Assembly: GCA_016776905.1 (NCBI GenBank)
Contig: JADHSM010000011.1
Span: forward strand, 41,442-105,441
Reading direction: 5' to 3'
Source of the DNA: Planctomycetota bacterium
GTDB lineage: Bacteria > Planctomycetota > UBA8108 > UBA1146
Length of the DNA stretch: 64,000 bases
Shown: positions 1 to 64,000 of the stretch, in pieces
Layout: each line of letters opens with the position of its first letter
Numbering within the stretch: position 1 is the stretch's first letter
The notes under the pieces: generated by a model
Seen by the model: the letters and a program-made list of their open reading frames with translations, nothing else
What the model was told of the DNA's origin: nothing
Database searches by the model: none
Translations under genes and position numbers: made by a program

Positions 1-571
1 CTTCATAGCGGGTTTCGAAGATATTTTTCTGAGCATTGAAGTTTTTCACCACTCCCGTGGAGTGACATTCGGCGCACATATGATTCCAGTTATTCAGAGA
101 CCCGGTCCAATGAAGGGGATCGCCTGGCGGAGTTTCTTCACCTGGGAACAAAGAGTACCAACCCTTTTTTCGTTCACCGGTGCCTGTGGACCAAGCCACA
201 GGGTACGACTGTAATCTTCCGTTCGGTTGCTCGATCAAGATTTGTTGACAGGGTTCAATACCGAAGAAATATTTCACCGGTAATGTCTTTTGACCAGATC
301 GATCGGTGACTTCTACCTGAGGAGATCCGTTTTCAAAGAAAAATCGGGAAAGAACTCCTCCTGCATTCACAGTGGCACCATCGAACTTTGCAGTGGCGAG
401 TTTTTCTCCAGGTTGAAGCATGGCAGAGGCGTGATGAGAAGTAGCCCAAAGCCGGTGCTCTCCGCTATGACATTCGATACAACGCTGACGACCGACATAG
501 TCAGAGGATGCTGACTCTGTAGAGAGTGGGATCAGGCTGAGAATCAGGGTGATGGAGATACTGGAAACCAT
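1..571 (-). CDS. multihaem c-type cytochrome, N-terminal part (gene continues beyond the left edge)
   Basis: Absent from the ORF track because it is truncated. Own translation of the minus strand from the ATG at 569-571 gives MVSSISITLILSLIPLSTESASSDYVGRQRCIECHSGEHRLWATSHHASAM...HWTGSLNNWNHMCAECHSTGVVKNF. It has a signal peptide and two CXXCH haem motifs, laid out like the cytochrome c554/multihaem family. Confidence 0.75.
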   Translation of the reverse strand, partial: MVSSISITLILSLIPLSTESASSDYVGRQRCIECHSGEHRLWATSHHASAMLQPGEKLATAKFDGATVNAGGVLSRFFFENGSPQVEVTDRSGQKTLPVKYFFGIEPCQQILIEQPNGRLQSYPVAWSTGTGERKKGWYSLFPGEETPPGDPLHWTGSLNNWNHMCAECHSTGVVKNFNAQKNIFETRYE

Positions 572-781
572 AGTGGCGAGAATAACGGACTCTCGTGGCC
601 ACGGGTGTGTTTTTCTTCGGCAAAGAGTTTGGAAATTGTTCTGAAAAAGGCCGTAATACCGACAATCACTCCCTGTCTTCGGGGAGGGCATGGGTTAAAA
701 ATGGTACCTGAGAGTGGGGAATCAGGAATGAGATTCTGATGCCATGCCCCCATCTCATCACTTCTAGAACTTCCAAAGGAT

Positions 782-1978
782 GTGAAGACCTTGAACCGAA
801 TTGATACGCTCCTCAAGCCTCTCGTTGACGAAGAGAGATTCTCTCTCTTTGAGAGCATCGCTCGTTTTGCCGAAGATGAGATTGCTCCGAACCTACTGGG
901 CTGGGAAAGATCCAAATCTTTGGTTCCAGATGGTGTCATTTCAAAAATGGGAGATATGGGCCTGTTTGGTTTGCCGATACCAGATGAGTATGGGGGCCAA
1001 GACGGTCAAATGATCGATTTGATTTTGGCCGGTCTATCACTTTCATATTGGAGTCCCTCGGTCGCCATCACACCCGGTGCAGCAGTCTCCTTGGGCATCA
1101 ATCCGCTCCTTAGGTTTGGCACTGATCAACAAAAGAAGGATCACTTGCCTGATCTCGCGGCGGGGCGTCGAATGTTTGCGTTTGGTTTATCCGAACCCGG
1201 AAGAGGTTCAGACGCTGCCAATCCGCAGGTGGTTGCAGAAAAAGTTGAAGGTGGATATGTCCTGAGAGGCGAGAAGTGTTGGACCACCAATGCTGCCTGG
1301 GCGAGTCATATCGTTGTTCATGCGTTGACAGATCCCAGCGGTCGTAACGGACATCGAAGTACTTGTTTCATTGTTCCCAGAGATCGAGAAGGTGTTGCCT
1401 ATCAGGAAATGGAAGGCAAAACAGTCTGGCCTCTTTCCTCGACCGGTTCGGTCGCCTTTGACTCCGTGAAGGTGAGCGAGGATGAAATTCTCGGTGATAT
1501 TCATGGGGGTTTTCGTGTGATGGTGACAACCCTGAACGGCGGTCGCTTATTTGTGGCAGCCGTTGCCTTGGGGTCTTTGGCATTTGCTCTCGATAAAACG
1601 AGGGGATACGTGCAAGAGCGTGAGCAATTTGGCGGCGCCATTGGACGTTTCCAAAGAGTTCAAGATGTTGTTCTTGAGATGGATTTGGCGTTGGAGCGAA
1701 ATCTGAGTTGGCTTATACAGCTGGTCCATGCATATGACAAAGGAACTATGGATCGTGAGCAGGCCGCCAAAGTAAAAATCGACTGCAGTCGAGTAGCGTC
1801 GACGCTTGTTCAGGATGCGATGGAGATTTGCGGGGGGGTTGCTTGTCTCGATGAGTTTGGGCTGGCAAGGCATGCGGCGGACTTGTTTGTGACTCGGGTG
1901 GGAGAGGGATCCAATCGAGCGCTCATGAGTCAGATTTCCCGTTCATTACTGCCGGATATTGCTGACGAGTTACAATAA
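782..1978 (+). CDS. acyl-CoA dehydrogenase family protein
   Basis: 398-aa ORF with a GTG start. The N-terminal helical domain (FAEDEIAPN), middle beta domain (GLSEPGRGSDAA, KCWTTNA) and C-terminal helical domain (REQFG..I..FQ) are typical of ACAD enzymes. Confidence 0.9.
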   Translation: MKTLNRIDTLLKPLVDEERFSLFESIARFAEDEIAPNLLGWERSKSLVPDGVISKMGDMGLFGLPIPDEYGGQDGQMIDLILAGLSLSYWSPSVAITPGAAVSLGINPLLRFGTDQQKKDHLPDLAAGRRMFAFGLSEPGRGSDAANPQVVAEKVEGGYVLRGEKCWTTNAAWASHIVVHALTDPSGRNGHRSTCFIVPRDREGVAYQEMEGKTVWPLSSTGSVAFDSVKVSEDEILGDIHGGFRVMVTTLNGGRLFVAAVALGSLAFALDKTRGYVQEREQFGGAIGRFQRVQDVVLEMDLALERNLSWLIQLVHAYDKGTMDREQAAKVKIDCSRVASTLVQDAMEICGGVACLDEFGLARHAADLFVTRVGEGSNRALMSQISRSLLPDIADELQ

Positions 1979-2000
1979 TCCGGCATCCCGATCGTGCTGA

Positions 2001-3236
2001 TTATGAGGGCATGGGATAGAAGTATTGGGTGTAGGGCGTATCCGCCTTGCTCTGTAATTCTAGGTTTTGAATCAAGAGTGACGGGCAAATGGTGGAAACC
2101 GGAATCATGCCGCTCTCTGCACCACACCATGCATTATCAGCGACCGAATCGTCACCTGCTGCGATGATTCCATTGATAGAGTTCAGGGGAGTCCCGACAA
2201 AGTTGACTCCACGAATCAACTCTTCACGCCCATCCGGGAAAACTTTAGCCGCAAGATTGATCTCGCCCAAGAATGCCTGGAAATCATATGCATCAGTGGA
2301 GGTTTCTCCGGAAGAGGCATTTAGGATTCTGATTCCATAAGGAACACCTTGCCGTTTGATTTCATCGATAAGTTGCTGTTTCAGTTTTAATGGATCCGAT
2401 TTCTCATGGGCGTGGAGGCGAGTCACACCCATGCGACTGATGGCTCGTTCGTGATGATTGGAACGGGCATGGCCATTGGAGCGATGTCGCTTATTGACCG
2501 GAACTCTCCCGGTGAGATACCCACTCAGTTTGCCAGATTCGATCAGTGAAGCATTATCTGAAGGGGACCCTTCGTCATCGTAGCGATAGTGACCGATCAG
2601 GCTTTGTGAAGAATCGTCATTCAGTGACAGATGAGATTCCCTAGGGTCATCCGAGAGCGATAGGAAATCTGGAAGTACCTTTTTGCCCAACGAATCCGCA
2701 AATGTACGGGCCTCTCCTCCTGACCGGAGTCGATTTCCTTCGAGACGATGTCCCATGGCCTCGTGAATCAGTAGTCCTGCGGGAATAGGATCGAGAAGTA
2801 CAGGTCCTGAGAATGAGTGCACTCGTTCAGCATTTGAAATTCGGTCGAGTAGTTTGGCTGCAGCACGAATCTCTTTTCGGAACTCCGCAAGTGAAGGAAG
2901 TTCAGCAGGATCACTGACGAAGTGACTGATAGTCCATGGGATCCCATCACCTTTGTCACTGAGAAGCCAAAGGTAAGCTTCTAGTTGCCAATAAGGTTGG
3001 GTCTCCGTGATCATTGAGCCTTCCGAATTGACGAACAGTCGCGTTTGATGTTTGACCTGAAGAGAAACATGACTGTTTTTAATGGAGGCGAACTTTTGGG
3101 TGGCTCCACTCGCTTTTTCTACAAACGTTGTCCAGTAGTCTTTATCGAGAGGCGGTAAAGGTCGAACATTGAGATCGGTGACAGCAGGCTTTTTTTCCCA
3201 GTCACCCAGATGCGGATGAAGGTCTAGGTACGTCAA
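2001..3236 (-). CDS. TldD/PmbA family metallopeptidase; the reading frame stays open upstream to 3692, so the true start is probably further 5'
   Basis: 411-aa track ORF starting at TTG, with the HEAMGHRLEG metal motif and a C-terminal TldD/PmbA fold signature (GMIPVSTICPSLL). The same frame has no stop up to the TAG at 3693-3695 and encodes protein-like sequence there (see findings). Confidence 0.8.
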   Translation of the reverse strand: MTYLDLHPHLGDWEKKPAVTDLNVRPLPPLDKDYWTTFVEKASGATQKFASIKNSHVSLQVKHQTRLFVNSEGSMITETQPYWQLEAYLWLLSDKGDGIPWTISHFVSDPAELPSLAEFRKEIRAAAKLLDRISNAERVHSFSGPVLLDPIPAGLLIHEAMGHRLEGNRLRSGGEARTFADSLGKKVLPDFLSLSDDPRESHLSLNDDSSQSLIGHYRYDDEGSPSDNASLIESGKLSGYLTGRVPVNKRHRSNGHARSNHHERAISRMGVTRLHAHEKSDPLKLKQQLIDEIKRQGVPYGIRILNASSGETSTDAYDFQAFLGEINLAAKVFPDGREELIRGVNFVGTPLNSINGIIAAGDDSVADNAWCGAESGMIPVSTICPSLLIQNLELQSKADTPYTQYFYPMPS

Positions 3237-3633
3237 CTCATGGGCTTTTCTATGGAAATAAGCCTCTTCCGCTTCTCGATATTTAGCGTCCGTAAGTCTC
3301 CATAAACCGATCTGGAGAGCTTCTTTTCGATCCGTGATAGGAAGATTGAGGTACGAATAGGATTCCTCGTCTTTAGAACTCTCCTCAAGACCGCCTTCAT
3401 TGATTTGGTCACGTTTGTAACTTCCGACGTGAGCATCTGTGAGGCAGTTTCTTCGGGTGTAGTGGTCACATTTGTAGAGAGAGCCAAATCGAGCCTCTAC
3501 TTCGAAGTACTCTTGATCTCTGATGAGGTACGAGAGATAGAAAAGTTTAGGGAGCCCGGGTTTGCGGAGTTTTTCAACAGCGCGATGGCACTCTCGGGAA
3601 GCAGTCTTGATCAGTTTGCGAGCTACTGAGTTA

Positions 3634-4179
3634 TTAATCGTTGATCTCCAAAAGGCTAAAGACTTCGCAATCCGGAATCTTGTTTCTTCCCTCTAGGAAA
3701 GAGAGTTCGAGAAGGAAGCAGGTACCGATGACGACACCTCCCATTTTTTCGACGAGTTCTTGGCAAGCGGAGATTGTTCCACCAGTTGCGAGTACGTCAT
3801 CTACGAGAAGTACTTTTTGGCCGGGTTGAATGGCATTGGATCTCATTTCGATCTTGTCGGTGCCATATTCCAGTTCGTATTCGACAGAGACAGTTTCGCC
3901 AGGCAATTTCCCAGGCTTTCGAATCGGAATGAAACCAATATCAAGAGACTGAGCTAAGGGCACTCCAAATATAAAGCCGCGCGATTCAGGAGCTGCGATC
4001 AGGTCGGCTCCCAAAGCCAGAACCTGCGATTCCATGAGATCGATTGTTTCCCCAAATGTTTTTGGGCAAGCCAATAAGGGCGTGATGTCCTTGAACTGAA
4101 TACCCGGCTTGGGGAAATCCGCTACGGTGTGGATCAATTGATCGATGCGATCCAACGCTTCTGTGTTTTGTTCAGTCAT
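3634..4179 (-). CDS. apt: adenine phosphoribosyltransferase
   Basis: Carries DFPKPGIQFKDITPLL, ESRGFIFG, RKPGKLP and the PRPP loop VLLVDDVLATGGT. I place the start at the ATG at 4177-4179 (MTEQNTE...), which gives the same N-terminal length as E. coli Apt. The track start at 4200 lies inside a terminator stem. Confidence 0.9.
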   Translation of the reverse strand: MTEQNTEALDRIDQLIHTVADFPKPGIQFKDITPLLACPKTFGETIDLMESQVLALGADLIAAPESRGFIFGVPLAQSLDIGFIPIRKPGKLPGETVSVEYELEYGTDKIEMRSNAIQPGQKVLLVDDVLATGGTISACQELVEKMGGVVIGTCFLLELSFLEGRNKIPDCEVFSLLEIND

Positions 4180-4237
4180 AAAAAAACTCCCGTCCAGCAT
4201 GAGTCGTCGCTTAAAGAACGACAGTGCTGGACGGGAG
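4180..4237 (-). terminator. rho-independent terminator after the sigma factor gene, abutting the apt start codon
   Basis: On the minus strand a 13-bp perfect stem CUCCCGUCCAGCA...UGCUGGACGGGAG (4237-4225 pairing with 4199-4187) contains an inner 5-bp helix. It is followed by U7 (4186-4180) and then directly by the AUG. Confidence 0.65.
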
Positions 4238-4274
4238 TTTATCCCATGGGGGATTTGGGGGGAAGGAACCGGCG

Positions 4275-5222
4275 TTAGTTTACTGTTTCTTCCAGTTTTC
4301 CTAAGTATTGCTCGTCGTAAATCTCGGGCTTTTCGATCAAACCCTCTGCGACGAGTTCTTGCAGTCGCGCCAAGGCGTCATTCTCGATTTGACGGACTCG
4401 CTCACGTGAGAGCTTAATACGCTGGCCGATTTCTTTCAGAGTCATCGGTTCGCCATTATCAAGTCCATAACGCATGCGGACGATCTTTCTTTCGCGTTCA
4501 TCGAGGTGCCCTAGAAGATCCTTGATCATATTGACCTGAATCTTTTTCTCCAAGGAAGTATGAGGCTGAGTCTGGGAGGGATCTTCGATGACGTCGGAAA
4601 TGGTCCATGAGTTTTCAATGGAGATGGTCTGGTTTGCCGAATCTGCTACATGGAGTGCATTTTGAATGATCTCTGTTTTTTCGAGTGGGATTTCCATACG
4701 TTCCGCAATCTCATGGAACATGGGAGGTCGACCCAACTCGATAGAGAGATCTGCAGCAGCTCTCTTCCACTTGGTGATGGTTTCCACCATGTAAGAAGGA
4801 ATACGAACAGACTTGACGGTATCGATGAGGGCTCTCTTGATCGATTGCTTGATCCACCAGGTTCCGTAAGTACTGAATCTACATTCGGCAGCAGGGTCGA
4901 ATCTTTCGACAGCTTTCAGCAGACCAAGGTTACCTTCTTCGATGAGATCGAGGAGAGGAAGTCCACGTTCGACGTAGTGCTTGGCGATACTGACCACAAG
5001 TCTGAGATTTGAACGGACCATTTTGTCCCGTGCTTCAAGGTCGCCCTTACGCACCTCTATGGCAAGTTCACGTTCGCTTTCTGCGGTGAGCAGTGAGTAG
5101 CGGTTAATATCATTGAAATAAGCCTCGAGGCCAACTTCGCGTGCATTCATCATCTTTAGTGCCTTCCGCAGTTTCTGAGTCATTGTTATCGGGGAGGATC
5201 GCGTCATATCGATCACTCCCAC
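4275..5222 (-). CDS. RNA polymerase sigma factor, sigma-70 family (RpoD/RpoS-like, regions 1.2 to 4.2)
   Basis: Region 2 is present as NLRLVVSIAKHY..RGLPLLDLIEEGNLGLLKAVERFD and FSTYGTWWIKQSIKRAL. Region 4.2 is present as MTLKEIGQRIKLSRERVRQIENDAL. Confidence 0.9.
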   Translation of the reverse strand: MGVIDMTRSSPITMTQKLRKALKMMNAREVGLEAYFNDINRYSLLTAESERELAIEVRKGDLEARDKMVRSNLRLVVSIAKHYVERGLPLLDLIEEGNLGLLKAVERFDPAAECRFSTYGTWWIKQSIKRALIDTVKSVRIPSYMVETITKWKRAAADLSIELGRPPMFHEIAERMEIPLEKTEIIQNALHVADSANQTISIENSWTISDVIEDPSQTQPHTSLEKKIQVNMIKDLLGHLDERERKIVRMRYGLDNGEPMTLKEIGQRIKLSRERVRQIENDALARLQELVAEGLIEKPEIYDEQYLGKLEETVN

Positions 5223-5229
5223 GAAAGAC

Positions 5230-8079
5230 TCATCGGTCGCGGAGGGGGGCAGACTTTAGACCGGGTTTGAAATCTTCTGAATTTTCGTCCCACCAGACTC
5301 TCCAGAGGCCGCCAACGTCCTCCTGGACCTTGTATCGCTCGTTCATGTCAGTGATGGAATAAGTGTTCCACCAGCCCAAATCGAGCCCTGTAAGGCGTCT
5401 GAGCATAGGAATAGACGAATTGCGGTTGTTTCGATGATCCGTTCGCATGATCAAGGCCCCCAGTAGGCGATGCTCGGGGATTATTTCCTGATTTGGATTT
5501 TCGATCAGGAAAGATTCCAAATATCTGAGCAACATCGGCATTTGCGACTCGATGGATTTCACCCGCTGCCCTTCGGGAGCCTCTAACCAGCCTAAGACCG
5601 ATTCGAGAGTTTCGGGGTCACCCACCTTCATCAGGTCCTCAAGGGCTTTTTGGGAATCCCTACTCAATCGGCTTCTGCTACTCAGTACTGTTTTTCTGAG
5701 AAGAGGGCGACCTCGATTATCACCTAAGGAGAGGAGCGCTCTCGCAAGAGACACCGTCTGCTTTTGCTCCCAGAGTTCGCCCAGTCTAGGGCGTGCTCGT
5801 TCCAGCCGAAGAGTCGAGATGATGTCTGTCGTCATATACATGTCTGTAGAGGAATCCGGATCGAGTGCAGAGATCAGGTAATCTTCGACATCCTCCCAGG
5901 CCACATCGTTCTTTTGAATGAGACCATCTTCGGGAGGTTCTGTTTCGGAAACGATGAGAAGAGTCTGGAACAGTACTGAAGATCGAACCATCGCGCTTTC
6001 TGCTCCGAGTCGGGCAGAACTGAATCGGTAGGTCCAGTTTCGCCAGCGAGTTCTCCAACGAGTGAGTGTGGGGCGATCTATCATCAGAAGCATGGAGCCT
6101 GAAAATCGAATAGAACCGCCGGCAGAGTTTTCTAGATATATGGATGCATCATGGCCGTCGTCTCCCAGAGCGTGATAGCGCACATCCGTTGGAATGGTCA
6201 ATCGCTGAAGGCCAAGAACTTTGATATCGGAGCCAGCGACGCGAACGTCTGCCATCGTCAATTGGATCCAGCGAGGAGCTTCTTCAGTCTCTGCGATTTC
6301 TTCGACAGGAGAAGCCATACGCTCTTTCCACTGCTTTGAGCGCATCTCCCAGTAATCTTCTTTACGGGTATTGTTCGTTTTACGAGGCATCGTACCAAGT
6401 TGCCGAGTCAGGATCTGATCGACGACTGATCTTTGGCTGCCGTTGTAGTCGAGAAGTCCGTTGACCAAAAGAGTCACAAACATCATTCGGTACTTCTCTG
6501 GTACATTTTGATATTCACTGAGCTTGCGTGCAGAATTGCGGACCCGAAGCGAAATAGTGGTATCGGTACTTTTAAGGCCTCTGTCTATTTCATTGATAAG
6601 CGCGGACCAATGCTCGTCGCTGATGGACTTTAAGCGATCTTGTTCAAGAATTACTCCCAATGCCGATTCTGCATATTGAGTCGCCATCAGTTCGATGGTG
6701 GGTTGAATCCAGTCACCTTCAAGAATCGTATCTCGATTGCTTAAGTAAGCCATCGTCGCGAAAAAGAGAGGTATTCTTCCCGTCGATTGGGAAAGATCTT
6801 CGCCTAAGATTTCATCCCACTCATTCGCCAAGGCTGAGTTCAAACGGTCCAAGGGTAAAGAATGGGAGAGACTGCTCCAGAGAGAAGCCATGTGAGAGTT
6901 AGACCATCTCAGGGCTGCAAGGCTCTCCGGTCTGAGAAGAGCACGAAGAATTTTAAGAGTAGTTTCAGTTTCAAAAGAGTTGTTTTTGATTTTTCTATCG
7001 AGGCAATTCCAGATCAGGTGTTGAGACCATGTCGACAGATCTGCACAGTGCCTTGAAAAGAGGTCTACGGAACCGGTTAGATTTTCCTCGAGAGCAAAGG
7101 GAATCAATCGGTCAATTCGGATGGACGAAAGAGAGAGTTCTCCAGAGAGGTGTTTCTCAATTCGAGATTCAATCTGTCTTCGCGCTCCTTCGGCATTCTG
7201 AATCAGTTGAGCGACACGCCACGCGTCTCCTAATTCGTCCTCTGAATCAGGCTGCACGAGTGGCCAGTCTTTCACTGCACGCCATTGGCTAGCGAGAAGA
7301 ACGGTCTCGGGTTTCGGCTGATGATTCAGGTCAGAGTGGATGGCCGTCTTAATTCTTTCAAGAGTTGAGGCTTCGCTGTCCTGCGAAGTGGATTCATTTG
7401 GAGTTTCAGCCGCCATGTTTTCATTGAGAAGTATAGCCCAGGTCGAAACATCGTTTTGTGTGATTGTTTTTCCAGAAGCCGATTCCGAAACAACTCGATC
7501 TTCAGTCAAGACGACATAGGGAATCCCTGGGACGACAGTAAAGGGAGGTGGTCCCGTCATACTAGAAGAGCTGGTCCCATGAAAAAGAATCTCAACCAGG
7601 TAGGGTGGTGAAGATCCACGAAGGGTGATTTGGAATCTTCGTTCTTCGGTGCCTGTTTGAATTGTGCTCATTTGAATTCCGCCGGAGCGAAATGCCAAAC
7701 TCTTTGTTTTCGCGGAACTGAACGGCGCCGTTATTTTTGAAGAGACGGGCTTTCCTAATCGAAGCACATCTATTGTCAAAATATTTGGTGAGAGAATTGA
7801 TAGAAGTTCTCGCACTCTTTCCCGGACTTCAGGATCGGGATCGTTCAAACAAGACCGTAGTGGAGCCACAGCGGCGGATCCGGCTTCCAAGATTTCATGA
7901 GTGGCTTCATCACGAACTATCCAGTCATCAGATCCCAAATCTTGGACCAGTTTCAAAAGGTCATCTGAGATCACTGGTGAATTGGGAATTGGCGAAGAAT
8001 TCACAAATTGAGATTCAGTGCCTTCAATTGATGAGAAGAGGCTCAGGGATAAATAGAGGAAGAGGGAATAAGGTGTCAT
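5230..8079 (-). CDS. large secreted protein of unknown function with N-terminal HEAT-like repeats
   Basis: 949-aa ORF with the signal peptide MTPYSLFLYLSLSLFSSIEG. HEAT/PBS-lyase-like repeats include DDWIVRDEATHEILEAGSAAVAPLRSCLNDPDPEVRERVRELL. The ORF ends 8 nt before the sigma factor gene. Confidence 0.7.
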   Translation of the reverse strand: MTPYSLFLYLSLSLFSSIEGTESQFVNSSPIPNSPVISDDLLKLVQDLGSDDWIVRDEATHEILEAGSAAVAPLRSCLNDPDPEVRERVRELLSILSPNILTIDVLRLGKPVSSKITAPFSSAKTKSLAFRSGGIQMSTIQTGTEERRFQITLRGSSPPYLVEILFHGTSSSSMTGPPPFTVVPGIPYVVLTEDRVVSESASGKTITQNDVSTWAILLNENMAAETPNESTSQDSEASTLERIKTAIHSDLNHQPKPETVLLASQWRAVKDWPLVQPDSEDELGDAWRVAQLIQNAEGARRQIESRIEKHLSGELSLSSIRIDRLIPFALEENLTGSVDLFSRHCADLSTWSQHLIWNCLDRKIKNNSFETETTLKILRALLRPESLAALRWSNSHMASLWSSLSHSLPLDRLNSALANEWDEILGEDLSQSTGRIPLFFATMAYLSNRDTILEGDWIQPTIELMATQYAESALGVILEQDRLKSISDEHWSALINEIDRGLKSTDTTISLRVRNSARKLSEYQNVPEKYRMMFVTLLVNGLLDYNGSQRSVVDQILTRQLGTMPRKTNNTRKEDYWEMRSKQWKERMASPVEEIAETEEAPRWIQLTMADVRVAGSDIKVLGLQRLTIPTDVRYHALGDDGHDASIYLENSAGGSIRFSGSMLLMIDRPTLTRWRTRWRNWTYRFSSARLGAESAMVRSSVLFQTLLIVSETEPPEDGLIQKNDVAWEDVEDYLISALDPDSSTDMYMTTDIISTLRLERARPRLGELWEQKQTVSLARALLSLGDNRGRPLLRKTVLSSRSRLSRDSQKALEDLMKVGDPETLESVLGWLEAPEGQRVKSIESQMPMLLRYLESFLIENPNQEIIPEHRLLGALIMRTDHRNNRNSSIPMLRRLTGLDLGWWNTYSITDMNERYKVQEDVGGLWRVWWDENSEDFKPGLKSAPLRDR

Positions 8080-8304
8080 TTCCCAGGATTCCCTTTGTTT
8101 GTGTGCAGATTCCCCATCGGTCCACTCTTCTCTTCTTCTGACTTCTCAAAAAACCCTTAAGTTCATGCCGAGTTCAGTTCGATAACACCTATTGGAGAAG
8201 AAAACTACGGCATAAGGCTCGTGTTCTCACTCCTTAAGAAGAATACACCATGAATTCCTCTCGCGCAGAAATGTAGCGGGGATCCCATAACGAGGAGGCC
8301 TGAG

Positions 8305-9903
8305 TTGGCTCTCATGAATGAAACGACCAAAGGATTCGGTTTATTGGGCATCCAGGCCCGGGGTGACACCGGAGAGGGCAGGACTGTTCAAATTGAGGAA
8401 TCGATCCAACAATTTCTTGAGACTGTGTCTTCAGACTTTTCGGTAAATTTTCCCGCGCTGTATTTGGTAATAGATAACCCGTCTAGCAGTGAGCCTTCGA
8501 TAGAAATCCTTGGGAGCATTAAGGAGTCAGGCCACTCGCCTTTGATAGAGAAGAACGAGATTTTGAAAGCGATCGAGGGCGAAAAGCTTCCCTTGATTAA
8601 GCAGTTCTCCTCAAGTTCAGATTCGAAAGTGTTTGTTCACGGAATCAAGTTTGGTGGCGATGGGTCGCTCTTGTTTTGTTGCGAAGCATTGGGAGACTCA
8701 GAGAAAGATTCTTTAGGGTTACAGGAGTTGTTCGAAAAGAAATCAGGAACCCTTTTAGATCGCTTATTGATTCTTCAGCAGGAGTTTCTGATCGAAAGTT
8801 TGAAAGCTAAGCTTGAGACCGCTGAAGAGGTGTTATTCGAATCGAACATCGAAATCGAGGATGCTCTTGATTCGCAATCCCCATCAGAAGTTGATTCACG
8901 GCAGGAAAACATCGCTGGAATAACGACTTCTTCACCAGTCATGAAGCGACTATTGCAGCAAATGATCCGAGTGAGTTCTTCTCATCTGAACATATTGCTC
9001 AAAGGCGAAACTGGTACAGGTAAAGCTTTTCTTGCACGAGCATTCCATGAGAGCTCACCACAGTCAGGTCAACCGTTTGAAACTTTGGGTTGTGGATCTT
9101 TATCTACAACCTTGGCAGAGGGTGAACTCTTTGGCTGGAAAAAAGGTGCCTTCAGCGGCGCTGAAGAAGATCGCGCTGGAATCTTCGAACGCTCCAGCGG
9201 TGGAACAGTGTTTTTGGATGAAGTTGGCGAGTTACCGCTAGAGATTCAAAAGAAGCTTCTCAGAGTACTTCAAGAAGGAGTTGTGAGACCTGTCGGGGGA
9301 ACTGAGTTGGTTCCTGTTGACTGTAGAATCATTGCCTCCACTTGTGAAGATTTGCCGACGACGGTTCTCAAGGGCTCTTTCCGAGAAGATCTCTTCTATC
9401 GACTTTCTGGATTTAATTTAGAAATTCCGCCCCTGCGTGAACGTAAAGAAGACGTTTCGTTGTTGGTCGCAAGCTTCCTGGCAGAGCTTGAAGAAGAACA
9501 TGGTTTCTCAAAGAGGTTCTCCAATAGTGCATGGGAGGAACTGAATTCCTGCACATGGCCTGGGAACATTCAGCAACTGAAGAATGTTGTTCAACAGACG
9601 TATCTCACATGTGAGCGTCGAATGATTCCTAGGAAGAAAGTTCTCGAAGTGTTTGAGTCTGCTCAAGCAGACAAACTCTTAGGAGACAATTTCGAGGATA
9701 ATTCAGGTGAGTTGGTGATGAGAGTTCCTCGTGCAGAGGGTTTTAATGAAATCGTATCTGAGGTGGAGAGGCTTGTCATTTTGACGGCCATGAAGCAACA
9801 CCGTGGAAACAAGTCAAGGGTGACAAAGCAGCTGAAGATTCCGAGGCAGACTCTCTATAACAAGATCGAGCGATTTAAGATTATTGAAGCGGAATATCAG
9901 TAA
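8305..9903 (+). CDS. sigma-54-dependent transcriptional activator (enhancer-binding protein)
   Basis: AAA+ core with Walker A GETGTGKAF, sigma-54 contact loop GAFSGA and Walker B VFLDEVGEL, followed by a C-terminal Fis-type HTH (RVTKQLKIPRQTLYNKI). An SD sequence GAGGAGG lies 5 nt before the TTG start. The N-terminal sensor region is not recognisable. Confidence 0.9.
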   Translation: MALMNETTKGFGLLGIQARGDTGEGRTVQIEESIQQFLETVSSDFSVNFPALYLVIDNPSSSEPSIEILGSIKESGHSPLIEKNEILKAIEGEKLPLIKQFSSSSDSKVFVHGIKFGGDGSLLFCCEALGDSEKDSLGLQELFEKKSGTLLDRLLILQQEFLIESLKAKLETAEEVLFESNIEIEDALDSQSPSEVDSRQENIAGITTSSPVMKRLLQQMIRVSSSHLNILLKGETGTGKAFLARAFHESSPQSGQPFETLGCGSLSTTLAEGELFGWKKGAFSGAEEDRAGIFERSSGGTVFLDEVGELPLEIQKKLLRVLQEGVVRPVGGTELVPVDCRIIASTCEDLPTTVLKGSFREDLFYRLSGFNLEIPPLRERKEDVSLLVASFLAELEEEHGFSKRFSNSAWEELNSCTWPGNIQQLKNVVQQTYLTCERRMIPRKKVLEVFESAQADKLLGDNFEDNSGELVMRVPRAEGFNEIVSEVERLVILTAMKQHRGNKSRVTKQLKIPRQTLYNKIERFKIIEAEYQ

Positions 9904-9907
9904 GCGA

Positions 9908-11314
9908 TTACGCGTTATTGAGGATGAACTCTGTTACCAGCATGAAGGTGATGGCAGCGGTGACATCATTAAAGCTCGTGATAAAAGGGCCTGCGACGAG
10001 TGCAGGATCTAATCCCATCTTTCCGCATAATATCGGGATAGCGGTTCCGAACGCACTCGCGAGTAATATTCCAATTCCTATTCCAGCGGTAACAGCGACA
10101 GGGAACAGTAAGTTTATCTCACCTGTTTGAATCCCGTCGAAAACCAATATCACCGATCCGATGACAAGGCCGATGCTGAGAGCGATCAATAAGCCGATGA
10201 TGACTTCTTGTCGAAAAAGTCGGAGGGTTGATCTACCAATTTCGATATCTCCGACAGCCATTCCTCTTACGACCAGTGTGGCGGATTGAGTTCCTACGCC
10301 CCCTGCGATTCCCATGACGAGAGGAATGAATGCCGCGAGGAGTAATCGGCGATCTGCTGCTGATTCGAGAATCTGGCGAATTGAGCTCGCTTCATCAACA
10401 GGGTGTAGCCAGGCGAGAATAAATCCGCTGATCACAGGCAAGAGAAGCCAGGGTATTCGAACCATGGCACGCTTGAGAATCTTCTGTTGGCTGGGGTGGC
10501 CTTCTGGCGAGCCTGCGATGCGATAGAAGTCTTCGTCTGCTTCTTCCGAGATGACTTGAACGATGTCATCGATCGTTGCCACTCCTAGCAGGTGCTGATC
10601 ATCATCGACGACGGGGATTGCCTTGAGGCCGTAACGTCGAACCAAATTGGCCACTTCTTCTTGGTCGGAATTGACCAGAACTGAAATGACTTCGGTATTC
10701 ATCAAGTTTTCGATTTTGATATCAGGATTACTGCCCAGGAGATCTCGAATTGACACGACGCCCTTGAGGTGCCTTTTTTCATCGATGACGTAAACGTAGT
10801 TTACGACCTCGGAGTCAATTTGAGATTGAACTCGCTGAAGAGACATTCCTGCAGTGGAGTCTGCTTCCGTTGATATGTAATCAAGAGTCATGATTCCACC
10901 CGCAGACTCTGGCGGGTGCTGCATCAAGCGGAGAAGTTCGACAGTTGTTTCGGGATCCATGCCCGCCAACACTTCGCGCCGACGATTCTGTGGCAGTTCA
11001 TTGAGAAGATCGGTGGCTTCGTCGGGGGGCATTTCTTCTAGAATTTCTCTGAGAAGTTCTGAGTCGAGGTGATCGATGATCTGCTCTTGCGAGGTGGCAT
11101 CCGTATCATCGATCACCTCAGCCTGAGCTTCGGTTTCGATGACAGAGAAGACTTTCCTTTTTTGTCGGGGGGAGAGATCGTCGAGAACGACAGCGATGTC
11201 TTCAGAGCGTATTTCTCGAAGGAGATCTCCGAGTTTCTTCTCTGCGTCCGGTGATTCGAGAGCGGCCCTGATTTCTTCTGCCAGCTGGATAGGATCCTGG
11301 GGATGCTGGGACAT
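9908..11314 (-). CDS. mgtE: magnesium transporter MgtE
   Basis: Has the MgtE N-domain, a CBS pair (HLKGVVSIRDLL, LLGVATIDDIV) and a C-terminal five-TM MgtE channel domain. I prefer the ATG at 11312-11314, which is preceded by GAGGAG with a 7-nt spacer. The track GTG at 11329 overlaps that SD. Confidence 0.9.
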   Translation of the reverse strand: MSQHPQDPIQLAEEIRAALESPDAEKKLGDLLREIRSEDIAVVLDDLSPRQKRKVFSVIETEAQAEVIDDTDATSQEQIIDHLDSELLREILEEMPPDEATDLLNELPQNRRREVLAGMDPETTVELLRLMQHPPESAGGIMTLDYISTEADSTAGMSLQRVQSQIDSEVVNYVYVIDEKRHLKGVVSIRDLLGSNPDIKIENLMNTEVISVLVNSDQEEVANLVRRYGLKAIPVVDDDQHLLGVATIDDIVQVISEEADEDFYRIAGSPEGHPSQQKILKRAMVRIPWLLLPVISGFILAWLHPVDEASSIRQILESAADRRLLLAAFIPLVMGIAGGVGTQSATLVVRGMAVGDIEIGRSTLRLFRQEVIIGLLIALSIGLVIGSVILVFDGIQTGEINLLFPVAVTAGIGIGILLASAFGTAIPILCGKMGLDPALVAGPFITSFNDVTAAITFMLVTEFILNNA

Positions 11315-11581
11315 TGTGGCGCTCCTCACGAGACGTTAGGGGACTCAGGAGATGTTGCCCTTCTCGTCAGGAAGATCAACTGTTACGGCGGGATCCACGA
11401 ATCGGATCGCTGGGGACAGGAGAGGAGTCCTGCCACGCTGGCAGATGGGTGTGTCGGGTCTGGCAGGCTCCTGCCAACATGACATGGCTCAGGGGTGTGA
11501 GTGCTGTAGTACTGCCGAAAATATGATTGTAAGGCATTATAAAATAATAACTTAGGGTTATTGCTGTAGAAGGTCGCTCAG

Positions 11582-11597
11582 CGGCACACCCCTTGCG
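11582..11597 (+). promoter_or_regulatory. sigma-54 type -24/-12 promoter candidate
   Basis: cGGCACaccccTTGCg compares well with the consensus TGGCAC-N5-TTGCW. The GG (11583-84) and GC (11595-96) are separated by exactly 10 nt. It lies 105 nt upstream of the receiver gene. Confidence 0.55.
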
Positions 11598-11701
11598 TAT
11601 AGAACTGAGCCTCGGAGTTGGAAATGACGGAAAAGCCCGATTCAGGGAGGCGTTTTCTGATGTTTTCTTCGGTCGGTGGTCTGGGATGAAAAGAGAATGC
11701 G

Positions 11702-12157
11702 ATGACTTTTCCCCGTTCCGAATCTGACCGTTGGCGTGTCCTGCTCGCGGATGACGACGATGGAGTCCGTGGCAGTCTTGCTGCCTTGCTCGACAAGGAT
11801 GGCTTTGACACTCAGGAGGTGCGAGGCGGTGAAGAGGCGATGACGTTCCTGAGACGGGACTGGAATGCCTCACAGAAGAGTTCGGGTGATCCGGCGAAAT
11901 CATCAGTAGCGACGACTATTGATCTGATGATTCTCGACGTTCATATGCCCGATCTGACAGGTGTCGAAGTGCTGCGAAAGGTCCGCCAGGAATTGTGCTG
12001 GTCCTTGCCGACACTTTTTGTCAGTGGTGAAGCAAGTATAGAGTTACACGAGGAAGTGAAGTCCGTGGGAGGGTTCGCGTTGTTGTCAAAGCCGGTGATG
12101 CCGGCTGTCTTCAGAGGCAACGTGCAAGATCTGGTGCGGACCTTTCTTCTGGATTGA
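11702..12157 (+). CDS. single-domain response regulator (CheY-like receiver)
   Basis: Contains VLLADDDDGVRGSL...DLMILDVHMPDLTGVEVL...FVSG...KP, giving the acidic pocket, the phospho-acceptor Asp and the conserved Lys. Confidence 0.85.
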   Translation: MTFPRSESDRWRVLLADDDDGVRGSLAALLDKDGFDTQEVRGGEEAMTFLRRDWNASQKSSGDPAKSSVATTIDLMILDVHMPDLTGVEVLRKVRQELCWSLPTLFVSGEASIELHEEVKSVGGFALLSKPVMPAVFRGNVQDLVRTFLLD

Positions 12158-12214
12158 AAATTGAACTGTTAGTCATGTGTATGCCCCAAGGGCATGAGAA
12201 AGGGAGGGACTCCA

Positions 12215-12511
12215 ATGTCCAAACTTAATCTTCGTCCGCTCAACGACAAGATCGTTGTCAAGCGGCTCGAAGCCCAAGAAAAGTCACCTGGTGGGATCTT
12301 CTTGCCAGATAATGCCAAGGAAAAGCCACGTGAAGGCAAAGTCATGGCACTTGGAGATGGCAAGCTTCTCAAAGACGGCAACCGCGCGAACTTCCAAGTG
12401 AAGAAGAACGATGTTGTCATCTTTAGTGCTTATGCAGGAACTGAGATCAAAGTCGAGGGTCAGGAATACCTGATCATGAGCGAGGATGATGTTCTCGCCA
12501 TTTGTGACTGA
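12215..12511 (+). CDS. groES: co-chaperonin GroES
   Basis: Starts MSKLNLRPLNDKIVVKRLEAQEKSPGGIFLPDNAKEKPREGKVMALGDG. The ATG at 12215 is preceded by the SD sequence AAGGGAGGG. Confidence 0.95.
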   Translation: MSKLNLRPLNDKIVVKRLEAQEKSPGGIFLPDNAKEKPREGKVMALGDGKLLKDGNRANFQVKKNDVVIFSAYAGTEIKVEGQEYLIMSEDDVLAICD

Positions 12512-12583
12512 TTAATTCGATTAACCCGGTCGCCGGATCAATGAGATCCATAAAGGTGACCCGAAACGAGAGGAACCGACACG

Positions 12584-14242
<1,659 letters not shown>

Positions 14243-14274
14243 CCGACCGTTTCATCTGAAGCGATTGCGAATTG

Positions 14275-14315
14275 AAGAGGCCCCGTGGAGTTCACTCCGC
14301 GGGGCCTCTTTTTTG
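14275..14315 (+). terminator. rho-independent terminator after groEL
   Basis: GAGGCCCCG (14277-85) pairs with CGGGGCCTC (14300-08) and is followed by TTTTTT. Confidence 0.8.
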
Positions 14316-14343
14316 TTGAATCTTGGGAGTGCCTCAGCGGGGT

Positions 14344-14598
14344 TCAGTCATCAGCTCGTTGGGTGGAGAGGTGCCGGTGGTAAATAAGGATGGAAAGACG
14401 GATACCCACCACCAACCCGAAAAGCAGGCTGCCTAATACTAGGAAGATAATGGTATACATGTCAGGGGGAAGGAAGCCGATTCCGTAACCGTCGCGCGGG
14501 TTTTTCCACCGATAGAGCAATCCGGTCAGACCCCAGCAGGCTGCGGAAAAAATCAAAGGCTGGATGAAGATCAGAAGCCACAGCAGAAGTTTTTTCAA
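14344..14598 (-). CDS. small hydrophobic membrane protein, unknown function
   Basis: 84-aa ORF with two or three predicted TM stretches. It lies 27 nt downstream of the helicase gene on the same strand. Confidence 0.45.
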   Translation of the reverse strand: MKKLLLWLLIFIQPLIFSAACWGLTGLLYRWKNPRDGYGIGFLPPDMYTIIFLVLGSLLFGLVVGIRLSILIYHRHLSTQRADD

Positions 14599-14625
14599 TG
14601 GGTACCCTTTGAGGATTCCAGAAAT

Positions 14626-16059
14626 TTAGCGCCCGGGTTTGCTTCTGCGATTTCTGTTTCCGCCACTATTTCCACCACCGGGGCGAGGTCCACCGCCGGA
14701 GCGAGGTCCACCACCGGAGCGAGGTCCACCGCCGGAGCGAGGTCCACCACCGGAGCGAGATCCACCATGTCGGCCCCCAGAGGAGGGACGGGGTCTGCGT
14801 GGGCGACTCCCCGGTTCAGGTCGGATACCAGAAGGGGGTGTCCACTCTTTCTCCGTGATATCGAAACCGGTTTCACGAGTGATGCGATCCCAAGACAGTT
14901 TGTCTGCAGGGTCAACGAGGCTGAAAGTCTCGCCCTTTGCTCCAGCTCGTCCTGTACGACCAATACGATGGACGTAGGTCTCGACTTCATCGGGGATGTC
15001 GTAGTTGATGACACGAGCGACGGCTTCGACATCGAGGCCTCTAGCGGCGACATCTGTAGCGACCAAGGTCGTAATCTGTCGATCTCGAAAGCCTTCGAGA
15101 ACTTTGAAGCGGCGTTCCTGGTCATGATCCCCGTGAAGGGATCCTGCGGGAAAGCCTCGGCCCCAAAGGTCTCTATCGAGCTCAATGACAGCACGTCGTG
15201 TGTTGCAGAAAATGATACAAGTTTCATTCGGGTGCTGATTCAGGATCTCGTGGATCCAGTACTTTTTGGTCCAGTCCTGACAGCGGATGTACTTTTGGTC
15301 AATTTCTGGGACGGTGGCCATCTCGCTGATTGTGGAGATGGTTTCCGGATCTTTCATGAATCGGCGAGTGAGCGATTTGATCTTGGGCGGAAGAGTCGCT
15401 GAAAAGAGGCACGTTTGTCGTTCGGGTGGCGTGTGTTGGAGAATGTCATTGACGTCGTCAATGAATCCCATGTCGAGCATTCGGTCTGCTTCATCCAGAA
15501 CGACGTGTTCTACCCAGCCCAGACGGATCTTTCCACTCTTGAGGAAATCAAGAACGCGACCGGGAGTTCCGACAACCATTTGTGCGCCGCGCCTCAACTG
15601 CATCAATTGTTGAGCAGCATGAATGCCGCCCACTACAAGGGCGACTCGAATACCCACGGCTTCTCCAAGTTTGGAGGCCACTTCTTCGACTTGTTGAGCC
15701 AACTCGCGTGTGGGGCAGAGAACGAGAGCTTGAATGCCGACTCGTTCAGGATCAAGTTTCCCCATGATAGGTGCAGTAAAGGCGAGAGTTTTCCCGGTTC
15801 CTGTTTCTGCTTTTCCAATGAGATCCAATCCCTTTATTGCGACGGGAATGGAGAGTTCTTGGATAGGAGTCGGGAATTTGAAACCCAACTTGAGCAGTTG
15901 GTCCTGGATTTCAGTGGGAAGCGGGAGATCAGTGAACTGAGTCTTCGACTCTTCTTCTTTTATCTCCTCCTCATTCACAACCTCCTCTTTGGGAGGGTCG
16001 GAATCAGGTTCATCAAGGCCAGAGAGGAAATCGTCACCATTCGTGGGGGTATTGTTCAT
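14626..16059 (-). CDS. DEAD-box ATP-dependent RNA helicase with a C-terminal RGG/GGPRSG repeat tail
   Basis: Has the Q motif (F..PTPIQ), AETGTGKT, DEAD, SAT and HRIGRTGRAG. The tail is (GGPRSG)x4 followed by an Arg/Gly-rich end. Confidence 0.95.
   Translation of the reverse strand: MNNTPTNGDDFLSGLDEPDSDPPKEEVVNEEEIKEEESKTQFTDLPLPTEIQDQLLKLGFKFPTPIQELSIPVAIKGLDLIGKAETGTGKTLAFTAPIMGKLDPERVGIQALVLCPTRELAQQVEEVASKLGEAVGIRVALVVGGIHAAQQLMQLRRGAQMVVGTPGRVLDFLKSGKIRLGWVEHVVLDEADRMLDMGFIDDVNDILQHTPPERQTCLFSATLPPKIKSLTRRFMKDPETISTISEMATVPEIDQKYIRCQDWTKKYWIHEILNQHPNETCIIFCNTRRAVIELDRDLWGRGFPAGSLHGDHDQERRFKVLEGFRDRQITTLVATDVAARGLDVEAVARVINYDIPDEVETYVHRIGRTGRAGAKGETFSLVDPADKLSWDRITRETGFDITEKEWTPPSGIRPEPGSRPRRPRPSSGGRHGGSRSGGGPRSGGGPRSGGGPRSGGGPRPGGGNSGGNRNRRSKPGR
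14683..14769 (-). repeat. 18-bp tandem repeat (about 4.5 copies) inside the helicase gene
   Basis: The unit GCGAGGTCCACCRCCGGA recurs at 14683, 14701, 14719 and 14737. It encodes the GGPRSG repeats. Confidence 0.9.
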
Positions 16060-16253
16060 AGGAGTATTGTAAGGCTATGACCCTATAAAGGACATCGGAC
16101 CTGAGGATTTCCTCGCGTTGTACTGTAGACAGGGGATGGCTCTGATATGATCAAGGGGACCGAAGATCGAAATACGGTACTGTGAGCGCAGTTCGGGGAT
16201 CATTCGAGTCGACCAAAAAGAATCAAGAATTTCAGTGCAAGGGTGTTAGAATC

Positions 16254-17576
16254 ATGAAGATCACAGTGGTTGGAACTGGATATGTCGGACTTGTCACCGG
16301 AACCTGTTTTGCCGAAAGCGGCAATCAGGTCATCTGCGTCGACAATGACCACCAAAAAGTGGAGGACCTTCAGGCCGGCAAGATTCCTATTTATGAGCCG
16401 GGTCTCGAAGAACTTGTCGACAGAAATGTCAAAGGAGGTCGCCTCCATTTCACAACTGATTTGGCGAGTGCTGTCTCCGAATCAGAGATCACATTCATCG
16501 CAGTGGGAACTCCCCAATCAGATGATGGTTCTTGTGATTTAACTGCTGTAAAAATCGTTGCTGCAGAAATTGGCGCAGCCATGACCGGACCTCAAATTAT
16601 CGTCAACAAATCGACAGTTCCTGTCGGTACGGCTGATCTTGTGACGACCATTCTTAAATCGAAGACTGAGTTTCAGGTAGAAGTTGTTTCGAACCCCGAG
16701 TTCCTGAAAGAAGGAGCCGCGATCGATGACTTTATGAAACCTGACCGAGTTGTCATCGGCACGAACAGCATAGAGGCTTCAGAGAAGATGAAGGATCTAT
16801 ACTCACCATTTGTAAGGACAGGAAAGCCTTTGATGGTGATGGACCCACCTTCCGCTGAACTGACGAAGTATGCCTCTAACGCGATGCTCGCAACCAAGAT
16901 TTCATTTATGAATGAACTCTCTAGGTTGAGTGAGCTTGTGGGAGCAGATATTTCAAAGGTTCGTCAAGGAATGGGAACGGACAGCAGAATCGGGCAGCAC
17001 TTCCTCTTCCCAGGTGTGGGTTATGGAGGCTCTTGTTTCCCGAAAGATATCAAAGCGCTTTCTCACTTAGGAAAAGAAAACGAACTTCAACTCGAGATTT
17101 TGGCTGCGGTGGATTCTGTGAATGATTCACAGAAGAAAGTGCTCTCAGAAAAAGTGGTTCGCCGATTTGGTGACGATCTCTCAGGTCACTGCTTTGGGAT
17201 CTGGGGGCTGGCCTTTAAGCCCAAAACCGACGATATGCGAGAAGCACCCTCGATCGTCATTATCGAAGAGCTTCTTCGTCGAGGTGCGACTGTTCGCGCT
17301 CATGACCCCGAGGCTCTCGAAACAACGCGGGATATCCTGGGTGACCGGATAGAGTACTGTACCGATCCATATAAGGCCCTCGACGGTGCGACAGCATTGT
17401 TGTTGGTCACAGAATGGAACGAGTATCGTAGGCCCGATTTTGATCAGATTCGTAATCTTCTCAAAGAGCAGGTGCTCTTTGATGGCAGAAATATTTGGAG
17501 TGCTGATCTTATTGAGAAGCACGATTTTGAGTACTACGGCATAGGAATGCGAGGTTCTCGAAATGTCCAGAAGTAG
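16254..17576 (+). CDS. ugd: UDP-glucose 6-dehydrogenase
   Basis: Contains [16 protein letters not shown] (Rossmann fold), [14 protein letters not shown] and GGSCFPKD (catalytic Cys). I prefer the ATG at 16254 over the track start at 16182. Confidence 0.9.
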
Positions 17577-18537
17577 AGTTCTCATCACTGGCGGCGCTGG
17601 ATTTATTGGATCCCATTTGGCAGACCTTTTTCTCTCGAGAGATTGGGATGTTGTGGTGATGGATAATCTCCTCACCGGAGATCTGAAAAATATTGAGCAT
17701 TTGATCGGTAAGCCAGAGTTTCAATTTTTCAAGCAAGACGTGACGGAATACATACATGTGTCTGGGAAAATTGATGCCATTCTTCATTTCGCATCTCCTG
17801 CCAGTCCTATTGACTATCAAGAGTATCCGATCCAAACCTTGAAGGCGGGGTCCCTCGGCACTCATAAGGCATTAGGCCTCGCGCGCAGTTGCGGCGCTAA
17901 GTTCCTCTTGGCGAGTACGAGTGAAGTGTATGGAGATCCCCAGATTCATCCGCAACCGGAGAGCTACTGGGGCAATGTCAATCCCATTGGCGTCAGGGGC
18001 GTTTACGATGAGGCGAAGCGTTTTGCCGAAGCCATGACCTTGGCGTATCACCGCGCTCATGGCGTCGATACTCGTATCGTCAGGATTTTCAACACATATG
18101 GATCTCGAATGCGTCTCAATGACGGAAGAGCACTTCCTAATTTTGTTTGCCAGGCGATTCGTGGAGAAGCATTGACGGTATACGGCGATGGGTCTCAGAC
18201 TCGTTCCTTCTGTCATGTCTCTGATCTTATTGAGGGAATCTGGAAAATTCTTCACTCGAACACGCATGATCCTGTCAATATCGGTAATCCCAATGAGATT
18301 CCGATTACGGAGTTTGCTCGTAAAGTGCTCTCTGCGACCGGTTCGTCTAGCGCGATAAAGAATCATCCTCTTCCAGAAGATGATCCTCAGGTCAGACAGC
18401 CAGATATCAGCAGGGCTCGGGAGATTCTTGGCTGGGAGCCAGCAGTGTCTCTTGAGGAGGGACTGCGCATGACGGTTCCGTACTTTGAGGAGAAGATCAG
18501 ACAACTCGGAAACGAGACTCTTTCAGTTCCCGAATAA
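17563..18537 (+). CDS. UDP-glucuronate decarboxylase (UDP-xylose synthase), extended SDR
   Basis: Contains [27 protein letters not shown] and [10 protein letters not shown]. It overlaps ugd by 14 nt. Confidence 0.85.
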
Positions 18538-18557
18538 CCGATCAGGAGGGCTAGACC

Positions 18558-19418
18558 TTGGATCGTTTGAACACTGTTCTGATTCTCGGTGATCCCGGGA
18601 ATGACTCAGGCCTGAATTATCTGAAGACGCTGATTCCTGTTTTTAAAGAAAATGGGATAGAAGCCCGTCTTGAGGAGATCTCCCTCAAAGACTCTTCGAC
18701 TCCGGCACCTGAACTCGACGGAGTAGATCTCATCGTTGTCGCAGGGGGCGATGGGGCATTGATGTCTCTTCTCAGAATGTTGAATCATCCCGCTATTCCG
18801 GTTTATGGGATCAACTTTGGACGCGTTGGGTTCTTGATGAATCCTGCTCGCGAAGCACATGAAGTTGTCGGTCAAATCATTTCAGGGAGTTGTGTTCAAC
18901 AGCACCTCCCCGTTCTGGAAGCGACCTGGAAAACGACAACGGGTGAATCCGGATCTGCGGCGGGGGTCAATGACGTCGTCCTCGAAAGAGCATCGGGCCA
19001 AACGGTCCATCTTGATGTGTTTATTGATGGAGTACGCCTCAATGCATATTCGGGAGATGGAATGATTGTGGCAACTCCAGCAGGGTCGACCGCATATTCG
19101 CTAGCGGCTGGAGGCCCTGTTATCCATCCGGACGTGGTAGGAATATTGGCAACACCACTCAATGCTCATCGCCCGGTTCAATTCCATTCACTCCAGTTTC
19201 CAGTGGTATTACCCCTTAAGACAACGATTCGTCTCGTGGGTAAAGGCGTCGACAAGAGACCGATTCGATTGGTTGTCGATGGTGAAGCGAACATGGATAT
19301 ACAGGAATTGAGTGTCAGTGCTCGAGGAGATTTCGTGACTCTCCTGAGACTGGAAGGGTATCAATATGTGAAGGGACTTGTCTCCCGGATCATTGGCGAA
19401 GTCGGTGACGACGTTTAG
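18558..19418 (+). CDS. nadK: NAD kinase
   Basis: Contains GGDGALM, NFGRVGFL, NDVVLE and DGMIVATPAGSTAYSLAAGGP. The start is TTG. Confidence 0.9.
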   Translation: MDRLNTVLILGDPGNDSGLNYLKTLIPVFKENGIEARLEEISLKDSSTPAPELDGVDLIVVAGGDGALMSLLRMLNHPAIPVYGINFGRVGFLMNPAREAHEVVGQIISGSCVQQHLPVLEATWKTTTGESGSAAGVNDVVLERASGQTVHLDVFIDGVRLNAYSGDGMIVATPAGSTAYSLAAGGPVIHPDVVGILATPLNAHRPVQFHSLQFPVVLPLKTTIRLVGKGVDKRPIRLVVDGEANMDIQELSVSARGDFVTLLRLEGYQYVKGLVSRIIGEVGDDV

Positions 19419-19468
19419 TTCGTTCATGTACCTTCTGAAAAGCACTCCTAATTCGTGATCGAGGAAAA

Positions 19469-21040
19469 ATGCCATCTGAGTTTGATGAGATATTCTCTCT
19501 GTTGGCAAATCAGCGGAAAAATAAGCGAAGTCTGACTCTCTTGTTCAGTCGTATTCTCGATATTTTCAAGACAGTAAAAACTGCTGAACGTGCATTCCTC
19601 GTCAGTCTTTCCGATAGCGGAGATTACAGATTGTGGTGTTCTTCCGATGGCGGAGGACGACAAGTCCCTGACGCTGGAAGATCAATCTCCAATCACGCAT
19701 TTATGACGGCATTGGAATCTGGAAAAGAAACTCTCTTCAAAGAAACTCAAATGGATCGCCGTTTCAGAACAAATGCAGAACATTCTGATGGCGCAAGAGT
19801 CCAGTGGATCGAAGTGATTCCCGTGGGAGGGAAAGAACTGGCCACAGCGATCTATCTCGACTCGAGGTATGCCCGATCTGAATCAGATTTTTCTCTGACT
19901 GAGAGACATATGGGTCTTCTCGAATTGATTCAACTGTTAATGATTCAGGGGCAGCGCACAGATACGCCAAAGGTCGGCGATAATAAGGGTTCCGCAGTAA
20001 AGATAGAGGTGCCCGAAGTCGGCGAGGGCCAAAAGATTCCTCATATCCCTGCCGGGAAGATATGTAAGTTTGGATCTTTTTTGACGCGATCAGTGAGATT
20101 AGGGAAATCTCTTGAAGAGCTGAAAAAAATCACCACTTCAAAGATCTCAGTGCTTCTTTCTGGTGAGAGCGGTACCGGAAAAGAATTGTTGGCTCAGACG
20201 ATTCATGAAGAGAGCGGGAGAGTCGGGCAGTTTTTTACTCTTCATTGTGGTTCTGTGAATGAAACTCTTGCCGAAGTAGAGCTCTTCGGGCATGAGAAGG
20301 GCGCATTTACGGATGCCGTAAAAGAGAGAAGAGGCATCGTTGAGGCAGCAGATAAAGGAACATTATTTCTAGATGCCATCGATGAAGCATCGCCAACCTT
20401 GCAGGCGGTATTGCTCAGTTACTTGCAAACCGGACAGTTTCGAAGAGTCGGAGGTGAGCAAGATAGGGAGACAGATGTCAGAATATTGGCATCGGTCGGA
20501 GGAGCAAAGGCGAGTGAGTCGCTCCGAGATGATTTATTATATCGTCTCGCAGGATTCCAATTTCAACTCACACCTCTACGCGATCGTCCTGAAGACGTGC
20601 TTCTGATATTGGATTACCTTTTGGAATCTGACGGGTATGTCGCCAATATTAAGCCGGAGATTCAAGCGTTATTAATGACTCAACCGTGGCCTGGGAATGG
20701 TTGGCAGCTCAAGCATCTGGCTCGCCATATGGTGGCCAAGGCTGACATGGAACTCTCACAGGAAACGCTCTCCTCGGTATTGGGTCCTCTTGATTTTGAA
20801 GAGGCCCCCGCGAGTGATCAGAGAACTGCACCTGTTGGAGAGTTGTTGGGCTTGGCGGAGAGAGAACTGATTCTTAGGGCGTTGAAAGAGACCGCCGGCA
20901 ATAAAACAGAGGCTTGTAAGAGATTGGGAATCTCCAGACGAACTTTATATCGTCGAATGGAGAAGCACGGCATGACTTCGAAGGATGATGCTTCGAAGGG
21001 CGATGCTTCGATAGATGATCCACCGGTCCCGCTGGATTGA
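19469..21040 (+). CDS. sigma-54-dependent transcriptional activator with a GAF-like N-terminal sensor
   Basis: Contains Walker A GESGTGKEL, ELFGHEKGAFTDA and Walker B LFLDAIDEA, plus a C-terminal HTH GNKTEACKRLGISRRTLYRRM. Confidence 0.9.
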   Translation: MPSEFDEIFSLLANQRKNKRSLTLLFSRILDIFKTVKTAERAFLVSLSDSGDYRLWCSSDGGGRQVPDAGRSISNHAFMTALESGKETLFKETQMDRRFRTNAEHSDGARVQWIEVIPVGGKELATAIYLDSRYARSESDFSLTERHMGLLELIQLLMIQGQRTDTPKVGDNKGSAVKIEVPEVGEGQKIPHIPAGKICKFGSFLTRSVRLGKSLEELKKITTSKISVLLSGESGTGKELLAQTIHEESGRVGQFFTLHCGSVNETLAEVELFGHEKGAFTDAVKERRGIVEAADKGTLFLDAIDEASPTLQAVLLSYLQTGQFRRVGGEQDRETDVRILASVGGAKASESLRDDLLYRLAGFQFQLTPLRDRPEDVLLILDYLLESDGYVANIKPEIQALLMTQPWPGNGWQLKHLARHMVAKADMELSQETLSSVLGPLDFEEAPASDQRTAPVGELLGLAERELILRALKETAGNKTEACKRLGISRRTLYRRMEKHGMTSKDDASKGDASIDDPPVPLD

Positions 21041-22039
21041 TCAGGCGAGAACTTCTCGCCAACCGTCACAAATCACATCCACTGAAGGAATTCTTGCGGC
21101 TTCCAATCCCTTGTGGAAGGGTGAGGGACTGTCGGGGTAAGTCATCCGTCGAATCGGTCCATCTAGATTCCAGATCGCCTCGTCACTGATTCTGGCAGCC
21201 AGTTCTGCTCCGAATCCGGCAGTACGGGTCGCTTCATGGATAATGGCGGCGTGCTCTGTCTTCTCGATAGATTTGAAAATCCCAGAAAGATCGAGAGGAG
21301 AAAGAACGGGTAGATCGATCACCTCGATTTCGATGCCTTCTTTCTCCATCACCTCGGCGGCCTCTAGAGCTCGGTGAGTCATCCAACCCCAAGAAATAGA
21401 AGTGAGATGATGCCCTTCTCGACGAACATTGGCTTCGCCTTCGATTCGGTCAGGGATCTGCATTTCTTGGAGGTCAGAGCGTTCACGTCGGTAGAGGAAC
21501 TTGTGCTCAAAGTATATGACCGGATTGGGATCCTTGATGGCGGATCTCAAGAGTCGATAGGCGTCGTCGGAGAATGCGGGGGCAACAACTTTGAGACCTG
21601 GTGAATGAAGGAACCAAGATTCAATATTTTGGGAGTGGAATGCACCAGCACCCATTCCTCCGCCACCCGGCATTCGAATGACAAGCGGAACAGAGCATTC
21701 TGTGCGCCAGTACATCTTCGCTGCAACATTGACGAGTTGATTAAATCCACACGTAATGAAGTCGGCAAACTGCATCTCTATGACTGGTCGTTGGCCAAGG
21801 ATAGCGGCACCCGTAGCGATTCCAACAGTGCCGCTTTCGGCAATGGGAGTGTTTCGAACACGGCGATCGCCAAACTCTTCTAGGAAGTCTCGAGTAATCT
21901 TGAAAGCTCCCCCGTGCCCCGCAATGTCTTGCCCCATCAGCATCACCGTTGGGTCTTCTCTCATTTCATCTCGAAGTGCTAGGCTGAGGGCGTCGATGTA
22001 GAGCAGGTTTTCTTCAAGAATTTTTGATTCAGTCGGCAT
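21041..22039 (-). CDS. 2-oxoacid (pyruvate/acetoin/branched-chain) dehydrogenase E1 component beta subunit
   Basis: Shows the transketolase-like pyrimidine-binding and C-terminal domains: MGQDIAGHGGAFKIT, RVRNTPIAESG and FADFI. Confidence 0.9.
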   Translation of the reverse strand: MPTESKILEENLLYIDALSLALRDEMREDPTVMLMGQDIAGHGGAFKITRDFLEEFGDRRVRNTPIAESGTVGIATGAAILGQRPVIEMQFADFITCGFNQLVNVAAKMYWRTECSVPLVIRMPGGGGMGAGAFHSQNIESWFLHSPGLKVVAPAFSDDAYRLLRSAIKDPNPVIYFEHKFLYRRERSDLQEMQIPDRIEGEANVRREGHHLTSISWGWMTHRALEAAEVMEKEGIEIEVIDLPVLSPLDLSGIFKSIEKTEHAAIIHEATRTAGFGAELAARISDEAIWNLDGPIRRMTYPDSPSPFHKGLEAARIPSVDVICDGWREVLA

Positions 22040-23159
22040 ATGTATTCCGATCAGTATTGGGAGTCGGCTCGGGCATAGCCATGGCTTCGTCGACGACTTC
22101 CATAATCAGATTTGCGCTACGTTCTTTGATCTCTTGGAGCCATGCTCTAGAGACAACCCCGGAGCTCAATAGGCGAGCCTCAATCAGATCCATAGGATCG
22201 TTATCGAGATATCCTTTGAGTTCGTCAGAGGGAACCTGGTTGAGGGAGTCGTCACCTTCGGAGTGCCCTCGATGGCGACCGAGGTGGGCTTCTACCAATG
22301 TGGGGCCTTCACCAGCACGTGCTCTTTTGACAGCCGTTTGCATGACTTCGAGCACTGCGAGTGGGTCGTTGCCATCGACTTCAACTCCCGGAATACCGTA
22401 ACCCAGAGCCCTGCTGGCCAAATTGTCGCAGGCGTACTGTTGGGAAGTAGGGGTGGAGAATGCCCAGTGGTTATTCTCAATCACGAGGATGAACGGTAAT
22501 TTCCATACTGCAGCGATGTTGAGGCCTTCATGGAAATCTCCTGTGGAGGTGGCTCCTTCACCGATGAAATTAATGGAGACCCTGTCGAGTCCTTGCTGTT
22601 GAAATGAAAGAGCGGCGCCGGCTGCAACGGGAATCATCGATCCGAGATGACTGATCATGCCAAGGTGGATCAGACCATGATCCGGTTCCATATGATTGTA
22701 GTGATATGATCTTTCATGCCCCCGAGAGAATCCATGTTCCCTTCCGAGCATTTGGCAAGCAAGTCGGAAGAGTCGATCACGAGAATCTCCCCCCAACGGC
22801 TGACGCACGAGCGACATCTTTTCAGGAAAGATGTCCGGGAACAATTCTTCAATATTCACGTAATGTCGCAAGATAGCACCGACGTCTCTGTGAAGACTGA
22901 CGAGTGCATCGCCTTTTTCAATGGCGCTCCCGCATGCAACGGTTGTTGCTTCATTACCGACAGACGAATACCACTTGGACAGTGCGCCAGTCTTGAACAT
23001 CTTTTCGTATCGTAGGTCCCATTCGCGGGTCAGTCTCATGTAGGCGTGCAATTCCCTGAGCATGTGATCCGACTCCGCTTGCTGCCACGCCGAAGGGGTG
23101 GGGGAGTTCATAGGCGCATGAGTATTGCTGGAGGGTGCGTTTGTTGATTCATCCATCAT
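22029..23159 (-). CDS. 2-oxoacid dehydrogenase E1 component alpha subunit (TPP-dependent)
   Basis: The TPP motif is GEGATSTGDFHEGLNIAAVWKLPFILVIENNHWA. It overlaps the beta subunit gene by 11 nt. Confidence 0.9.
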   Translation of the reverse strand: MMDESTNAPSSNTHAPMNSPTPSAWQQAESDHMLRELHAYMRLTREWDLRYEKMFKTGALSKWYSSVGNEATTVACGSAIEKGDALVSLHRDVGAILRHYVNIEELFPDIFPEKMSLVRQPLGGDSRDRLFRLACQMLGREHGFSRGHERSYHYNHMEPDHGLIHLGMISHLGSMIPVAAGAALSFQQQGLDRVSINFIGEGATSTGDFHEGLNIAAVWKLPFILVIENNHWAFSTPTSQQYACDNLASRALGYGIPGVEVDGNDPLAVLEVMQTAVKRARAGEGPTLVEAHLGRHRGHSEGDDSLNQVPSDELKGYLDNDPMDLIEARLLSSGVVSRAWLQEIKERSANLIMEVVDEAMAMPEPTPNTDRNTYAD

Positions 23160-23171
23160 GCGGGGATGTTA

Positions 23172-23858
23172 TCAGCGACCTTCCCCCGTGACCACATCGT
23201 CTGGGGAAGGAGAGTTTAGAAACTTCAAATTTCCATGGCGATACGGGGCTAGAAGGGTGGAATCGTCTTTTTCCTGATCTTGCCAGAGTTTTTGGAATTT
23301 TGTGGGATCACCCATCCAACGATTCTGAGATTCGCCGTCATACTTGACGAAGTGCTCGATTCTGGCTCGTTCTGGCCCTAGGTCGACGACAAGGGAAGCC
23401 GTGTCCTTCGATACAGGCTTCAACTGGAGCTGCTCTCCCTGCAGGAGCGATCCCACCATTTCTACCGGAAGTGTTCCTTTGGGGAGATTTCTCACAGAGA
23501 AGATCAGTTGGGGAGATCGGTGCAGCTCGACAGTTTCCTGCAGAAGAATCACTTTTTGGAGTCTTAGATCGTCCACTCTTCCTGCCAGAAGTATGGGTGA
23601 GATTCCGGAAATGCCGGTCCACTCGACAGCGCCGCAGATAAAGAGGCCCTTTTCGCCCTCGAGGTCTTGAACAGGAAGACCTGCCACGATGACACCCGGA
23701 TTCAGATCCGAAATGGTAGATGTGTCGATTTCAAGAATGAGACCGGCCCATGGTGTTGTGTTGCCAAAGTCTAATTTCCCTGTGGGCCAGATCTTCACGA
23801 TGAGTGCCAGAAGTATGACCAGCGGTAACCATGTCCTGACGAATGTCCCTAGGGACAT
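23172..23858 (-). CDS. membrane-anchored protein of unknown function
   Basis: 228-aa ORF with one N-terminal TM segment (WLPLVILLALIV). Its start overlaps the end of the cytochrome gene by 10 nt. Confidence 0.6.
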   Translation of the reverse strand: MSLGTFVRTWLPLVILLALIVKIWPTGKLDFGNTTPWAGLILEIDTSTISDLNPGVIVAGLPVQDLEGEKGLFICGAVEWTGISGISPILLAGRVDDLRLQKVILLQETVELHRSPQLIFSVRNLPKGTLPVEMVGSLLQGEQLQLKPVSKDTASLVVDLGPERARIEHFVKYDGESQNRWMGDPTKFQKLWQDQEKDDSTLLAPYRHGNLKFLNSPSPDDVVTGEGR

Positions 23859-25798
23859 GGATACTCATAGCAGCGAAGGAAGTCTGGAGTGGGGTCTGCG
23901 CCGCAGTCAGGCCAGGGCGCTGAAGGAGGAGCTCCACTTCCGAAGAGCGCGTTCAGTGTGAAGATCACGTCAGAGATATTGAGAGCGCTGTCGTCATTGC
24001 TGTCTCCGGCGATGGGGCAATAACCGAACTCGTCTCCAAGGAACAGCCAGCCCAACAGGGTAATGGCATCGGAGAGATCGATGGAATTGTCCAGATTTGA
24101 ATCTCCGCGAATGAATGGCTCTAGTCCCAGTTCGAAACTTAAGGAGTCCATCAAGATGGGTGGACCCTTGTCTTGCTTGACCCATTGATCGTAGAGAATG
24201 TTACCGGCTTCATTGGTGACATTTTCGTTCTTTAGGAACTCGATGTATTCCTTGGAAGCTGTTTGATACCAAACATTGATGTCGATCAAGAGAGCGTCAG
24301 TGGGAATGTCGTAGAAGGTATCATGCCAGTATTGCCCGTCAGGGTAGGAGATACCCACCGGTTCTGCCTGGACCGATTCGAAGCCGGCATTCGTGAAGCC
24401 TCTCGGTGGGATCCGGTTGTCTTTGAAGATCTTGTTGTTGAGGGCAAAGTGGAATGAGGGGCCTTCGGGTAATCCGGCGAGTGTTGCTGAGCTGCTATCG
24501 AGTCCATGCTTCGCTTCGAAGACCGTCGTTGTTGAAGATTCAAGAATGGCCGTATTGAAATCGTAGGCCCCGTGGTGGGCGAGTGTTTCCCCAAATGGGC
24601 TTTTGAAATGAACCTCAATCCAAATGCGTCTTCCCTCGGGGTATCCGGTGGGAAGTTTGTGGCCGGATTGATTGATCACCCTCACTTTGATTTGACCATT
24701 TTCAGTGGAAACCTCGAGATCGCTGGCAGACTGCAACATGTTGACGTTGCGAGCTTTAGCGAGAACGATTTGTGTGGGTTCCATGTATGCGGGTGTATCC
24801 CAAAGAAGGAAACTTGTATCCAAGTCATGAATCGCATCGAGGACCCAGGTTTGAGTTCCCATGAAGTAGTGTCGAGCAAGGTCTGGTCGAGATGGATATC
24901 CCATGTTGCAGCCGATGGAATTGGTACTCGGCATGTGGCAATCCTGGCACGTACTCACGTTAGGATTATTGCCTCCGAAACGGCCACCCATGTTGATGGG
25001 GCCTTGCGCAAAGGCACTTTGGCTCCATTCGCCGTAGGTCCGTTCCACCGGGAACTCATCTGCAGGATCGTGAGTGTCATGGGGTGCGTCAAAGGCATTT
25101 AGAACGAAGGATTCTCCGACTCTCTGGTAAGCAGGATTCGAGACATCGTGACAGGTTCTACATAGGCGAGCAGAATGGTGAAATTGGGACTGCATCGCCA
25201 CATGAAATTGGAATCCACCCCCAAGTTCATAAGGTCCTCTTCTGTTGTCGGCAGGGTCGACAACGAACTGGCCTGTATGAGCGGCTTGTGGAACTTCTGC
25301 AAGATTGTTGAGGATTCCTAAATCGATAGAGGGGCTTTGACCGCTGACGTACTCCGGATCCACCATGCGGTGACAGAGCGTACATGTCACTCCATCAAAG
25401 TCATTGATACCGGAGAGATTAGAGCCGTCCGTAGGAGTGCTGTTTCCTGCTAACCATGCGCCAGGGGCGTGACATCTGAGGCATAGGTCTCCGGATTCAG
25501 CAGCGTCTTGATTGGCAATAGCGAGGCATGCATGAAAGATGGGGTCTCTTCCTGCCTGCGCCATGATGCTGGTTTTCCAACTATCCACAGGAGAGTTTGA
25601 AAATGCGGAGTGACAAAGGTTGCAGGCACTTCCTGCAATGATGGGGTCAACAAGAACTCCGGGTTGTGTTCCCGGCTGGGCCCAATCTTGAAGGGTCGTA
25701 GGTATTGGAAGATTTTGAGCTTCCACTGTGGAGGAGAGAGCGATGCATGCAAAGAATCCGGCAAGGCAAATGCAATATGCTGAAAGTCGATGATTCAT
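23849..25798 (-). CDS. secreted pentahaem c-type cytochrome with a C-terminal double dockerin-like module
   Basis: Has a signal peptide and five CXXCH motifs (CNLCH, CLRCH, CTLCH, CRTCH, CQDCH). The C-terminus carries two Ca-loop repeats, DSNLDNSIDLSD and DSNDDSALNISD, and then DCGADPTPDFLRCYEYPCP. Confidence 0.85.
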   Translation of the reverse strand: MNHRLSAYCICLAGFFACIALSSTVEAQNLPIPTTLQDWAQPGTQPGVLVDPIIAGSACNLCHSAFSNSPVDSWKTSIMAQAGRDPIFHACLAIANQDAAESGDLCLRCHAPGAWLAGNSTPTDGSNLSGINDFDGVTCTLCHRMVDPEYVSGQSPSIDLGILNNLAEVPQAAHTGQFVVDPADNRRGPYELGGGFQFHVAMQSQFHHSARLCRTCHDVSNPAYQRVGESFVLNAFDAPHDTHDPADEFPVERTYGEWSQSAFAQGPINMGGRFGGNNPNVSTCQDCHMPSTNSIGCNMGYPSRPDLARHYFMGTQTWVLDAIHDLDTSFLLWDTPAYMEPTQIVLAKARNVNMLQSASDLEVSTENGQIKVRVINQSGHKLPTGYPEGRRIWIEVHFKSPFGETLAHHGAYDFNTAILESSTTTVFEAKHGLDSSSATLAGLPEGPSFHFALNNKIFKDNRIPPRGFTNAGFESVQAEPVGISYPDGQYWHDTFYDIPTDALLIDINVWYQTASKEYIEFLKNENVTNEAGNILYDQWVKQDKGPPILMDSLSFELGLEPFIRGDSNLDNSIDLSDAITLLGWLFLGDEFGYCPIAGDSNDDSALNISDVIFTLNALFGSGAPPSAPWPDCGADPTPDFLRCYEYPCP

Positions 25799-25955
25799 AG
25801 TTGTCCCCCGAGCAAAAATGGCTCGATACTCAAAACAGGCCTAGTAATTCCAAAACTAATGCACCCCTTAAGCATACCTTACTTTCCAAAAGTTCCCACA
25901 TGAGTTGGAGGTTCAGAAAGCCCTGTATGGACGCTTAGGTCCCGAGTTCTGCTCT

Positions 25956-27017
25956 TTATAGCCATCCTTCGGACTTGAGTAGTTGGCGCATTTCTTCACT
26001 ATCCAGTTGCTCAGAAGTATCGCTTCGAAGCTGGAATTCGTCGTTGACGGGGATTCCTAAATCAGCAAGTGGTGGTGAATCAGAATGGACCACGAGATGA
26101 GTCTCATGCTCTCTTAGGCGTGTTCTCTCATGAATTGAAGTGAGGGCTTCGTGTTGTTTTTCGCCCAAGCGGGGGCCCGTCACTTCTTGAGGCGCATCGT
26201 GTGAAATGGCCTCTGCGAGAACATCAATTCGGCACGCCGGTGACTTTGGGACGTGAATCTCACCCCCATGACTCGTGTGGAGACATCGATGGAAGGCATC
26301 GATGAGGTCTTGCTCCCCAATCCAGAATCGGGTCATTGCTGGAGAGGTCAGTGTCATGACCCCATGTCGAGCTTGTTGGATAAACAGCGGAATAACGCTG
26401 CCCTTGCTCCCCATCAAATTTCCATGCCGAATCACATCAAATCGGGGGCCCACTGGATTTTCTCTATTGGACTGGATCAGTTCCATTTCCATGAGAAATT
26501 TAGTGTTTCCATAGACGTTGATAGGATCGACAGCCTTATCAGTAGAATTGGCAATGACTCTCTGGACTCCACATTCTCTGGCGACGGAGATGATGTTTCG
26601 CGTGCCGACGACATTTGTTTTATGAGCCTCGATGGGATTGAGTTCCACGAGATGAACGTGCTTCATGGCAGCAGTATGAAAAACGAGTGAAACGCCCTGC
26701 ATAGCTTCTTTGAGACGTTCAAGGTCCCTTACGTCACCGATCATTGATGTCACTCTTGAAGAATCCACCGAGTCGTCGAGGAGGAACTCATGGTGCTTCT
26801 GCTCGTCACGAGAATAAACAATGATCTCAGAAGCGGTCGTTTCATTTTGAAGCCAGCGGACCAGCGCTCTGCCGGTGGATCCCGTTCCACCTGTGACCAA
26901 GACTTTTCTATTCAGGAGCTCCTTCGGCAATTCTCTGGGATTTCCCCTGGGGAAGTCCCTGTTATGGAGGGAGGCATCACCTTCATGACCAGAATCTGGA
27001 GAGTGGGGGCAGGACAC
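25956..27017 (-). CDS. CapD/PseB-like NAD-dependent sugar-nucleotide 4,6-dehydratase (polysaccharide biosynthesis protein)
   Basis: Contains KVLVTGGTGSTG, IIVYSRDEQKHHEF, GDVRD, FHTAAMKHV, NVVGTRN and STDKAVDPINVYGNTK. Confidence 0.75.
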   Translation of the reverse strand: MSCPHSPDSGHEGDASLHNRDFPRGNPRELPKELLNRKVLVTGGTGSTGRALVRWLQNETTASEIIVYSRDEQKHHEFLLDDSVDSSRVTSMIGDVRDLERLKEAMQGVSLVFHTAAMKHVHLVELNPIEAHKTNVVGTRNIISVARECGVQRVIANSTDKAVDPINVYGNTKFLMEMELIQSNRENPVGPRFDVIRHGNLMGSKGSVIPLFIQQARHGVMTLTSPAMTRFWIGEQDLIDAFHRCLHTSHGGEIHVPKSPACRIDVLAEAISHDAPQEVTGPRLGEKQHEALTSIHERTRLREHETHLVVHSDSPPLADLGIPVNDEFQLRSDTSEQLDSEEMRQLLKSEGWL

Positions 27018-27237
27018 GGGCGTTGACCCCTTTCAGGCACAAAACCGACGTAGACCAGTGTGCCCCCCCCAGAGGCGGGTCACAACAGAACCGTGTTGGA
27101 GACAAGGGAACTTGAGGTCACTCTAGGAAACCTGAACCGTTTCCCTTGACGTTTACACCCCCGGATGGTCCCATCCTTGGCTACGCTGGAAGGGGCCTTA
27201 GTGGACCTGACCCTTGATCGTGGAAGCGGAGAGAATC

Positions 27238-27414
27238 GTGGCAAAGAAAATAAACACCGAGTACGTCTGGCTTCAGTGCACGGAAACCGGTGATCTCAAC
27301 TACAGAACTTCCATCAACGCTAAGGGGGGAATCCCCGAGAAGCTGAAGGAAGGTCTTAAGAAATACTCACCTCGCCTGCGTAAGCACACCGTGCACAAGG
27401 TGAAGCGTAAGTAA
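27238..27414 (+). CDS. rpmG: 50S ribosomal protein L33 (Cys-less, zinc-independent type)
   Basis: Reads (M)[53 protein letters not shown]. The GTG at 27238 follows an SD-like GGAGAG. Only one of the four zinc-ribbon cysteines is present. Confidence 0.85.
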
Positions 27415-27476
27415 GAGATCCCTGTTGATTTGTCCACTCGGTTGGATATCTGCAGTGAATTTCCCTCAAAATATGA

Positions 27477-27512
27477 ATCGACCGGGCATGACATGTCCGG
27501 TCGATTTTTTTT
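27477..27512 (+). terminator. rho-independent terminator after rpmG
   Basis: ATCGACCGG...CCGGTCGAT forms a 9-bp stem and is followed by T8. Confidence 0.8.
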
Positions 27513-27679
27513 ACTTCTGTGGACGATCTCTTCGCCTACGGAATAAGTGAAAAGTATTCAGGAGTGATCCCCCTCATTTCTGGTCGATTTTTTGCGATCA
27601 TGCTCCCTTCCTGATCCACGCGGATTCCACTTTGGATAAAATAGACATCTTCTTGGTAAAAGATGACGAGGAGAGAGTG

Positions 27680-28435
27680 ATGGACCAACGGGTGGTTTGG
27701 ATACTTGGAGCTGGCGGAGGCGTGGGTGGGTGCGTGGCTCACCATTTGTCGAATGCTGGCTGGACAGTCGTCGGTAGCGGAAGAGACCCTCAGCGTCTTG
27801 CCGAGATGGGAAACAAAATTCCCGGTCTGTCACCTCTTCCGCTAGACGCACGTGATCCGCAGCAGGTGGAAGCAGCTGCTCGCCAAATTGTCGAGAAGTA
27901 TGATGCCATAGACGCCGTAGTTGTTTCCGTAGGATCGATTTTCCTGAAGCCACTCCACGCGACTAGCCCAGAACAGTTCCAGGAAACGATGGATGACAAT
28001 CTGTTACCGGCATTCAACGCCATGAGATACGCGATACCCTCAATGCTTCGTAACAAGGGTGGAAGAATGGTGCTGTTTTCATCTGCGGCAGCAGGTGTGG
28101 GAATGGCAAATCATAGTGCCATCTCTGCTGCGAAATCCGCAGTAGAAGGTTTGGCGCTTGCGGCTTCCGCGACTTACGCAAAGCGTGGAATCAGAATCAA
28201 CACGGTGGCTCCGGGACTCACGAATACACCTTTAGCAGCAAGCCTTCTGAGTGACGATGCTAGAAAAGCCGTGAGTGATGGAATGCATCCCGTGGGTCGC
28301 GTTGGCGAGGCTGATGAAGTGGCTTCTGTCGCATCATGGTTGATCGACGGTGCGCCGGATTGGTTGACCGGCCAGGTGATAGGAGTCGATGGGGGGCTGT
28401 CTCGCCTGAGAGCACAGGAAACGAGAAAAGTTTGA
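27680..28435 (+). CDS. short-chain dehydrogenase/reductase family protein (atypical active site)
   Basis: Contains VWILGAGGGVGG (cofactor loop) and IRINTVAPG. The catalytic YxxxK is replaced by I-SAA-K (see findings). I prefer the start at ATG 27680. Confidence 0.8.
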   Translation: MDQRVVWILGAGGGVGGCVAHHLSNAGWTVVGSGRDPQRLAEMGNKIPGLSPLPLDARDPQQVEAAARQIVEKYDAIDAVVVSVGSIFLKPLHATSPEQFQETMDDNLLPAFNAMRYAIPSMLRNKGGRMVLFSSAAAGVGMANHSAISAAKSAVEGLALAASATYAKRGIRINTVAPGLTNTPLAASLLSDDARKAVSDGMHPVGRVGEADEVASVASWLIDGAPDWLTGQVIGVDGGLSRLRAQETRKV

Positions 28436-28888
28436 TCAGAAGGCTAGTTCTGGTCTCCTGAGAAGCCCTCCGAGATGAGCGGTCCAAATCATGCATGCGC
28501 AGCCTGTTACCAGTAACACCAAGACAACTTTTTCGACAGCAGGATGAACGGGTTCATCTTGTAAGTCAGAAAGAAGTGCAATCAAGGATCCTGCGCCGGC
28601 AAGTGCCATGATGGTGAAAGAGATTCTGCCCCACAAACCATGATCTTCAATCGCCGCTTGATCGAGATCAATCTTGTCCTGCCACCATTCCACAGTTGTT
28701 GGGCCCGTGAAATAGGCCACGGTTGCGGTGATGGCACAGAGCAAAATCAGACTATGAGAAAGTCTCAGATCTTGGGTGTGTTGATCTCTCCAACTACGAA
28801 CGAGCAAGAATATCGCTAGAGGAGAGAGCACCACGGGAACGTGTACGAGTGCCACATGGAGCCATGCTTGAAAAGCACTGAAATCCAT
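28436..28888 (-). CDS. integral membrane protein (4 TM), unknown function
   Basis: 150-aa hydrophobic ORF. Its start overlaps the stop of the upstream membrane protein gene in an ATGA arrangement. Confidence 0.6.
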   Translation of the reverse strand: MDFSAFQAWLHVALVHVPVVLSPLAIFLLVRSWRDQHTQDLRLSHSLILLCAITATVAYFTGPTTVEWWQDKIDLDQAAIEDHGLWGRISFTIMALAGAGSLIALLSDLQDEPVHPAVEKVVLVLLVTGCACMIWTAHLGGLLRRPELAF

Positions 28889-29763
28889 CAGTCCCCAGTT
28901 CCGATGGCTTTTTCAGGAGCGATACCTTGGTCTACCTTTGTGTAATCGAGTTCGGATCCGCGCATGCTGTGTGGAATCAGGTAGACGGCGGTCATGACCA
29001 ATGCGGCACATATGACAACAGTGCGGCTGATACCTTCTTTTTTCCGAGGGCGAGTGCCGATGACGGCGACAGCTACCAGCCAACTGACCCACATGATCAG
29101 CATTTTGTTATCTGTCAGATCGCCTCCGAATGGAAAGCCCGTCCAGTACTCACCAAAAGCAAACTTTTGCACGATGGGGCCGAGGATCATGCCGCCAAAT
29201 GTCATTCCACCTAAGGTGATAAATGCAAGTTTTCGCATATCGTCGGTTTTGAAGATGGCGGCCAACCCAGTTCGCATTCCAAAGAGAACAGAAAAGAACA
29301 TCATGAAAATATGCGGAATAAGGATCCAACTAGGGACTGGATCTTTATATCGCAATACAATGTTTTCTTGACCGGCTTCCGGAATCCTGAGGTCAGCACC
29401 CTCCAGATTGACGGTGAGATAGTATTCCATCTTGCCTGCACTCGGTTGCACAGGGAGTGCCGCTACTAATTCGCGCATTGAATCTTTGGGGGTTTCCCAA
29501 TTCATGGGAGCAGCAGTGAACTCATCTTTAGTTTTGAATCGTTTGTAATGGAGAGTGGCTGAATAGTTTTCGGCTTTGACATCGGGTAAGGAAATCTTGG
29601 CGCCACTGACAGTCTCTTGCGAACGAAGTAGTCGATAAGAGTACTCTATTCCCGAGGCTTCTATCGTTCCTCTAAAAGGATATGTTGGTCCCGTTGTTCT
29701 CTGATAAATGATGGCTGAAATCATGATTAAAAGAGCGAGCAACCAAAGTGTCATCTTCGCCAT
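28888..29763 (-). CDS. integral membrane protein with a periplasmic N-terminal domain, unknown function
   Basis: 291-aa ORF with an N-terminal TM segment, a soluble region of about 120 aa, and then about five TM segments. Confidence 0.6.
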   Translation of the reverse strand: MAKMTLWLLALLIMISAIIYQRTTGPTYPFRGTIEASGIEYSYRLLRSQETVSGAKISLPDVKAENYSATLHYKRFKTKDEFTAAPMNWETPKDSMRELVAALPVQPSAGKMEYYLTVNLEGADLRIPEAGQENIVLRYKDPVPSWILIPHIFMMFFSVLFGMRTGLAAIFKTDDMRKLAFITLGGMTFGGMILGPIVQKFAFGEYWTGFPFGGDLTDNKMLIMWVSWLVAVAVIGTRPRKKEGISRTVVICAALVMTAVYLIPHSMRGSELDYTKVDQGIAPEKAIGTGD

Positions 29764-29810
29764 AATATTCGCGTCCTTTTCCTGAACTCGCCAATGTTTT
29801 TATGCACATG

Positions 29811-29840
29811 ACAGAGAGAAATGTAACAGAGAGAAATGTA
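29811..29840. repeat. perfect 15-bp tandem duplication ACAGAGAGAAATGTA x2 in the divergent mod promoter region
   Basis: Read directly from the sequence: acagagagaaatgta acagagagaaatgta. Confidence 0.9.
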
Positions 29841-29988
29841 CTGTGCGGATGATACCTGAAGGAGTGCTTTCAATGGATCTTTTCCTCTCGCACATGACAT
29901 TAACCGCCATTATGCTCTTTGATTCACGAGTGGTCGGCTCCTTTCGGGAATAAAGCTGCAGATTTACTGAAGGTATAGGAGTCGTAAA

Positions 29989-30816
29989 GTGTTCAGTTCT
30001 GAAGGTATGTTCACCCAAAGGTGCAGCAAATTTGTCCTTCTGATGCTGGTATTGGCTCTCGGTTATCTCGTCTCTGACAAGTTTGTTTCAAATCGAATTC
30101 CCCTGGTGGTTTTCGCCGCTAGTTCCTTAACAGATGTTCTTCCGCTTCTGGAAGAGAAGTTTGAGGAAAATAGACCTGATATCGACGTGAGATTGGTCTT
30201 TTCTGGTAGCCAAATATTGCGTTATCAAATTGAGCAGGGTGCACAAGCGCACCTCTTTATTTCTGCACACCCCGATCATGTCGATAATTTGATACAAGCG
30301 GGTTTAGCAAGTCAGCCCAAAGTGATCGCAAGAAACAAGTTGGTCTTGGCAGTTTCCCAAAAGTGCCTTGATACTCTTCCCTATACCCTCGTTGACGACT
30401 CGATTTTTAAAGTGCTTTCCGGTGCAAAGAAAATCGTTGTTGGCGATGAAAGTGTTCCGCTGGGTATCTACACAAATGCCATGCTCGGGAAATTGGAAAA
30501 GAAATACGGCAAGAGTTTTGTGCAACAAGTAGAGTCCTCCGTCGTTTCTCGGGAATCCAACTCCAGATTAGTTCTCAGTAAAATACTATTGGGCGAGGCG
30601 GATGCTGCGATCGTTTATCAGAGCGACATTCTTGACAGAGATGTTTGGTCGATACCGATTCCAGATGATCTTCAGTTGCCAGTTTATTACTCCATGGTGG
30701 TCGGCTCGGAGAAACTGAATGATAATACCCAGGCGTTTTATGACTTCCTCAAGAGTCCTTTAGCGGGGGGGACGTTTATGATTCACGGCTTATTAAACCC
30801 CAAGACCGATGAATAG
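29989..30816 (+). CDS. modA: molybdate ABC transporter substrate-binding protein
   Basis: Contains VVFAASSLTDVL and VFSGSQ.L..QIEQGA..HLFISA, typical of ModA. The SD sequence AGGAG lies 7 nt before the GTG start. Confidence 0.85.
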   Translation: MFSSEGMFTQRCSKFVLLMLVLALGYLVSDKFVSNRIPLVVFAASSLTDVLPLLEEKFEENRPDIDVRLVFSGSQILRYQIEQGAQAHLFISAHPDHVDNLIQAGLASQPKVIARNKLVLAVSQKCLDTLPYTLVDDSIFKVLSGAKKIVVGDESVPLGIYTNAMLGKLEKKYGKSFVQQVESSVVSRESNSRLVLSKILLGEADAAIVYQSDILDRDVWSIPIPDDLQLPVYYSMVVGSEKLNDNTQAFYDFLKSPLAGGTFMIHGLLNPKTDE

Positions 30817-31624
30817 CAGAACTCACAGATACACCGACTCTCGCAAGAGGATTTGGATCCTCGTTGCATTCCCTTTGTTGTTGGTCTTGGTGCTTCCGGG
30901 AATAGCACTTCTTCTTTCTGCGGGTTTACCCGCGGTATGGACTGCGGTTTCTGATCCCATTTTCAAGGAAGCTCTGCTGTTGAGTTTGAAAACCTCAATC
31001 TTGTCGTTGGGGCTGATATTCTTCTTTGGGATTCCTATGGCATGGTGGTTTGCCCAGTCTGATTCGCGCGTTGCTCGTATCTTAGAAGCGTTGGTCGATT
31101 TGCCTGTGATTGTGCCGCCGGCCGTGATCGGTATCGGCTTGTTGCAGGCTTTCGGAAGAAACGGAATATTTGGGAAAGTTTTCGACCACTGGGATTGGGG
31201 AATCCCTTTCACTTTCTGGGCCGTGATCTTGGCGCAGGTCGTGATCGCTGCACCATTTTTTATTCGATCAGCGGTGGTTGCATTCAGGGAGTTGGATCAA
31301 GAACTGATTGTTGTGGCAAGAACTCTTGGACACTCTCCGCTTCAGATTCTCACTCGAGTTGTTATTCCGATGTCACGGACGGGATGGGTCGGTGGTTTGA
31401 CTTTGGCATGGGCTCGGGCATTGGGTGAATTTGGAGCTACATTGTTGTTCGCAGGGAATATGCCTGGAGTAACACAGACGGTGCCATTGGCTATTTACAG
31501 CGCGCTCGAAAGAGATGTTCATGTGGCAGTTGCGTTATCGCTTCTGTTGTGTGCTCTTGCCCTAGTTTTGTTGTTCTTGCTGCGTAAGTTTTTCGTGCCG
31601 GTTTCATTGAAGGAGCGGCCATGA
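30809..31624 (+). CDS. modB: molybdate ABC transporter permease
   Basis: The EAA loop is ARTLGHSPLQILTRVVIPMSR..GLTLAWARALGEFGATLLFAGN. About six TM segments are predicted. Confidence 0.85.
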   Translation: MNSRTHRYTDSRKRIWILVAFPLLLVLVLPGIALLLSAGLPAVWTAVSDPIFKEALLLSLKTSILSLGLIFFFGIPMAWWFAQSDSRVARILEALVDLPVIVPPAVIGIGLLQAFGRNGIFGKVFDHWDWGIPFTFWAVILAQVVIAAPFFIRSAVVAFRELDQELIVVARTLGHSPLQILTRVVIPMSRTGWVGGLTLAWARALGEFGATLLFAGNMPGVTQTVPLAIYSALERDVHVAVALSLLLCALALVLLFLLRKFFVPVSLKERP

Positions 31625-32358
31625 CGAATTGGAGCGCACAGTTTGAGTTTTCGAGGGGTGACCTTGAGCTCAAGGTGGACTTGCAAGGGGCAGATCGACC
31701 GCTGGCACTGATCGGTGCCAACGGCGCAGGCAAAACAACAGTCCTTAAGATTCTGTTGGGGATAGAAACTCCATCTTCAGGTCATTTTCGGTGCGGAGAG
31801 AAACTTCTATACAGCTCTGAAAAGTCCATCTGCGTCGATCCCGAAAATAGAAGGATGGCGTACTTGCCTCAAGGTTGTGGACTATTTCCACATCTCGACG
31901 TTCTCGATAACGTCGGATTTGGCCTGCAAACCCAGAAAGGTTTTTCAGTTTCTGAAGTGAAAAAACTGAGCCTTCAGGCGCTTGAGGAGTTGGATGTGTC
32001 TCATCTAAAGACACGGAATCCCATTCAACTCTCCGCAGGTGAGCGGCAAAAAGTAGCTCTTGCGAGAGTGCTAACAATGAGACCTGAAATGATTCTGTTG
32101 GACGAGCCGGTCAGTGCTCTCGACATTATGGCTCGAAGAGAAGTCCGTGAGATTCTTTCGGAACAACTTCTAGAGTTGAAGATCCCAGCAGTGTTGGTGA
32201 CTCATGACGTCAGGGACGTGCGCGAACTTTCAGCAGATGTGGCATTATTGGACAAGGGGAAGATCTCGTTGCAGGGTTGTTATAAAGAGATCTCCGAGCG
32301 TAGGGGCGACGAAAAACTACACCCGTTTTTGAAAGAGTTTTTAGGCGACTTTAATTAG
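31621..32358 (+). CDS. ABC transporter ATP-binding protein (ModC-like, no TOBE domain)
   Basis: Has Walker A GANGAGKTT, signature LSAGERQKVALARV and Walker B ILLDEP. It overlaps modB by 4 nt. Confidence 0.85.
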   Translation: MTNWSAQFEFSRGDLELKVDLQGADRPLALIGANGAGKTTVLKILLGIETPSSGHFRCGEKLLYSSEKSICVDPENRRMAYLPQGCGLFPHLDVLDNVGFGLQTQKGFSVSEVKKLSLQALEELDVSHLKTRNPIQLSAGERQKVALARVLTMRPEMILLDEPVSALDIMARREVREILSEQLLELKIPAVLVTHDVRDVRELSADVALLDKGKISLQGCYKEISERRGDEKLHPFLKEFLGDFN

Positions 32359-32816
32359 GACTGCGGAAAGTAAATGGCGAGTATTGCCAATCTTCCAGAC
32401 CAAGACAGAGTCCTAATCCAGTTTGTTTTCACCAACATTCGTATCGAATAGTTTTCCTCTTCAATCGAAGAGGCATCTGCCAAGTCCGTCTTTGGATGAC
32501 CGATTTTCCCATGACGTGGAATTTGAAGAACGAGAGTTGAAAGCCAAATCACGCCCAAGAGCCCCATGCCCATCAGGGCGGGTATGAAGCGTTCTGTATC
32601 CCACTCTCTGAACACCAACAGGGTGCCGCCGAAGAGCTCGACAACCATGGGTAGAAAGACGATGGCGGTCGTTCGTCGAATATGGAAGGCTTGATAAGCT
32701 TGACGATCAGCGGGTGAGACTAATGAGTAGATGGGATAGTGAACCCATTGCACAAACCAAATGAGGCCCGTCAGGTAACACGTTGAGATCCATTGCGTTG
32801 TGAGAAGGTAGTCCAT
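32355..32816 (-). CDS. small integral membrane protein, unknown function
   Basis: 153-aa ORF with four hydrophobic segments. Confidence 0.55.
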   Translation of the reverse strand: MDYLLTTQWISTCYLTGLIWFVQWVHYPIYSLVSPADRQAYQAFHIRRTTAIVFLPMVVELFGGTLLVFREWDTERFIPALMGMGLLGVIWLSTLVLQIPRHGKIGHPKTDLADASSIEEENYSIRMLVKTNWIRTLSWSGRLAILAIYFPQS

Positions 32817-32837
32817 CAGTCTCCTGAGGAAGATGGG

Positions 32838-33674
32838 TTATTTCGAAGTGGGCGTTTTCTCCACAGTATCCGTTGGAGCAGTTTTTTCTGGGGGTGCAAT
32901 TTTGCGGATGGGGATTTGTACTTCACCCCAGCGTTTTGCACTGCGGACTTCTGGACCGTTGTAGAAAAGCGCGCGAGGTTTTCCTGCGAGTTCGCAGTTC
33001 GCCATATTTTCAAGATGTTGTTTCAACAATCCCACTCGTTCAGTCACCTGCTTGACGCCGTATCCACCTTGAAACCCTATCGATATCACAGTCACTCTTT
33101 GTTCGTCTTCGACGACCACTGCTCCGGAGATTCCTGTCGGCCCGAGATCCGGTGTTCGATAGAGAAATGACATAGCCCAGCCAGCAACTCGAGATGAAGG
33201 TGCGCCGATGTCGATGTTGTATTCCATCTCGACTGGAGAAGTCATGGCGATTTCGCGAGACTTAATGTGATTGAAGAGTTTCCAGAAACCGAAGTTGCTC
33301 GCAAGATCTGGAGCGATTTTCCCCTCAACCTTTGCACGCCGAACTACAGGATATGTTTTTAACTCTACGGCTCCTGGTGCGGTGGGAGTGGGGTAGCCAG
33401 AGGGGAGAGGTGTATCAATTCTTGCACTGTCACAACGCCAGGTTCCGTTCTCATCACGGAAGACTTCTCCGATAGGGGTTCCGCCTAAGGCAAGGCACTC
33501 TCCGACTGAGGGGAATTCGGTCTGAATTTGGGCCGTTGCTTTGGGTGCGGGTTTCGTGATTTCTGTGCCGTCGGTGGCGACGCCCCATGAAAACAGGAGT
33601 GCGGGTATCCAAACCAATGAGTACATGATGGCTCCAAATCTTGGTTTCTCAGTCATTTGGACGAGAGGAACCAC
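32838..33674 (-). CDS. SOUL haem-binding-like secreted protein
   Basis: After a signal/anchor and a Cys-containing linker, the C-terminal ~190 aa follow the SOUL/HEBP pattern: YPVVRRAKV..., FWKLFNHIKSREIAMTSPV, MSFLY and VISIGFQGGY...ALFYNGP....RWGEVQIPI. Confidence 0.6.
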   Translation of the reverse strand: MVPLVQMTEKPRFGAIMYSLVWIPALLFSWGVATDGTEITKPAPKATAQIQTEFPSVGECLALGGTPIGEVFRDENGTWRCDSARIDTPLPSGYPTPTAPGAVELKTYPVVRRAKVEGKIAPDLASNFGFWKLFNHIKSREIAMTSPVEMEYNIDIGAPSSRVAGWAMSFLYRTPDLGPTGISGAVVVEDEQRVTVISIGFQGGYGVKQVTERVGLLKQHLENMANCELAGKPRALFYNGPEVRSAKRWGEVQIPIRKIAPPEKTAPTDTVEKTPTSK

Positions 33675-33856
33675 CCTTGTGATCCCTGCTGGATACGTCC
33701 ATATCGTTCAATGGTAGCACTTGAATTGGAATTCAGTCAAGGGAATGAAAAGCCAGTTATGGTCTTAATAGTAGCAAAATTGGCAAAATGAGGACTAAAT
33801 TTGCCATATCTCAACTTCCTGCTCGACAGATCGGAAATGTTCAATACGATCATAGT

Positions 33857-34762
33857 ATGGAAAATAAATACTACACACCAAAAACTCTGGGAGACGCCAT
33901 CGGCGTCAGCCAATCCAGCCTGAAAAGGTGGGCAGATAGAGGGCTCCTGAATGTGGAGCGCACTGTTGGAGGCCATCGCAGGATCGTTCTCGAAGAGGCT
34001 CTCCGGTTTATCCGTGAATCCGGTGTATCCATCGTGAAGCCGGATTTGTTGGGTCTCGAAGATTATGACATCGATACTGAAGGCCAGGATTTGGATTCGG
34101 CAGATAAGTTGTATTACGCATTGCATGCCGGAGACGAAACAGGTGTGAGAGGACTCGTCCTCAATCAGTACTTGGAGGGCAGACCTCTCCACGAAATCTT
34201 TGATCAAGATCTGCAACCTGCGATGACGCGAATCGGATTGCTTTGGCATGACGATATTTCAGGAATAACGATTGAGCACAGAGCTCATGATATTTGCATG
34301 CAGGTCCTTGCCGATCTCCGATTCCGGTTGCCAAAGGTATTCACTAAAGGCATGGCGATCGGCTGCTCAGCACCTGGCGACTCATACTCAATGCCGACCG
34401 CACTTGTTGCCACAGCACTTCGAGCAGAAGGATTTGAGGCTGTAAATCTAGGGCCTAATTTGCCTCTTGATGCTTTGATGGATGAATGTAAAAAAGTGAA
34501 ACCTGTTTTGGTGTGGATCAGTATTAGCCATCTCAAGAAAGCTCATATTCTGCGAAACGATTTACGTGACTTCGCGAGATTCCTCAGAGACCAGCAAGGG
34601 GCTTTGGTGATCGGTGGATCTCAAGTTTCAAGACTGCGTTTGGATAAAGATCCATTTGTTTTGATTGGTAAAAACATTCATGAGCTCGTTTCGATTTCAC
34701 GAGGTCTTGTTGCCGAGCGAATGACCGGTGAAAAAACTCAAGAAACCAAGTCTGAAGAGTGA
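33857..34762 (+). CDS. LitR/CarH-like regulator: MerR/excisionase-type HTH fused to a B12-binding-like domain
   Basis: The HTH is YYTPKTLGDAIGVSQSSLKRWADRGLL. The C-terminal Rossmann-like B12-binding fold is GMAIGCSAPGDSYSMPTALVATALRAEGFEAVNLG....L. The track start at 33788 is also possible. Confidence 0.7.
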   Translation: MENKYYTPKTLGDAIGVSQSSLKRWADRGLLNVERTVGGHRRIVLEEALRFIRESGVSIVKPDLLGLEDYDIDTEGQDLDSADKLYYALHAGDETGVRGLVLNQYLEGRPLHEIFDQDLQPAMTRIGLLWHDDISGITIEHRAHDICMQVLADLRFRLPKVFTKGMAIGCSAPGDSYSMPTALVATALRAEGFEAVNLGPNLPLDALMDECKKVKPVLVWISISHLKKAHILRNDLRDFARFLRDQQGALVIGGSQVSRLRLDKDPFVLIGKNIHELVSISRGLVAERMTGEKTQETKSEE

Positions 34763-36210
34763 AGCAGGTGAATGAGCCTGTTGATGTTGCCGGTCGTGTT
34801 CGTCCCGTCAATGACAGACCTGTTGACTACAATGGAGATTATGTTCTCCACTGGATGACTTCAGCCAGAAGAGCAGAATACAATCATGCCCTCGATCGTT
34901 CCGCCGCTTGGGCACGCGCACTGAATAAACCCCTCATTGTCCTCGAAGCTATTGGGTTGCAGCACCCTTGGGCGAGCTCGCGATTCCATAGTTTTATTAT
35001 TCAGGGGATGGCTGACCAGATGAGTCAGTTTCAAAAGTACGGCGTCAGGTATCTTCCCTACATCGAAAAAAAACCGGGTGAAGGCAAGGGTCTCATTGAA
35101 GCCCTCTCTGTGAATGCATGTCTTGTGGTCACAGATGATTGGCCATGTTTCATTACGCCAAAAATCGTTAAAGCTGCAGGAGAAAAATCAGCGGTTCATT
35201 TAGAGGCGGTCGACATCGCCGGGCTGCTTCCAGTGGCGGCGGTCCCCAAAGTTTTTGCGAGAGCATATCATTTCCGTCTTTGGCACGAAAAAAACCTACA
35301 CCTTCATCTTGAGAACTTATCCCAAGAGTCACCATTGGTAGATATTCCACTCGAGCCTGAAATCGATTCGCCCATCTTGAGCGCTTCGATTTTGGACAAG
35401 TGGAAGATGGCGAGTGAAGAAGAGTTACAAAACCCTGAGTTGTTCTTGGGAGACTTACCCATCGATCAGGAAGTGAAGCCGGTCAAACAACATCCTGGTG
35501 GAGCGGTTGAGGCGAATAAAAGACTCGATAATTTTGTATCGAACCTGATCGATAGGTATGGCGAAGATCGCAATCAGCCGGAGAAAGTATCGACCAGTAC
35601 CCTCAGTTCGTACCTACACTTTGGGCATATCTCTTCTCAGCAGATTTGGCAGAGTGCCGCAGACGCGGATGCCGGTGAAAATGGATCGGCGTTTATTGAT
35701 CAGTTGATCACTTGGAGAGAACTGGGGTTCAACTTTTGCCACTATCACGATGAAATCGATACATGGGAATCGCTGCCAGAGTGGGCACGAAAAACCCTTG
35801 ATGAGCACGCAGATGACGTCAGGCCTGTCACCTATTCCTTAGAAGAAATGGAAGCGGCAGAGACCCACGACGAAATTTGGAATTCGGCGCAAAGACAGCT
35901 TGTTGGGGAAGGGATCATTCACAATTATTTGAGAATGCTGTGGGGAAAGAAAATCCTCGAATGGAGTTCCCATCCCAAAGAAGCGTTGAATACGATGATT
36001 CATCTCAACAACCGGTGGGCGTTAGATGGCAGAGATCCTAATTCATACAGCGGAATCACCTGGTGTTTGGGGCGTTATGATCGTGCATGGGGCCCTGAGA
36101 GACCTATCTTTGGAAAAATCCGTTACATGTCTTCAGATAATACTGCCCGCAAATTGAGAATTAAGCCGTACCTCGAACGGTGGAGCACAGGAAACCTGTT
36201 TAGCAGCTGA
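34759..36210 (+). CDS. phr: deoxyribodipyrimidine photolyase, class II
   Basis: Contains WRELGFNF, HNYLRMLWGKKILEW and NNRWALDGRDPNSYSGITWCLGRYDRAW. The GTG start overlaps the regulator stop (GTGA). Confidence 0.9.
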   Translation: MKQVNEPVDVAGRVRPVNDRPVDYNGDYVLHWMTSARRAEYNHALDRSAAWARALNKPLIVLEAIGLQHPWASSRFHSFIIQGMADQMSQFQKYGVRYLPYIEKKPGEGKGLIEALSVNACLVVTDDWPCFITPKIVKAAGEKSAVHLEAVDIAGLLPVAAVPKVFARAYHFRLWHEKNLHLHLENLSQESPLVDIPLEPEIDSPILSASILDKWKMASEEELQNPELFLGDLPIDQEVKPVKQHPGGAVEANKRLDNFVSNLIDRYGEDRNQPEKVSTSTLSSYLHFGHISSQQIWQSAADADAGENGSAFIDQLITWRELGFNFCHYHDEIDTWESLPEWARKTLDEHADDVRPVTYSLEEMEAAETHDEIWNSAQRQLVGEGIIHNYLRMLWGKKILEWSSHPKEALNTMIHLNNRWALDGRDPNSYSGITWCLGRYDRAWGPERPIFGKIRYMSSDNTARKLRIKPYLERWSTGNLFSS

Positions 36211-36289
36211 GAACTATTCAGGAAACTTGCACAGATCTGACATTATCTACCAGACTCCCAAGCATTGATTCATGCGAGAAGCGAAATCA

Positions 36290-37270
36290 TTAAGGAAGAA
36301 GTCTCGCCGCTGCCGGAGCAAAATAAGTAAAGATCATGTCGGCACCTGCACGTTTTATGGCGGTCAATGATTCGAGCATTGCAGATTCTTCATCGATAGC
36401 GCCGGCTTGGCTGGCGAATTTGATCATGGCGTACTCTCCACTGACTTGATAAGCAGCGACGGGAACAGGTGACATGCCTGCGACCTCTGAGATGATATCG
36501 AGATATGCTCCTGCGGGTTTGACCATGACGATATCCGCACCTTCATCAACATCGAGTTCCACTTCCCGGATGGCTTCGTTCATATTGGCGGGATCCATCT
36601 GGTACGTTTTTTTATCACCGCTACGAGGCGCTGAGTCGAGAGCATCCCTGAATGGGCCGTAGAACGCAGAGGCATACTTTGCGGAGTAGGAACAGATTCC
36701 CGTTTCTGTGAAACCGGCATCGTCGAGGGTGTCTCTAATCACTGCGACTCTGCCATCCATCATATCTGAAGGGGCTACGATATCAGCGCCAGCCGCCGCC
36801 TGGCTGACAGCCATCGCCGCAAGAATCGGTAGAGTTTCATCGTTGACGATTTTCCCATCGCGAACGAGGCCGTCGTGACCGTCACTGGAGTATGGATCCA
36901 TGGCGACATCTGTGAAGAGAAGCAGTTCGGGGAATAGTTTTTTCAGTTCTCTGATACTGTTTTGCATCAACCCGTCTTCACGAGTGGACTCCGTGGCAAG
37001 TGTGTCTTTGCGATCATCTCCGAGGACCGGAAAAAGTGCGATGGCTCTGATTCCCAGTTCTGCAACAGACTCCACATGTTTCGTGAGTTGATCGAGTGAG
37101 TGTCTGTGAATTCCGGGCATTGTTGCGATCTCTTGCGAGACCGCGGTGCCTTCTTGAACAAAGACGGGATAAATCAAGTCGTGGGTAGTGAGCTGAGTTT
37201 CTCGCATCAGGTCGCGCATCGCCTCGGAAGATCGATTTCTTCTGGGTCGATTGGGAATGGGCTCGTTCAT
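36290..37270 (-). CDS. hemB: porphobilinogen synthase (delta-aminolevulinate dehydratase), Asp-rich (Mg-type) metal site
   Basis: Contains RPRRNR, DLIYPVFV, TDVAMDPYSSDGHDG, MVKPA..YLD and YQVSGEYAM. I prefer the start at ATG 37270. Confidence 0.92.
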   Translation of the reverse strand: MNEPIPNRPRRNRSSEAMRDLMRETQLTTHDLIYPVFVQEGTAVSQEIATMPGIHRHSLDQLTKHVESVAELGIRAIALFPVLGDDRKDTLATESTREDGLMQNSIRELKKLFPELLLFTDVAMDPYSSDGHDGLVRDGKIVNDETLPILAAMAVSQAAAGADIVAPSDMMDGRVAVIRDTLDDAGFTETGICSYSAKYASAFYGPFRDALDSAPRSGDKKTYQMDPANMNEAIREVELDVDEGADIVMVKPAGAYLDIISEVAGMSPVPVAAYQVSGEYAMIKFASQAGAIDEESAMLESLTAIKRAGADMIFTYFAPAAARLLP

Positions 37271-37370
37271 GCGACTCCTCTTTTCCGAGAGTGTAAACAC
37301 TATGAATTGAATCATCTCGGCGAGAAAAGAGCCACCCTTTCAATACGCAGGAAAGGGGAATTTGAGGAAG

Positions 37371-38033
37371 TTAACGTTCTGAGCGTGGGTCTTTTCTCCA
37401 CATGGACTTCCTGAAGTCCCAAATCATCGATCTTTCAAGGCCCGTTGGAAATTCTACGTCCGTATCTTTCAAAACAGGAAATCTCCGGACCAATAACTCA
37501 CTTTGACGTTCTATCACATCTTGCCCACCGTACCCCGCAGCTAGGTAGTTAGGAATCGGGGTCAAATTGAATGTGCTGCCGTCGGACGAAAACCCGTCTT
37601 CTGAGAACTTCATGGAGAAGCCAAGAATTTTGTGAAGTGCGCCTTTTTCGTCAATCTGTCCCCAAACAATAATCGTGTGGCAACCATCTCCATCGGGATC
37701 GAGAAAAAGGACATCTCTGATTTTGAAATCACCGGATTTACCTTGAGAAATGGCTGTGCCACCCGACTCGAATGTCACTTTTAATTCTTGTTGATCAGCG
37801 TTTTCTTGATCAGAAGGATATTGTTCGAGAGTGTATGTGTATTGATTCGAAGTCCACTTTCGAATCAGTCCTTTTGCTGGTTGCTCGACTTCTAATTCTT
37901 CGACGGCAGGAGTGACAAGGTTTTGAGCCATTCGATAACTGGCCAGAGGTGTCACAATTGCGAGTGTCAGGAAGAGAATCAGGATGGTGGAAGAAGGGAC
38001 GATCAGCCGATCATCTTTTTGAGGGTCTGACAT
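37371..38033 (-). CDS. membrane-anchored protein, unknown function
   Basis: 220-aa ORF with a single N-terminal TM segment (ILILFLTLAIVTPLA). Confidence 0.55.
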   Translation of the reverse strand: MSDPQKDDRLIVPSSTILILFLTLAIVTPLASYRMAQNLVTPAVEELEVEQPAKGLIRKWTSNQYTYTLEQYPSDQENADQQELKVTFESGGTAISQGKSGDFKIRDVLFLDPDGDGCHTIIVWGQIDEKGALHKILGFSMKFSEDGFSSDGSTFNLTPIPNYLAAGYGGQDVIERQSELLVRRFPVLKDTDVEFPTGLERSMIWDFRKSMWRKDPRSER

Positions 38034-38113
38034 CTCGATCCTTTCAAATTGCTGGCCTAATCATGTGTGGTCTAGATATGGCAACCACGTTTGCTACAGG
38101 ATAGCATTCTGGT

Positions 38114-41100
38114 ATGACGAATCATTCCATATTGTTACTGATACCGATCTTCATGACAGCAATTCAGCAGGCACCCTTTGTTGAATCGGTGGGGGTCGAC
38201 TTTGAAAGAGAAGTTCGTCCTCTGCTGGCCCGAAATTGCTTCCCGTGTCATGGAAATGACTCCGGAACGAGAAAAGCAGACTTGCGTCTGGACGACCGCG
38301 ATAGTGCGACTCAAATAAAGGGTTGGAAGATCCCGGCGATCTCTCCTGGAGATGCAGAATCCAGCCTTTTGATGCACAGAATCGAGGACGACTCCGACCC
38401 TATGCCTCCGGAGGGGCATCCCCGTCTGAAATCTGAAGAGCGAGATCTCCTTCGCCGCTGGATCAATCAGGGTGCGGAATACTCGTCTCATTGGTCATGG
38501 CAACCTCTGAGAGATGAGCAGCCCCTGAACTCTGAGAACTCAGTATGGATTCGAGATCCCGTAGATGCTTATGTTCTCGAAGGCCTGAAGTCTCAAAAAA
38601 TATCACCGGCTCCAGAGATCGACCCATTGTTTTGGTTGAGAAGAGTGACCTTTGATCTCACGGGTCTTCCTCCCTCCCCAGCAGTAGTGGAAGAGTTCTC
38701 ACTCAACCACGGAGTGGAAGCACGGAAAAAGTATGTGGAGCTACTGTTGGAAGATAGGGGATATGCCGAGCATTTCACGAGGCATTGGCTCGATCTCGTT
38801 CGATATGCAGAAACCCATGGGCACGAGTTCGACTACGCCGTGGGCCCTGCCCATGAATATCGAGATTGGGTGATTCAATCCATCGAGCGAGATGATCCCA
38901 TCGACCAATTTGTGAAAGATCAAATTGCGGGAGACCTCGTTGCGGCTGGTCAGCATTCGGAACTTGAATCTGAGAGTGCGAGAATTCGCCACGCTGCTGC
39001 AGGTACCGGCTGGTGGTGGTTATCCCAAGCGACGCATGGCCCAGTGGACGTTCTCGGGGATACCTTGAATAGAGTGGATAATCAAATAGATGTGATCAGT
39101 CGAGCATTTCTGGGAGCCACCGTTTCATGTGCCCGTTGCCACGATCATAAATTTGATCGCATTTCGCAGGCGGATTGGACAGCGCTTTCAGGAATTGTCC
39201 GATCCACCCGAAGAGTGGTCCACCCATGGGATCGAAACGGGGAAATCCACCAACGGATCTCGGAACTGAAGCCTTTGATGGGAACTTTATCGGCGGCTTT
39301 AGAGCAGGGAATGACGCTTCAGGAAACCCTTCCTCTCGCCTCTTGGATGTTGGCTGCTAAGGCCCTTCGCGATGTGATGCCTGATCAAGGCGAGAAGATG
39401 AGAAGCGATATTCTACTCCAGAGCTTTGAAGATGGCTGGTCTGATTGGGTGGTGGAGGGAGATGCATTTGGGAAGAGTCCGCATCACAGAAGAGATCTCA
39501 TAGAAGAACAGAGTGATTTTCTTCAAGGTGAAAATCTAGCGACCAGTCATGACCGTCGCCAAGGGAATGAAGAGGGTCAAGATGGTTCTGATCTAGGTCC
39601 TTCAAGTGATCTGCGAAAAGGCAGATTGATCAGTCCTCAATTCGAATTAAACCGTGACTATTTGACATTTTTCATCAGTGGTGGAAACCATGGTTCTGAT
39701 ACATGTGTTCGACTTATTGTTGATGGTCAGGTGATAAAACAAGCCTCAGGGAATCAACAGACACGCATGGATCCGGTTCGCTGGGATGTGGCAGATAAAA
39801 ATGGCAAATCAGCACGCATTGAAGTCATCGATGATCACGAAGGAGGATGGGGTCACATCACCTGTGATCACTTTGTGCTGACGGATGTTCCTCCGAAAGG
39901 TATGCCTACCCGCCAACAATTGACGCGTCGTGCCAAAGCTGAAGGCATCGATAAGGAGATCTTGAAAGAATGGGTGAGGCTTTGGCCACAAGTCATTGAA
40001 GGACATCCTGTGGGGCGAGCTCTCTCCAAGGACGATGTTCTCATCTCAAATTGCGAGTCTTCGGAAGGCTGGACTTTAGATGGGCCGGCATTTGATGATC
40101 TGGAGCCTGGCGACTGGACTCTGATCGGGATGCCTCGTTTTCAGGGGGGCCATTCTCTTCACTCTGCTGCGATATCGAGAGCCCTCAGAGGGACGGCATT
40201 ATCGCGGAATTTTTTAGCAGAGCGTCGATTCCTCCACGTTGGAGTTCAGGGGGAAGATTGTCAGGTTCGGGTGTCGATCGAGGGTTATTGGATGAATCAG
40301 CACAATGCTTTGCTCTTTGAGAATTTTATTCAACCGGTTCAGAGTCTAGACCGTTGGCAGCACATGATCTTTGACCTGGAGAGATATCAGGGAAGAAACA
40401 TTCATGTCGAAATCCATGACCCGGGGGATGGCTGGGTCAGTGTGGATCGAGTGTGGCTTTCGGATGATCGTAGTGCTGGAGGACCTGGGCCGGATTGGTC
40501 TGTTCTCAATAATCCAGGATTGACGACGAGTGAATTGTTATCAGACCCTTCGAGGCTGGAACGATTGCTGACTCTAGGTTTGCTGGATCCTTCTCGCTGG
40601 GGAGAGGCTTGGAATGCTGCGGTCTACAAGGCCGTCATCGCCTATAGAGATGTCGCTTCGAAAATTCCTGATCCTACGATGGTATTGGCCTGCAGTGATG
40701 CACCGGTAGGTTTTGATGTTCCGATTCAAATTAGAGGAGAATCGGGAAAAGTTGGAGAGCTCGTCTCTCGCGGAGCGATCAAAGCACTCGGACAAAACGA
40801 TCGCTTTGCAGATGAGTTACAGGGATCTGGAAGATGGGAATTGGCTCAATGGGTGACTTCTCCGGAGAACCCCCTCTTTTGGCGAGTACAGGCGAACCGT
40901 ATTTGGAAATGGGTGATGGGGAAAGGCCTCGTCTCCACTCCCGACGATATGGGCATGATGGGAACTGCACCCCAAAATCAGAGATTACTAGACCATCTGG
41001 CTTTACGTCTTTCTCGAAACGCCTCTCGGAAAGAGTTGATCAGAGATCTCGTTCTGAGCAGTACATACGCGATGGACTCACTGCATCCTGACCCCGATGT

Positions 41101-41674
41101 CGATACGCGAGATTCGAGGAATGACTACTGGCACAGGGCTGAGCAAAAGCGACTGACGGCGGAATCAATTCGAGATGGCATTTTGGTTACTTCTGGGGGT
41201 TGGGTTCCATCCTCTGGTGGTCCGCCAGTTCCAACCCATTTGAATGATTTTTTGACGGGTCGGGGGCGACCGGGACAGAGTGGTCCGCTCGATGGAGATG
41301 GAAGCCGCAGTTTGTATCTCGAAGTACGCCGCAATTTTCTGAATCCATTTTTTACAGTCTTCGATTTCCCGATTCCGGCAACAACGGTAGGGAAAAGAAC
41401 GGAGTCCAATGTTCCTGCACAAGCGCTCACTCTGATGAACTCCCCATTCGTTCATGAACAGGCCGAGCGTTGGGGGGGTGCTTTAAAAGAACTTTCTGAG
41501 ACGGTGGGGATCGACGGTGCGATCGATCATGCTTGGAAGCAGGCTTTGGGTCGTTGGCCATCGAAGCCAGAGAGACAGTTCGCTTTAGAGTTGATAGGTG
41601 CGGGAGGCCAAGAAGACTGGGCAGACTTGGCCCATACGATCTATCAGACGAAGGAGTTTCGTTTTGTCCGTTGA
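38114..41674 (+). CDS. PSCyt1-DUF1549-(jelly-roll insert)-DUF1553 family protein
   Basis: 1186-aa ORF. The N-terminus carries CFPCHG....ADLRLD (planctomycete cytochrome c motif). It also has FTRHWLDLVRYAETHG (DUF1549) and CARCHDHKFD (DUF1553). Confidence 0.85.
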   Translation: MTNHSILLLIPIFMTAIQQAPFVESVGVDFEREVRPLLARNCFPCHGNDSGTRKADLRLDDRDSATQIKGWKIPAISPGDAESSLLMHRIEDDSDPMPPEGHPRLKSEERDLLRRWINQGAEYSSHWSWQPLRDEQPLNSENSVWIRDPVDAYVLEGLKSQKISPAPEIDPLFWLRRVTFDLTGLPPSPAVVEEFSLNHGVEARKKYVELLLEDRGYAEHFTRHWLDLVRYAETHGHEFDYAVGPAHEYRDWVIQSIERDDPIDQFVKDQIAGDLVAAGQHSELESESARIRHAAAGTGWWWLSQATHGPVDVLGDTLNRVDNQIDVISRAFLGATVSCARCHDHKFDRISQADWTALSGIVRSTRRVVHPWDRNGEIHQRISELKPLMGTLSAALEQGMTLQETLPLASWMLAAKALRDVMPDQGEKMRSDILLQSFEDGWSDWVVEGDAFGKSPHHRRDLIEEQSDFLQGENLATSHDRRQGNEEGQDGSDLGPSSDLRKGRLISPQFELNRDYLTFFISGGNHGSDTCVRLIVDGQVIKQASGNQQTRMDPVRWDVADKNGKSARIEVIDDHEGGWGHITCDHFVLTDVPPKGMPTRQQLTRRAKAEGIDKEILKEWVRLWPQVIEGHPVGRALSKDDVLISNCESSEGWTLDGPAFDDLEPGDWTLIGMPRFQGGHSLHSAAISRALRGTALSRNFLAERRFLHVGVQGEDCQVRVSIEGYWMNQHNALLFENFIQPVQSLDRWQHMIFDLERYQGRNIHVEIHDPGDGWVSVDRVWLSDDRSAGGPGPDWSVLNNPGLTTSELLSDPSRLERLLTLGLLDPSRWGEAWNAAVYKAVIAYRDVASKIPDPTMVLACSDAPVGFDVPIQIRGESGKVGELVSRGAIKALGQNDRFADELQGSGRWELAQWVTSPENPLFWRVQANRIWKWVMGKGLVSTPDDMGMMGTAPQNQRLLDHLALRLSRNASRKELIRDLVLSSTYAMDSLHPDPDVDTRDSRNDYWHRAEQKRLTAESIRDGILVTSGGWVPSSGGPPVPTHLNDFLTGRGRPGQSGPLDGDGSRSLYLEVRRNFLNPFFTVFDFPIPATTVGKRTESNVPAQALTLMNSPFVHEQAERWGGALKELSETVGIDGAIDHAWKQALGRWPSKPERQFALELIGAGGQEDWADLAHTIYQTKEFRFVR

Positions 41675-43109
41675 AAATGAATGTTCCGGATCTAGACCTG
41701 TGATCAACAGGCGTGAAATGCTTTCTCACTGTGCTCAGGGTTTTGGTGCGGTGGCGTTGTCGACATTGCTGGGTGATCAACTCTTGGCGGGGAATGATCC
41801 CATGTCCAAGGGAGCGCTGGATGTCGGTGGAGTCGCAGCAAGTCATATCCCACCGCGGGCACGATCCGTCATATTCCTTTACATGGATGGTGGCCCGAGT
41901 CAGGTGGATACATTCGATCCCAAACCTGCCCTTGAAAAATATGATGGGCAACCGTTCCCAGATAAAATGGAACGTACCCAATTCAATAGTGCCGGAAATA
42001 TATTGCGATCTCCTTGGGAGTTTCAACGCTATGGGGAATGTGGACATTCGATCAGTGCCCTGTTCCCAAACGTGGCGAAAAATGCTGACGATCTATTAGT
42101 GATTCGATCGATGACGAGCAAGTTCAGTGAGCATACGAATGCAAACTACTTTTTGCATACCGGATTAGGTCTTTCGGGTAGGCCCAGCATGGGGGCATGG
42201 GTGAGCTACGGGTTGGGGAGTCTGAATCAGGATCTCCCGGGCTTCGTGGTCGTCAATGGCGGATTGGTTCCTCCTGGTGGGGTCGACTGTTTTTCGAGTG
42301 CTTTTCTGCCAGCGAGTCATCAGGGTTCCATCGTTCTTCCCCGGGAAGAAGCGTTGGCCAACATCCGTATTCGCGAGGGGGAAGAGCGACAGCGACGCAA
42401 ATTAGATTTGCTCGCCCGACTGGATCACCTCGGTCTCGAATCTGCGGGACAAACAGAGGTGATGGAGGGAGCCATTGCGCAAGGCGAGTTGGCGTATCGA
42501 ATGCAAACCTCGGTTCCCGAGTTCTCTGATATTTCTGGGGAGTCGGAAGAGGTTCACGAACTTTATGGTCTCGATCATGAATACGAACCGACGCGTATTT
42601 TTGCTCGCGAGTGTCTTCTCGCCCGCCGTCTCGTCGAGCGTGGAGTACGCTTCGTTGAGTTGACCTGTCCCTACGTGGGGACCGATCGTTGGGATCAGCA
42701 CAGCAATCTCAAGGATGGCCATGAGAAGAATGCCCGTGCCGTCGATCAGCCGATCGGAGCCTTGCTGACCGACCTCAAGCGTCGTGGTTTGTTGGAAGAC
42801 ACTCTCGTGGTTTGGGCTGGAGAGTTTGGTCGCACACCCTTTGCTCAGGACAGGGATGGTCGCGATCACAACCCATATGGTTACACCATCTGGATGGCAG
42901 GGGCGGGGGTTCGAGGGGGGCATGTCCATGGAGCGACGGATGATTTTGGTTATCGTGCCGTCGAAAAACCCGTCGAGGTTCATGACCTACACGCGACGAT
43001 GTTGCATCTTCTTGGAACCGATCACACCCAACTGACCCAACTCTTCGGCGGCCGTGAGCAGAGACTGACCGATGTTCATGGACACGTTCAACACGAATGG
43101 CTCGCTTGA
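41664..43109 (+). CDS. DUF1501 family protein (sulfatase-like fold) with a Tat-type signal
   Basis: Contains NRREMLSHCAQGFGAVALSTLLG, FLYMDGGPSQVDTFDPKP and GRDHN. I place the start at TTG 41664, which follows the SD sequence GAAGGAG. The track start at 41598 would overlap the upstream gene by 77 nt. Confidence 0.85.
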   Translation: MSVENECSGSRPVINRREMLSHCAQGFGAVALSTLLGDQLLAGNDPMSKGALDVGGVAASHIPPRARSVIFLYMDGGPSQVDTFDPKPALEKYDGQPFPDKMERTQFNSAGNILRSPWEFQRYGECGHSISALFPNVAKNADDLLVIRSMTSKFSEHTNANYFLHTGLGLSGRPSMGAWVSYGLGSLNQDLPGFVVVNGGLVPPGGVDCFSSAFLPASHQGSIVLPREEALANIRIREGEERQRRKLDLLARLDHLGLESAGQTEVMEGAIAQGELAYRMQTSVPEFSDISGESEEVHELYGLDHEYEPTRIFARECLLARRLVERGVRFVELTCPYVGTDRWDQHSNLKDGHEKNARAVDQPIGALLTDLKRRGLLEDTLVVWAGEFGRTPFAQDRDGRDHNPYGYTIWMAGAGVRGGHVHGATDDFGYRAVEKPVEVHDLHATMLHLLGTDHTQLTQLFGGREQRLTDVHGHVQHEWLA

Positions 43110-43113
43110 GGGG

Positions 43114-43878
43114 CTATTGCCCCCCATTTTGTTCTTCAGCGATAGTTTCTTTGCCGGCTCCTGCGATGCCGTAGCCCATTCGTTGGGTACCCTCTGTTCC
43201 GATCATGATTTCACCGAGTTGTAACATTTCATTACCATTGAGGAAGGTTCCCAGTTCCTGGATGGTCTCTCCCCCGACGCTTTTAATCTCCCCCATCAAG
43301 GCACGTTCTTCCTCTTGGGTGAGATCCAAGGCGAGTTGGGCTGTCAGTTCATCCATGACGCTCCAACCGTCTTCTAGGGTTTGTTCCAGTTGTCGCTGTC
43401 GAACGGCATCAAGAGACATCTTGTCAGTGACACTTTGATAAACTTGGGGCAGTCCGTCGCCATATGAATTAGTGAACTTGGCGAACCCGGCAAGAGTGCT
43501 TTCGCGTTTGGCTTCGCGCTGGGCCTTACGGACCATATCGATGCCTTGCTCGTCGAGGACCGCCTGAACTGCTTTTTCGACACGGGCGTCGATCTCTTCT
43601 TCTGCTGCAAGGTTCTTTTGACCGGTGGAGGAGAGTTTGCCCTGGGTCTTGGCGAGGATGGCTTTTTCCTGAATTTCGAGGGCATCGACTCTGGCCTGGA
43701 GAGTGATCAATTCCGCTTTCCATTCTCGTAGGGATTTCTCAACTTCCGTGTTGTCGATGAGGGTCTCCTGTTGAGCTTTAGAAATCGGAGGCTTTTCAAT
43801 ATTGCGCTGTGAATTCCAGAGAGAAATTCCACTGAAGATGACTGCAAGAATCACCAAAGATTTGAAGAGAGGCGTCAT
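43114..43878 (-). CDS. membrane-anchored coiled-coil protein, unknown function
   Basis: 254-aa ORF with an N-terminal TM segment followed by heptad-like, Glu/Lys/Gln-rich sequence. Confidence 0.55.
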   Translation of the reverse strand: MTPLFKSLVILAVIFSGISLWNSQRNIEKPPISKAQQETLIDNTEVEKSLREWKAELITLQARVDALEIQEKAILAKTQGKLSSTGQKNLAAEEEIDARVEKAVQAVLDEQGIDMVRKAQREAKRESTLAGFAKFTNSYGDGLPQVYQSVTDKMSLDAVRQRQLEQTLEDGWSVMDELTAQLALDLTQEEERALMGEIKSVGGETIQELGTFLNGNEMLQLGEIMIGTEGTQRMGYGIAGAGKETIAEEQNGGQ

Positions 43879-43983
43879 CTGAGTTCCTAAACATCGCTAC
43901 ATGAGTTGTCGAATACGAGGATCTTTAAGATGCGACGCTCTGTCGTATATGTCAAGCCCGATGGACGCCTTTTGTCGTAGAGG

Positions 43984-45498
43984 TCAGTTTGTGGGTATTG
44001 AGGTGGTTTTACGCCCCCAGAGACTCGTTCCCCATGTGACCGCCAACGACACGAGGAAACCGGGTAATAGGCTGTAGAGTCGTAATCCCGGAATGATCTG
44101 AGTCAGTTGATCATTCGCTTCCAGATTTTCCCAACAGAGAACGGTGATCAGTCCAGAGATCATGCCCCCCAGCACACCGTTTCGGGTGACTCCTGACCAG
44201 TGCAAGCAGAGTAAGAGGGCGGGGCCAAAGGCGGCTCCGAGTCCAGCCCAGGCGAAGAGGACCTTTTTGAAGATGGTGGAGTCTGATTGGAACGAGAGAG
44301 CAAAAGCCAATAAACCTACGATCAGCGTCACGATTCTTCCCACCTTGACCAATTTTTCATCACTGGCTTCGGGGTCGATCTCTTGATGATAGATGTCTTC
44401 AGTAAAGGAAGAAGAGGTGACCAATAGCTGGGAATCCGCAGTCGACATCATCGCTGCGAGAGCTCCACAGATCACAAGCCCCGCTAACCAGCCAGGAAAT
44501 ACGGCTTGGGCAAAACCCGGCATCATCTGTTCTGTATCTGTGAAAGCGTGGGCTCCGAACCATGCGATGGCTGCGATGCCCATCAATACGGCACCTCCAT
44601 AGGTCAAGCCTCCATAAATGATTGCGATGGTACGAGCAGGTGCTGTTTCTTGGGCAGAATTGATGCTCATGTACCGGACTGCCAAATGAGGCTGGCCCAT
44701 ATACCCCAAACCGATGGCAAACCCGCTCAGAATCCCTGAAACCAGAACCCAAGAACTTCGTCCGCCGGTAAAGGAGAGCAGCTCGGGATCGATGACGTTG
44801 ATCTTCTGCACCATCTCGGAAAATCCACCGAGTTCAAAAATGGCGACCAGCGGTAAAGCCACCAGAGTGATCAGCATCAGCCAACCCTGAATGAAATCGG
44901 TCCAGGCGACTGCAAGAAAGCCACCCAGTAGGGTATAGGCCACGATCACTCCTGCGCCGAGTGCGGTCCCGATCCAAGGTTCCCAACCAAACGTTCCCTG
45001 AAGAGCCTTCCCGGCAGCAACGAATTGGGCACTGACGTAAAAGGTGAAACAAAAAGCGACGATGGCTGTGGAGACAAGGCGGAGGAGGGGGTCACGTTTT
45101 TTTACGGAGTTCTCGGAGAGTTTCGCTTCGAAAAATCGTGGAAGAGTCAGGGCCTTGAATCGTTCACTTTCTGTACGGAGGGGGCGGGCAATCAGTGCCC
45201 ATGAGGCCGACAGTCCCGCCACTCCACCTAAGAGTGTCCAGAATGCCGGCGCGAGTTGTTCTCCGCTCGGATCACCGAGTCCTGTGGCGTATGCCAAACC
45301 GGTGAGCCCTAATAGAAGCCAGCCACTTTCTCCCGAGGCCCTTTCGGAAAAAGCCACGACCCAAGGTCCCAGTTTTCTTCCGGCGAGGAGAAAGTCAGGG
45401 AGGTTTTGGGTTTTCTTTGAACAGAGATAAGCAACGACAAGCAGCCCTGCCAGATAAAGAATGAATCCAGTCGCGAGTGGTGTCATCCGAGTCTCCAT
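43984..45498 (-). CDS. sodium:solute symporter family transporter (PutP-like)
   Basis: Contains DFLLAGRKLGPWVVAFSERASGESGWLLLGLTG and about 13 TM segments, following the SSF signature pattern. Confidence 0.85.
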   Translation of the reverse strand: METRMTPLATGFILYLAGLLVVAYLCSKKTQNLPDFLLAGRKLGPWVVAFSERASGESGWLLLGLTGLAYATGLGDPSGEQLAPAFWTLLGGVAGLSASWALIARPLRTESERFKALTLPRFFEAKLSENSVKKRDPLLRLVSTAIVAFCFTFYVSAQFVAAGKALQGTFGWEPWIGTALGAGVIVAYTLLGGFLAVAWTDFIQGWLMLITLVALPLVAIFELGGFSEMVQKINVIDPELLSFTGGRSSWVLVSGILSGFAIGLGYMGQPHLAVRYMSINSAQETAPARTIAIIYGGLTYGGAVLMGIAAIAWFGAHAFTDTEQMMPGFAQAVFPGWLAGLVICGALAAMMSTADSQLLVTSSSFTEDIYHQEIDPEASDEKLVKVGRIVTLIVGLLAFALSFQSDSTIFKKVLFAWAGLGAAFGPALLLCLHWSGVTRNGVLGGMISGLITVLCWENLEANDQLTQIIPGLRLYSLLPGFLVSLAVTWGTSLWGRKTTSIPTN

Positions 45499-45879
45499 CG
45501 TCTCATTGAAAAATATGGCTTCGTTTCAAGGGCGTAACGATGGACACACAGTCACCGCAATATCGCTCTCTCACAAGGGAGATCCGAGGCCGATAATGCT
45601 ATCTCGGGTTCTCGGTAGTTTCCGCGACCGGCAATTCATAACTGGCTGTGAGAGACGTGTATGGACTCGGTACGTTGAGATCTGGTGAACGGCAGTTGAG
45701 CTCTTCATGGGATTGGAAATAGATGACTATTGAATCCGGGATTCATAAACAAGCACAATATGTTGTAGATCGCTGACGGGGAAGAATCTGAGGGACCGAA
45801 CGCCGTCGGGCCGGAAGGTTGTCAGAGGTCAGAGTCGGAAATCACCGGCTCGCCATCCGGTTACGGGTGGTCAAAAGAA

Positions 45880-46218
45880 GTGGGGGATCGAGACATGCAG
45901 GACAAGATCATAGGAATCGCCGTTTTTCTGGTGGTTGGAATATTGATGGTTGGATTCGGAAGCCCAGACACAGATTGGCTGGCAACTGCCAAAGATGGGT
46001 TGACGAATCCAACGACATGGGCTGCGGCTATTGTCGCACTCGCCGTCGCTAGAATGGCGATGGGTGTCTACACCGGAGGCGGACTGAATGCCGACGATGT
46101 TAAAGGGGCCATATTATTGGTCTTACTCGCGATGATGGTGGCTGGAACCTTCCCCATGGACAACTGGGGAGCCTGGCTAGGTACAGCATGGATACTCACA
46201 GGTGGTCTTCGAATTTAA
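45880..46218 (+). CDS. small membrane protein, unknown function
   Basis: 112-aa ORF with three or four TM segments, followed by a terminator. Confidence 0.5.
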   Translation: MGDRDMQDKIIGIAVFLVVGILMVGFGSPDTDWLATAKDGLTNPTTWAAAIVALAVARMAMGVYTGGGLNADDVKGAILLVLLAMMVAGTFPMDNWGAWLGTAWILTGGLRI

Positions 46219-46240
46219 AGAAACTGATTTGACAGAATTG

Positions 46241-46281
46241 GGGCGTCAGGGGGCTTTCCACCCTGACGCCTCTTTTCTTTT
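46241..46281 (+). terminator. rho-independent terminator
   Basis: GGCGTCAGGG...CCCTGACGCC forms a 10-bp stem and is followed by TCTTTTCTTTT. Confidence 0.8.
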
Positions 46282-46403
46282 GTCAAACCGTCATGAGATG
46301 GGGGAGCTGGCCATGAATTTCATGTACTTCCCCTCCATAAGCATGACTATGAAATCTCACTGCATCACCCGATGTTCATCTGTAGAAGAGTGAAGGAGTA
46401 TTT

Positions 46404-46775
46404 ATGCGACTCATCATCGAAACCACGGCTGTATTCATGTTGCTGATCCTTCTGCTGGGAGGCACGGGTTGCCAAAAGACAATTCGCAGCGACGAAGTCG
46501 TTTCCAATTCGGAGACTCCTGTGCAAAAGCTGGTTGTTGAAAAGGGCAATTACCTCGACCTACGATTGCCTCCACCGGCCATAGGTCGTTGGTGGGCTGT
46601 CGAAAAAGGGGATCGCCCCTACCTGCATCCGAAGCTTGAAAGAGATCAGGGAATGATTCGTCTCCTCGCGGTGAAACCCGGCAAGACCCGTGTGACTTGC
46701 GTCCTCACAGATAGGAATCGATTCAAGTACCGTAAGGTGGTCGTGGATGTGGAAATACTTCCTCAACCGGAGTGA
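46404..46775 (+). CDS. putative lipoprotein, unknown function
   Basis: 123-aa ORF with a signal peptide ending in the lipobox-like LLGGTGC. The SD sequence AAGGAG lies upstream. Confidence 0.55.
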   Translation: MRLIIETTAVFMLLILLLGGTGCQKTIRSDEVVSNSETPVQKLVVEKGNYLDLRLPPPAIGRWWAVEKGDRPYLHPKLERDQGMIRLLAVKPGKTRVTCVLTDRNRFKYRKVVVDVEILPQPE

Positions 46776-46876
46776 ACACCGGCGCGAGCACTAAAGAAAG
46801 CACTTAAGAAAGCATCCAGACGACGGTGAACTCGGGAATGTGGCTTTTTGAAGTTCCGTTTAAACGAGTTGTCGTT

Positions 46877-48133
46877 TTATGGAGTGGGTGGTTTGATCCA
46901 GTCGGCGCCATAAACGTCGACGAATGCCGGTGCCAACTTTGACGAGGGCGAATCCCCCGTCATCTCCAGAAACCATCCGACTCTGGCGGGTTTGACTTCT
47001 GTGATACCGCGGCGACCATTCAGTCCACTTCCACCCCACACTTTTCCGGACACAGCGGCTTCGAAACTCTCGAAGCGTAAGGATGTAGAGTTCCAAGTGG
47101 CAATTCCTACCAGCTCGGCGCTCACTCCCCGGGTTCGACTCGGGAAGTGTTTCCAATCCGTTTCTCCCAGCTTATAGACGCCATCACTTTCAGATCGAAA
47201 CTCTCCTGATAGCAATAGTGTGACTTTGTCCGCTTCACGATCCCCAACAGTGATGGTCACTTCTGCCTTTTCGATATCTTCTGGAGAGAAGGGACCTTCT
47301 TGGCCGGAGACATTATCGACGATATGGAAACGAGCCAACCGCATGGCGAGTCCGGCGGGAAGTGAGTGAACCTGTCCCGATTTGAGAGAGGTGGGAATCC
47401 ACTCTTTCAACTCGGAGTGATGGAACCAAATGTGATCTCGATTCCAGCGCCCGCGTGTCTCTGATCTGAGACCTTTCTCCGGCAAATCTCTGGAGGTACT
47501 GCGGAGCACCAGGCCGTCCGAGGGATAGAAGAGCTCCCAACGATGCGCCGGTTCATAAATGAAAGGATCGATGGGAAGACGTTCCTCAGCGGGCAAAGCC
47601 TCCCATGCTGCGAGTCCCTTCTCTAACAAGATGAGAGCTTTATCTGCTTGGAGAGTATTTTGTCGGACGAGCAATTTCCCCGATGGACTAAAGATATACA
47701 GGCCTTGCCAAGAACCGCCAATCGGGGTGGTTCTCCCTGCCACCTGCTGTCGAAAAAACTGGCATTCCTTGTCGGGGTGTCGTTGAAGTCTCCAGACTTC
47801 ATCTGTTGCGGGAGTGAATGAGAGTACTTTCTCGATGACTCGAGGATCGTTCCAGACGGACCGCCGGCCCGCCACTCCATTGCCTCAGGTGCAGCCGAGA
47901 GGATGCCCATTCATGAGCCAGAGCAGCATCGGCTTCCCTTCTTCACCGGCCTTTTTTAGGCCTTCATGAAGACTGGTATGCCATGGGATCGTCAACCAGC
48001 GATCTTCTGGGCCAGGCTCGATCGCCTGTTTCCAGTTTTTAAGTGGCTGCTCCTCTAGAGAACAGACGGGATCATCTGAAGAGATGGGAATCAAACACAC
48101 GTTGAGAAGGAGCAGTATCGATAGGGGTGTCAT
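46877..48133 (-). CDS. secreted thioredoxin-fold protein with an in-frame UGA (candidate selenocysteine at 47885-47887) and a ~330-aa C-terminal domain of unknown function
   Basis: Track ORFs 47885..48265 and 46877..47875 share a frame. Read-through gives GKPMLLWLMNGHPLGCT-U-GNGVAGRRSVWNDPRV. The signal peptide MTPLSILLLLNVCLIPISS starts at ATG 48133, after GGAGGA. A hairpin lies 11 nt 3' of the UGA. Confidence 0.55.
47855..47873 (-). promoter_or_regulatory. SECIS-like hairpin candidate downstream of the in-frame UGA
   Basis: The mRNA can fold as GGCGGGCC-GGC-GGUCCGUC, with 8 pairs including 2 G-U. The hairpin starts 11 nt after the UGA. Confidence 0.4.
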
Positions 48134-48243
48134 GAGTCCTCCGCGTATATTGATGAGCCAGTCATTCCCCATCGTGCCAGTAGATCGGGTCTTTTGCCAC
48201 CCGGATGACGTTAGTATGTGACAAAAATGAGAGGAGTGTAGAT

Positions 48244-48618
48244 ATGCCAAGACATATATCAGCACCTACCGTCGTCGAATCTGTGGGAAACCTTCCCAAG
48301 CGTATCGAGGAATATATTGGACGGGTGAATTCCGGAGATAGCAGCGCTAGCGTGGCGAGAATGGTATCGCCTTCCGGGTGGGAAGAACCAGGGCAAAAGC
48401 CCCTTTTTGATGAGATGACTCTGGTTCTCAAGGGGGCTCTCAAGGTCGAGTCGGAAGAGGGTAGTTTTGACGTTTCTGCGGGGCAAGCCATCATCGTTAA
48501 AGCCGGTGAATGGGTTCGTTACAGTAGCCCGGGTGCTGAGGGGGCGGAATACGTTGCGATTTGTATTCCCGCATTTTCCCCAGAGACGGTGCAGCGTGAT
48601 GATGCACAAGATGGATAG
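48244..48618 (+). CDS. cupin domain protein
   Basis: Shows the small beta-barrel pattern ...ARMVSPSGWEEPGQKPLFDEMTLVLKGALKVESEEGSFDVSAGQAIIVKAGEWVRYS. The ATG at 48244 follows GAGAGGAG. Confidence 0.7.
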   Translation: MPRHISAPTVVESVGNLPKRIEEYIGRVNSGDSSASVARMVSPSGWEEPGQKPLFDEMTLVLKGALKVESEEGSFDVSAGQAIIVKAGEWVRYSSPGAEGAEYVAICIPAFSPETVQRDDAQDG

Positions 48619-48658
48619 GGCTCCGCTGGGCTGGTTATAGATCCTCGTCGTGAGAATT

Positions 48659-48701
48659 GAAAAAAGGAGGCGAGGGGCAAACCCTCACCTCCTTTATTTT
48701 T
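48659..48701. terminator. bidirectional rho-independent terminator between convergent genes
   Basis: AAAAAA-AGGAGGCGAGGG-gcaaa-CCCTCACCTCCT-TTATTTTT. The 12-bp stem has one C-A mismatch on the plus strand, which becomes a G-U pair on the minus strand. Confidence 0.75.
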
Positions 48702-48718
48702 CACATGACTATCGGAGT

Positions 48719-51295
48719 TCACGGACAGTTGTAGCTGGCGCAATCTAGCGCATCCGTATCCGTGGGATCAGGCCCACAATCGACGGAGCCTGGTGCTGGC
48801 AATACAGGTCCACCGCTGAAGAGGGTGGCGAGCTTGAATATTGCGTCGGCAATATTCACTCCACCATCATCGTTGGCATCGCTGGCATCTGCACACGCAC
48901 TTGCAGGACCGCCACTGAAAAGTCCGGCGAGAAGGAAAACTGCATCAGCGATGTTGAATCCACCATCACCATTGGAATCACCTCGGCGGAATTCCGGAAG
49001 TACAGGTCCTCCTCCGCCTCCAGCCATCGCTGTGGCATAGAGTTCGACAAGCGCATCCCTGTCACCGGTGAAGCCGCCGAATTCCCAGCTTTGGCAAATG
49101 ACTTTTCCACCGGCATTCGTGCTGTAGTAGACACCCGTGGAATATGTACTGAGAGATTCTTCCCAAATGGGAGCGGCATCGGGCCCCAAGGAGTCTGTCG
49201 TGGTGGCGACCAACTGGTCGGTCCAATCATTTCCTGCGCCAGCATCCTGTGTGTAATCCACCGCGGCATATGCACTGAGATCTAGACCAAAGGTACTGTC
49301 GAGTCCATTCATGGTCAGGAAGGTATCGTCACCATCGAAAATCCCGTCAGCGACGCCATCGATGGCTCCGAATGAAGGATCGACGGGGTCGAATCCCCAC
49401 GCATCTCCAGCTTCTACATAAATACCAATACCTAAGAACTGTGCATCTGCGATGGCGAGTGAAGAGCCCACAGACATTGCTGCATTATTGGGGAATGTTC
49501 CTCCGCAATACCAAATCCGCTCAATGGCACTCGTTCCTGGGTCTAGAAGTCCGCAGGGTGCGTTTTCAGGTTGCCCTTCAACGATGAGAGGAAGACGCCC
49601 AGTCGCGGTCAATGCATCAGAGAGTGCGCCTGCACTGTCGACGGCTCCCGCAACGTTTTCGACGCGGAAGATAATATCGGTGGCGTTGATATCTGGCACA
49701 GTTAGAGCGAGTCCTGTGGGAGCACTGCTCAAACCACAGTTGGTGCTAGTGCCGACGACTTCATAGAAAGCTGAACCTGGTACAGGACTTGTGTCGGTGA
49801 AAAAGGTTGTTCCGGAAGGAAGACCAGAAGCGAGTGAAACTCCATCTTTGAAGACTTCATACTCGTCGTAGGTTGGACCAATTCCTGCACCATCCCATGC
49901 GATTTCGACAAAGCCAGAAAGGCAATCATAGAAACCTGTCAATCCAGTGATGGGAGATACATCGATGAGAATTGTACCGGGGCCTCTATCTCCACCGAAT
50001 CCAGAGATACGTAGCAAGTAAGTAGTTCCGACAAAGGCAGTGAGATTGAGTGCACTCTGGAATCCACAACTGTCATCGTTGCATTCAATCAGCGTCATTC
50101 CTGCGCAGTTTCCTGGAGTGGGGCCCGCATCAAAGACTTCGAAGGCAGTGTCATAACTCGATCCGCAAAGCGAAATGTTAAAGACACTGTCGCACGGTGG
50201 AGTAAAGGTATACCACTGATCGACCGAACCCCCGTTTCCGCAACTGAATGCAGGAGCGGAAGGGTCGAGCAGTGCAAATGTTGTGTCAAAGTCTGTAGGA
50301 ATTCCGAGCGTTATCGGCAGGGCGGTATCGCAAGTATCGTTATCAATAGCACTGCAATGAATCAGGCTACAAGAAGAAGACCAACTGGTTGTCGCAGTGC
50401 ACAATCCCACGATTTCGTAGTTATGGACACCATCATCCACACCGATGTCCTGGTAAGAAGTCGCATTCCCCGGAAGTGTTGCAATATCTACACCATCACG
50501 AATCACCGTAATCCCTTGTGAGTAGGGTCCCGGCTGAAAACTCGTCCAGCTGAGATCCACGGTATCGGTGACACAGTCGGAAACGCAGTTCAGGGTGTCG
50601 AATGGGCAACAGTTTCCACAACCACCCAAGACATCCACGTACACATCGTCGTAGTAAAAGGTTCCACCTGATCCGTTGTACAGATCTAGGCATCTCATCT
50701 GATTCGAGCCGCCGACCTGCCATACGTTTTCGCGCATGATCTCAGTTCCAGCGTAATAAGCGCTGTACAAATTATTGTCGATGTCTACGACGACTCGTAT
50801 TTCAATCCATTGGTCATAGCGAAGTTGAGTCGGTGTCGACAAACCCGTGATAGCGGAGGATCCACCAGCATCGGTAACGAGGCCTGTGGCATCACTCATC
50901 TCGATTTGAACAGACCAATTCTTGGGCCCATTGTGTTCATACGTATTCAGCAGAATGAAGTAATAGGTTCCTGCTTGCCCAGACGGGACGTAGACATTTG
51001 AAGTGAATTCAAATTGGCCCTGATTGAGTCCGTTGAAGAGTCGGACGATGTCATCATTGTCCTGGAGCTCGAGGGAATTTACTCCTCCTGTAGTGGAATT
51101 GAATGTGTCGACAACGACACTATCTACTCCGGCTGCTTGATCCCAGGTGTCCCAGCTGCCTTGTCCCGCAATAGTTGAACCGACAGCGTAACTTTCAAAA
51201 CTGTCAGAATCTAACTGGGCAAAAGCGGGCGAGACCAAACTGCTGAGCACTAGCAAAATGGTGACAACGGCGGCATTTAATCCATGATTATTCAT
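48719..51295 (-). CDS. large secreted modular protein: LamG-like, Fn3-like, PPC-like, Fn3-like, unknown module, double dockerin-like tail
   Basis: The SD sequence AAAGGAGG lies 4 nt before ATG 51295, and the signal peptide is MNNHGLNAAVVTILLVLSSLVSPAFA. The C-terminus carries DSNGDGGFNIAD and DANDDGGVNIAD, followed by DCGPDPTDTDALDCASYNCP. Confidence 0.8.
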   Translation of the reverse strand: MNNHGLNAAVVTILLVLSSLVSPAFAQLDSDSFESYAVGSTIAGQGSWDTWDQAAGVDSVVVDTFNSTTGGVNSLELQDNDDIVRLFNGLNQGQFEFTSNVYVPSGQAGTYYFILLNTYEHNGPKNWSVQIEMSDATGLVTDAGGSSAITGLSTPTQLRYDQWIEIRVVVDIDNNLYSAYYAGTEIMRENVWQVGGSNQMRCLDLYNGSGGTFYYDDVYVDVLGGCGNCCPFDTLNCVSDCVTDTVDLSWTSFQPGPYSQGITVIRDGVDIATLPGNATSYQDIGVDDGVHNYEIVGLCTATTSWSSSCSLIHCSAIDNDTCDTALPITLGIPTDFDTTFALLDPSAPAFSCGNGGSVDQWYTFTPPCDSVFNISLCGSSYDTAFEVFDAGPTPGNCAGMTLIECNDDSCGFQSALNLTAFVGTTYLLRISGFGGDRGPGTILIDVSPITGLTGFYDCLSGFVEIAWDGAGIGPTYDEYEVFKDGVSLASGLPSGTTFFTDTSPVPGSAFYEVVGTSTNCGLSSAPTGLALTVPDINATDIIFRVENVAGAVDSAGALSDALTATGRLPLIVEGQPENAPCGLLDPGTSAIERIWYCGGTFPNNAAMSVGSSLAIADAQFLGIGIYVEAGDAWGFDPVDPSFGAIDGVADGIFDGDDTFLTMNGLDSTFGLDLSAYAAVDYTQDAGAGNDWTDQLVATTTDSLGPDAAPIWEESLSTYSTGVYYSTNAGGKVICQSWEFGGFTGDRDALVELYATAMAGGGGGPVLPEFRRGDSNGDGGFNIADAVFLLAGLFSGGPASACADASDANDDGGVNIADAIFKLATLFSGGPVLPAPGSVDCGPDPTDTDALDCASYNCP

Positions 51296-51589
51296 GGTGC
51301 CTCCTTTCAGATTTTTATTGAACAAAGCCCGATTCGCCCGTTTTTGTGTTTTTGGTGAAAGGGAAAAGCCCTTTCCGAAAACAAAACCGGACGGATATAT
51401 CTAATTGTATGCACCACAGAGATACTCGCAACAGGGCAGAATTGCCGGAATTGGCTTTAATCGTTGAATAGCTTGGTTATTAGAAATATTTTTTGGTAAC
51501 TGAGTTCATTTATCTATAAATTCTCCATTGTTGTACGGAACGAGGACGCTCTTCGTTCCGTCATATAAAAAGAAGACAAGGAAGCATTC

Positions 51590-52321
51590 ATGATCATGGA
51601 CACCCACTTACTGAGTCTCGGTTTTCTTTATCTTGATCCCATGTTTTTCGTATTTGTCGGCCCTGCCTTTTTACTTGCGATGTGGGCCCAGGCGCGCGTG
51701 AAAACAGCTTTTTCTAAATGGTCAGCAGTACCCTGTAGAAGAGGATGGACCGGAGCCGAAGTGGCAAGGCGAGTTTGTGAACTTGGTGGAGCCCATGATG
51801 TTCAGATTGAGATATCGAAAGGTTATCTCTCGGACCACTATGATCCGAGGGGGCGAGTGTTAAGGCTTTCTTCCGAAAATTATCATGGCCGAAGTGTTGC
51901 AGCCGCAGCTATTGCTGCTCACGAAGCCGGTCACGCGATTCAGCATGCGGTCAATTATCCTTGGCTTTCTTTGAGAAGTGCGTATGTTCCCGTCGCGAGT
52001 CTGGGATCTTGGCTTTCGTTTCCTATGTTGTTAGCGGGTGGATTGCTCTCGATTCCGATGCTGATTAAGGCGGGTATCTTTCTTTTTGGGGGAGTGGTAT
52101 TTTTCCAGATCATCACTTTGCCCGTTGAGTTCAATGCCAGTTCTAGAGCGAAGCGTGTTCTTCGTGAGAGCGGCCTGATCAGCGACTCAGAAGAGATGCG
52201 AGGGGTCGAAAGTGTGCTTGGCGCTGCAGCGATGACTTATGTTGCTGCTACGATCCAATCTTTGCTGACCCTGCTTTACTACTTATGGAGATCAGGGTTA
52301 CTAGGCGGCCAGCGAAACTAA
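51590..52321 (+). CDS. membrane zinc metallopeptidase (Zn_peptidase_2 / YugP-like)
   Basis: Carries the HEAGHAIQH motif between TM segments. Length is 243 aa. Confidence 0.75.
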   Translation: MIMDTHLLSLGFLYLDPMFFVFVGPAFLLAMWAQARVKTAFSKWSAVPCRRGWTGAEVARRVCELGGAHDVQIEISKGYLSDHYDPRGRVLRLSSENYHGRSVAAAAIAAHEAGHAIQHAVNYPWLSLRSAYVPVASLGSWLSFPMLLAGGLLSIPMLIKAGIFLFGGVVFFQIITLPVEFNASSRAKRVLRESGLISDSEEMRGVESVLGAAAMTYVAATIQSLLTLLYYLWRSGLLGGQRN

Positions 52322-52351
52322 GATTTCTGCATGAAAGAAGATCGGTGTTTC

Positions 52352-53422
52352 TCAGTCTTTGAAAATGACATTGAGTAGGTCTGCTGGTTTGACTTCTTTT
52401 TTGTGCCGGCTGAACCCAAAGGGAGTTGGGCGGAAGGTGCCCACGAGGTCTACTTTCCCTTTACCGTCGATTTTGTCTTCCATTCCGAGGCACCAGTAAC
52501 TGGCCTGAATCAATAGTCTTCGACTGCCTTCACGGGAGAAAGCTTGCGAAGCCCCGAGTGTCGTGGAAAAGACGCGTTGTTTTTTTCCATTACTTAATGA
52601 GCGCTCTCTGATCCAAGCCACCGGCATGATGGGATTGTTCTTGTCATATTTCTCTCCGTCTCTTTCTTCGATCTCACAGGGACCATCATCAGGGTCCATT
52701 CCGGAGAGGACTCTTCCGTTCAGAAGAGGTACGCAGCCCTCGGGGAGGGGAAGATTGACGGTATAGACATCGGAAGGATCCCACACATCTCCATCCTTGA
52801 TGCCTTTGAGTATCGGATGCTTTGAGTGTTCTTTTACGATGATCCCACTGCTACTTTGCCAACCGTGACCGCCATGGTGATCGACCCAGGTTTCTCCCAT
52901 GATTTGACGGCCGAAGCCGCCATTCCATTGCGAGTTTCTCCATGACCATCGGTGATATTTTCTGTCGACAGGAATGTCAAACGCATGTGTGGAAGTCCGA
53001 AGCCCGATGAGGGGCTTTCCTGATTCGACAAAGTCCACAATGAACTTCATTTGCTCATCCGGTAGGTTTCTGAATCGCGTGAAGATGACCATAAGGTCTG
53101 CAGTCTTGAGGGCTTCTAGACCTGGTATGTTGTCGAGAACTTCTGGATCAATAAATCCGGTTTCCTTATTGATAGAGAAAAGCACAGTGCATTTGAAGCC
53201 ATGGTATTTCGACAGAATATGCGCCAACTGAGGCATGCCTTCTTCGGATCGATATTCTTCATCCCCTGTGACGAAAACGATATGACGACCGTTGGGGGTT
53301 TTGGATTCAAGAGTAAGCCAGCGAGCGTCTTCTGAAGAGGTCCCAATAATTTCAGCAGAACAGGGGTTTAAGCTGAGAAAAAAGACCAATGCCATAAACA
53401 GTATTTTAAATGTATTCAACAA
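52352..53422 (-). CDS. ThuA-like (type 1 glutamine amidotransferase-like fold) secreted protein
   Basis: Has a signal peptide, followed by HIVFVTGDEEYRSEEGMPQLAHIL and DLMVIFTRFRNLP, the pattern seen in ThuA-domain proteins of PVC bacteria. Confidence 0.55.
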   Translation of the reverse strand: MLNTFKILFMALVFFLSLNPCSAEIIGTSSEDARWLTLESKTPNGRHIVFVTGDEEYRSEEGMPQLAHILSKYHGFKCTVLFSINKETGFIDPEVLDNIPGLEALKTADLMVIFTRFRNLPDEQMKFIVDFVESGKPLIGLRTSTHAFDIPVDRKYHRWSWRNSQWNGGFGRQIMGETWVDHHGGHGWQSSSGIIVKEHSKHPILKGIKDGDVWDPSDVYTVNLPLPEGCVPLLNGRVLSGMDPDDGPCEIEERDGEKYDKNNPIMPVAWIRERSLSNGKKQRVFSTTLGASQAFSREGSRRLLIQASYWCLGMEDKIDGKGKVDLVGTFRPTPFGFSRHKKEVKPADLLNVIFKD

Positions 53423-53865
53423 GGCGACCTCCTGTCATTTTCATAACATGAAAGTGGCCACCTGATCGATAAGAAAAGTGATGATTCTTTTGTTCAGGAA
53501 GGTCTACTTCGCCGGACGGTGAATTCATCGTCATCGGCTTTGAGTATTTTTTGAATGACTACGGTTAACTATGGAAGTGACAACTATGAGGGCATGCGCG
53601 TTCAAGAGAGTTAATGAAACAGTATTAGCATGTCGCGTATTAGAGTAATCCGAAAATCCGGACTCGTCGGACAGCAATTCTCAAAAGTTTTTTGAACAAA
53701 AAAAATAGCCTTAAAATGATGGGTTGTATTCGTCAGTCAAGAAGACAGACTGCAAATAATTCACAGGATAAGTGAGGGTCGATTAGGTCATTGATCACTC
53801 ACTACTTTGAAGCTCTCGTATCCGCCTGCGAGAGAACTGTGGCTCGAATGCTCGTAAAAATCCAA

Positions 53866-53894
53866 ATTGTTTGTAGGACTTTTCTACAAACAAT
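53866..53894. promoter_or_regulatory. perfect 11-bp inverted repeat (ATTGTTTGTAG-N7-CTACAAACAAT) in the 5' region of the S8 protease gene
   Basis: Read directly from the sequence. It lies 13 nt upstream of the SD AGGAGG (53908-13) and 24 nt upstream of ATG 53919. Confidence 0.7.
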
Positions 53895-53918
53895 ATGTCT
53901 ACGAATCAGGAGGATTGC

Positions 53919-54200
53919 ATGCTTAGATTTCTCTACATGCTTGTTTGTTTGTTTTTCTTGTCCCCAGGGTTGTTTGCCCAAGATCAAGTTAAGCAATGGT
54001 CATATCCGTATGGGGATTCTCAAGTTTCTCTTGTTCAGGATAACCCTGCAATCCTTGCGATATTAGTGGATCCCGCTGAAGAAGATCCAGAACAGTTGAT
54101 CTCCAATTTGGTGAGAGCTCGAAGCAACATTTTGGAAGTGGTAAGGCCAAAGCTCAGGAGTACCCGGGGCTATTTTATATTCCTTTGGAAAAGAAGTTAG
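53919..54200 (+). CDS. signal-peptide/pro-region fragment that most likely belongs to the downstream S8 protease (frame-shifted)
   Basis: AGGAGG-N5-ATG, then MLRFLYMLVCLFFLSPGLFAQDQ.... The ORF ends 16 nt inside the next ORF, which lacks any signal peptide. Confidence 0.6.
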   Translation: MLRFLYMLVCLFFLSPGLFAQDQVKQWSYPYGDSQVSLVQDNPAILAILVDPAEEDPEQLISNLVRARSNILEVVRPKLRSTRGYFIFLWKRS

Positions 54201-57200
54201 ATAAGAACGGGTTACTGAAGTTGACCGAAGTTCTTGCTTCAAGTCCGAGCATTGTCACTGCTGCTCCGCTTCTACATTTTGATCGAGCAGATTTAATTAC
54301 GCGACCAGAATTAATAGTCACATTTGATGGCTCTGTAGAAGATTCAGACATTCGTAAAATTTTGAACGCGAATGAATTGAGACCACTGAGAACTTTCTCT
54401 GGATTAGATCCGACATACCTCGTTTCTTTCATAGGGTCTCCCATGAAAGCATTCGAACTATCTTGGGAACTCATCAGATTCGATGAGGTTTCTGCCGCAG
54501 AGCCGAATTTTATTCAGGACCTTCCTGAGATGGCGACGCCGAATGATTCCCTCTATGCGAACCAATGGGATATGAACAACACGGGTCAGACGGGTGGAAC
54601 CCCTGGTGCAGATATGCATATGTCAGAGGCGTGGGATATTTCAACCGGATCCGCCAGTATCGTTGTCGCGATCATCGATGAGGGAGTCGATGTGGATCAC
54701 CCCGACCTTATTGCCAATATGGTTGCAGGTTTCGACGCGGTGACTGCGGATCCCACACCTGAGGGTGTTCCCGGAAATGCCAACTCGGGTGACGGTCACG
54801 GAACTTGTTGTGCAGGTATTGTCGCGGCCGATGGAAACAACGGACTGGGAGTTACCGGAGTCACATGGAATAGCAAGATCATGCCGATTCGTATCGGCTT
54901 TGGAAACTTCTGGACACAGACGGACTGGATCATCGATGGATTGACATGGCCCGTCGATAACGGTGCAGATGTCCTGTCCAACAGTTGGGGGGGTGGGGGT
55001 GCCAGTACCGCCATTCAAAATGCAGTCAGTTATGGAACTACGACGGGCCGAGGAGGATTGGGTTGTCCTAACTTCTTCGCTTCAGGAAATGATAATGGCG
55101 GAGTTTCATATCCAGCCGCTTATCCCGAAGCCATCGCAGTGGGGGCGTCGAGCCCGTGCGATGAACGCAAGAGTCCTTCCTCATGTGATGGAGAAACTTG
55201 GTGGGGCAGTAATTTTGGGTCAACGCTCGATTTTGTTGCACCAGGTCCGCTGACAACAACCGTTGATATCGCTGGGTCAGGTGGCTATAGCTCTGGAGAT
55301 TACACCTCTTCCTTCAATGGTACTTCTTCTGCGACTCCCCATGCGGCGGGAGCGGGAGCATTGCTTCTTGCGGTTGCTCCAGGATTGACGGAGTCAGAAG
55401 TACGGACATTGATGCGTCAAACTGCTGACGATCAGGTTGGACCCCCTTCTGAAGACACAGCGGGCTTCGACATTTACATGGGATATGGGCGGGTGAATTG
55501 CGAATCGCTCCTCTTGGCAGTGGCGAGTAATGTTCCAGGTCCCACAGGACTGAGTTGCAACAACTCTGGGGTCAGCACAGTGCTTTCGTGGAATAACGGA
55601 GCCAGTTACACCCAGGTCACAGTCTCGAGAAATGGAAGTGTGCTGGCCACCTTGTCGGGAGGCGCAACTTCTTACACTGACGGGGCGACGCCTACAGGTA
55701 CCTCTTCATACGCTGTTCGGGGATACCAGGGCGCAGATTTCAGTTCTGCAGCCAGTTGTTCAGTCTTCTCGATCGGAGATGCCACTGATCTCGTTTGGGC
55801 TCCTTCCGCTGCGGGCGGAGCTGTTTCAGGCGGGCAAGGGTTGGCGGATGCATTAACGGCAGCCGGACGCAGCCCACTTCTTGTCGCGAGTCTGAATGAT
55901 GTCAGCAATCTTGATATCTTCGAAGCTGTTTGGGTGAATCTCGGAATTTATCCTTCAAATCATGTGCTCTCTTCAGGAGAGTCCTCCCAGTTGGACAGCT
56001 ACCTTACGAATGGAACAGGTGGAAGCTTCCTTTATCTTGAAGGAGGAGATACCTGGGCGTATGACACCAGCACAACTGTGCATGGTCGCTTTGGAATTTC
56101 AGGACAATCCGATGGAACAGCCGATCTTTCCACGGTGACAGGAGCTGCGGGAGCAGGATGCGATCTCGCTGGAAATTCTTGGAGCTACGGAGGAGAAAAT
56201 AATTGGATCGACAGACTCGGAACGACCGGGTCCGGTGTTGTCTCACTCATCAATCCGAGCCCGTCATACAATGTGGGTATCTTCAACGATGCCGGAAGTT
56301 ATAAAACTTTTGGAGCATCCTTTGAAATCGCAGGATTGAACGATGGAGCCTCATCCAGAGCAGATCTTGTTTCTGCGATTCTGACTTGCTTCGCAGGGGT
56401 AGCACCTCCACCACCTCCGCCGGCTCCGGTAGCAGATTTTTCTGCGACTCCGACTTCGGGTGAGGTCCCTCTCAATGTGTCCTTCGGTAATCTCACGAGC
56501 GGCGACGTGACGGCATACTCCTGGAGTTTCGGGGATGGAAATGGGTCTTCCGGAAACAACCCATCTCATACTTATACTTCCGCAGGGGTATACACCGTCA
56601 CATTGACGGCAACAGGCCCTGGTGGTTCCGATACAGCGACATGTTCTGCATGTATCACTGTGAATGATCCACCCCCTCCGCCTGCTCCAGTCGCTGGTTT
56701 CTCGGTGACGCCCACCTCAGGTGAGACGCCACTCCTTGTGTCGATGACGAATGAAACCACCGGTGACGTGACGGGATACTCCTGGGACTTTGGAGATGGA
56801 AACGGTTCGACCGCTAGCGATCCAAATCATACTTACTCTTCCCCTGGAGTTTACACCATCACTTTGACGGCGACGGGACCGGGTGGTTCGGATACTGCGA
56901 TCTGTCTAGACTGTGTCACAGTATCGGACCCACCTCCTCCACCTGCACCGGTCGCAGATTTCTTGGCAACTCCTAATTCAGGGGACGCACCTCTGGTGGT
57001 AGCGTTCGTCAACTTGTCGTCGGGAGATATTGACTCTTACTTATGGGACTTTGGCGATGGAAATGGATCCTCTGCGAGCGATCCGAACCATACTTACACA
57101 GCTTCTGGGCTTTATAATGTGACGTTGACGGTCACCGGTCCTGGTGGATCTGACACTGCTGTTTGTAACAATTGTATTACCGTCACTGATCCACCCCCTC

Positions 57201-58783
57201 CACCGCCTTCCGCTCCGATAGCAGATTTTTCGGTTTCTCAGAATTCTGGTGAAGCTCCTGTGACGATCGGATTTACAAATCTGACGACAGGTGACGTCAC
57301 GGGTTATCAGTGGGATTTCGGGGATGGCAATGGATCGACAGCGACAAATCCCAGTCACACTTACACAACTTCAGGAGCGTATACAGTGACATTGACGGCG
57401 ACAGGACCGGGAGGATCAGACACTGCGATTTGTAGTAACTGCATTACCGTGACAGATCCGCCTCCACCTCCACCGCCTGCACCGGTCGCCGATTTTGAGG
57501 TATCTCTTATCTCGGGTGATACACCCTTGACGGTGAGCTTCTCAAATCTGACGACAGGTGACGTGACCGGTTATCAGTGGAACTTTGGAGATGGAAATGG
57601 GTCGACCGCGAATGACCCCAATCACACCTATACTTCTGCAGGTGTCTACACCGTCACTTTGACTGCGACCGGACCGGGTGGCTCGGATACTGCTATCTGT
57701 AACGCATGTGTGACGGTCACCGATCCTCCTCCTCCAGCACCCGTCGCAGATTTCTCACTCACGCCCTCCTCAGGAGATTCTCCAGTGGTGGTCTCATTCA
57801 CCAATCTCTCAAGTGGTGATATCTCTGGGTATGCCTGGGACTTTGGAGATGGTGGATCTTCGACGGCTGCAAATCCGTCGCACACCTATTCGATAGCAGG
57901 CACATATAGCATCACTTTGGTCGTATCAGGGCCAGGGGGTTCTGATACTGCCATTTGTAATGCATGTGTGACGGTGACAGATCCACCACCACCTCCTCCT
58001 TCAACGGAGCTCTACTATCTTTCGTTTGTGAACAACACGACTGTTCCTGGTGTGGGTACGGTGAGAGATGAAGACATCGTTTCTTACGACCCTGCTACAG
58101 GTCAATGGGCGTTGTTCATTGATGGAAGTGATATTGGAATCGGTGGCACTGATATCAATGCCCTGAGCGTGTTGGCGGACGGGAGTGTGGTGCTCTCGAT
58201 TAACTCCGGTGGCTATACCCTCTTTGGATTAACGGATGGTCCCGACTCCATCAACGTGGACGACTCTGATCTACTGTTGTTTACTCCGACGAGTACGGGA
58301 GCGAACACGGCAGGTTCTTGGAGTTTCTTCTTTGACGGCTCAGATGTCAGTTTGACTTCTAACGGTGAAGATATCGATGGCGTCTGTGTACTCGACGACG
58401 GTTCCTTCTTGTTTTCTACTTTGGGAACAGCCAAGGGTGGTGGCCCCAATAGTCATGACGAAAATGTGGCGTTGTTCACACCGACTTCCTTGGGAGCCGT
58501 GACCTCGGGGTCATGGAGTATTTTCTTTGACGGTAGTGATGTCGGATTTGGCGGAAATGGCGCTGAAGATCTCGATGCCGTCAGTTTAGATTTCGACGGC
58601 ACATTAATTTTCTCCACAGTGGGGAATTATTCGGGTGCTGGATCTACAGGGGCTGACGAAGATATCTCAAGATTCACGGGCACATTTGGGGCAGCGACTT
58701 CAGGGTCGGCTCAGTTGATTCTGGATCTGACGACTCTGGGTATCAATGCCAGTGAAGATGTCGACGGATTTTCGATAAGGTGA
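54185..58783 (+). CDS. subtilisin-like (S8) serine protease with an Fn3-like module, an unknown module, six PKD repeats and a C-terminal repeat domain
   Basis: The catalytic triad is present in AIIDEGVDVDHPD, GHGTCCAG and GTSSATPHAAG. There are six FGDGxxS...HTY PKD units. Length is 1532 aa from the TTG start. Confidence 0.9.
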   Translation: MEKKLDKNGLLKLTEVLASSPSIVTAAPLLHFDRADLITRPELIVTFDGSVEDSDIRKILNANELRPLRTFSGLDPTYLVSFIGSPMKAFELSWELIRFDEVSAAEPNFIQDLPEMATPNDSLYANQWDMNNTGQTGGTPGADMHMSEAWDISTGSASIVVAIIDEGVDVDHPDLIANMVAGFDAVTADPTPEGVPGNANSGDGHGTCCAGIVAADGNNGLGVTGVTWNSKIMPIRIGFGNFWTQTDWIIDGLTWPVDNGADVLSNSWGGGGASTAIQNAVSYGTTTGRGGLGCPNFFASGNDNGGVSYPAAYPEAIAVGASSPCDERKSPSSCDGETWWGSNFGSTLDFVAPGPLTTTVDIAGSGGYSSGDYTSSFNGTSSATPHAAGAGALLLAVAPGLTESEVRTLMRQTADDQVGPPSEDTAGFDIYMGYGRVNCESLLLAVASNVPGPTGLSCNNSGVSTVLSWNNGASYTQVTVSRNGSVLATLSGGATSYTDGATPTGTSSYAVRGYQGADFSSAASCSVFSIGDATDLVWAPSAAGGAVSGGQGLADALTAAGRSPLLVASLNDVSNLDIFEAVWVNLGIYPSNHVLSSGESSQLDSYLTNGTGGSFLYLEGGDTWAYDTSTTVHGRFGISGQSDGTADLSTVTGAAGAGCDLAGNSWSYGGENNWIDRLGTTGSGVVSLINPSPSYNVGIFNDAGSYKTFGASFEIAGLNDGASSRADLVSAILTCFAGVAPPPPPPAPVADFSATPTSGEVPLNVSFGNLTSGDVTAYSWSFGDGNGSSGNNPSHTYTSAGVYTVTLTATGPGGSDTATCSACITVNDPPPPPAPVAGFSVTPTSGETPLLVSMTNETTGDVTGYSWDFGDGNGSTASDPNHTYSSPGVYTITLTATGPGGSDTAICLDCVTVSDPPPPPAPVADFLATPNSGDAPLVVAFVNLSSGDIDSYLWDFGDGNGSSASDPNHTYTASGLYNVTLTVTGPGGSDTAVCNNCITVTDPPPPPPSAPIADFSVSQNSGEAPVTIGFTNLTTGDVTGYQWDFGDGNGSTATNPSHTYTTSGAYTVTLTATGPGGSDTAICSNCITVTDPPPPPPPAPVADFEVSLISGDTPLTVSFSNLTTGDVTGYQWNFGDGNGSTANDPNHTYTSAGVYTVTLTATGPGGSDTAICNACVTVTDPPPPAPVADFSLTPSSGDSPVVVSFTNLSSGDISGYAWDFGDGGSSTAANPSHTYSIAGTYSITLVVSGPGGSDTAICNACVTVTDPPPPPPSTELYYLSFVNNTTVPGVGTVRDEDIVSYDPATGQWALFIDGSDIGIGGTDINALSVLADGSVVLSINSGGYTLFGLTDGPDSINVDDSDLLLFTPTSTGANTAGSWSFFFDGSDVSLTSNGEDIDGVCVLDDGSFLFSTLGTAKGGGPNSHDENVALFTPTSLGAVTSGSWSIFFDGSDVGFGGNGAEDLDAVSLDFDGTLIFSTVGNYSGAGSTGADEDISRFTGTFGAATSGSAQLILDLTTLGINASEDVDGFSIR
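56399..58003 (+). repeat. six tandem PKD-domain coding repeats, period about 261 bp, separated by poly-Pro linkers
   Basis: The unit PPPPAPVADFS.TP.SG..PL.V.F.N.T.GD.T.Y.W.FGDGNGS....P.HTY...G.Y.VTLTATGPGGSDTA.C..C.TV.D recurs six times. Confidence 0.9.
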
Positions 58784-58805
58784 TCTGAGTACTCTCTGGA
58801 TCGAC

Positions 58806-58846
58806 AGGGCGACTTCGATGGATTCCCGTCGGAGTCGCCCTTTTTC
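58806..58846 (+). terminator. rho-independent terminator after the protease gene
   Basis: AGGGCGACT...AGTCGCCCT forms the stem and is followed by TTTTTCTT. Confidence 0.75.
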
Positions 58847-59092
58847 TTGATAGGGGAGTCCAAAATCTCGACTTCGAAGCGGAAGAAGTGAGGCGTGTGC
58901 CGTGAATTGTCCCGATGAAGCGATAAAACAGGCACAATTTTGCGAATCGGGGGCGGGGATCGCAAGGCTGAACTTGTCGTCATGAGAGGTTATCGATACC
59001 TTGGCAGTGTCCACTCCCGCGTCTCTGAGAGAGTCAGGCCCAAAATGGTCCTGAAGAATCGTGGCGGGAGATCAGCGAAGGATCGGAGAGCC

Positions 59093-60832
59093 ATGAAATC
59101 GTCTGTCGAGGTCAAGGATCCGGTGACAGAGAAGATTCTCGATCAATGGATGGAAAAGCCGGCTCCATTTTTGTCGGTTCTCCATGCGATTCAGGACCAC
59201 TTTGGGTATTTGCCTGAAAGTGGACTTCGGCTGGTCGGACAGCGGTTTGGTATTCCGGTGAGTGAACTCTACGGAACCGTCACCTTCTATCACTTTTTCT
59301 CATTGGAGCCCAAAGCTCTCCCGGATATTCGCATCTGTGAAAATTCAGCGTGCTGTTTGCATGACCTCGATGCGATATGTGAAGAAATTGTCGATAAGGA
59401 TCTCGGTATCCCACACTCGGGAAAAGTTGAAAAAATATCATGCCCAGGTCGCTGCGATGTCCCTGTCCCTATTCTGATAGGCGAAACATTTCTTCATGGC
59501 GCCCAATCGGGAGCCATTGAGAAGGCGACTCCTGCAACAATGCCTCTACCACCTGAGATAGGTTTGGAAGAGTGTCTCTTCAAAGATATTCGAAATGGAG
59601 TTTCCAGCCTTGAAAAGGCGGTCGAGGCCGGCTCATGGCAATCTCCCAAAAGAGCTGCAGATGACCCCGAAGGATTCATTTCAGAATTGAAATCTAGCGG
59701 GCTGACAGGAAGAGGCGGGGCTGGATTTCCTACGGGTGTAAAGTGGGAAGCCGTCCGCTCCGAAGTCGCTGATCAGAAGTGGATAGTTTGTAACGCTGAT
59801 GAGAGCGAAGTGGGCTGCTTTAAAGACAGAGTCTTGATGGCCCATACACCTCACGCCCTATTAGAGGGAATGACATGCGCAGGTTTAATAACAGGTGCAG
59901 AAGTAGGCATCGTTTATCTCCGTTGGGAATACCCGGAGATTTTAGAGTCATTACAAACGGCCATCGATGAAGCGACAGCCGCTGGATACCTCGGAGTGGA
60001 TGCTTGTGGGACTGGAAAGCCTTTTCAAATAGTGATTCGAAGAGGTGCTGGCGCTTACATTTGTGGTGAAGAGACTTCGCTTCTGAACTCATTGGAAGGA
60101 AAGCATCCTTTTCCAAGAGAGAAGCCACCATTCCCAACGACTCATGGACTGTTTCAGCAGCCTACTGTCGTCAATAACGTAGAAACTTTTTGTGCTGTGC
60201 CTCCGATTATCGATCGGGGAGGCGATTGGTTCAGTCAGTTAGGATTGGGAGATCAACAGGGCACGCGAATATTCAGTGTCTCTGGAGATATTCAACGCCC
60301 AGGAAACTACGAGGTGCCCGTCGGGACACCCCTTCGACAACTTCTAATGGAGTTTGCTGGAGGAACATTCGAGGGGCGTGAAATCCAAGGTGTCACCATG
60401 GCAGGAGTGAGTGGAGGCTTGGTCGGTGCAGAAGACCTAGATGTTCGACTCGATCCTGCCTCACTCAATGACCTTGGAGCGATGCTGGGTGCTGGGGGAA
60501 TAGTTGTTCACGACGATACTCGATGCATGATTCAGGCGGCTCGGGAAAGCATGCACTTCCTTGCCGAAGAGTCATGCGGTAAGTGCTTCCCTTGTCGTAT
60601 CGGAACAACCCGCATGACCGAGATTTTAGATGAGTTAAATTCTGGAAAACCTGTTCGAGAGGGACTTCTACAGGAGATTGAAGATCTCGAAGAGGTTCTG
60701 GCTGAGACGAGTGCGTGTGGCTTGGGCTTAGCAGCCCCTTACATAACACGAATGCTCAAAAAGTATTGGCCCCAAGAAATACAAGACAAAATTGACGGCT
60801 CAGGCCAAGCGCTGAAAGAGGGCTCTGAATGA
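59093..60832 (+). CDS. NuoE-like/NuoF-like fusion protein (diaphorase beta/gamma subunit of NAD-dependent formate dehydrogenase)
   Basis: The N-terminal 2Fe-2S thioredoxin-like part carries HAIQDHFGYLP and YGTVTFYHFF. The NuoF core carries GRGGAGFPTGVKWE and the 4Fe-4S motif ESCGKCFPCRIGT. I prefer ATG 59093, after GGAGAG. Confidence 0.85.
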   Translation: MKSSVEVKDPVTEKILDQWMEKPAPFLSVLHAIQDHFGYLPESGLRLVGQRFGIPVSELYGTVTFYHFFSLEPKALPDIRICENSACCLHDLDAICEEIVDKDLGIPHSGKVEKISCPGRCDVPVPILIGETFLHGAQSGAIEKATPATMPLPPEIGLEECLFKDIRNGVSSLEKAVEAGSWQSPKRAADDPEGFISELKSSGLTGRGGAGFPTGVKWEAVRSEVADQKWIVCNADESEVGCFKDRVLMAHTPHALLEGMTCAGLITGAEVGIVYLRWEYPEILESLQTAIDEATAAGYLGVDACGTGKPFQIVIRRGAGAYICGEETSLLNSLEGKHPFPREKPPFPTTHGLFQQPTVVNNVETFCAVPPIIDRGGDWFSQLGLGDQQGTRIFSVSGDIQRPGNYEVPVGTPLRQLLMEFAGGTFEGREIQGVTMAGVSGGLVGAEDLDVRLDPASLNDLGAMLGAGGIVVHDDTRCMIQAARESMHFLAEESCGKCFPCRIGTTRMTEILDELNSGKPVREGLLQEIEDLEEVLAETSACGLGLAAPYITRMLKKYWPQEIQDKIDGSGQALKEGSE

Positions 60833-63603
60833 GTACCGAAATGAAAATGGTCATCGATGGAGCAGAGGTTTCCTTCAAAGAGGGAGAGACCGTCCTCGAG
60901 GTGGCAAGAAGACAGGGCAGTTTTGTCCCGACTCTTTGTTATGACGAGCGGCTTGACCCATATGGATCTTGCCGCCTTTGTGTCGTCGAAGTCGAGGGGC
61001 GTCGGTTGCCGGCATCTTCTTGTACGCTCAAAGCCGAAGCTGGAATGGATATTCGTACTGGGAGTGATCATATTCGCAAGATGCAATCCACTCTTGTAGA
61101 GATGGTTCTTTCGGAGAATCCCGGCGATGAATGTCCACGCTGTAGAGACATTGGTACTTGTGAAGTCCATGAGTTGGCAGAAGAGTTTGAGGTTTCAAGA
61201 GATAGATTTCTTGGAGCAATAAGTAATGCCTCAAAAGACGATTCCAATCCGTTCCTTCTGAGAGATTATGATCGTTGCATTTCTTGTTACCGTTGTGTTC
61301 GGATCTGCGATGAAGTCGAGGCTGATCATGCGATCACGATGACGGGTCGAGGTTGGAACAAAGGAATCGCTACTGCATTCGATGGTGGCTTGATGGATAG
61401 CGACTGTACCCTCTGTGGTCAGTGCATTTATACATGTCCTACTGGTGCACTCGCAGATAAGAAGATGGTGAATCAAGGTTCGAAGCCTGGCGAAATCGAA
61501 ATTACCCGAAGCGTTTGTCCATATTGTGGAACCGGTTGCTCCATCAACCTCCACAGTCTCGATGGGAAAATGATCGGAGTCACTCCTGTACTCGATGGCC
61601 CAGTGAACGAAGGTGCCTTATGTGTGAAGGGGCAGTTTGGTTTTGATTTCGTGAATTCGGAAGATCGCCTGACACGTCCTTTGATACGGAAAAATGGAGA
61701 ACTGACACCCGTTTCATGGAATGAAGCTTTCGATTACACCGCCCAGAAATTATTGAGCGTCAGGGACGATCATGGGCCTAAAGCATTTTATGCCATCGCG
61801 AGTGGAAGAGCTCCTGGCGAAGGTTCATATATGCTGCAAAAGTTTACTCGCGCAGTGATGAACTCAAATCAAGTCGACAATTGTTCGCGTGGCTGACACA
61901 GTCCTACGGTCGCCGGTCTGGCGGCCTCTATTGGACGTGGAGCTATGTCAAATTCGATTCCAGAGATCGAAGATGCAGACATGATGCTTTGCGTCGGAAC
62001 GAACATGACAGAGTGTCATCCCATTATTGCGGTTAGGGTGAAAAAGGCCGTCCGTAAGGGTGCAAAACTGTATGTTGTCGATCCGCGGAAGATTCCACTG
62101 ACAGAATACGCCACAGGGCACCTTCCTTTGAAGTTAGGTTCCGATGTTGCTTTGTTCAATGCCATGGCAAAAGTCATCATCGATGAAGGCTTAGCAGACA
62201 TGGAATATATTGAAGAGAGAACCGAAGGTTTCGAGGAACTGAAGAAACATCTGGAACCCTTCACCGCTGAATACGGCGAAGAGATTTCAGGTGTCCCTGC
62301 ACAACTGATACGGGAATGTGCGATCGCATATGCCTCTGCAGGGAGCGCAGGGATCTACTACACCCTTGGGATCACTGAACATATTTGCGGAGTGAGTAAC
62401 GTTCAGAGTCTTTGCAATTTGGCTCTCATCACCGGAAATCTTGGAAAACGTTCAGCTGGAGTAAACCCATTGAGGGGCCAGAACAATATTCAGGGTGCCG
62501 GGGATACGGGCGCACTGCCGAACAACTATCCAGGATTCCAATCTGTGGACGATCCTGTGTGTCAGGAGAAATTCGAAAAGGCCTGGGGTGTGCCAATGGA
62601 TCCCCATAAAGGGATCACGAAAATAGCAGCATTGGATCACGCTGTCGATGGTCGCATCAAAGCGATGTGGATCTGCGGTGAAAATACATTGGTCACAGAT
62701 CCAGATGTTAAACACACAACAAAAGCTTTAGAGTCTCTCGATTTCTTGGTTGTTCAAGATATGTTCTTGACCGATACAGCGAAACTTGCAGACGTGGTAT
62801 TCCCTGCCGCTGCATTTACAGAGGTAGATGGTTTCTTTACGAATTCCGATCGTCGAGTTCAGAGAATTCGAAAGGCTGCGAACCCGCCGGGTGACGCAAT
62901 GCCAGATTGGTGGATTATTGCTCATGTCGCCAAGCGCATGACTAATGATGTCCATTTCGATTACGAAAACAGTGAGCAAGTCTTCGATGAACTCGCTTCG
63001 CTTTCGCCGATTTATGCGGGATTGAGTTACGACAGAATTGAGCGAGGTGATCTGGCCTGGCCAGTTCCAGAGATGGATCACCCGGGAACACCGATTCTTC
63101 ACGAGGGAGAATTCCTCAACGGAAAAGGCAAACTACAGTTACTGAATTATGTGCCGCCTTCCGAGAATCCCGATGAAGAGTATCCGTTCTACCTGACAAC
63201 GGGCCGGCGACTGCCGACTTACCACAGCAATACCATGACAGGTCGCTCGGGTGGTTTCCGCATACTTGTTCCCAATGAGTGGCTAGAAATCCATCCCGCA
63301 GATGCAGAGAAGCTCGGGTTGGAAGATGGAGATTGGTCCAAGATCACATCGAGGCGTGGAGAAGTGATCACGCGAGTGGCGATCACGAAAACATCTCCAA
63401 GGGGCACTGTATTCATGAGCTTTGCATTCCCTGAAGAGGTGATGACAAACATTGTTACCAATCCAGAAGTGGATCCCCAAACCGAGACTCCGGAATTCAA
63501 AGTTGCGGCGGTTTCGATTGTTCGGGTGGAAGCTCCGACGGGACTTGGGGCAAGTGAAGCATTGAGGGCGAATCCTGACGTGGAAGATCCTCATCTTGGT
63601 TGA
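60829..63603 (+). CDS. fdhA: formate dehydrogenase alpha subunit (molybdopterin), selenocysteine-containing (UGA at 61894-61896)
   Basis: Track ORFs 60829..61896 and 61945..63603 share a frame. Across the junction the sequence reads VDNCSRG-U-HSPTVAGLAASIGRGAMSNS, the FDH active-site motif. The N-terminal 2Fe-2S and 4Fe-4S cluster cysteines are present. The ATG overlaps the upstream stop (ATGA). Confidence 0.9.
61906..61927 (+). promoter_or_regulatory. bacterial SECIS element of the FDH gene
   Basis: A 7-bp stem (GGUCGCC pairing with GGCGGCC, including one U-G pair) carries the apical loop GGUCU. The loop begins 18 nt after the UGA, as in E. coli fdhF. Confidence 0.75.
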
Positions 63604-64000
63604 AGCCGATCACTTTGAGGTCACCGGTCATGGGGGTGAATTTGGGATAGGATCTCCTGCCCGTTTGGAAATCAAGAGTGGAGTCGTCACCCTCATCTCA
63701 AAAAATGGGCAGCGACACCCTCTGGATTTGCACCAGTGTGAAGCCAGTATCGTGGGTACTTGCTTGGATGTTCTTGATGAAGTTTCCGAGATCGGATTCT
63801 CGACAAAAAGCCCGCAAGTATTTGCAGAGATCTTAAAAGTAGCCCCCCTTGATCTTGAAAATTCACTTCAAGAAATGGCGACGATTCTTTATAAGACAAA
63901 GAAATCGAAGAATCAGATCTATGTTTTCTTGTTGTTAATTTCAGTGGGCATCATTGGTTCCGTCATATTTTTTGAGCGGCAGATATCTAAGAATGTCATC
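63596..64000 (+). CDS. hypothetical protein, 5' part (open to the right edge)
   Basis: Not in the ORF track because it has no stop in the window. From TTG 63596, which overlaps the FDH stop, the frame is open for 135 codons and ends in a hydrophobic stretch (IYVFLLLISVGIIGSVIFF). No recognisable motif. Confidence 0.35.
   Translation, partial: MVEADHFEVTGHGGEFGIGSPARLEIKSGVVTLISKNGQRHPLDLHQCEASIVGTCLDVLDEVSEIGFSTKSPQVFAEILKVAPLDLENSLQEMATILYKTKKSKNQIYVFLLLISVGIIGSVIFFERQISKNVI

Follow-up and report, generated by a model that had tools for sequence, protein, structure and literature searches.

Sep15/SELENOF, a eukaryotic selenoprotein, has its Cys and selenocysteine (Sec) residues arranged as CxU. 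The same arrangement is listed for UshA-like proteins, rhodanese form 3, ferredoxin-thioredoxin reductase and Trx-like Sec.1 in a 2026 review (PMC13188914), which catalogues 119 families of prokaryotic selenoproteins together with domain identifiers and motifs and also mentions unvalidated deep-learning selenoprotein candidates. According to that review, the usual setting of Sec is a Cys-containing redox-type loop that follows one β-strand. The VPGUxxT family (NF041382/NF041383; OS_HP5 in PMC13188914) is a bacterial selenoprotein of thioredoxin-like fold, in which the motif is VPG-U-xx-T. The Trx7/PDZ selenoprotein (NF041199) of the GOS survey is marine and carries a Thioredoxin_7-type domain fused to a PDZ domain, its motif is CxxU (PMC13188914). 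GOS_A to GOS_C, families of the same survey, differ from the protein described below and have many Cys homologues.

In the window, by which we mean the whole stretch of 64,000 nucleotides analysed here, two minus-strand ORFs (47885..48265 and 46877..47875) share one frame and make up a single gene, 48133..46877. As stated in the preliminary description of the locus, the two are split by TGA and three sense codons: the TGA at 47885-47887 closes the upstream ORF, it is followed by GGC AAT GGA and then by the GTG at 47873-47875, which opens the downstream ORF. Read-through from the ATG at 48131-48133 gives 418 codons up to the TAA at 46877-46879 on the same strand; the product around codon 83 reads ...GKPMLLWLMNGHPLGCT-U-GNGVAGRRSVWNDPRVIEKVLSF... 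or, over a longer stretch, ...EEGKPMLLWLMNGHPLGCT-U-GNGVAGRRSVWNDPRVIEKVLSF.... The "stop" at codon 83 almost certainly encodes Sec, the two annotated pieces being, as far as sequence comparison can tell, one 418-residue exported redox protein. We assigned the complete selenoprotein gene (46877..48133, minus strand) from its frame, from the same read-through frame in at least 200 related loci and from uninterrupted homologues, and the Sec codon (47885..47887, minus strand) from the fact that it is always TGA in relatives and Cys (TGC/TGT) in rare, divergent homologues. The active-site loop G-H-P-L-G-C-T-U-G-N-G (codons 76-86; 47876..47908, minus strand) consists of columns that vary little or not at all in alignments A3, A8 and A9, and the family motif at codon 83 is MNGHPLGCT-U-[G/N]NG, again with invariant or almost invariant columns. 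Other in-frame TGAs are found near Cys codons in the window, at 512-514, 737-739, 11252-11254, 11578-11580 and 47784-47786; all were judged to be chance occurrences, and two of them lie upstream of one acyl-CoA-dehydrogenase-like ORF, in sequence that looks non-coding.

The window also contains a formate dehydrogenase α subunit gene of Sec type, fdhA (60829..63603, plus strand), composed of ORFs 60829..61896 and 61945..63603 joined across the TGA at 61894-61896, in NCSRG-U-HSPTV. This TGA splits the Pfam Molybdopterin domain, with positions 1-71 of PF00384 located before it and positions 96-353 after it. The SECIS hairpin of fdhA, GGUCGCC-GGUCU-GGCGGCC (61908-61926), starts 11 nt past the UGA. 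The presence of this gene is indirect proof of UGA decoding as Sec in this organism, which agrees with the earlier claim; none of selA, selB, selC and selD, and no tRNA, is found within the 64-kb window. TGA is the ordinary stop codon of 15 of the 32 long ORFs in the window, therefore the standard genetic code is used. One NuoE/F-like gene is located upstream of fdhA, and the gene content of the window is that of a Planctomycete, with PSCyt1/PSCyt2/PSD1 and DUF1501.

Relatives of the codon-83 gene were collected by one scan with one genome per species, which yielded 206 relatives. The best 80 loci were read; one contig starts too near the gene, leaving 79. In all 79 readable loci the critical codon is TGA, never TAA or TAG, and the motif LLLW.MNGHPLGCT is present. 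The upstream open frame extends over ∼80 codons or more in all of them whose contig is long enough on that side. The nucleotides next to the TGA vary synonymously, the Cys codon being TGT or TGC and the Thr codon ACA, ACC or ACG. With the critical codon left unconstrained, a motif scan of metagenomes returned at least 121 matches, and TGA occupies the codon in 121 of the 121 listed; no metagenome match was obtained for the conserved motif with TGY at this position. Such recurrence of one in-frame TGA within the same motif, in genomes and in the listed metagenome matches, far exceeds chance. For the 36 codons that precede the UGA, dN/dS is 0.25, compared to 1.8 in the shifted frame. One locus (L001, MAG contig CALJGL010000012.1) is 98% identical to the window at this gene; related loci reach down to ∼35–40% protein identity, with purifying selection on both sides of the TGA.

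These data bear on the simplest objection, namely that an ordinary Cys gene was inactivated by one nonsense mutation. Seen in one sequence only, an in-frame stop would look just like that, and Cys homologues do exist. However, the same TGA is present in at least 200 independent loci of the divergence given above, the selection is purifying on either side of it, and the divergence also excludes that the loci are assembly copies of one sequence. Moreover, the Cys forms are rare and divergent, and are not the parental state of close relatives. We consider inactivation of the gene to be a practically negligible explanation.

Every public gene caller annotates the locus as two genes, and the window copy does have a GTG three codons past the TGA. 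One could thus imagine a small exported protein of ∼82–126 residues and a 332-residue protein starting from the GTG that follows nine nucleotides later, the two being perhaps coupled in translation. In public databases the protein is indeed cut in two. With the fused protein (U replaced by C) as query, a protein search found 149 relatives; all 120 of those listed begin just past the UGA, and their query coverage never exceeds 79%. When the N-terminal 71 residues were searched as a profile, 825 clusters were obtained, and the 120 best-ranked ones are all fragments of 72–121 residues with ...MNGHPLGCT as their last residues. Records in NCBI, JGI and ENA call both fragments "hypothetical protein" wherever they are named. 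The GTG is not conserved, however, and no other conserved start codon was found 3′ of the UGA: AT-rich relatives read AAT AAT GGT GCA GCA GGC, many relatives have no start for 13–28 codons past the TGA, and the starts chosen by gene callers are scattered over profile positions 1 to 28. The three intervening codons, from the TGA to the GTG position, are conserved as [G/N]-N-G. The stop is always TGA and never TAA or TAG, and the second product would be left with neither an export signal nor the opening strand of its own domain. Two separate genes are extremely unlikely.

Uninterrupted homologues, which join both halves, argue against the two-gene and the pseudogene readings alike. Searched exhaustively with HMMER, the C-terminal profile gave 1,612 representatives at 50% clustering, 1,196 of them at E ≤ 1e-10. 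Among the best 150 of the 1,612, ∼140 have their first residue at the Sec column or beyond it. Eight full-length uninterrupted homologues span both halves, with 32–35% identity to the window protein, so homologues do not truly end at the UGA. Their Sec column is occupied by Cys in three: P0350 (local motif C-N-C, codon TGT), P0373 (S-T-C, codon TGC) and P0366 (Q-A-C, codon TGT). In the other five it is occupied by Ser (P0306 and P0370), Ala (P0376), Arg (P0375) and Asp (P0339). Judged from the alignment, Cys in the three proteins is the classical Sec/Cys signature, and it supplies the Cys at the aligned column whose absence would have spoken against the preliminary description. The Cys forms, which number three of the best 150 representatives (of 1,612), are rare and divergent. 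From the Ser, Ala, Arg and Asp homologues it is clear that the scaffold does not depend for its existence on a redox residue in this column; they suggest that some members have lost catalysis. The full-length profile matches every subfamily across positions ∼5–400, and the two-domain architecture of ∼410–440 residues is common to all subfamilies, marine and soil.

Downstream of the UGA, the mRNA can form one SECIS-like hairpin, GGCGGGCC-GGC-GGUCCGUC (47855..47873, minus strand), with an 8-bp stem and a G-rich loop; its assignment rests on folding and on comparative data. It starts 11 nt past the UGA, the same spacing as in the fdhA of the window. The stretch is G+C-rich, and in single-sequence folding the energy is no better than that of shuffled sequences (z = −0.5); one sequence alone is thus no evidence for structure, whereas the comparative data are. 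Across 78 distinct aligned sequences, 89% of the cells of the 8-bp helix are paired, compared to 28–56% when the 3′ partners are slid by 1–3 columns, and four of the eight pairs show two-sided changes. Compensatory examples include L038 and L073, which have U-A instead of C-G, and L055, L057 and L063, which have GGCUC instead of GGUCC; in L066 the stem is remodelled and the GGC loop is kept. The Gly codon in the 5′ arm keeps its third-base C, even in AT-rich genomes that have GGT two codons before. Divergent subfamilies with another peptide at this place (for example, V-I-A-R-Q-S-V-W) have a different hairpin in the same position, CCAGAC-AGUCU-GUCUGG. The conserved peptide AGRRSVW accounts for part of the nucleotide conservation at the hairpin.

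The stability of the region was compared in 167 genes. The 36 nt that begin 8 nt past the UGA have a mean folding energy of −11.4 kcal/mol, compared to −7.7 kcal/mol for other windows of the same genes (Wilcoxon p = 2e-24), and the centre of the apical loop mostly lies 20–24 nt past the UGA. In GC-rich relatives the hairpin is present, yet its stability does not exceed that of other windows of the same gene. RNAalifold keeps just five core pairs, with a small covariation term, and a search of the whole window against Rfam gave no match. In the three Cys-form genes, a small sample, no hairpin and no unusual stability were detected at that position. The hairpin proposed in the preliminary description is therefore conserved, with covarying pairs and compensatory changes, at the place where it had been predicted.

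Continued translation through the UGA could in principle take place without Sec, by near-cognate insertion of Trp or Cys or by a local reassignment of the codon, with the hairpin merely promoting readthrough; the comparative data prove that translation continues through the conserved TGA, rather than which residue is inserted. Against this, the Sec column of the uninterrupted homologues has Cys in 3 of 8 cases and never Trp or Gly, the geometry of the hairpin (11-nt spacer, 7–8 bp stem and G-rich loop) is that of the fdhA SECIS, and TGA otherwise serves as a normal stop in the window. In addition, the codon sits in a Cys-containing redox-type loop after a β-strand, which is the usual Sec setting (PMC13188914). 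Readthrough of such kind is very unlikely. What the alignments show is one continuous reading frame in which the UGA is conserved, together with a hairpin that is likewise conserved and with Sec/Cys pairing, and the earlier claim of one gene with UGA as Sec thus stands. As a whole, the best explanation is one Sec gene with hairpin-directed insertion, whose product would be exported and act as a thioredoxin-like oxidoreductase; we give it a probability of roughly 0.9.

The N-terminus of the read-through product carries one hydrophobic export signal, MTPLSILLLLNVCLIPISS... (48074..48133, minus strand; the boundary is approximate), recognised from the sequence, from one modelled helix at residues 3-12 and from the N-termini of the homologues. 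The latter are mostly lipobox-like signals (FGC, SGC, YGC or FAC followed by S, T or A). In agreement with the earlier proposal of a secreted protein, the product is probably exported, and many of its relatives may be lipid-anchored.

Following the signal, the protein would be composed of two domains, both with approximate boundaries: one putative thioredoxin-like domain (∼codons 45-180; 47594..48001, minus strand), in which Sec follows strand β1, and one C-terminal β-rich domain (∼codons 190-418; 46880..47566, minus strand). The former was delimited from models of the two halves and from weak sequence matches, the latter from the AlphaFold2 model and from its conserved motifs RLARFHLVDNVRGQ, NGRR and APAFVD.Y..W. 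The two halves were modelled separately, with AlphaFold2 for residues 87-418. The N-terminal half was modelled with a pLDDT of 72; it contains one helix (residues 55-65) and one strand (residues 71-74) located directly before the Sec loop. The model of residues 87-418 has a pLDDT of 91.4 and a pTM of 0.85; it contains helices, two short strands and one long helix, followed by one domain with five long strands. In full-length numbering, the separate halves give H55-65, E71-74, the Sec loop, helices, E145-148, E154-158 and H163-178; β2 is not formed. As modelled, the order of the elements in residues 87-418 would be that expected for the remainder of a thioredoxin fold.

Foldseek, run with the C-terminal half against the PDB, found nothing at E ≤ 0.001 and no thioredoxin match. 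Its best match was LmcA (E = 0.02, TM 0.14); this and two other β-barrel ligand binders, nitrobindin and Rv2717c, were rejected as too weak (E ≥ 0.02, TM ∼0.15). The fused protein, with U replaced by C, has no match in Pfam or NCBIfam at E ≤ 1. In scans of 28 members at E ≤ 10, PF13899 (Thioredoxin_7) was the sole recurrent Pfam family, with sub-threshold matches in 3 of the 28 (best E = 0.022). The family profile matched the PDB sequence of AGR3 (3ph9) with E = 0.44, over the helix-KP-strand segment, and hhalign to AGR2 gave a probability of 25%. Taken together, these matches and models suggest that the N-terminal part may have a thioredoxin-like fold. The Thioredoxin_7-type layout put forward previously is a tentative assignment, the sequence matches to the family all staying below threshold.

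The UGA had also been placed at the second redox Cys. Different from that proposal, the low-confidence alignment to AGR2 puts Sec on Cys81 of AGR2, the first (nucleophilic) Cys of its CxxC/S motif. The codon-83 protein itself has no CxxC, CxxS or UxxC motif: it reads C-T-U-G-N-G, without Cys, Ser or Thr three residues past Sec. Its candidate partner, a conserved Cys which is also numbered Cys81, lies two residues before Sec and, should the AGR2 alignment be correct, would be additional to the CxxC/S motif. Among the 79 loci, no partner gene is conserved in the neighbourhood beyond close relatives, the maximum being 15 loci.

From these features, a working scheme may be drawn. UGA codon 83 of 48133..46877 (minus strand) is almost certainly decoded as Sec, with insertion most likely directed, as in fdhA, by one SelB-type hairpin (bacterial SECIS) in the coding sequence 11 nt downstream. 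The product would then be exported to the periplasm or the cell surface. Sec would be located in the loop after strand β1, the nucleophile position of a thioredoxin-like fold, and Cys81 would be its resolving partner; the Cys81/Sec83 pair could cycle through a C-x-U selenenylsulfide. The protein may thus be an extracytoplasmic selenol-based oxidoreductase, the substrate of which could conceivably be bound by the conserved C-terminal β-rich domain. The dominance of Sec suggests that Cys would be a poor replacement in the chemistry concerned.

The family is spread over marine and soil Planctomycetota and apparently also Marinimicrobia (SAR406), and Cys forms make up less than ∼3% of the representatives seen. 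Such near-obligate use of Sec would explain why it was missed by searches for Sec/Cys pairs and by gene callers. We regard it as slightly better than an even bet that the gene is the founding example of one large undescribed family of exported two-domain selenoproteins, with nearly obligate Sec, a new C-terminal fold and hard-to-replace chemistry. The size of the family, its near-obligate Sec and a C-terminal fold that, as modelled, has no PDB match would make it notable. Clusters of the protein cut in two number well above a thousand in public databases (1,612 C-terminal and 825 N-terminal). Once the Sec codon is recognised, these split annotations can be repaired, and the prokaryotic selenoproteome (119 families, PMC13188914) gains one family. 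A family dominated by Sec also reveals a blind spot of selenoprotein-search pipelines. As an exported selenoenzyme that is abundant in Planctomycetota, and possibly in SAR406, it would bear on the upkeep of the costly Sec machinery and on marine selenium demand; its C-x-U site and β-rich domain offer one defined target for biochemistry.

Among the known systems close to the codon-83 protein is Thioredoxin_7 (PF13899; AGR2/AGR3/ERp18, DsbD-γ-like). The two share the order W..I.W, one helix (..EGL..A....KP), one hydrophobic strand, the redox residue, one helix with [VF]W.DP.V, and F.P..DE. However, the codon-83 protein does not match Thioredoxin_7 at the curated threshold, its loop between the strand and the redox residue is 3–4 residues longer (NGHP), it has C-x-U-G-x-G instead of CxxC/S, and it adds one β-rich domain of ∼230 residues for which the PDB gave no match. 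VPGUxxT is the only NCBIfam family that matches at all, in 2–3 of the 28 members with E = 0.02–0.05, far under the cut-off; the two are alike in being bacterial selenoproteins with a thioredoxin-like fold, a putative one in our case, whereas the motif here is GCT-U-GNG and the architectures differ. The model of NF041199, which likewise comes from marine sequences and joins one Thioredoxin_7-type domain to another domain, gives no match among the 28 members with a cut-off as loose as E ≤ 10, and its motif and partner domain are different from ours.

Like the CxU selenoproteins, Sep15/SELENOF included, the codon-83 protein has one residue between Cys and Sec, an arrangement compatible with a selenenylsulfide. 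The preliminary description did not recognise this spacing from any known selenoprotein family; PMC13188914 does list CxU precedents. None of the Pfam or NCBIfam models of the prokaryotic CxU families matches the protein, and no sequence relationship to them was detected. Its other statement on novelty, that no known family is recognised, is borne out: none of the 119 families of PMC13188914 has the motif of the codon-83 protein, and their listed Pfam and NCBIfam models give no match. Within the literature searched, nothing relevant was found on a Planctomycete selenoprotein of such kind. The FdhA of the window is an unrelated protein, a cytoplasmic molybdoenzyme, and its hairpin loop is GGUCU, not GGC or CGGCG; like the codon-83 gene, its gene has one in-frame UGA followed by 11 nt and one G+C-rich hairpin of 7–8 bp with a G-rich loop. 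Relative to Pfam, NCBIfam and the 119 families of PMC13188914, the codon-83 protein thus apparently represents an undescribed selenoprotein family, and this family is a new one within a well-known kind, the thioredoxin-like bacterial selenoproteins.

The Sec motif of the exported, putatively thioredoxin-like selenoprotein family usually reads GHPLGCT-U-[G/N]NG, and variants were observed at the motif and at the hairpin that follows it. In L040 (JBLINP010000263.1), a related genome locus with UGA at the Sec column, Pro takes the place of the Cys that is otherwise conserved two positions upstream of Sec, giving GHPLGPT-U-GNG. The Cys partner of Sec is therefore not strictly required. The second variant is located directly 3′ of the hairpin's 5′ arm, where one codon is deleted in the subgroup formed by L076, L094, L153, L154 and L160; the encoded peptide is GRRVW in these loci, compared to GRRSVW, and the local register of the hairpin must differ. 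L005 (CAYRAM010000031.1, contig start) is the sole genome locus without the motif upstream. Its homology begins at a distance of 78 nt from the end of the contig, after unrelated sequence; the missing motif is likely due to a chimeric or truncated contig end.

Some genomes contain two paralogues of the selenoprotein, as exemplified by the pairs L004/L006 (NHDG01), L057/L062 (CAZOUJ01) and L027/L075 (JACZTW01). At L165, a single contig carries two copies of the selenoprotein gene, one on each strand. Fusion to other modules was seen in some members of the family (homologous proteins P0045, P0087, P0286, P0295, P0322, P0350 and P0339, and locus L028). P0045 carries peptidase M28-type domains at its C-terminus; P0350, which is a Cys form, carries one SecDF_P1_head-like region; P0339 has a Ser/Thr kinase and a repeat region at its N-terminus, with Asp at the Sec column. 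Several further fused members are 716–1169 aa in size, with uncharacterised extensions.

One AT-rich subclade of the family, with the motif NNG[AT]AGRRSVW, occurs in a number of independent MAGs whose label is Marinimicrobia or Neomarinimicrobiota (SAR406); it includes L024, L044, L049, L055 and L067, and also L032, L036, L039, L045, L046 and others. One locus, L016, is labelled Bacillota. These labels could reflect true occurrence outside Planctomycetota, horizontal transfer or mis-binning.

The window also encodes a formate dehydrogenase module (58940–63603, +), in which one NuoE/NuoF-like fusion (58940..60832, +) precedes the Sec-containing FdhA (60829..63603, +). The TGA of the FdhA gene is at 61894–61896 and its SECIS hairpin at 61908–61926 (+); gene callers would be expected to report this gene as 355-aa and 552-aa pieces. 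Two other in-frame TGAs, at 512–514 (in 'GCULC') and 737–739, lie 5′ of the acyl-CoA-dehydrogenase-like ORF 782..1978 (region 284–1978, +). Both were judged to be chance occurrences and not Sec codons, because the upstream frame has a non-coding look.

The selenoprotein region is flanked by two large secreted proteins, one 1532-aa subtilase with six PKD domains (54185–58783, +) and one 868-aa protein with a galactose-binding-like domain (48719–51325, −). The C-terminal DANDDGG.NIADA repeats of the latter look dockerin- or EF-hand-like. At 38114–43109 (+), a 1186-aa PSCyt1/PSCyt2/PSD1 protein is encoded ahead of a DUF1501 protein of 503 aa; this gene pair is typical of Planctomycetes and is a taxonomic marker for the window.
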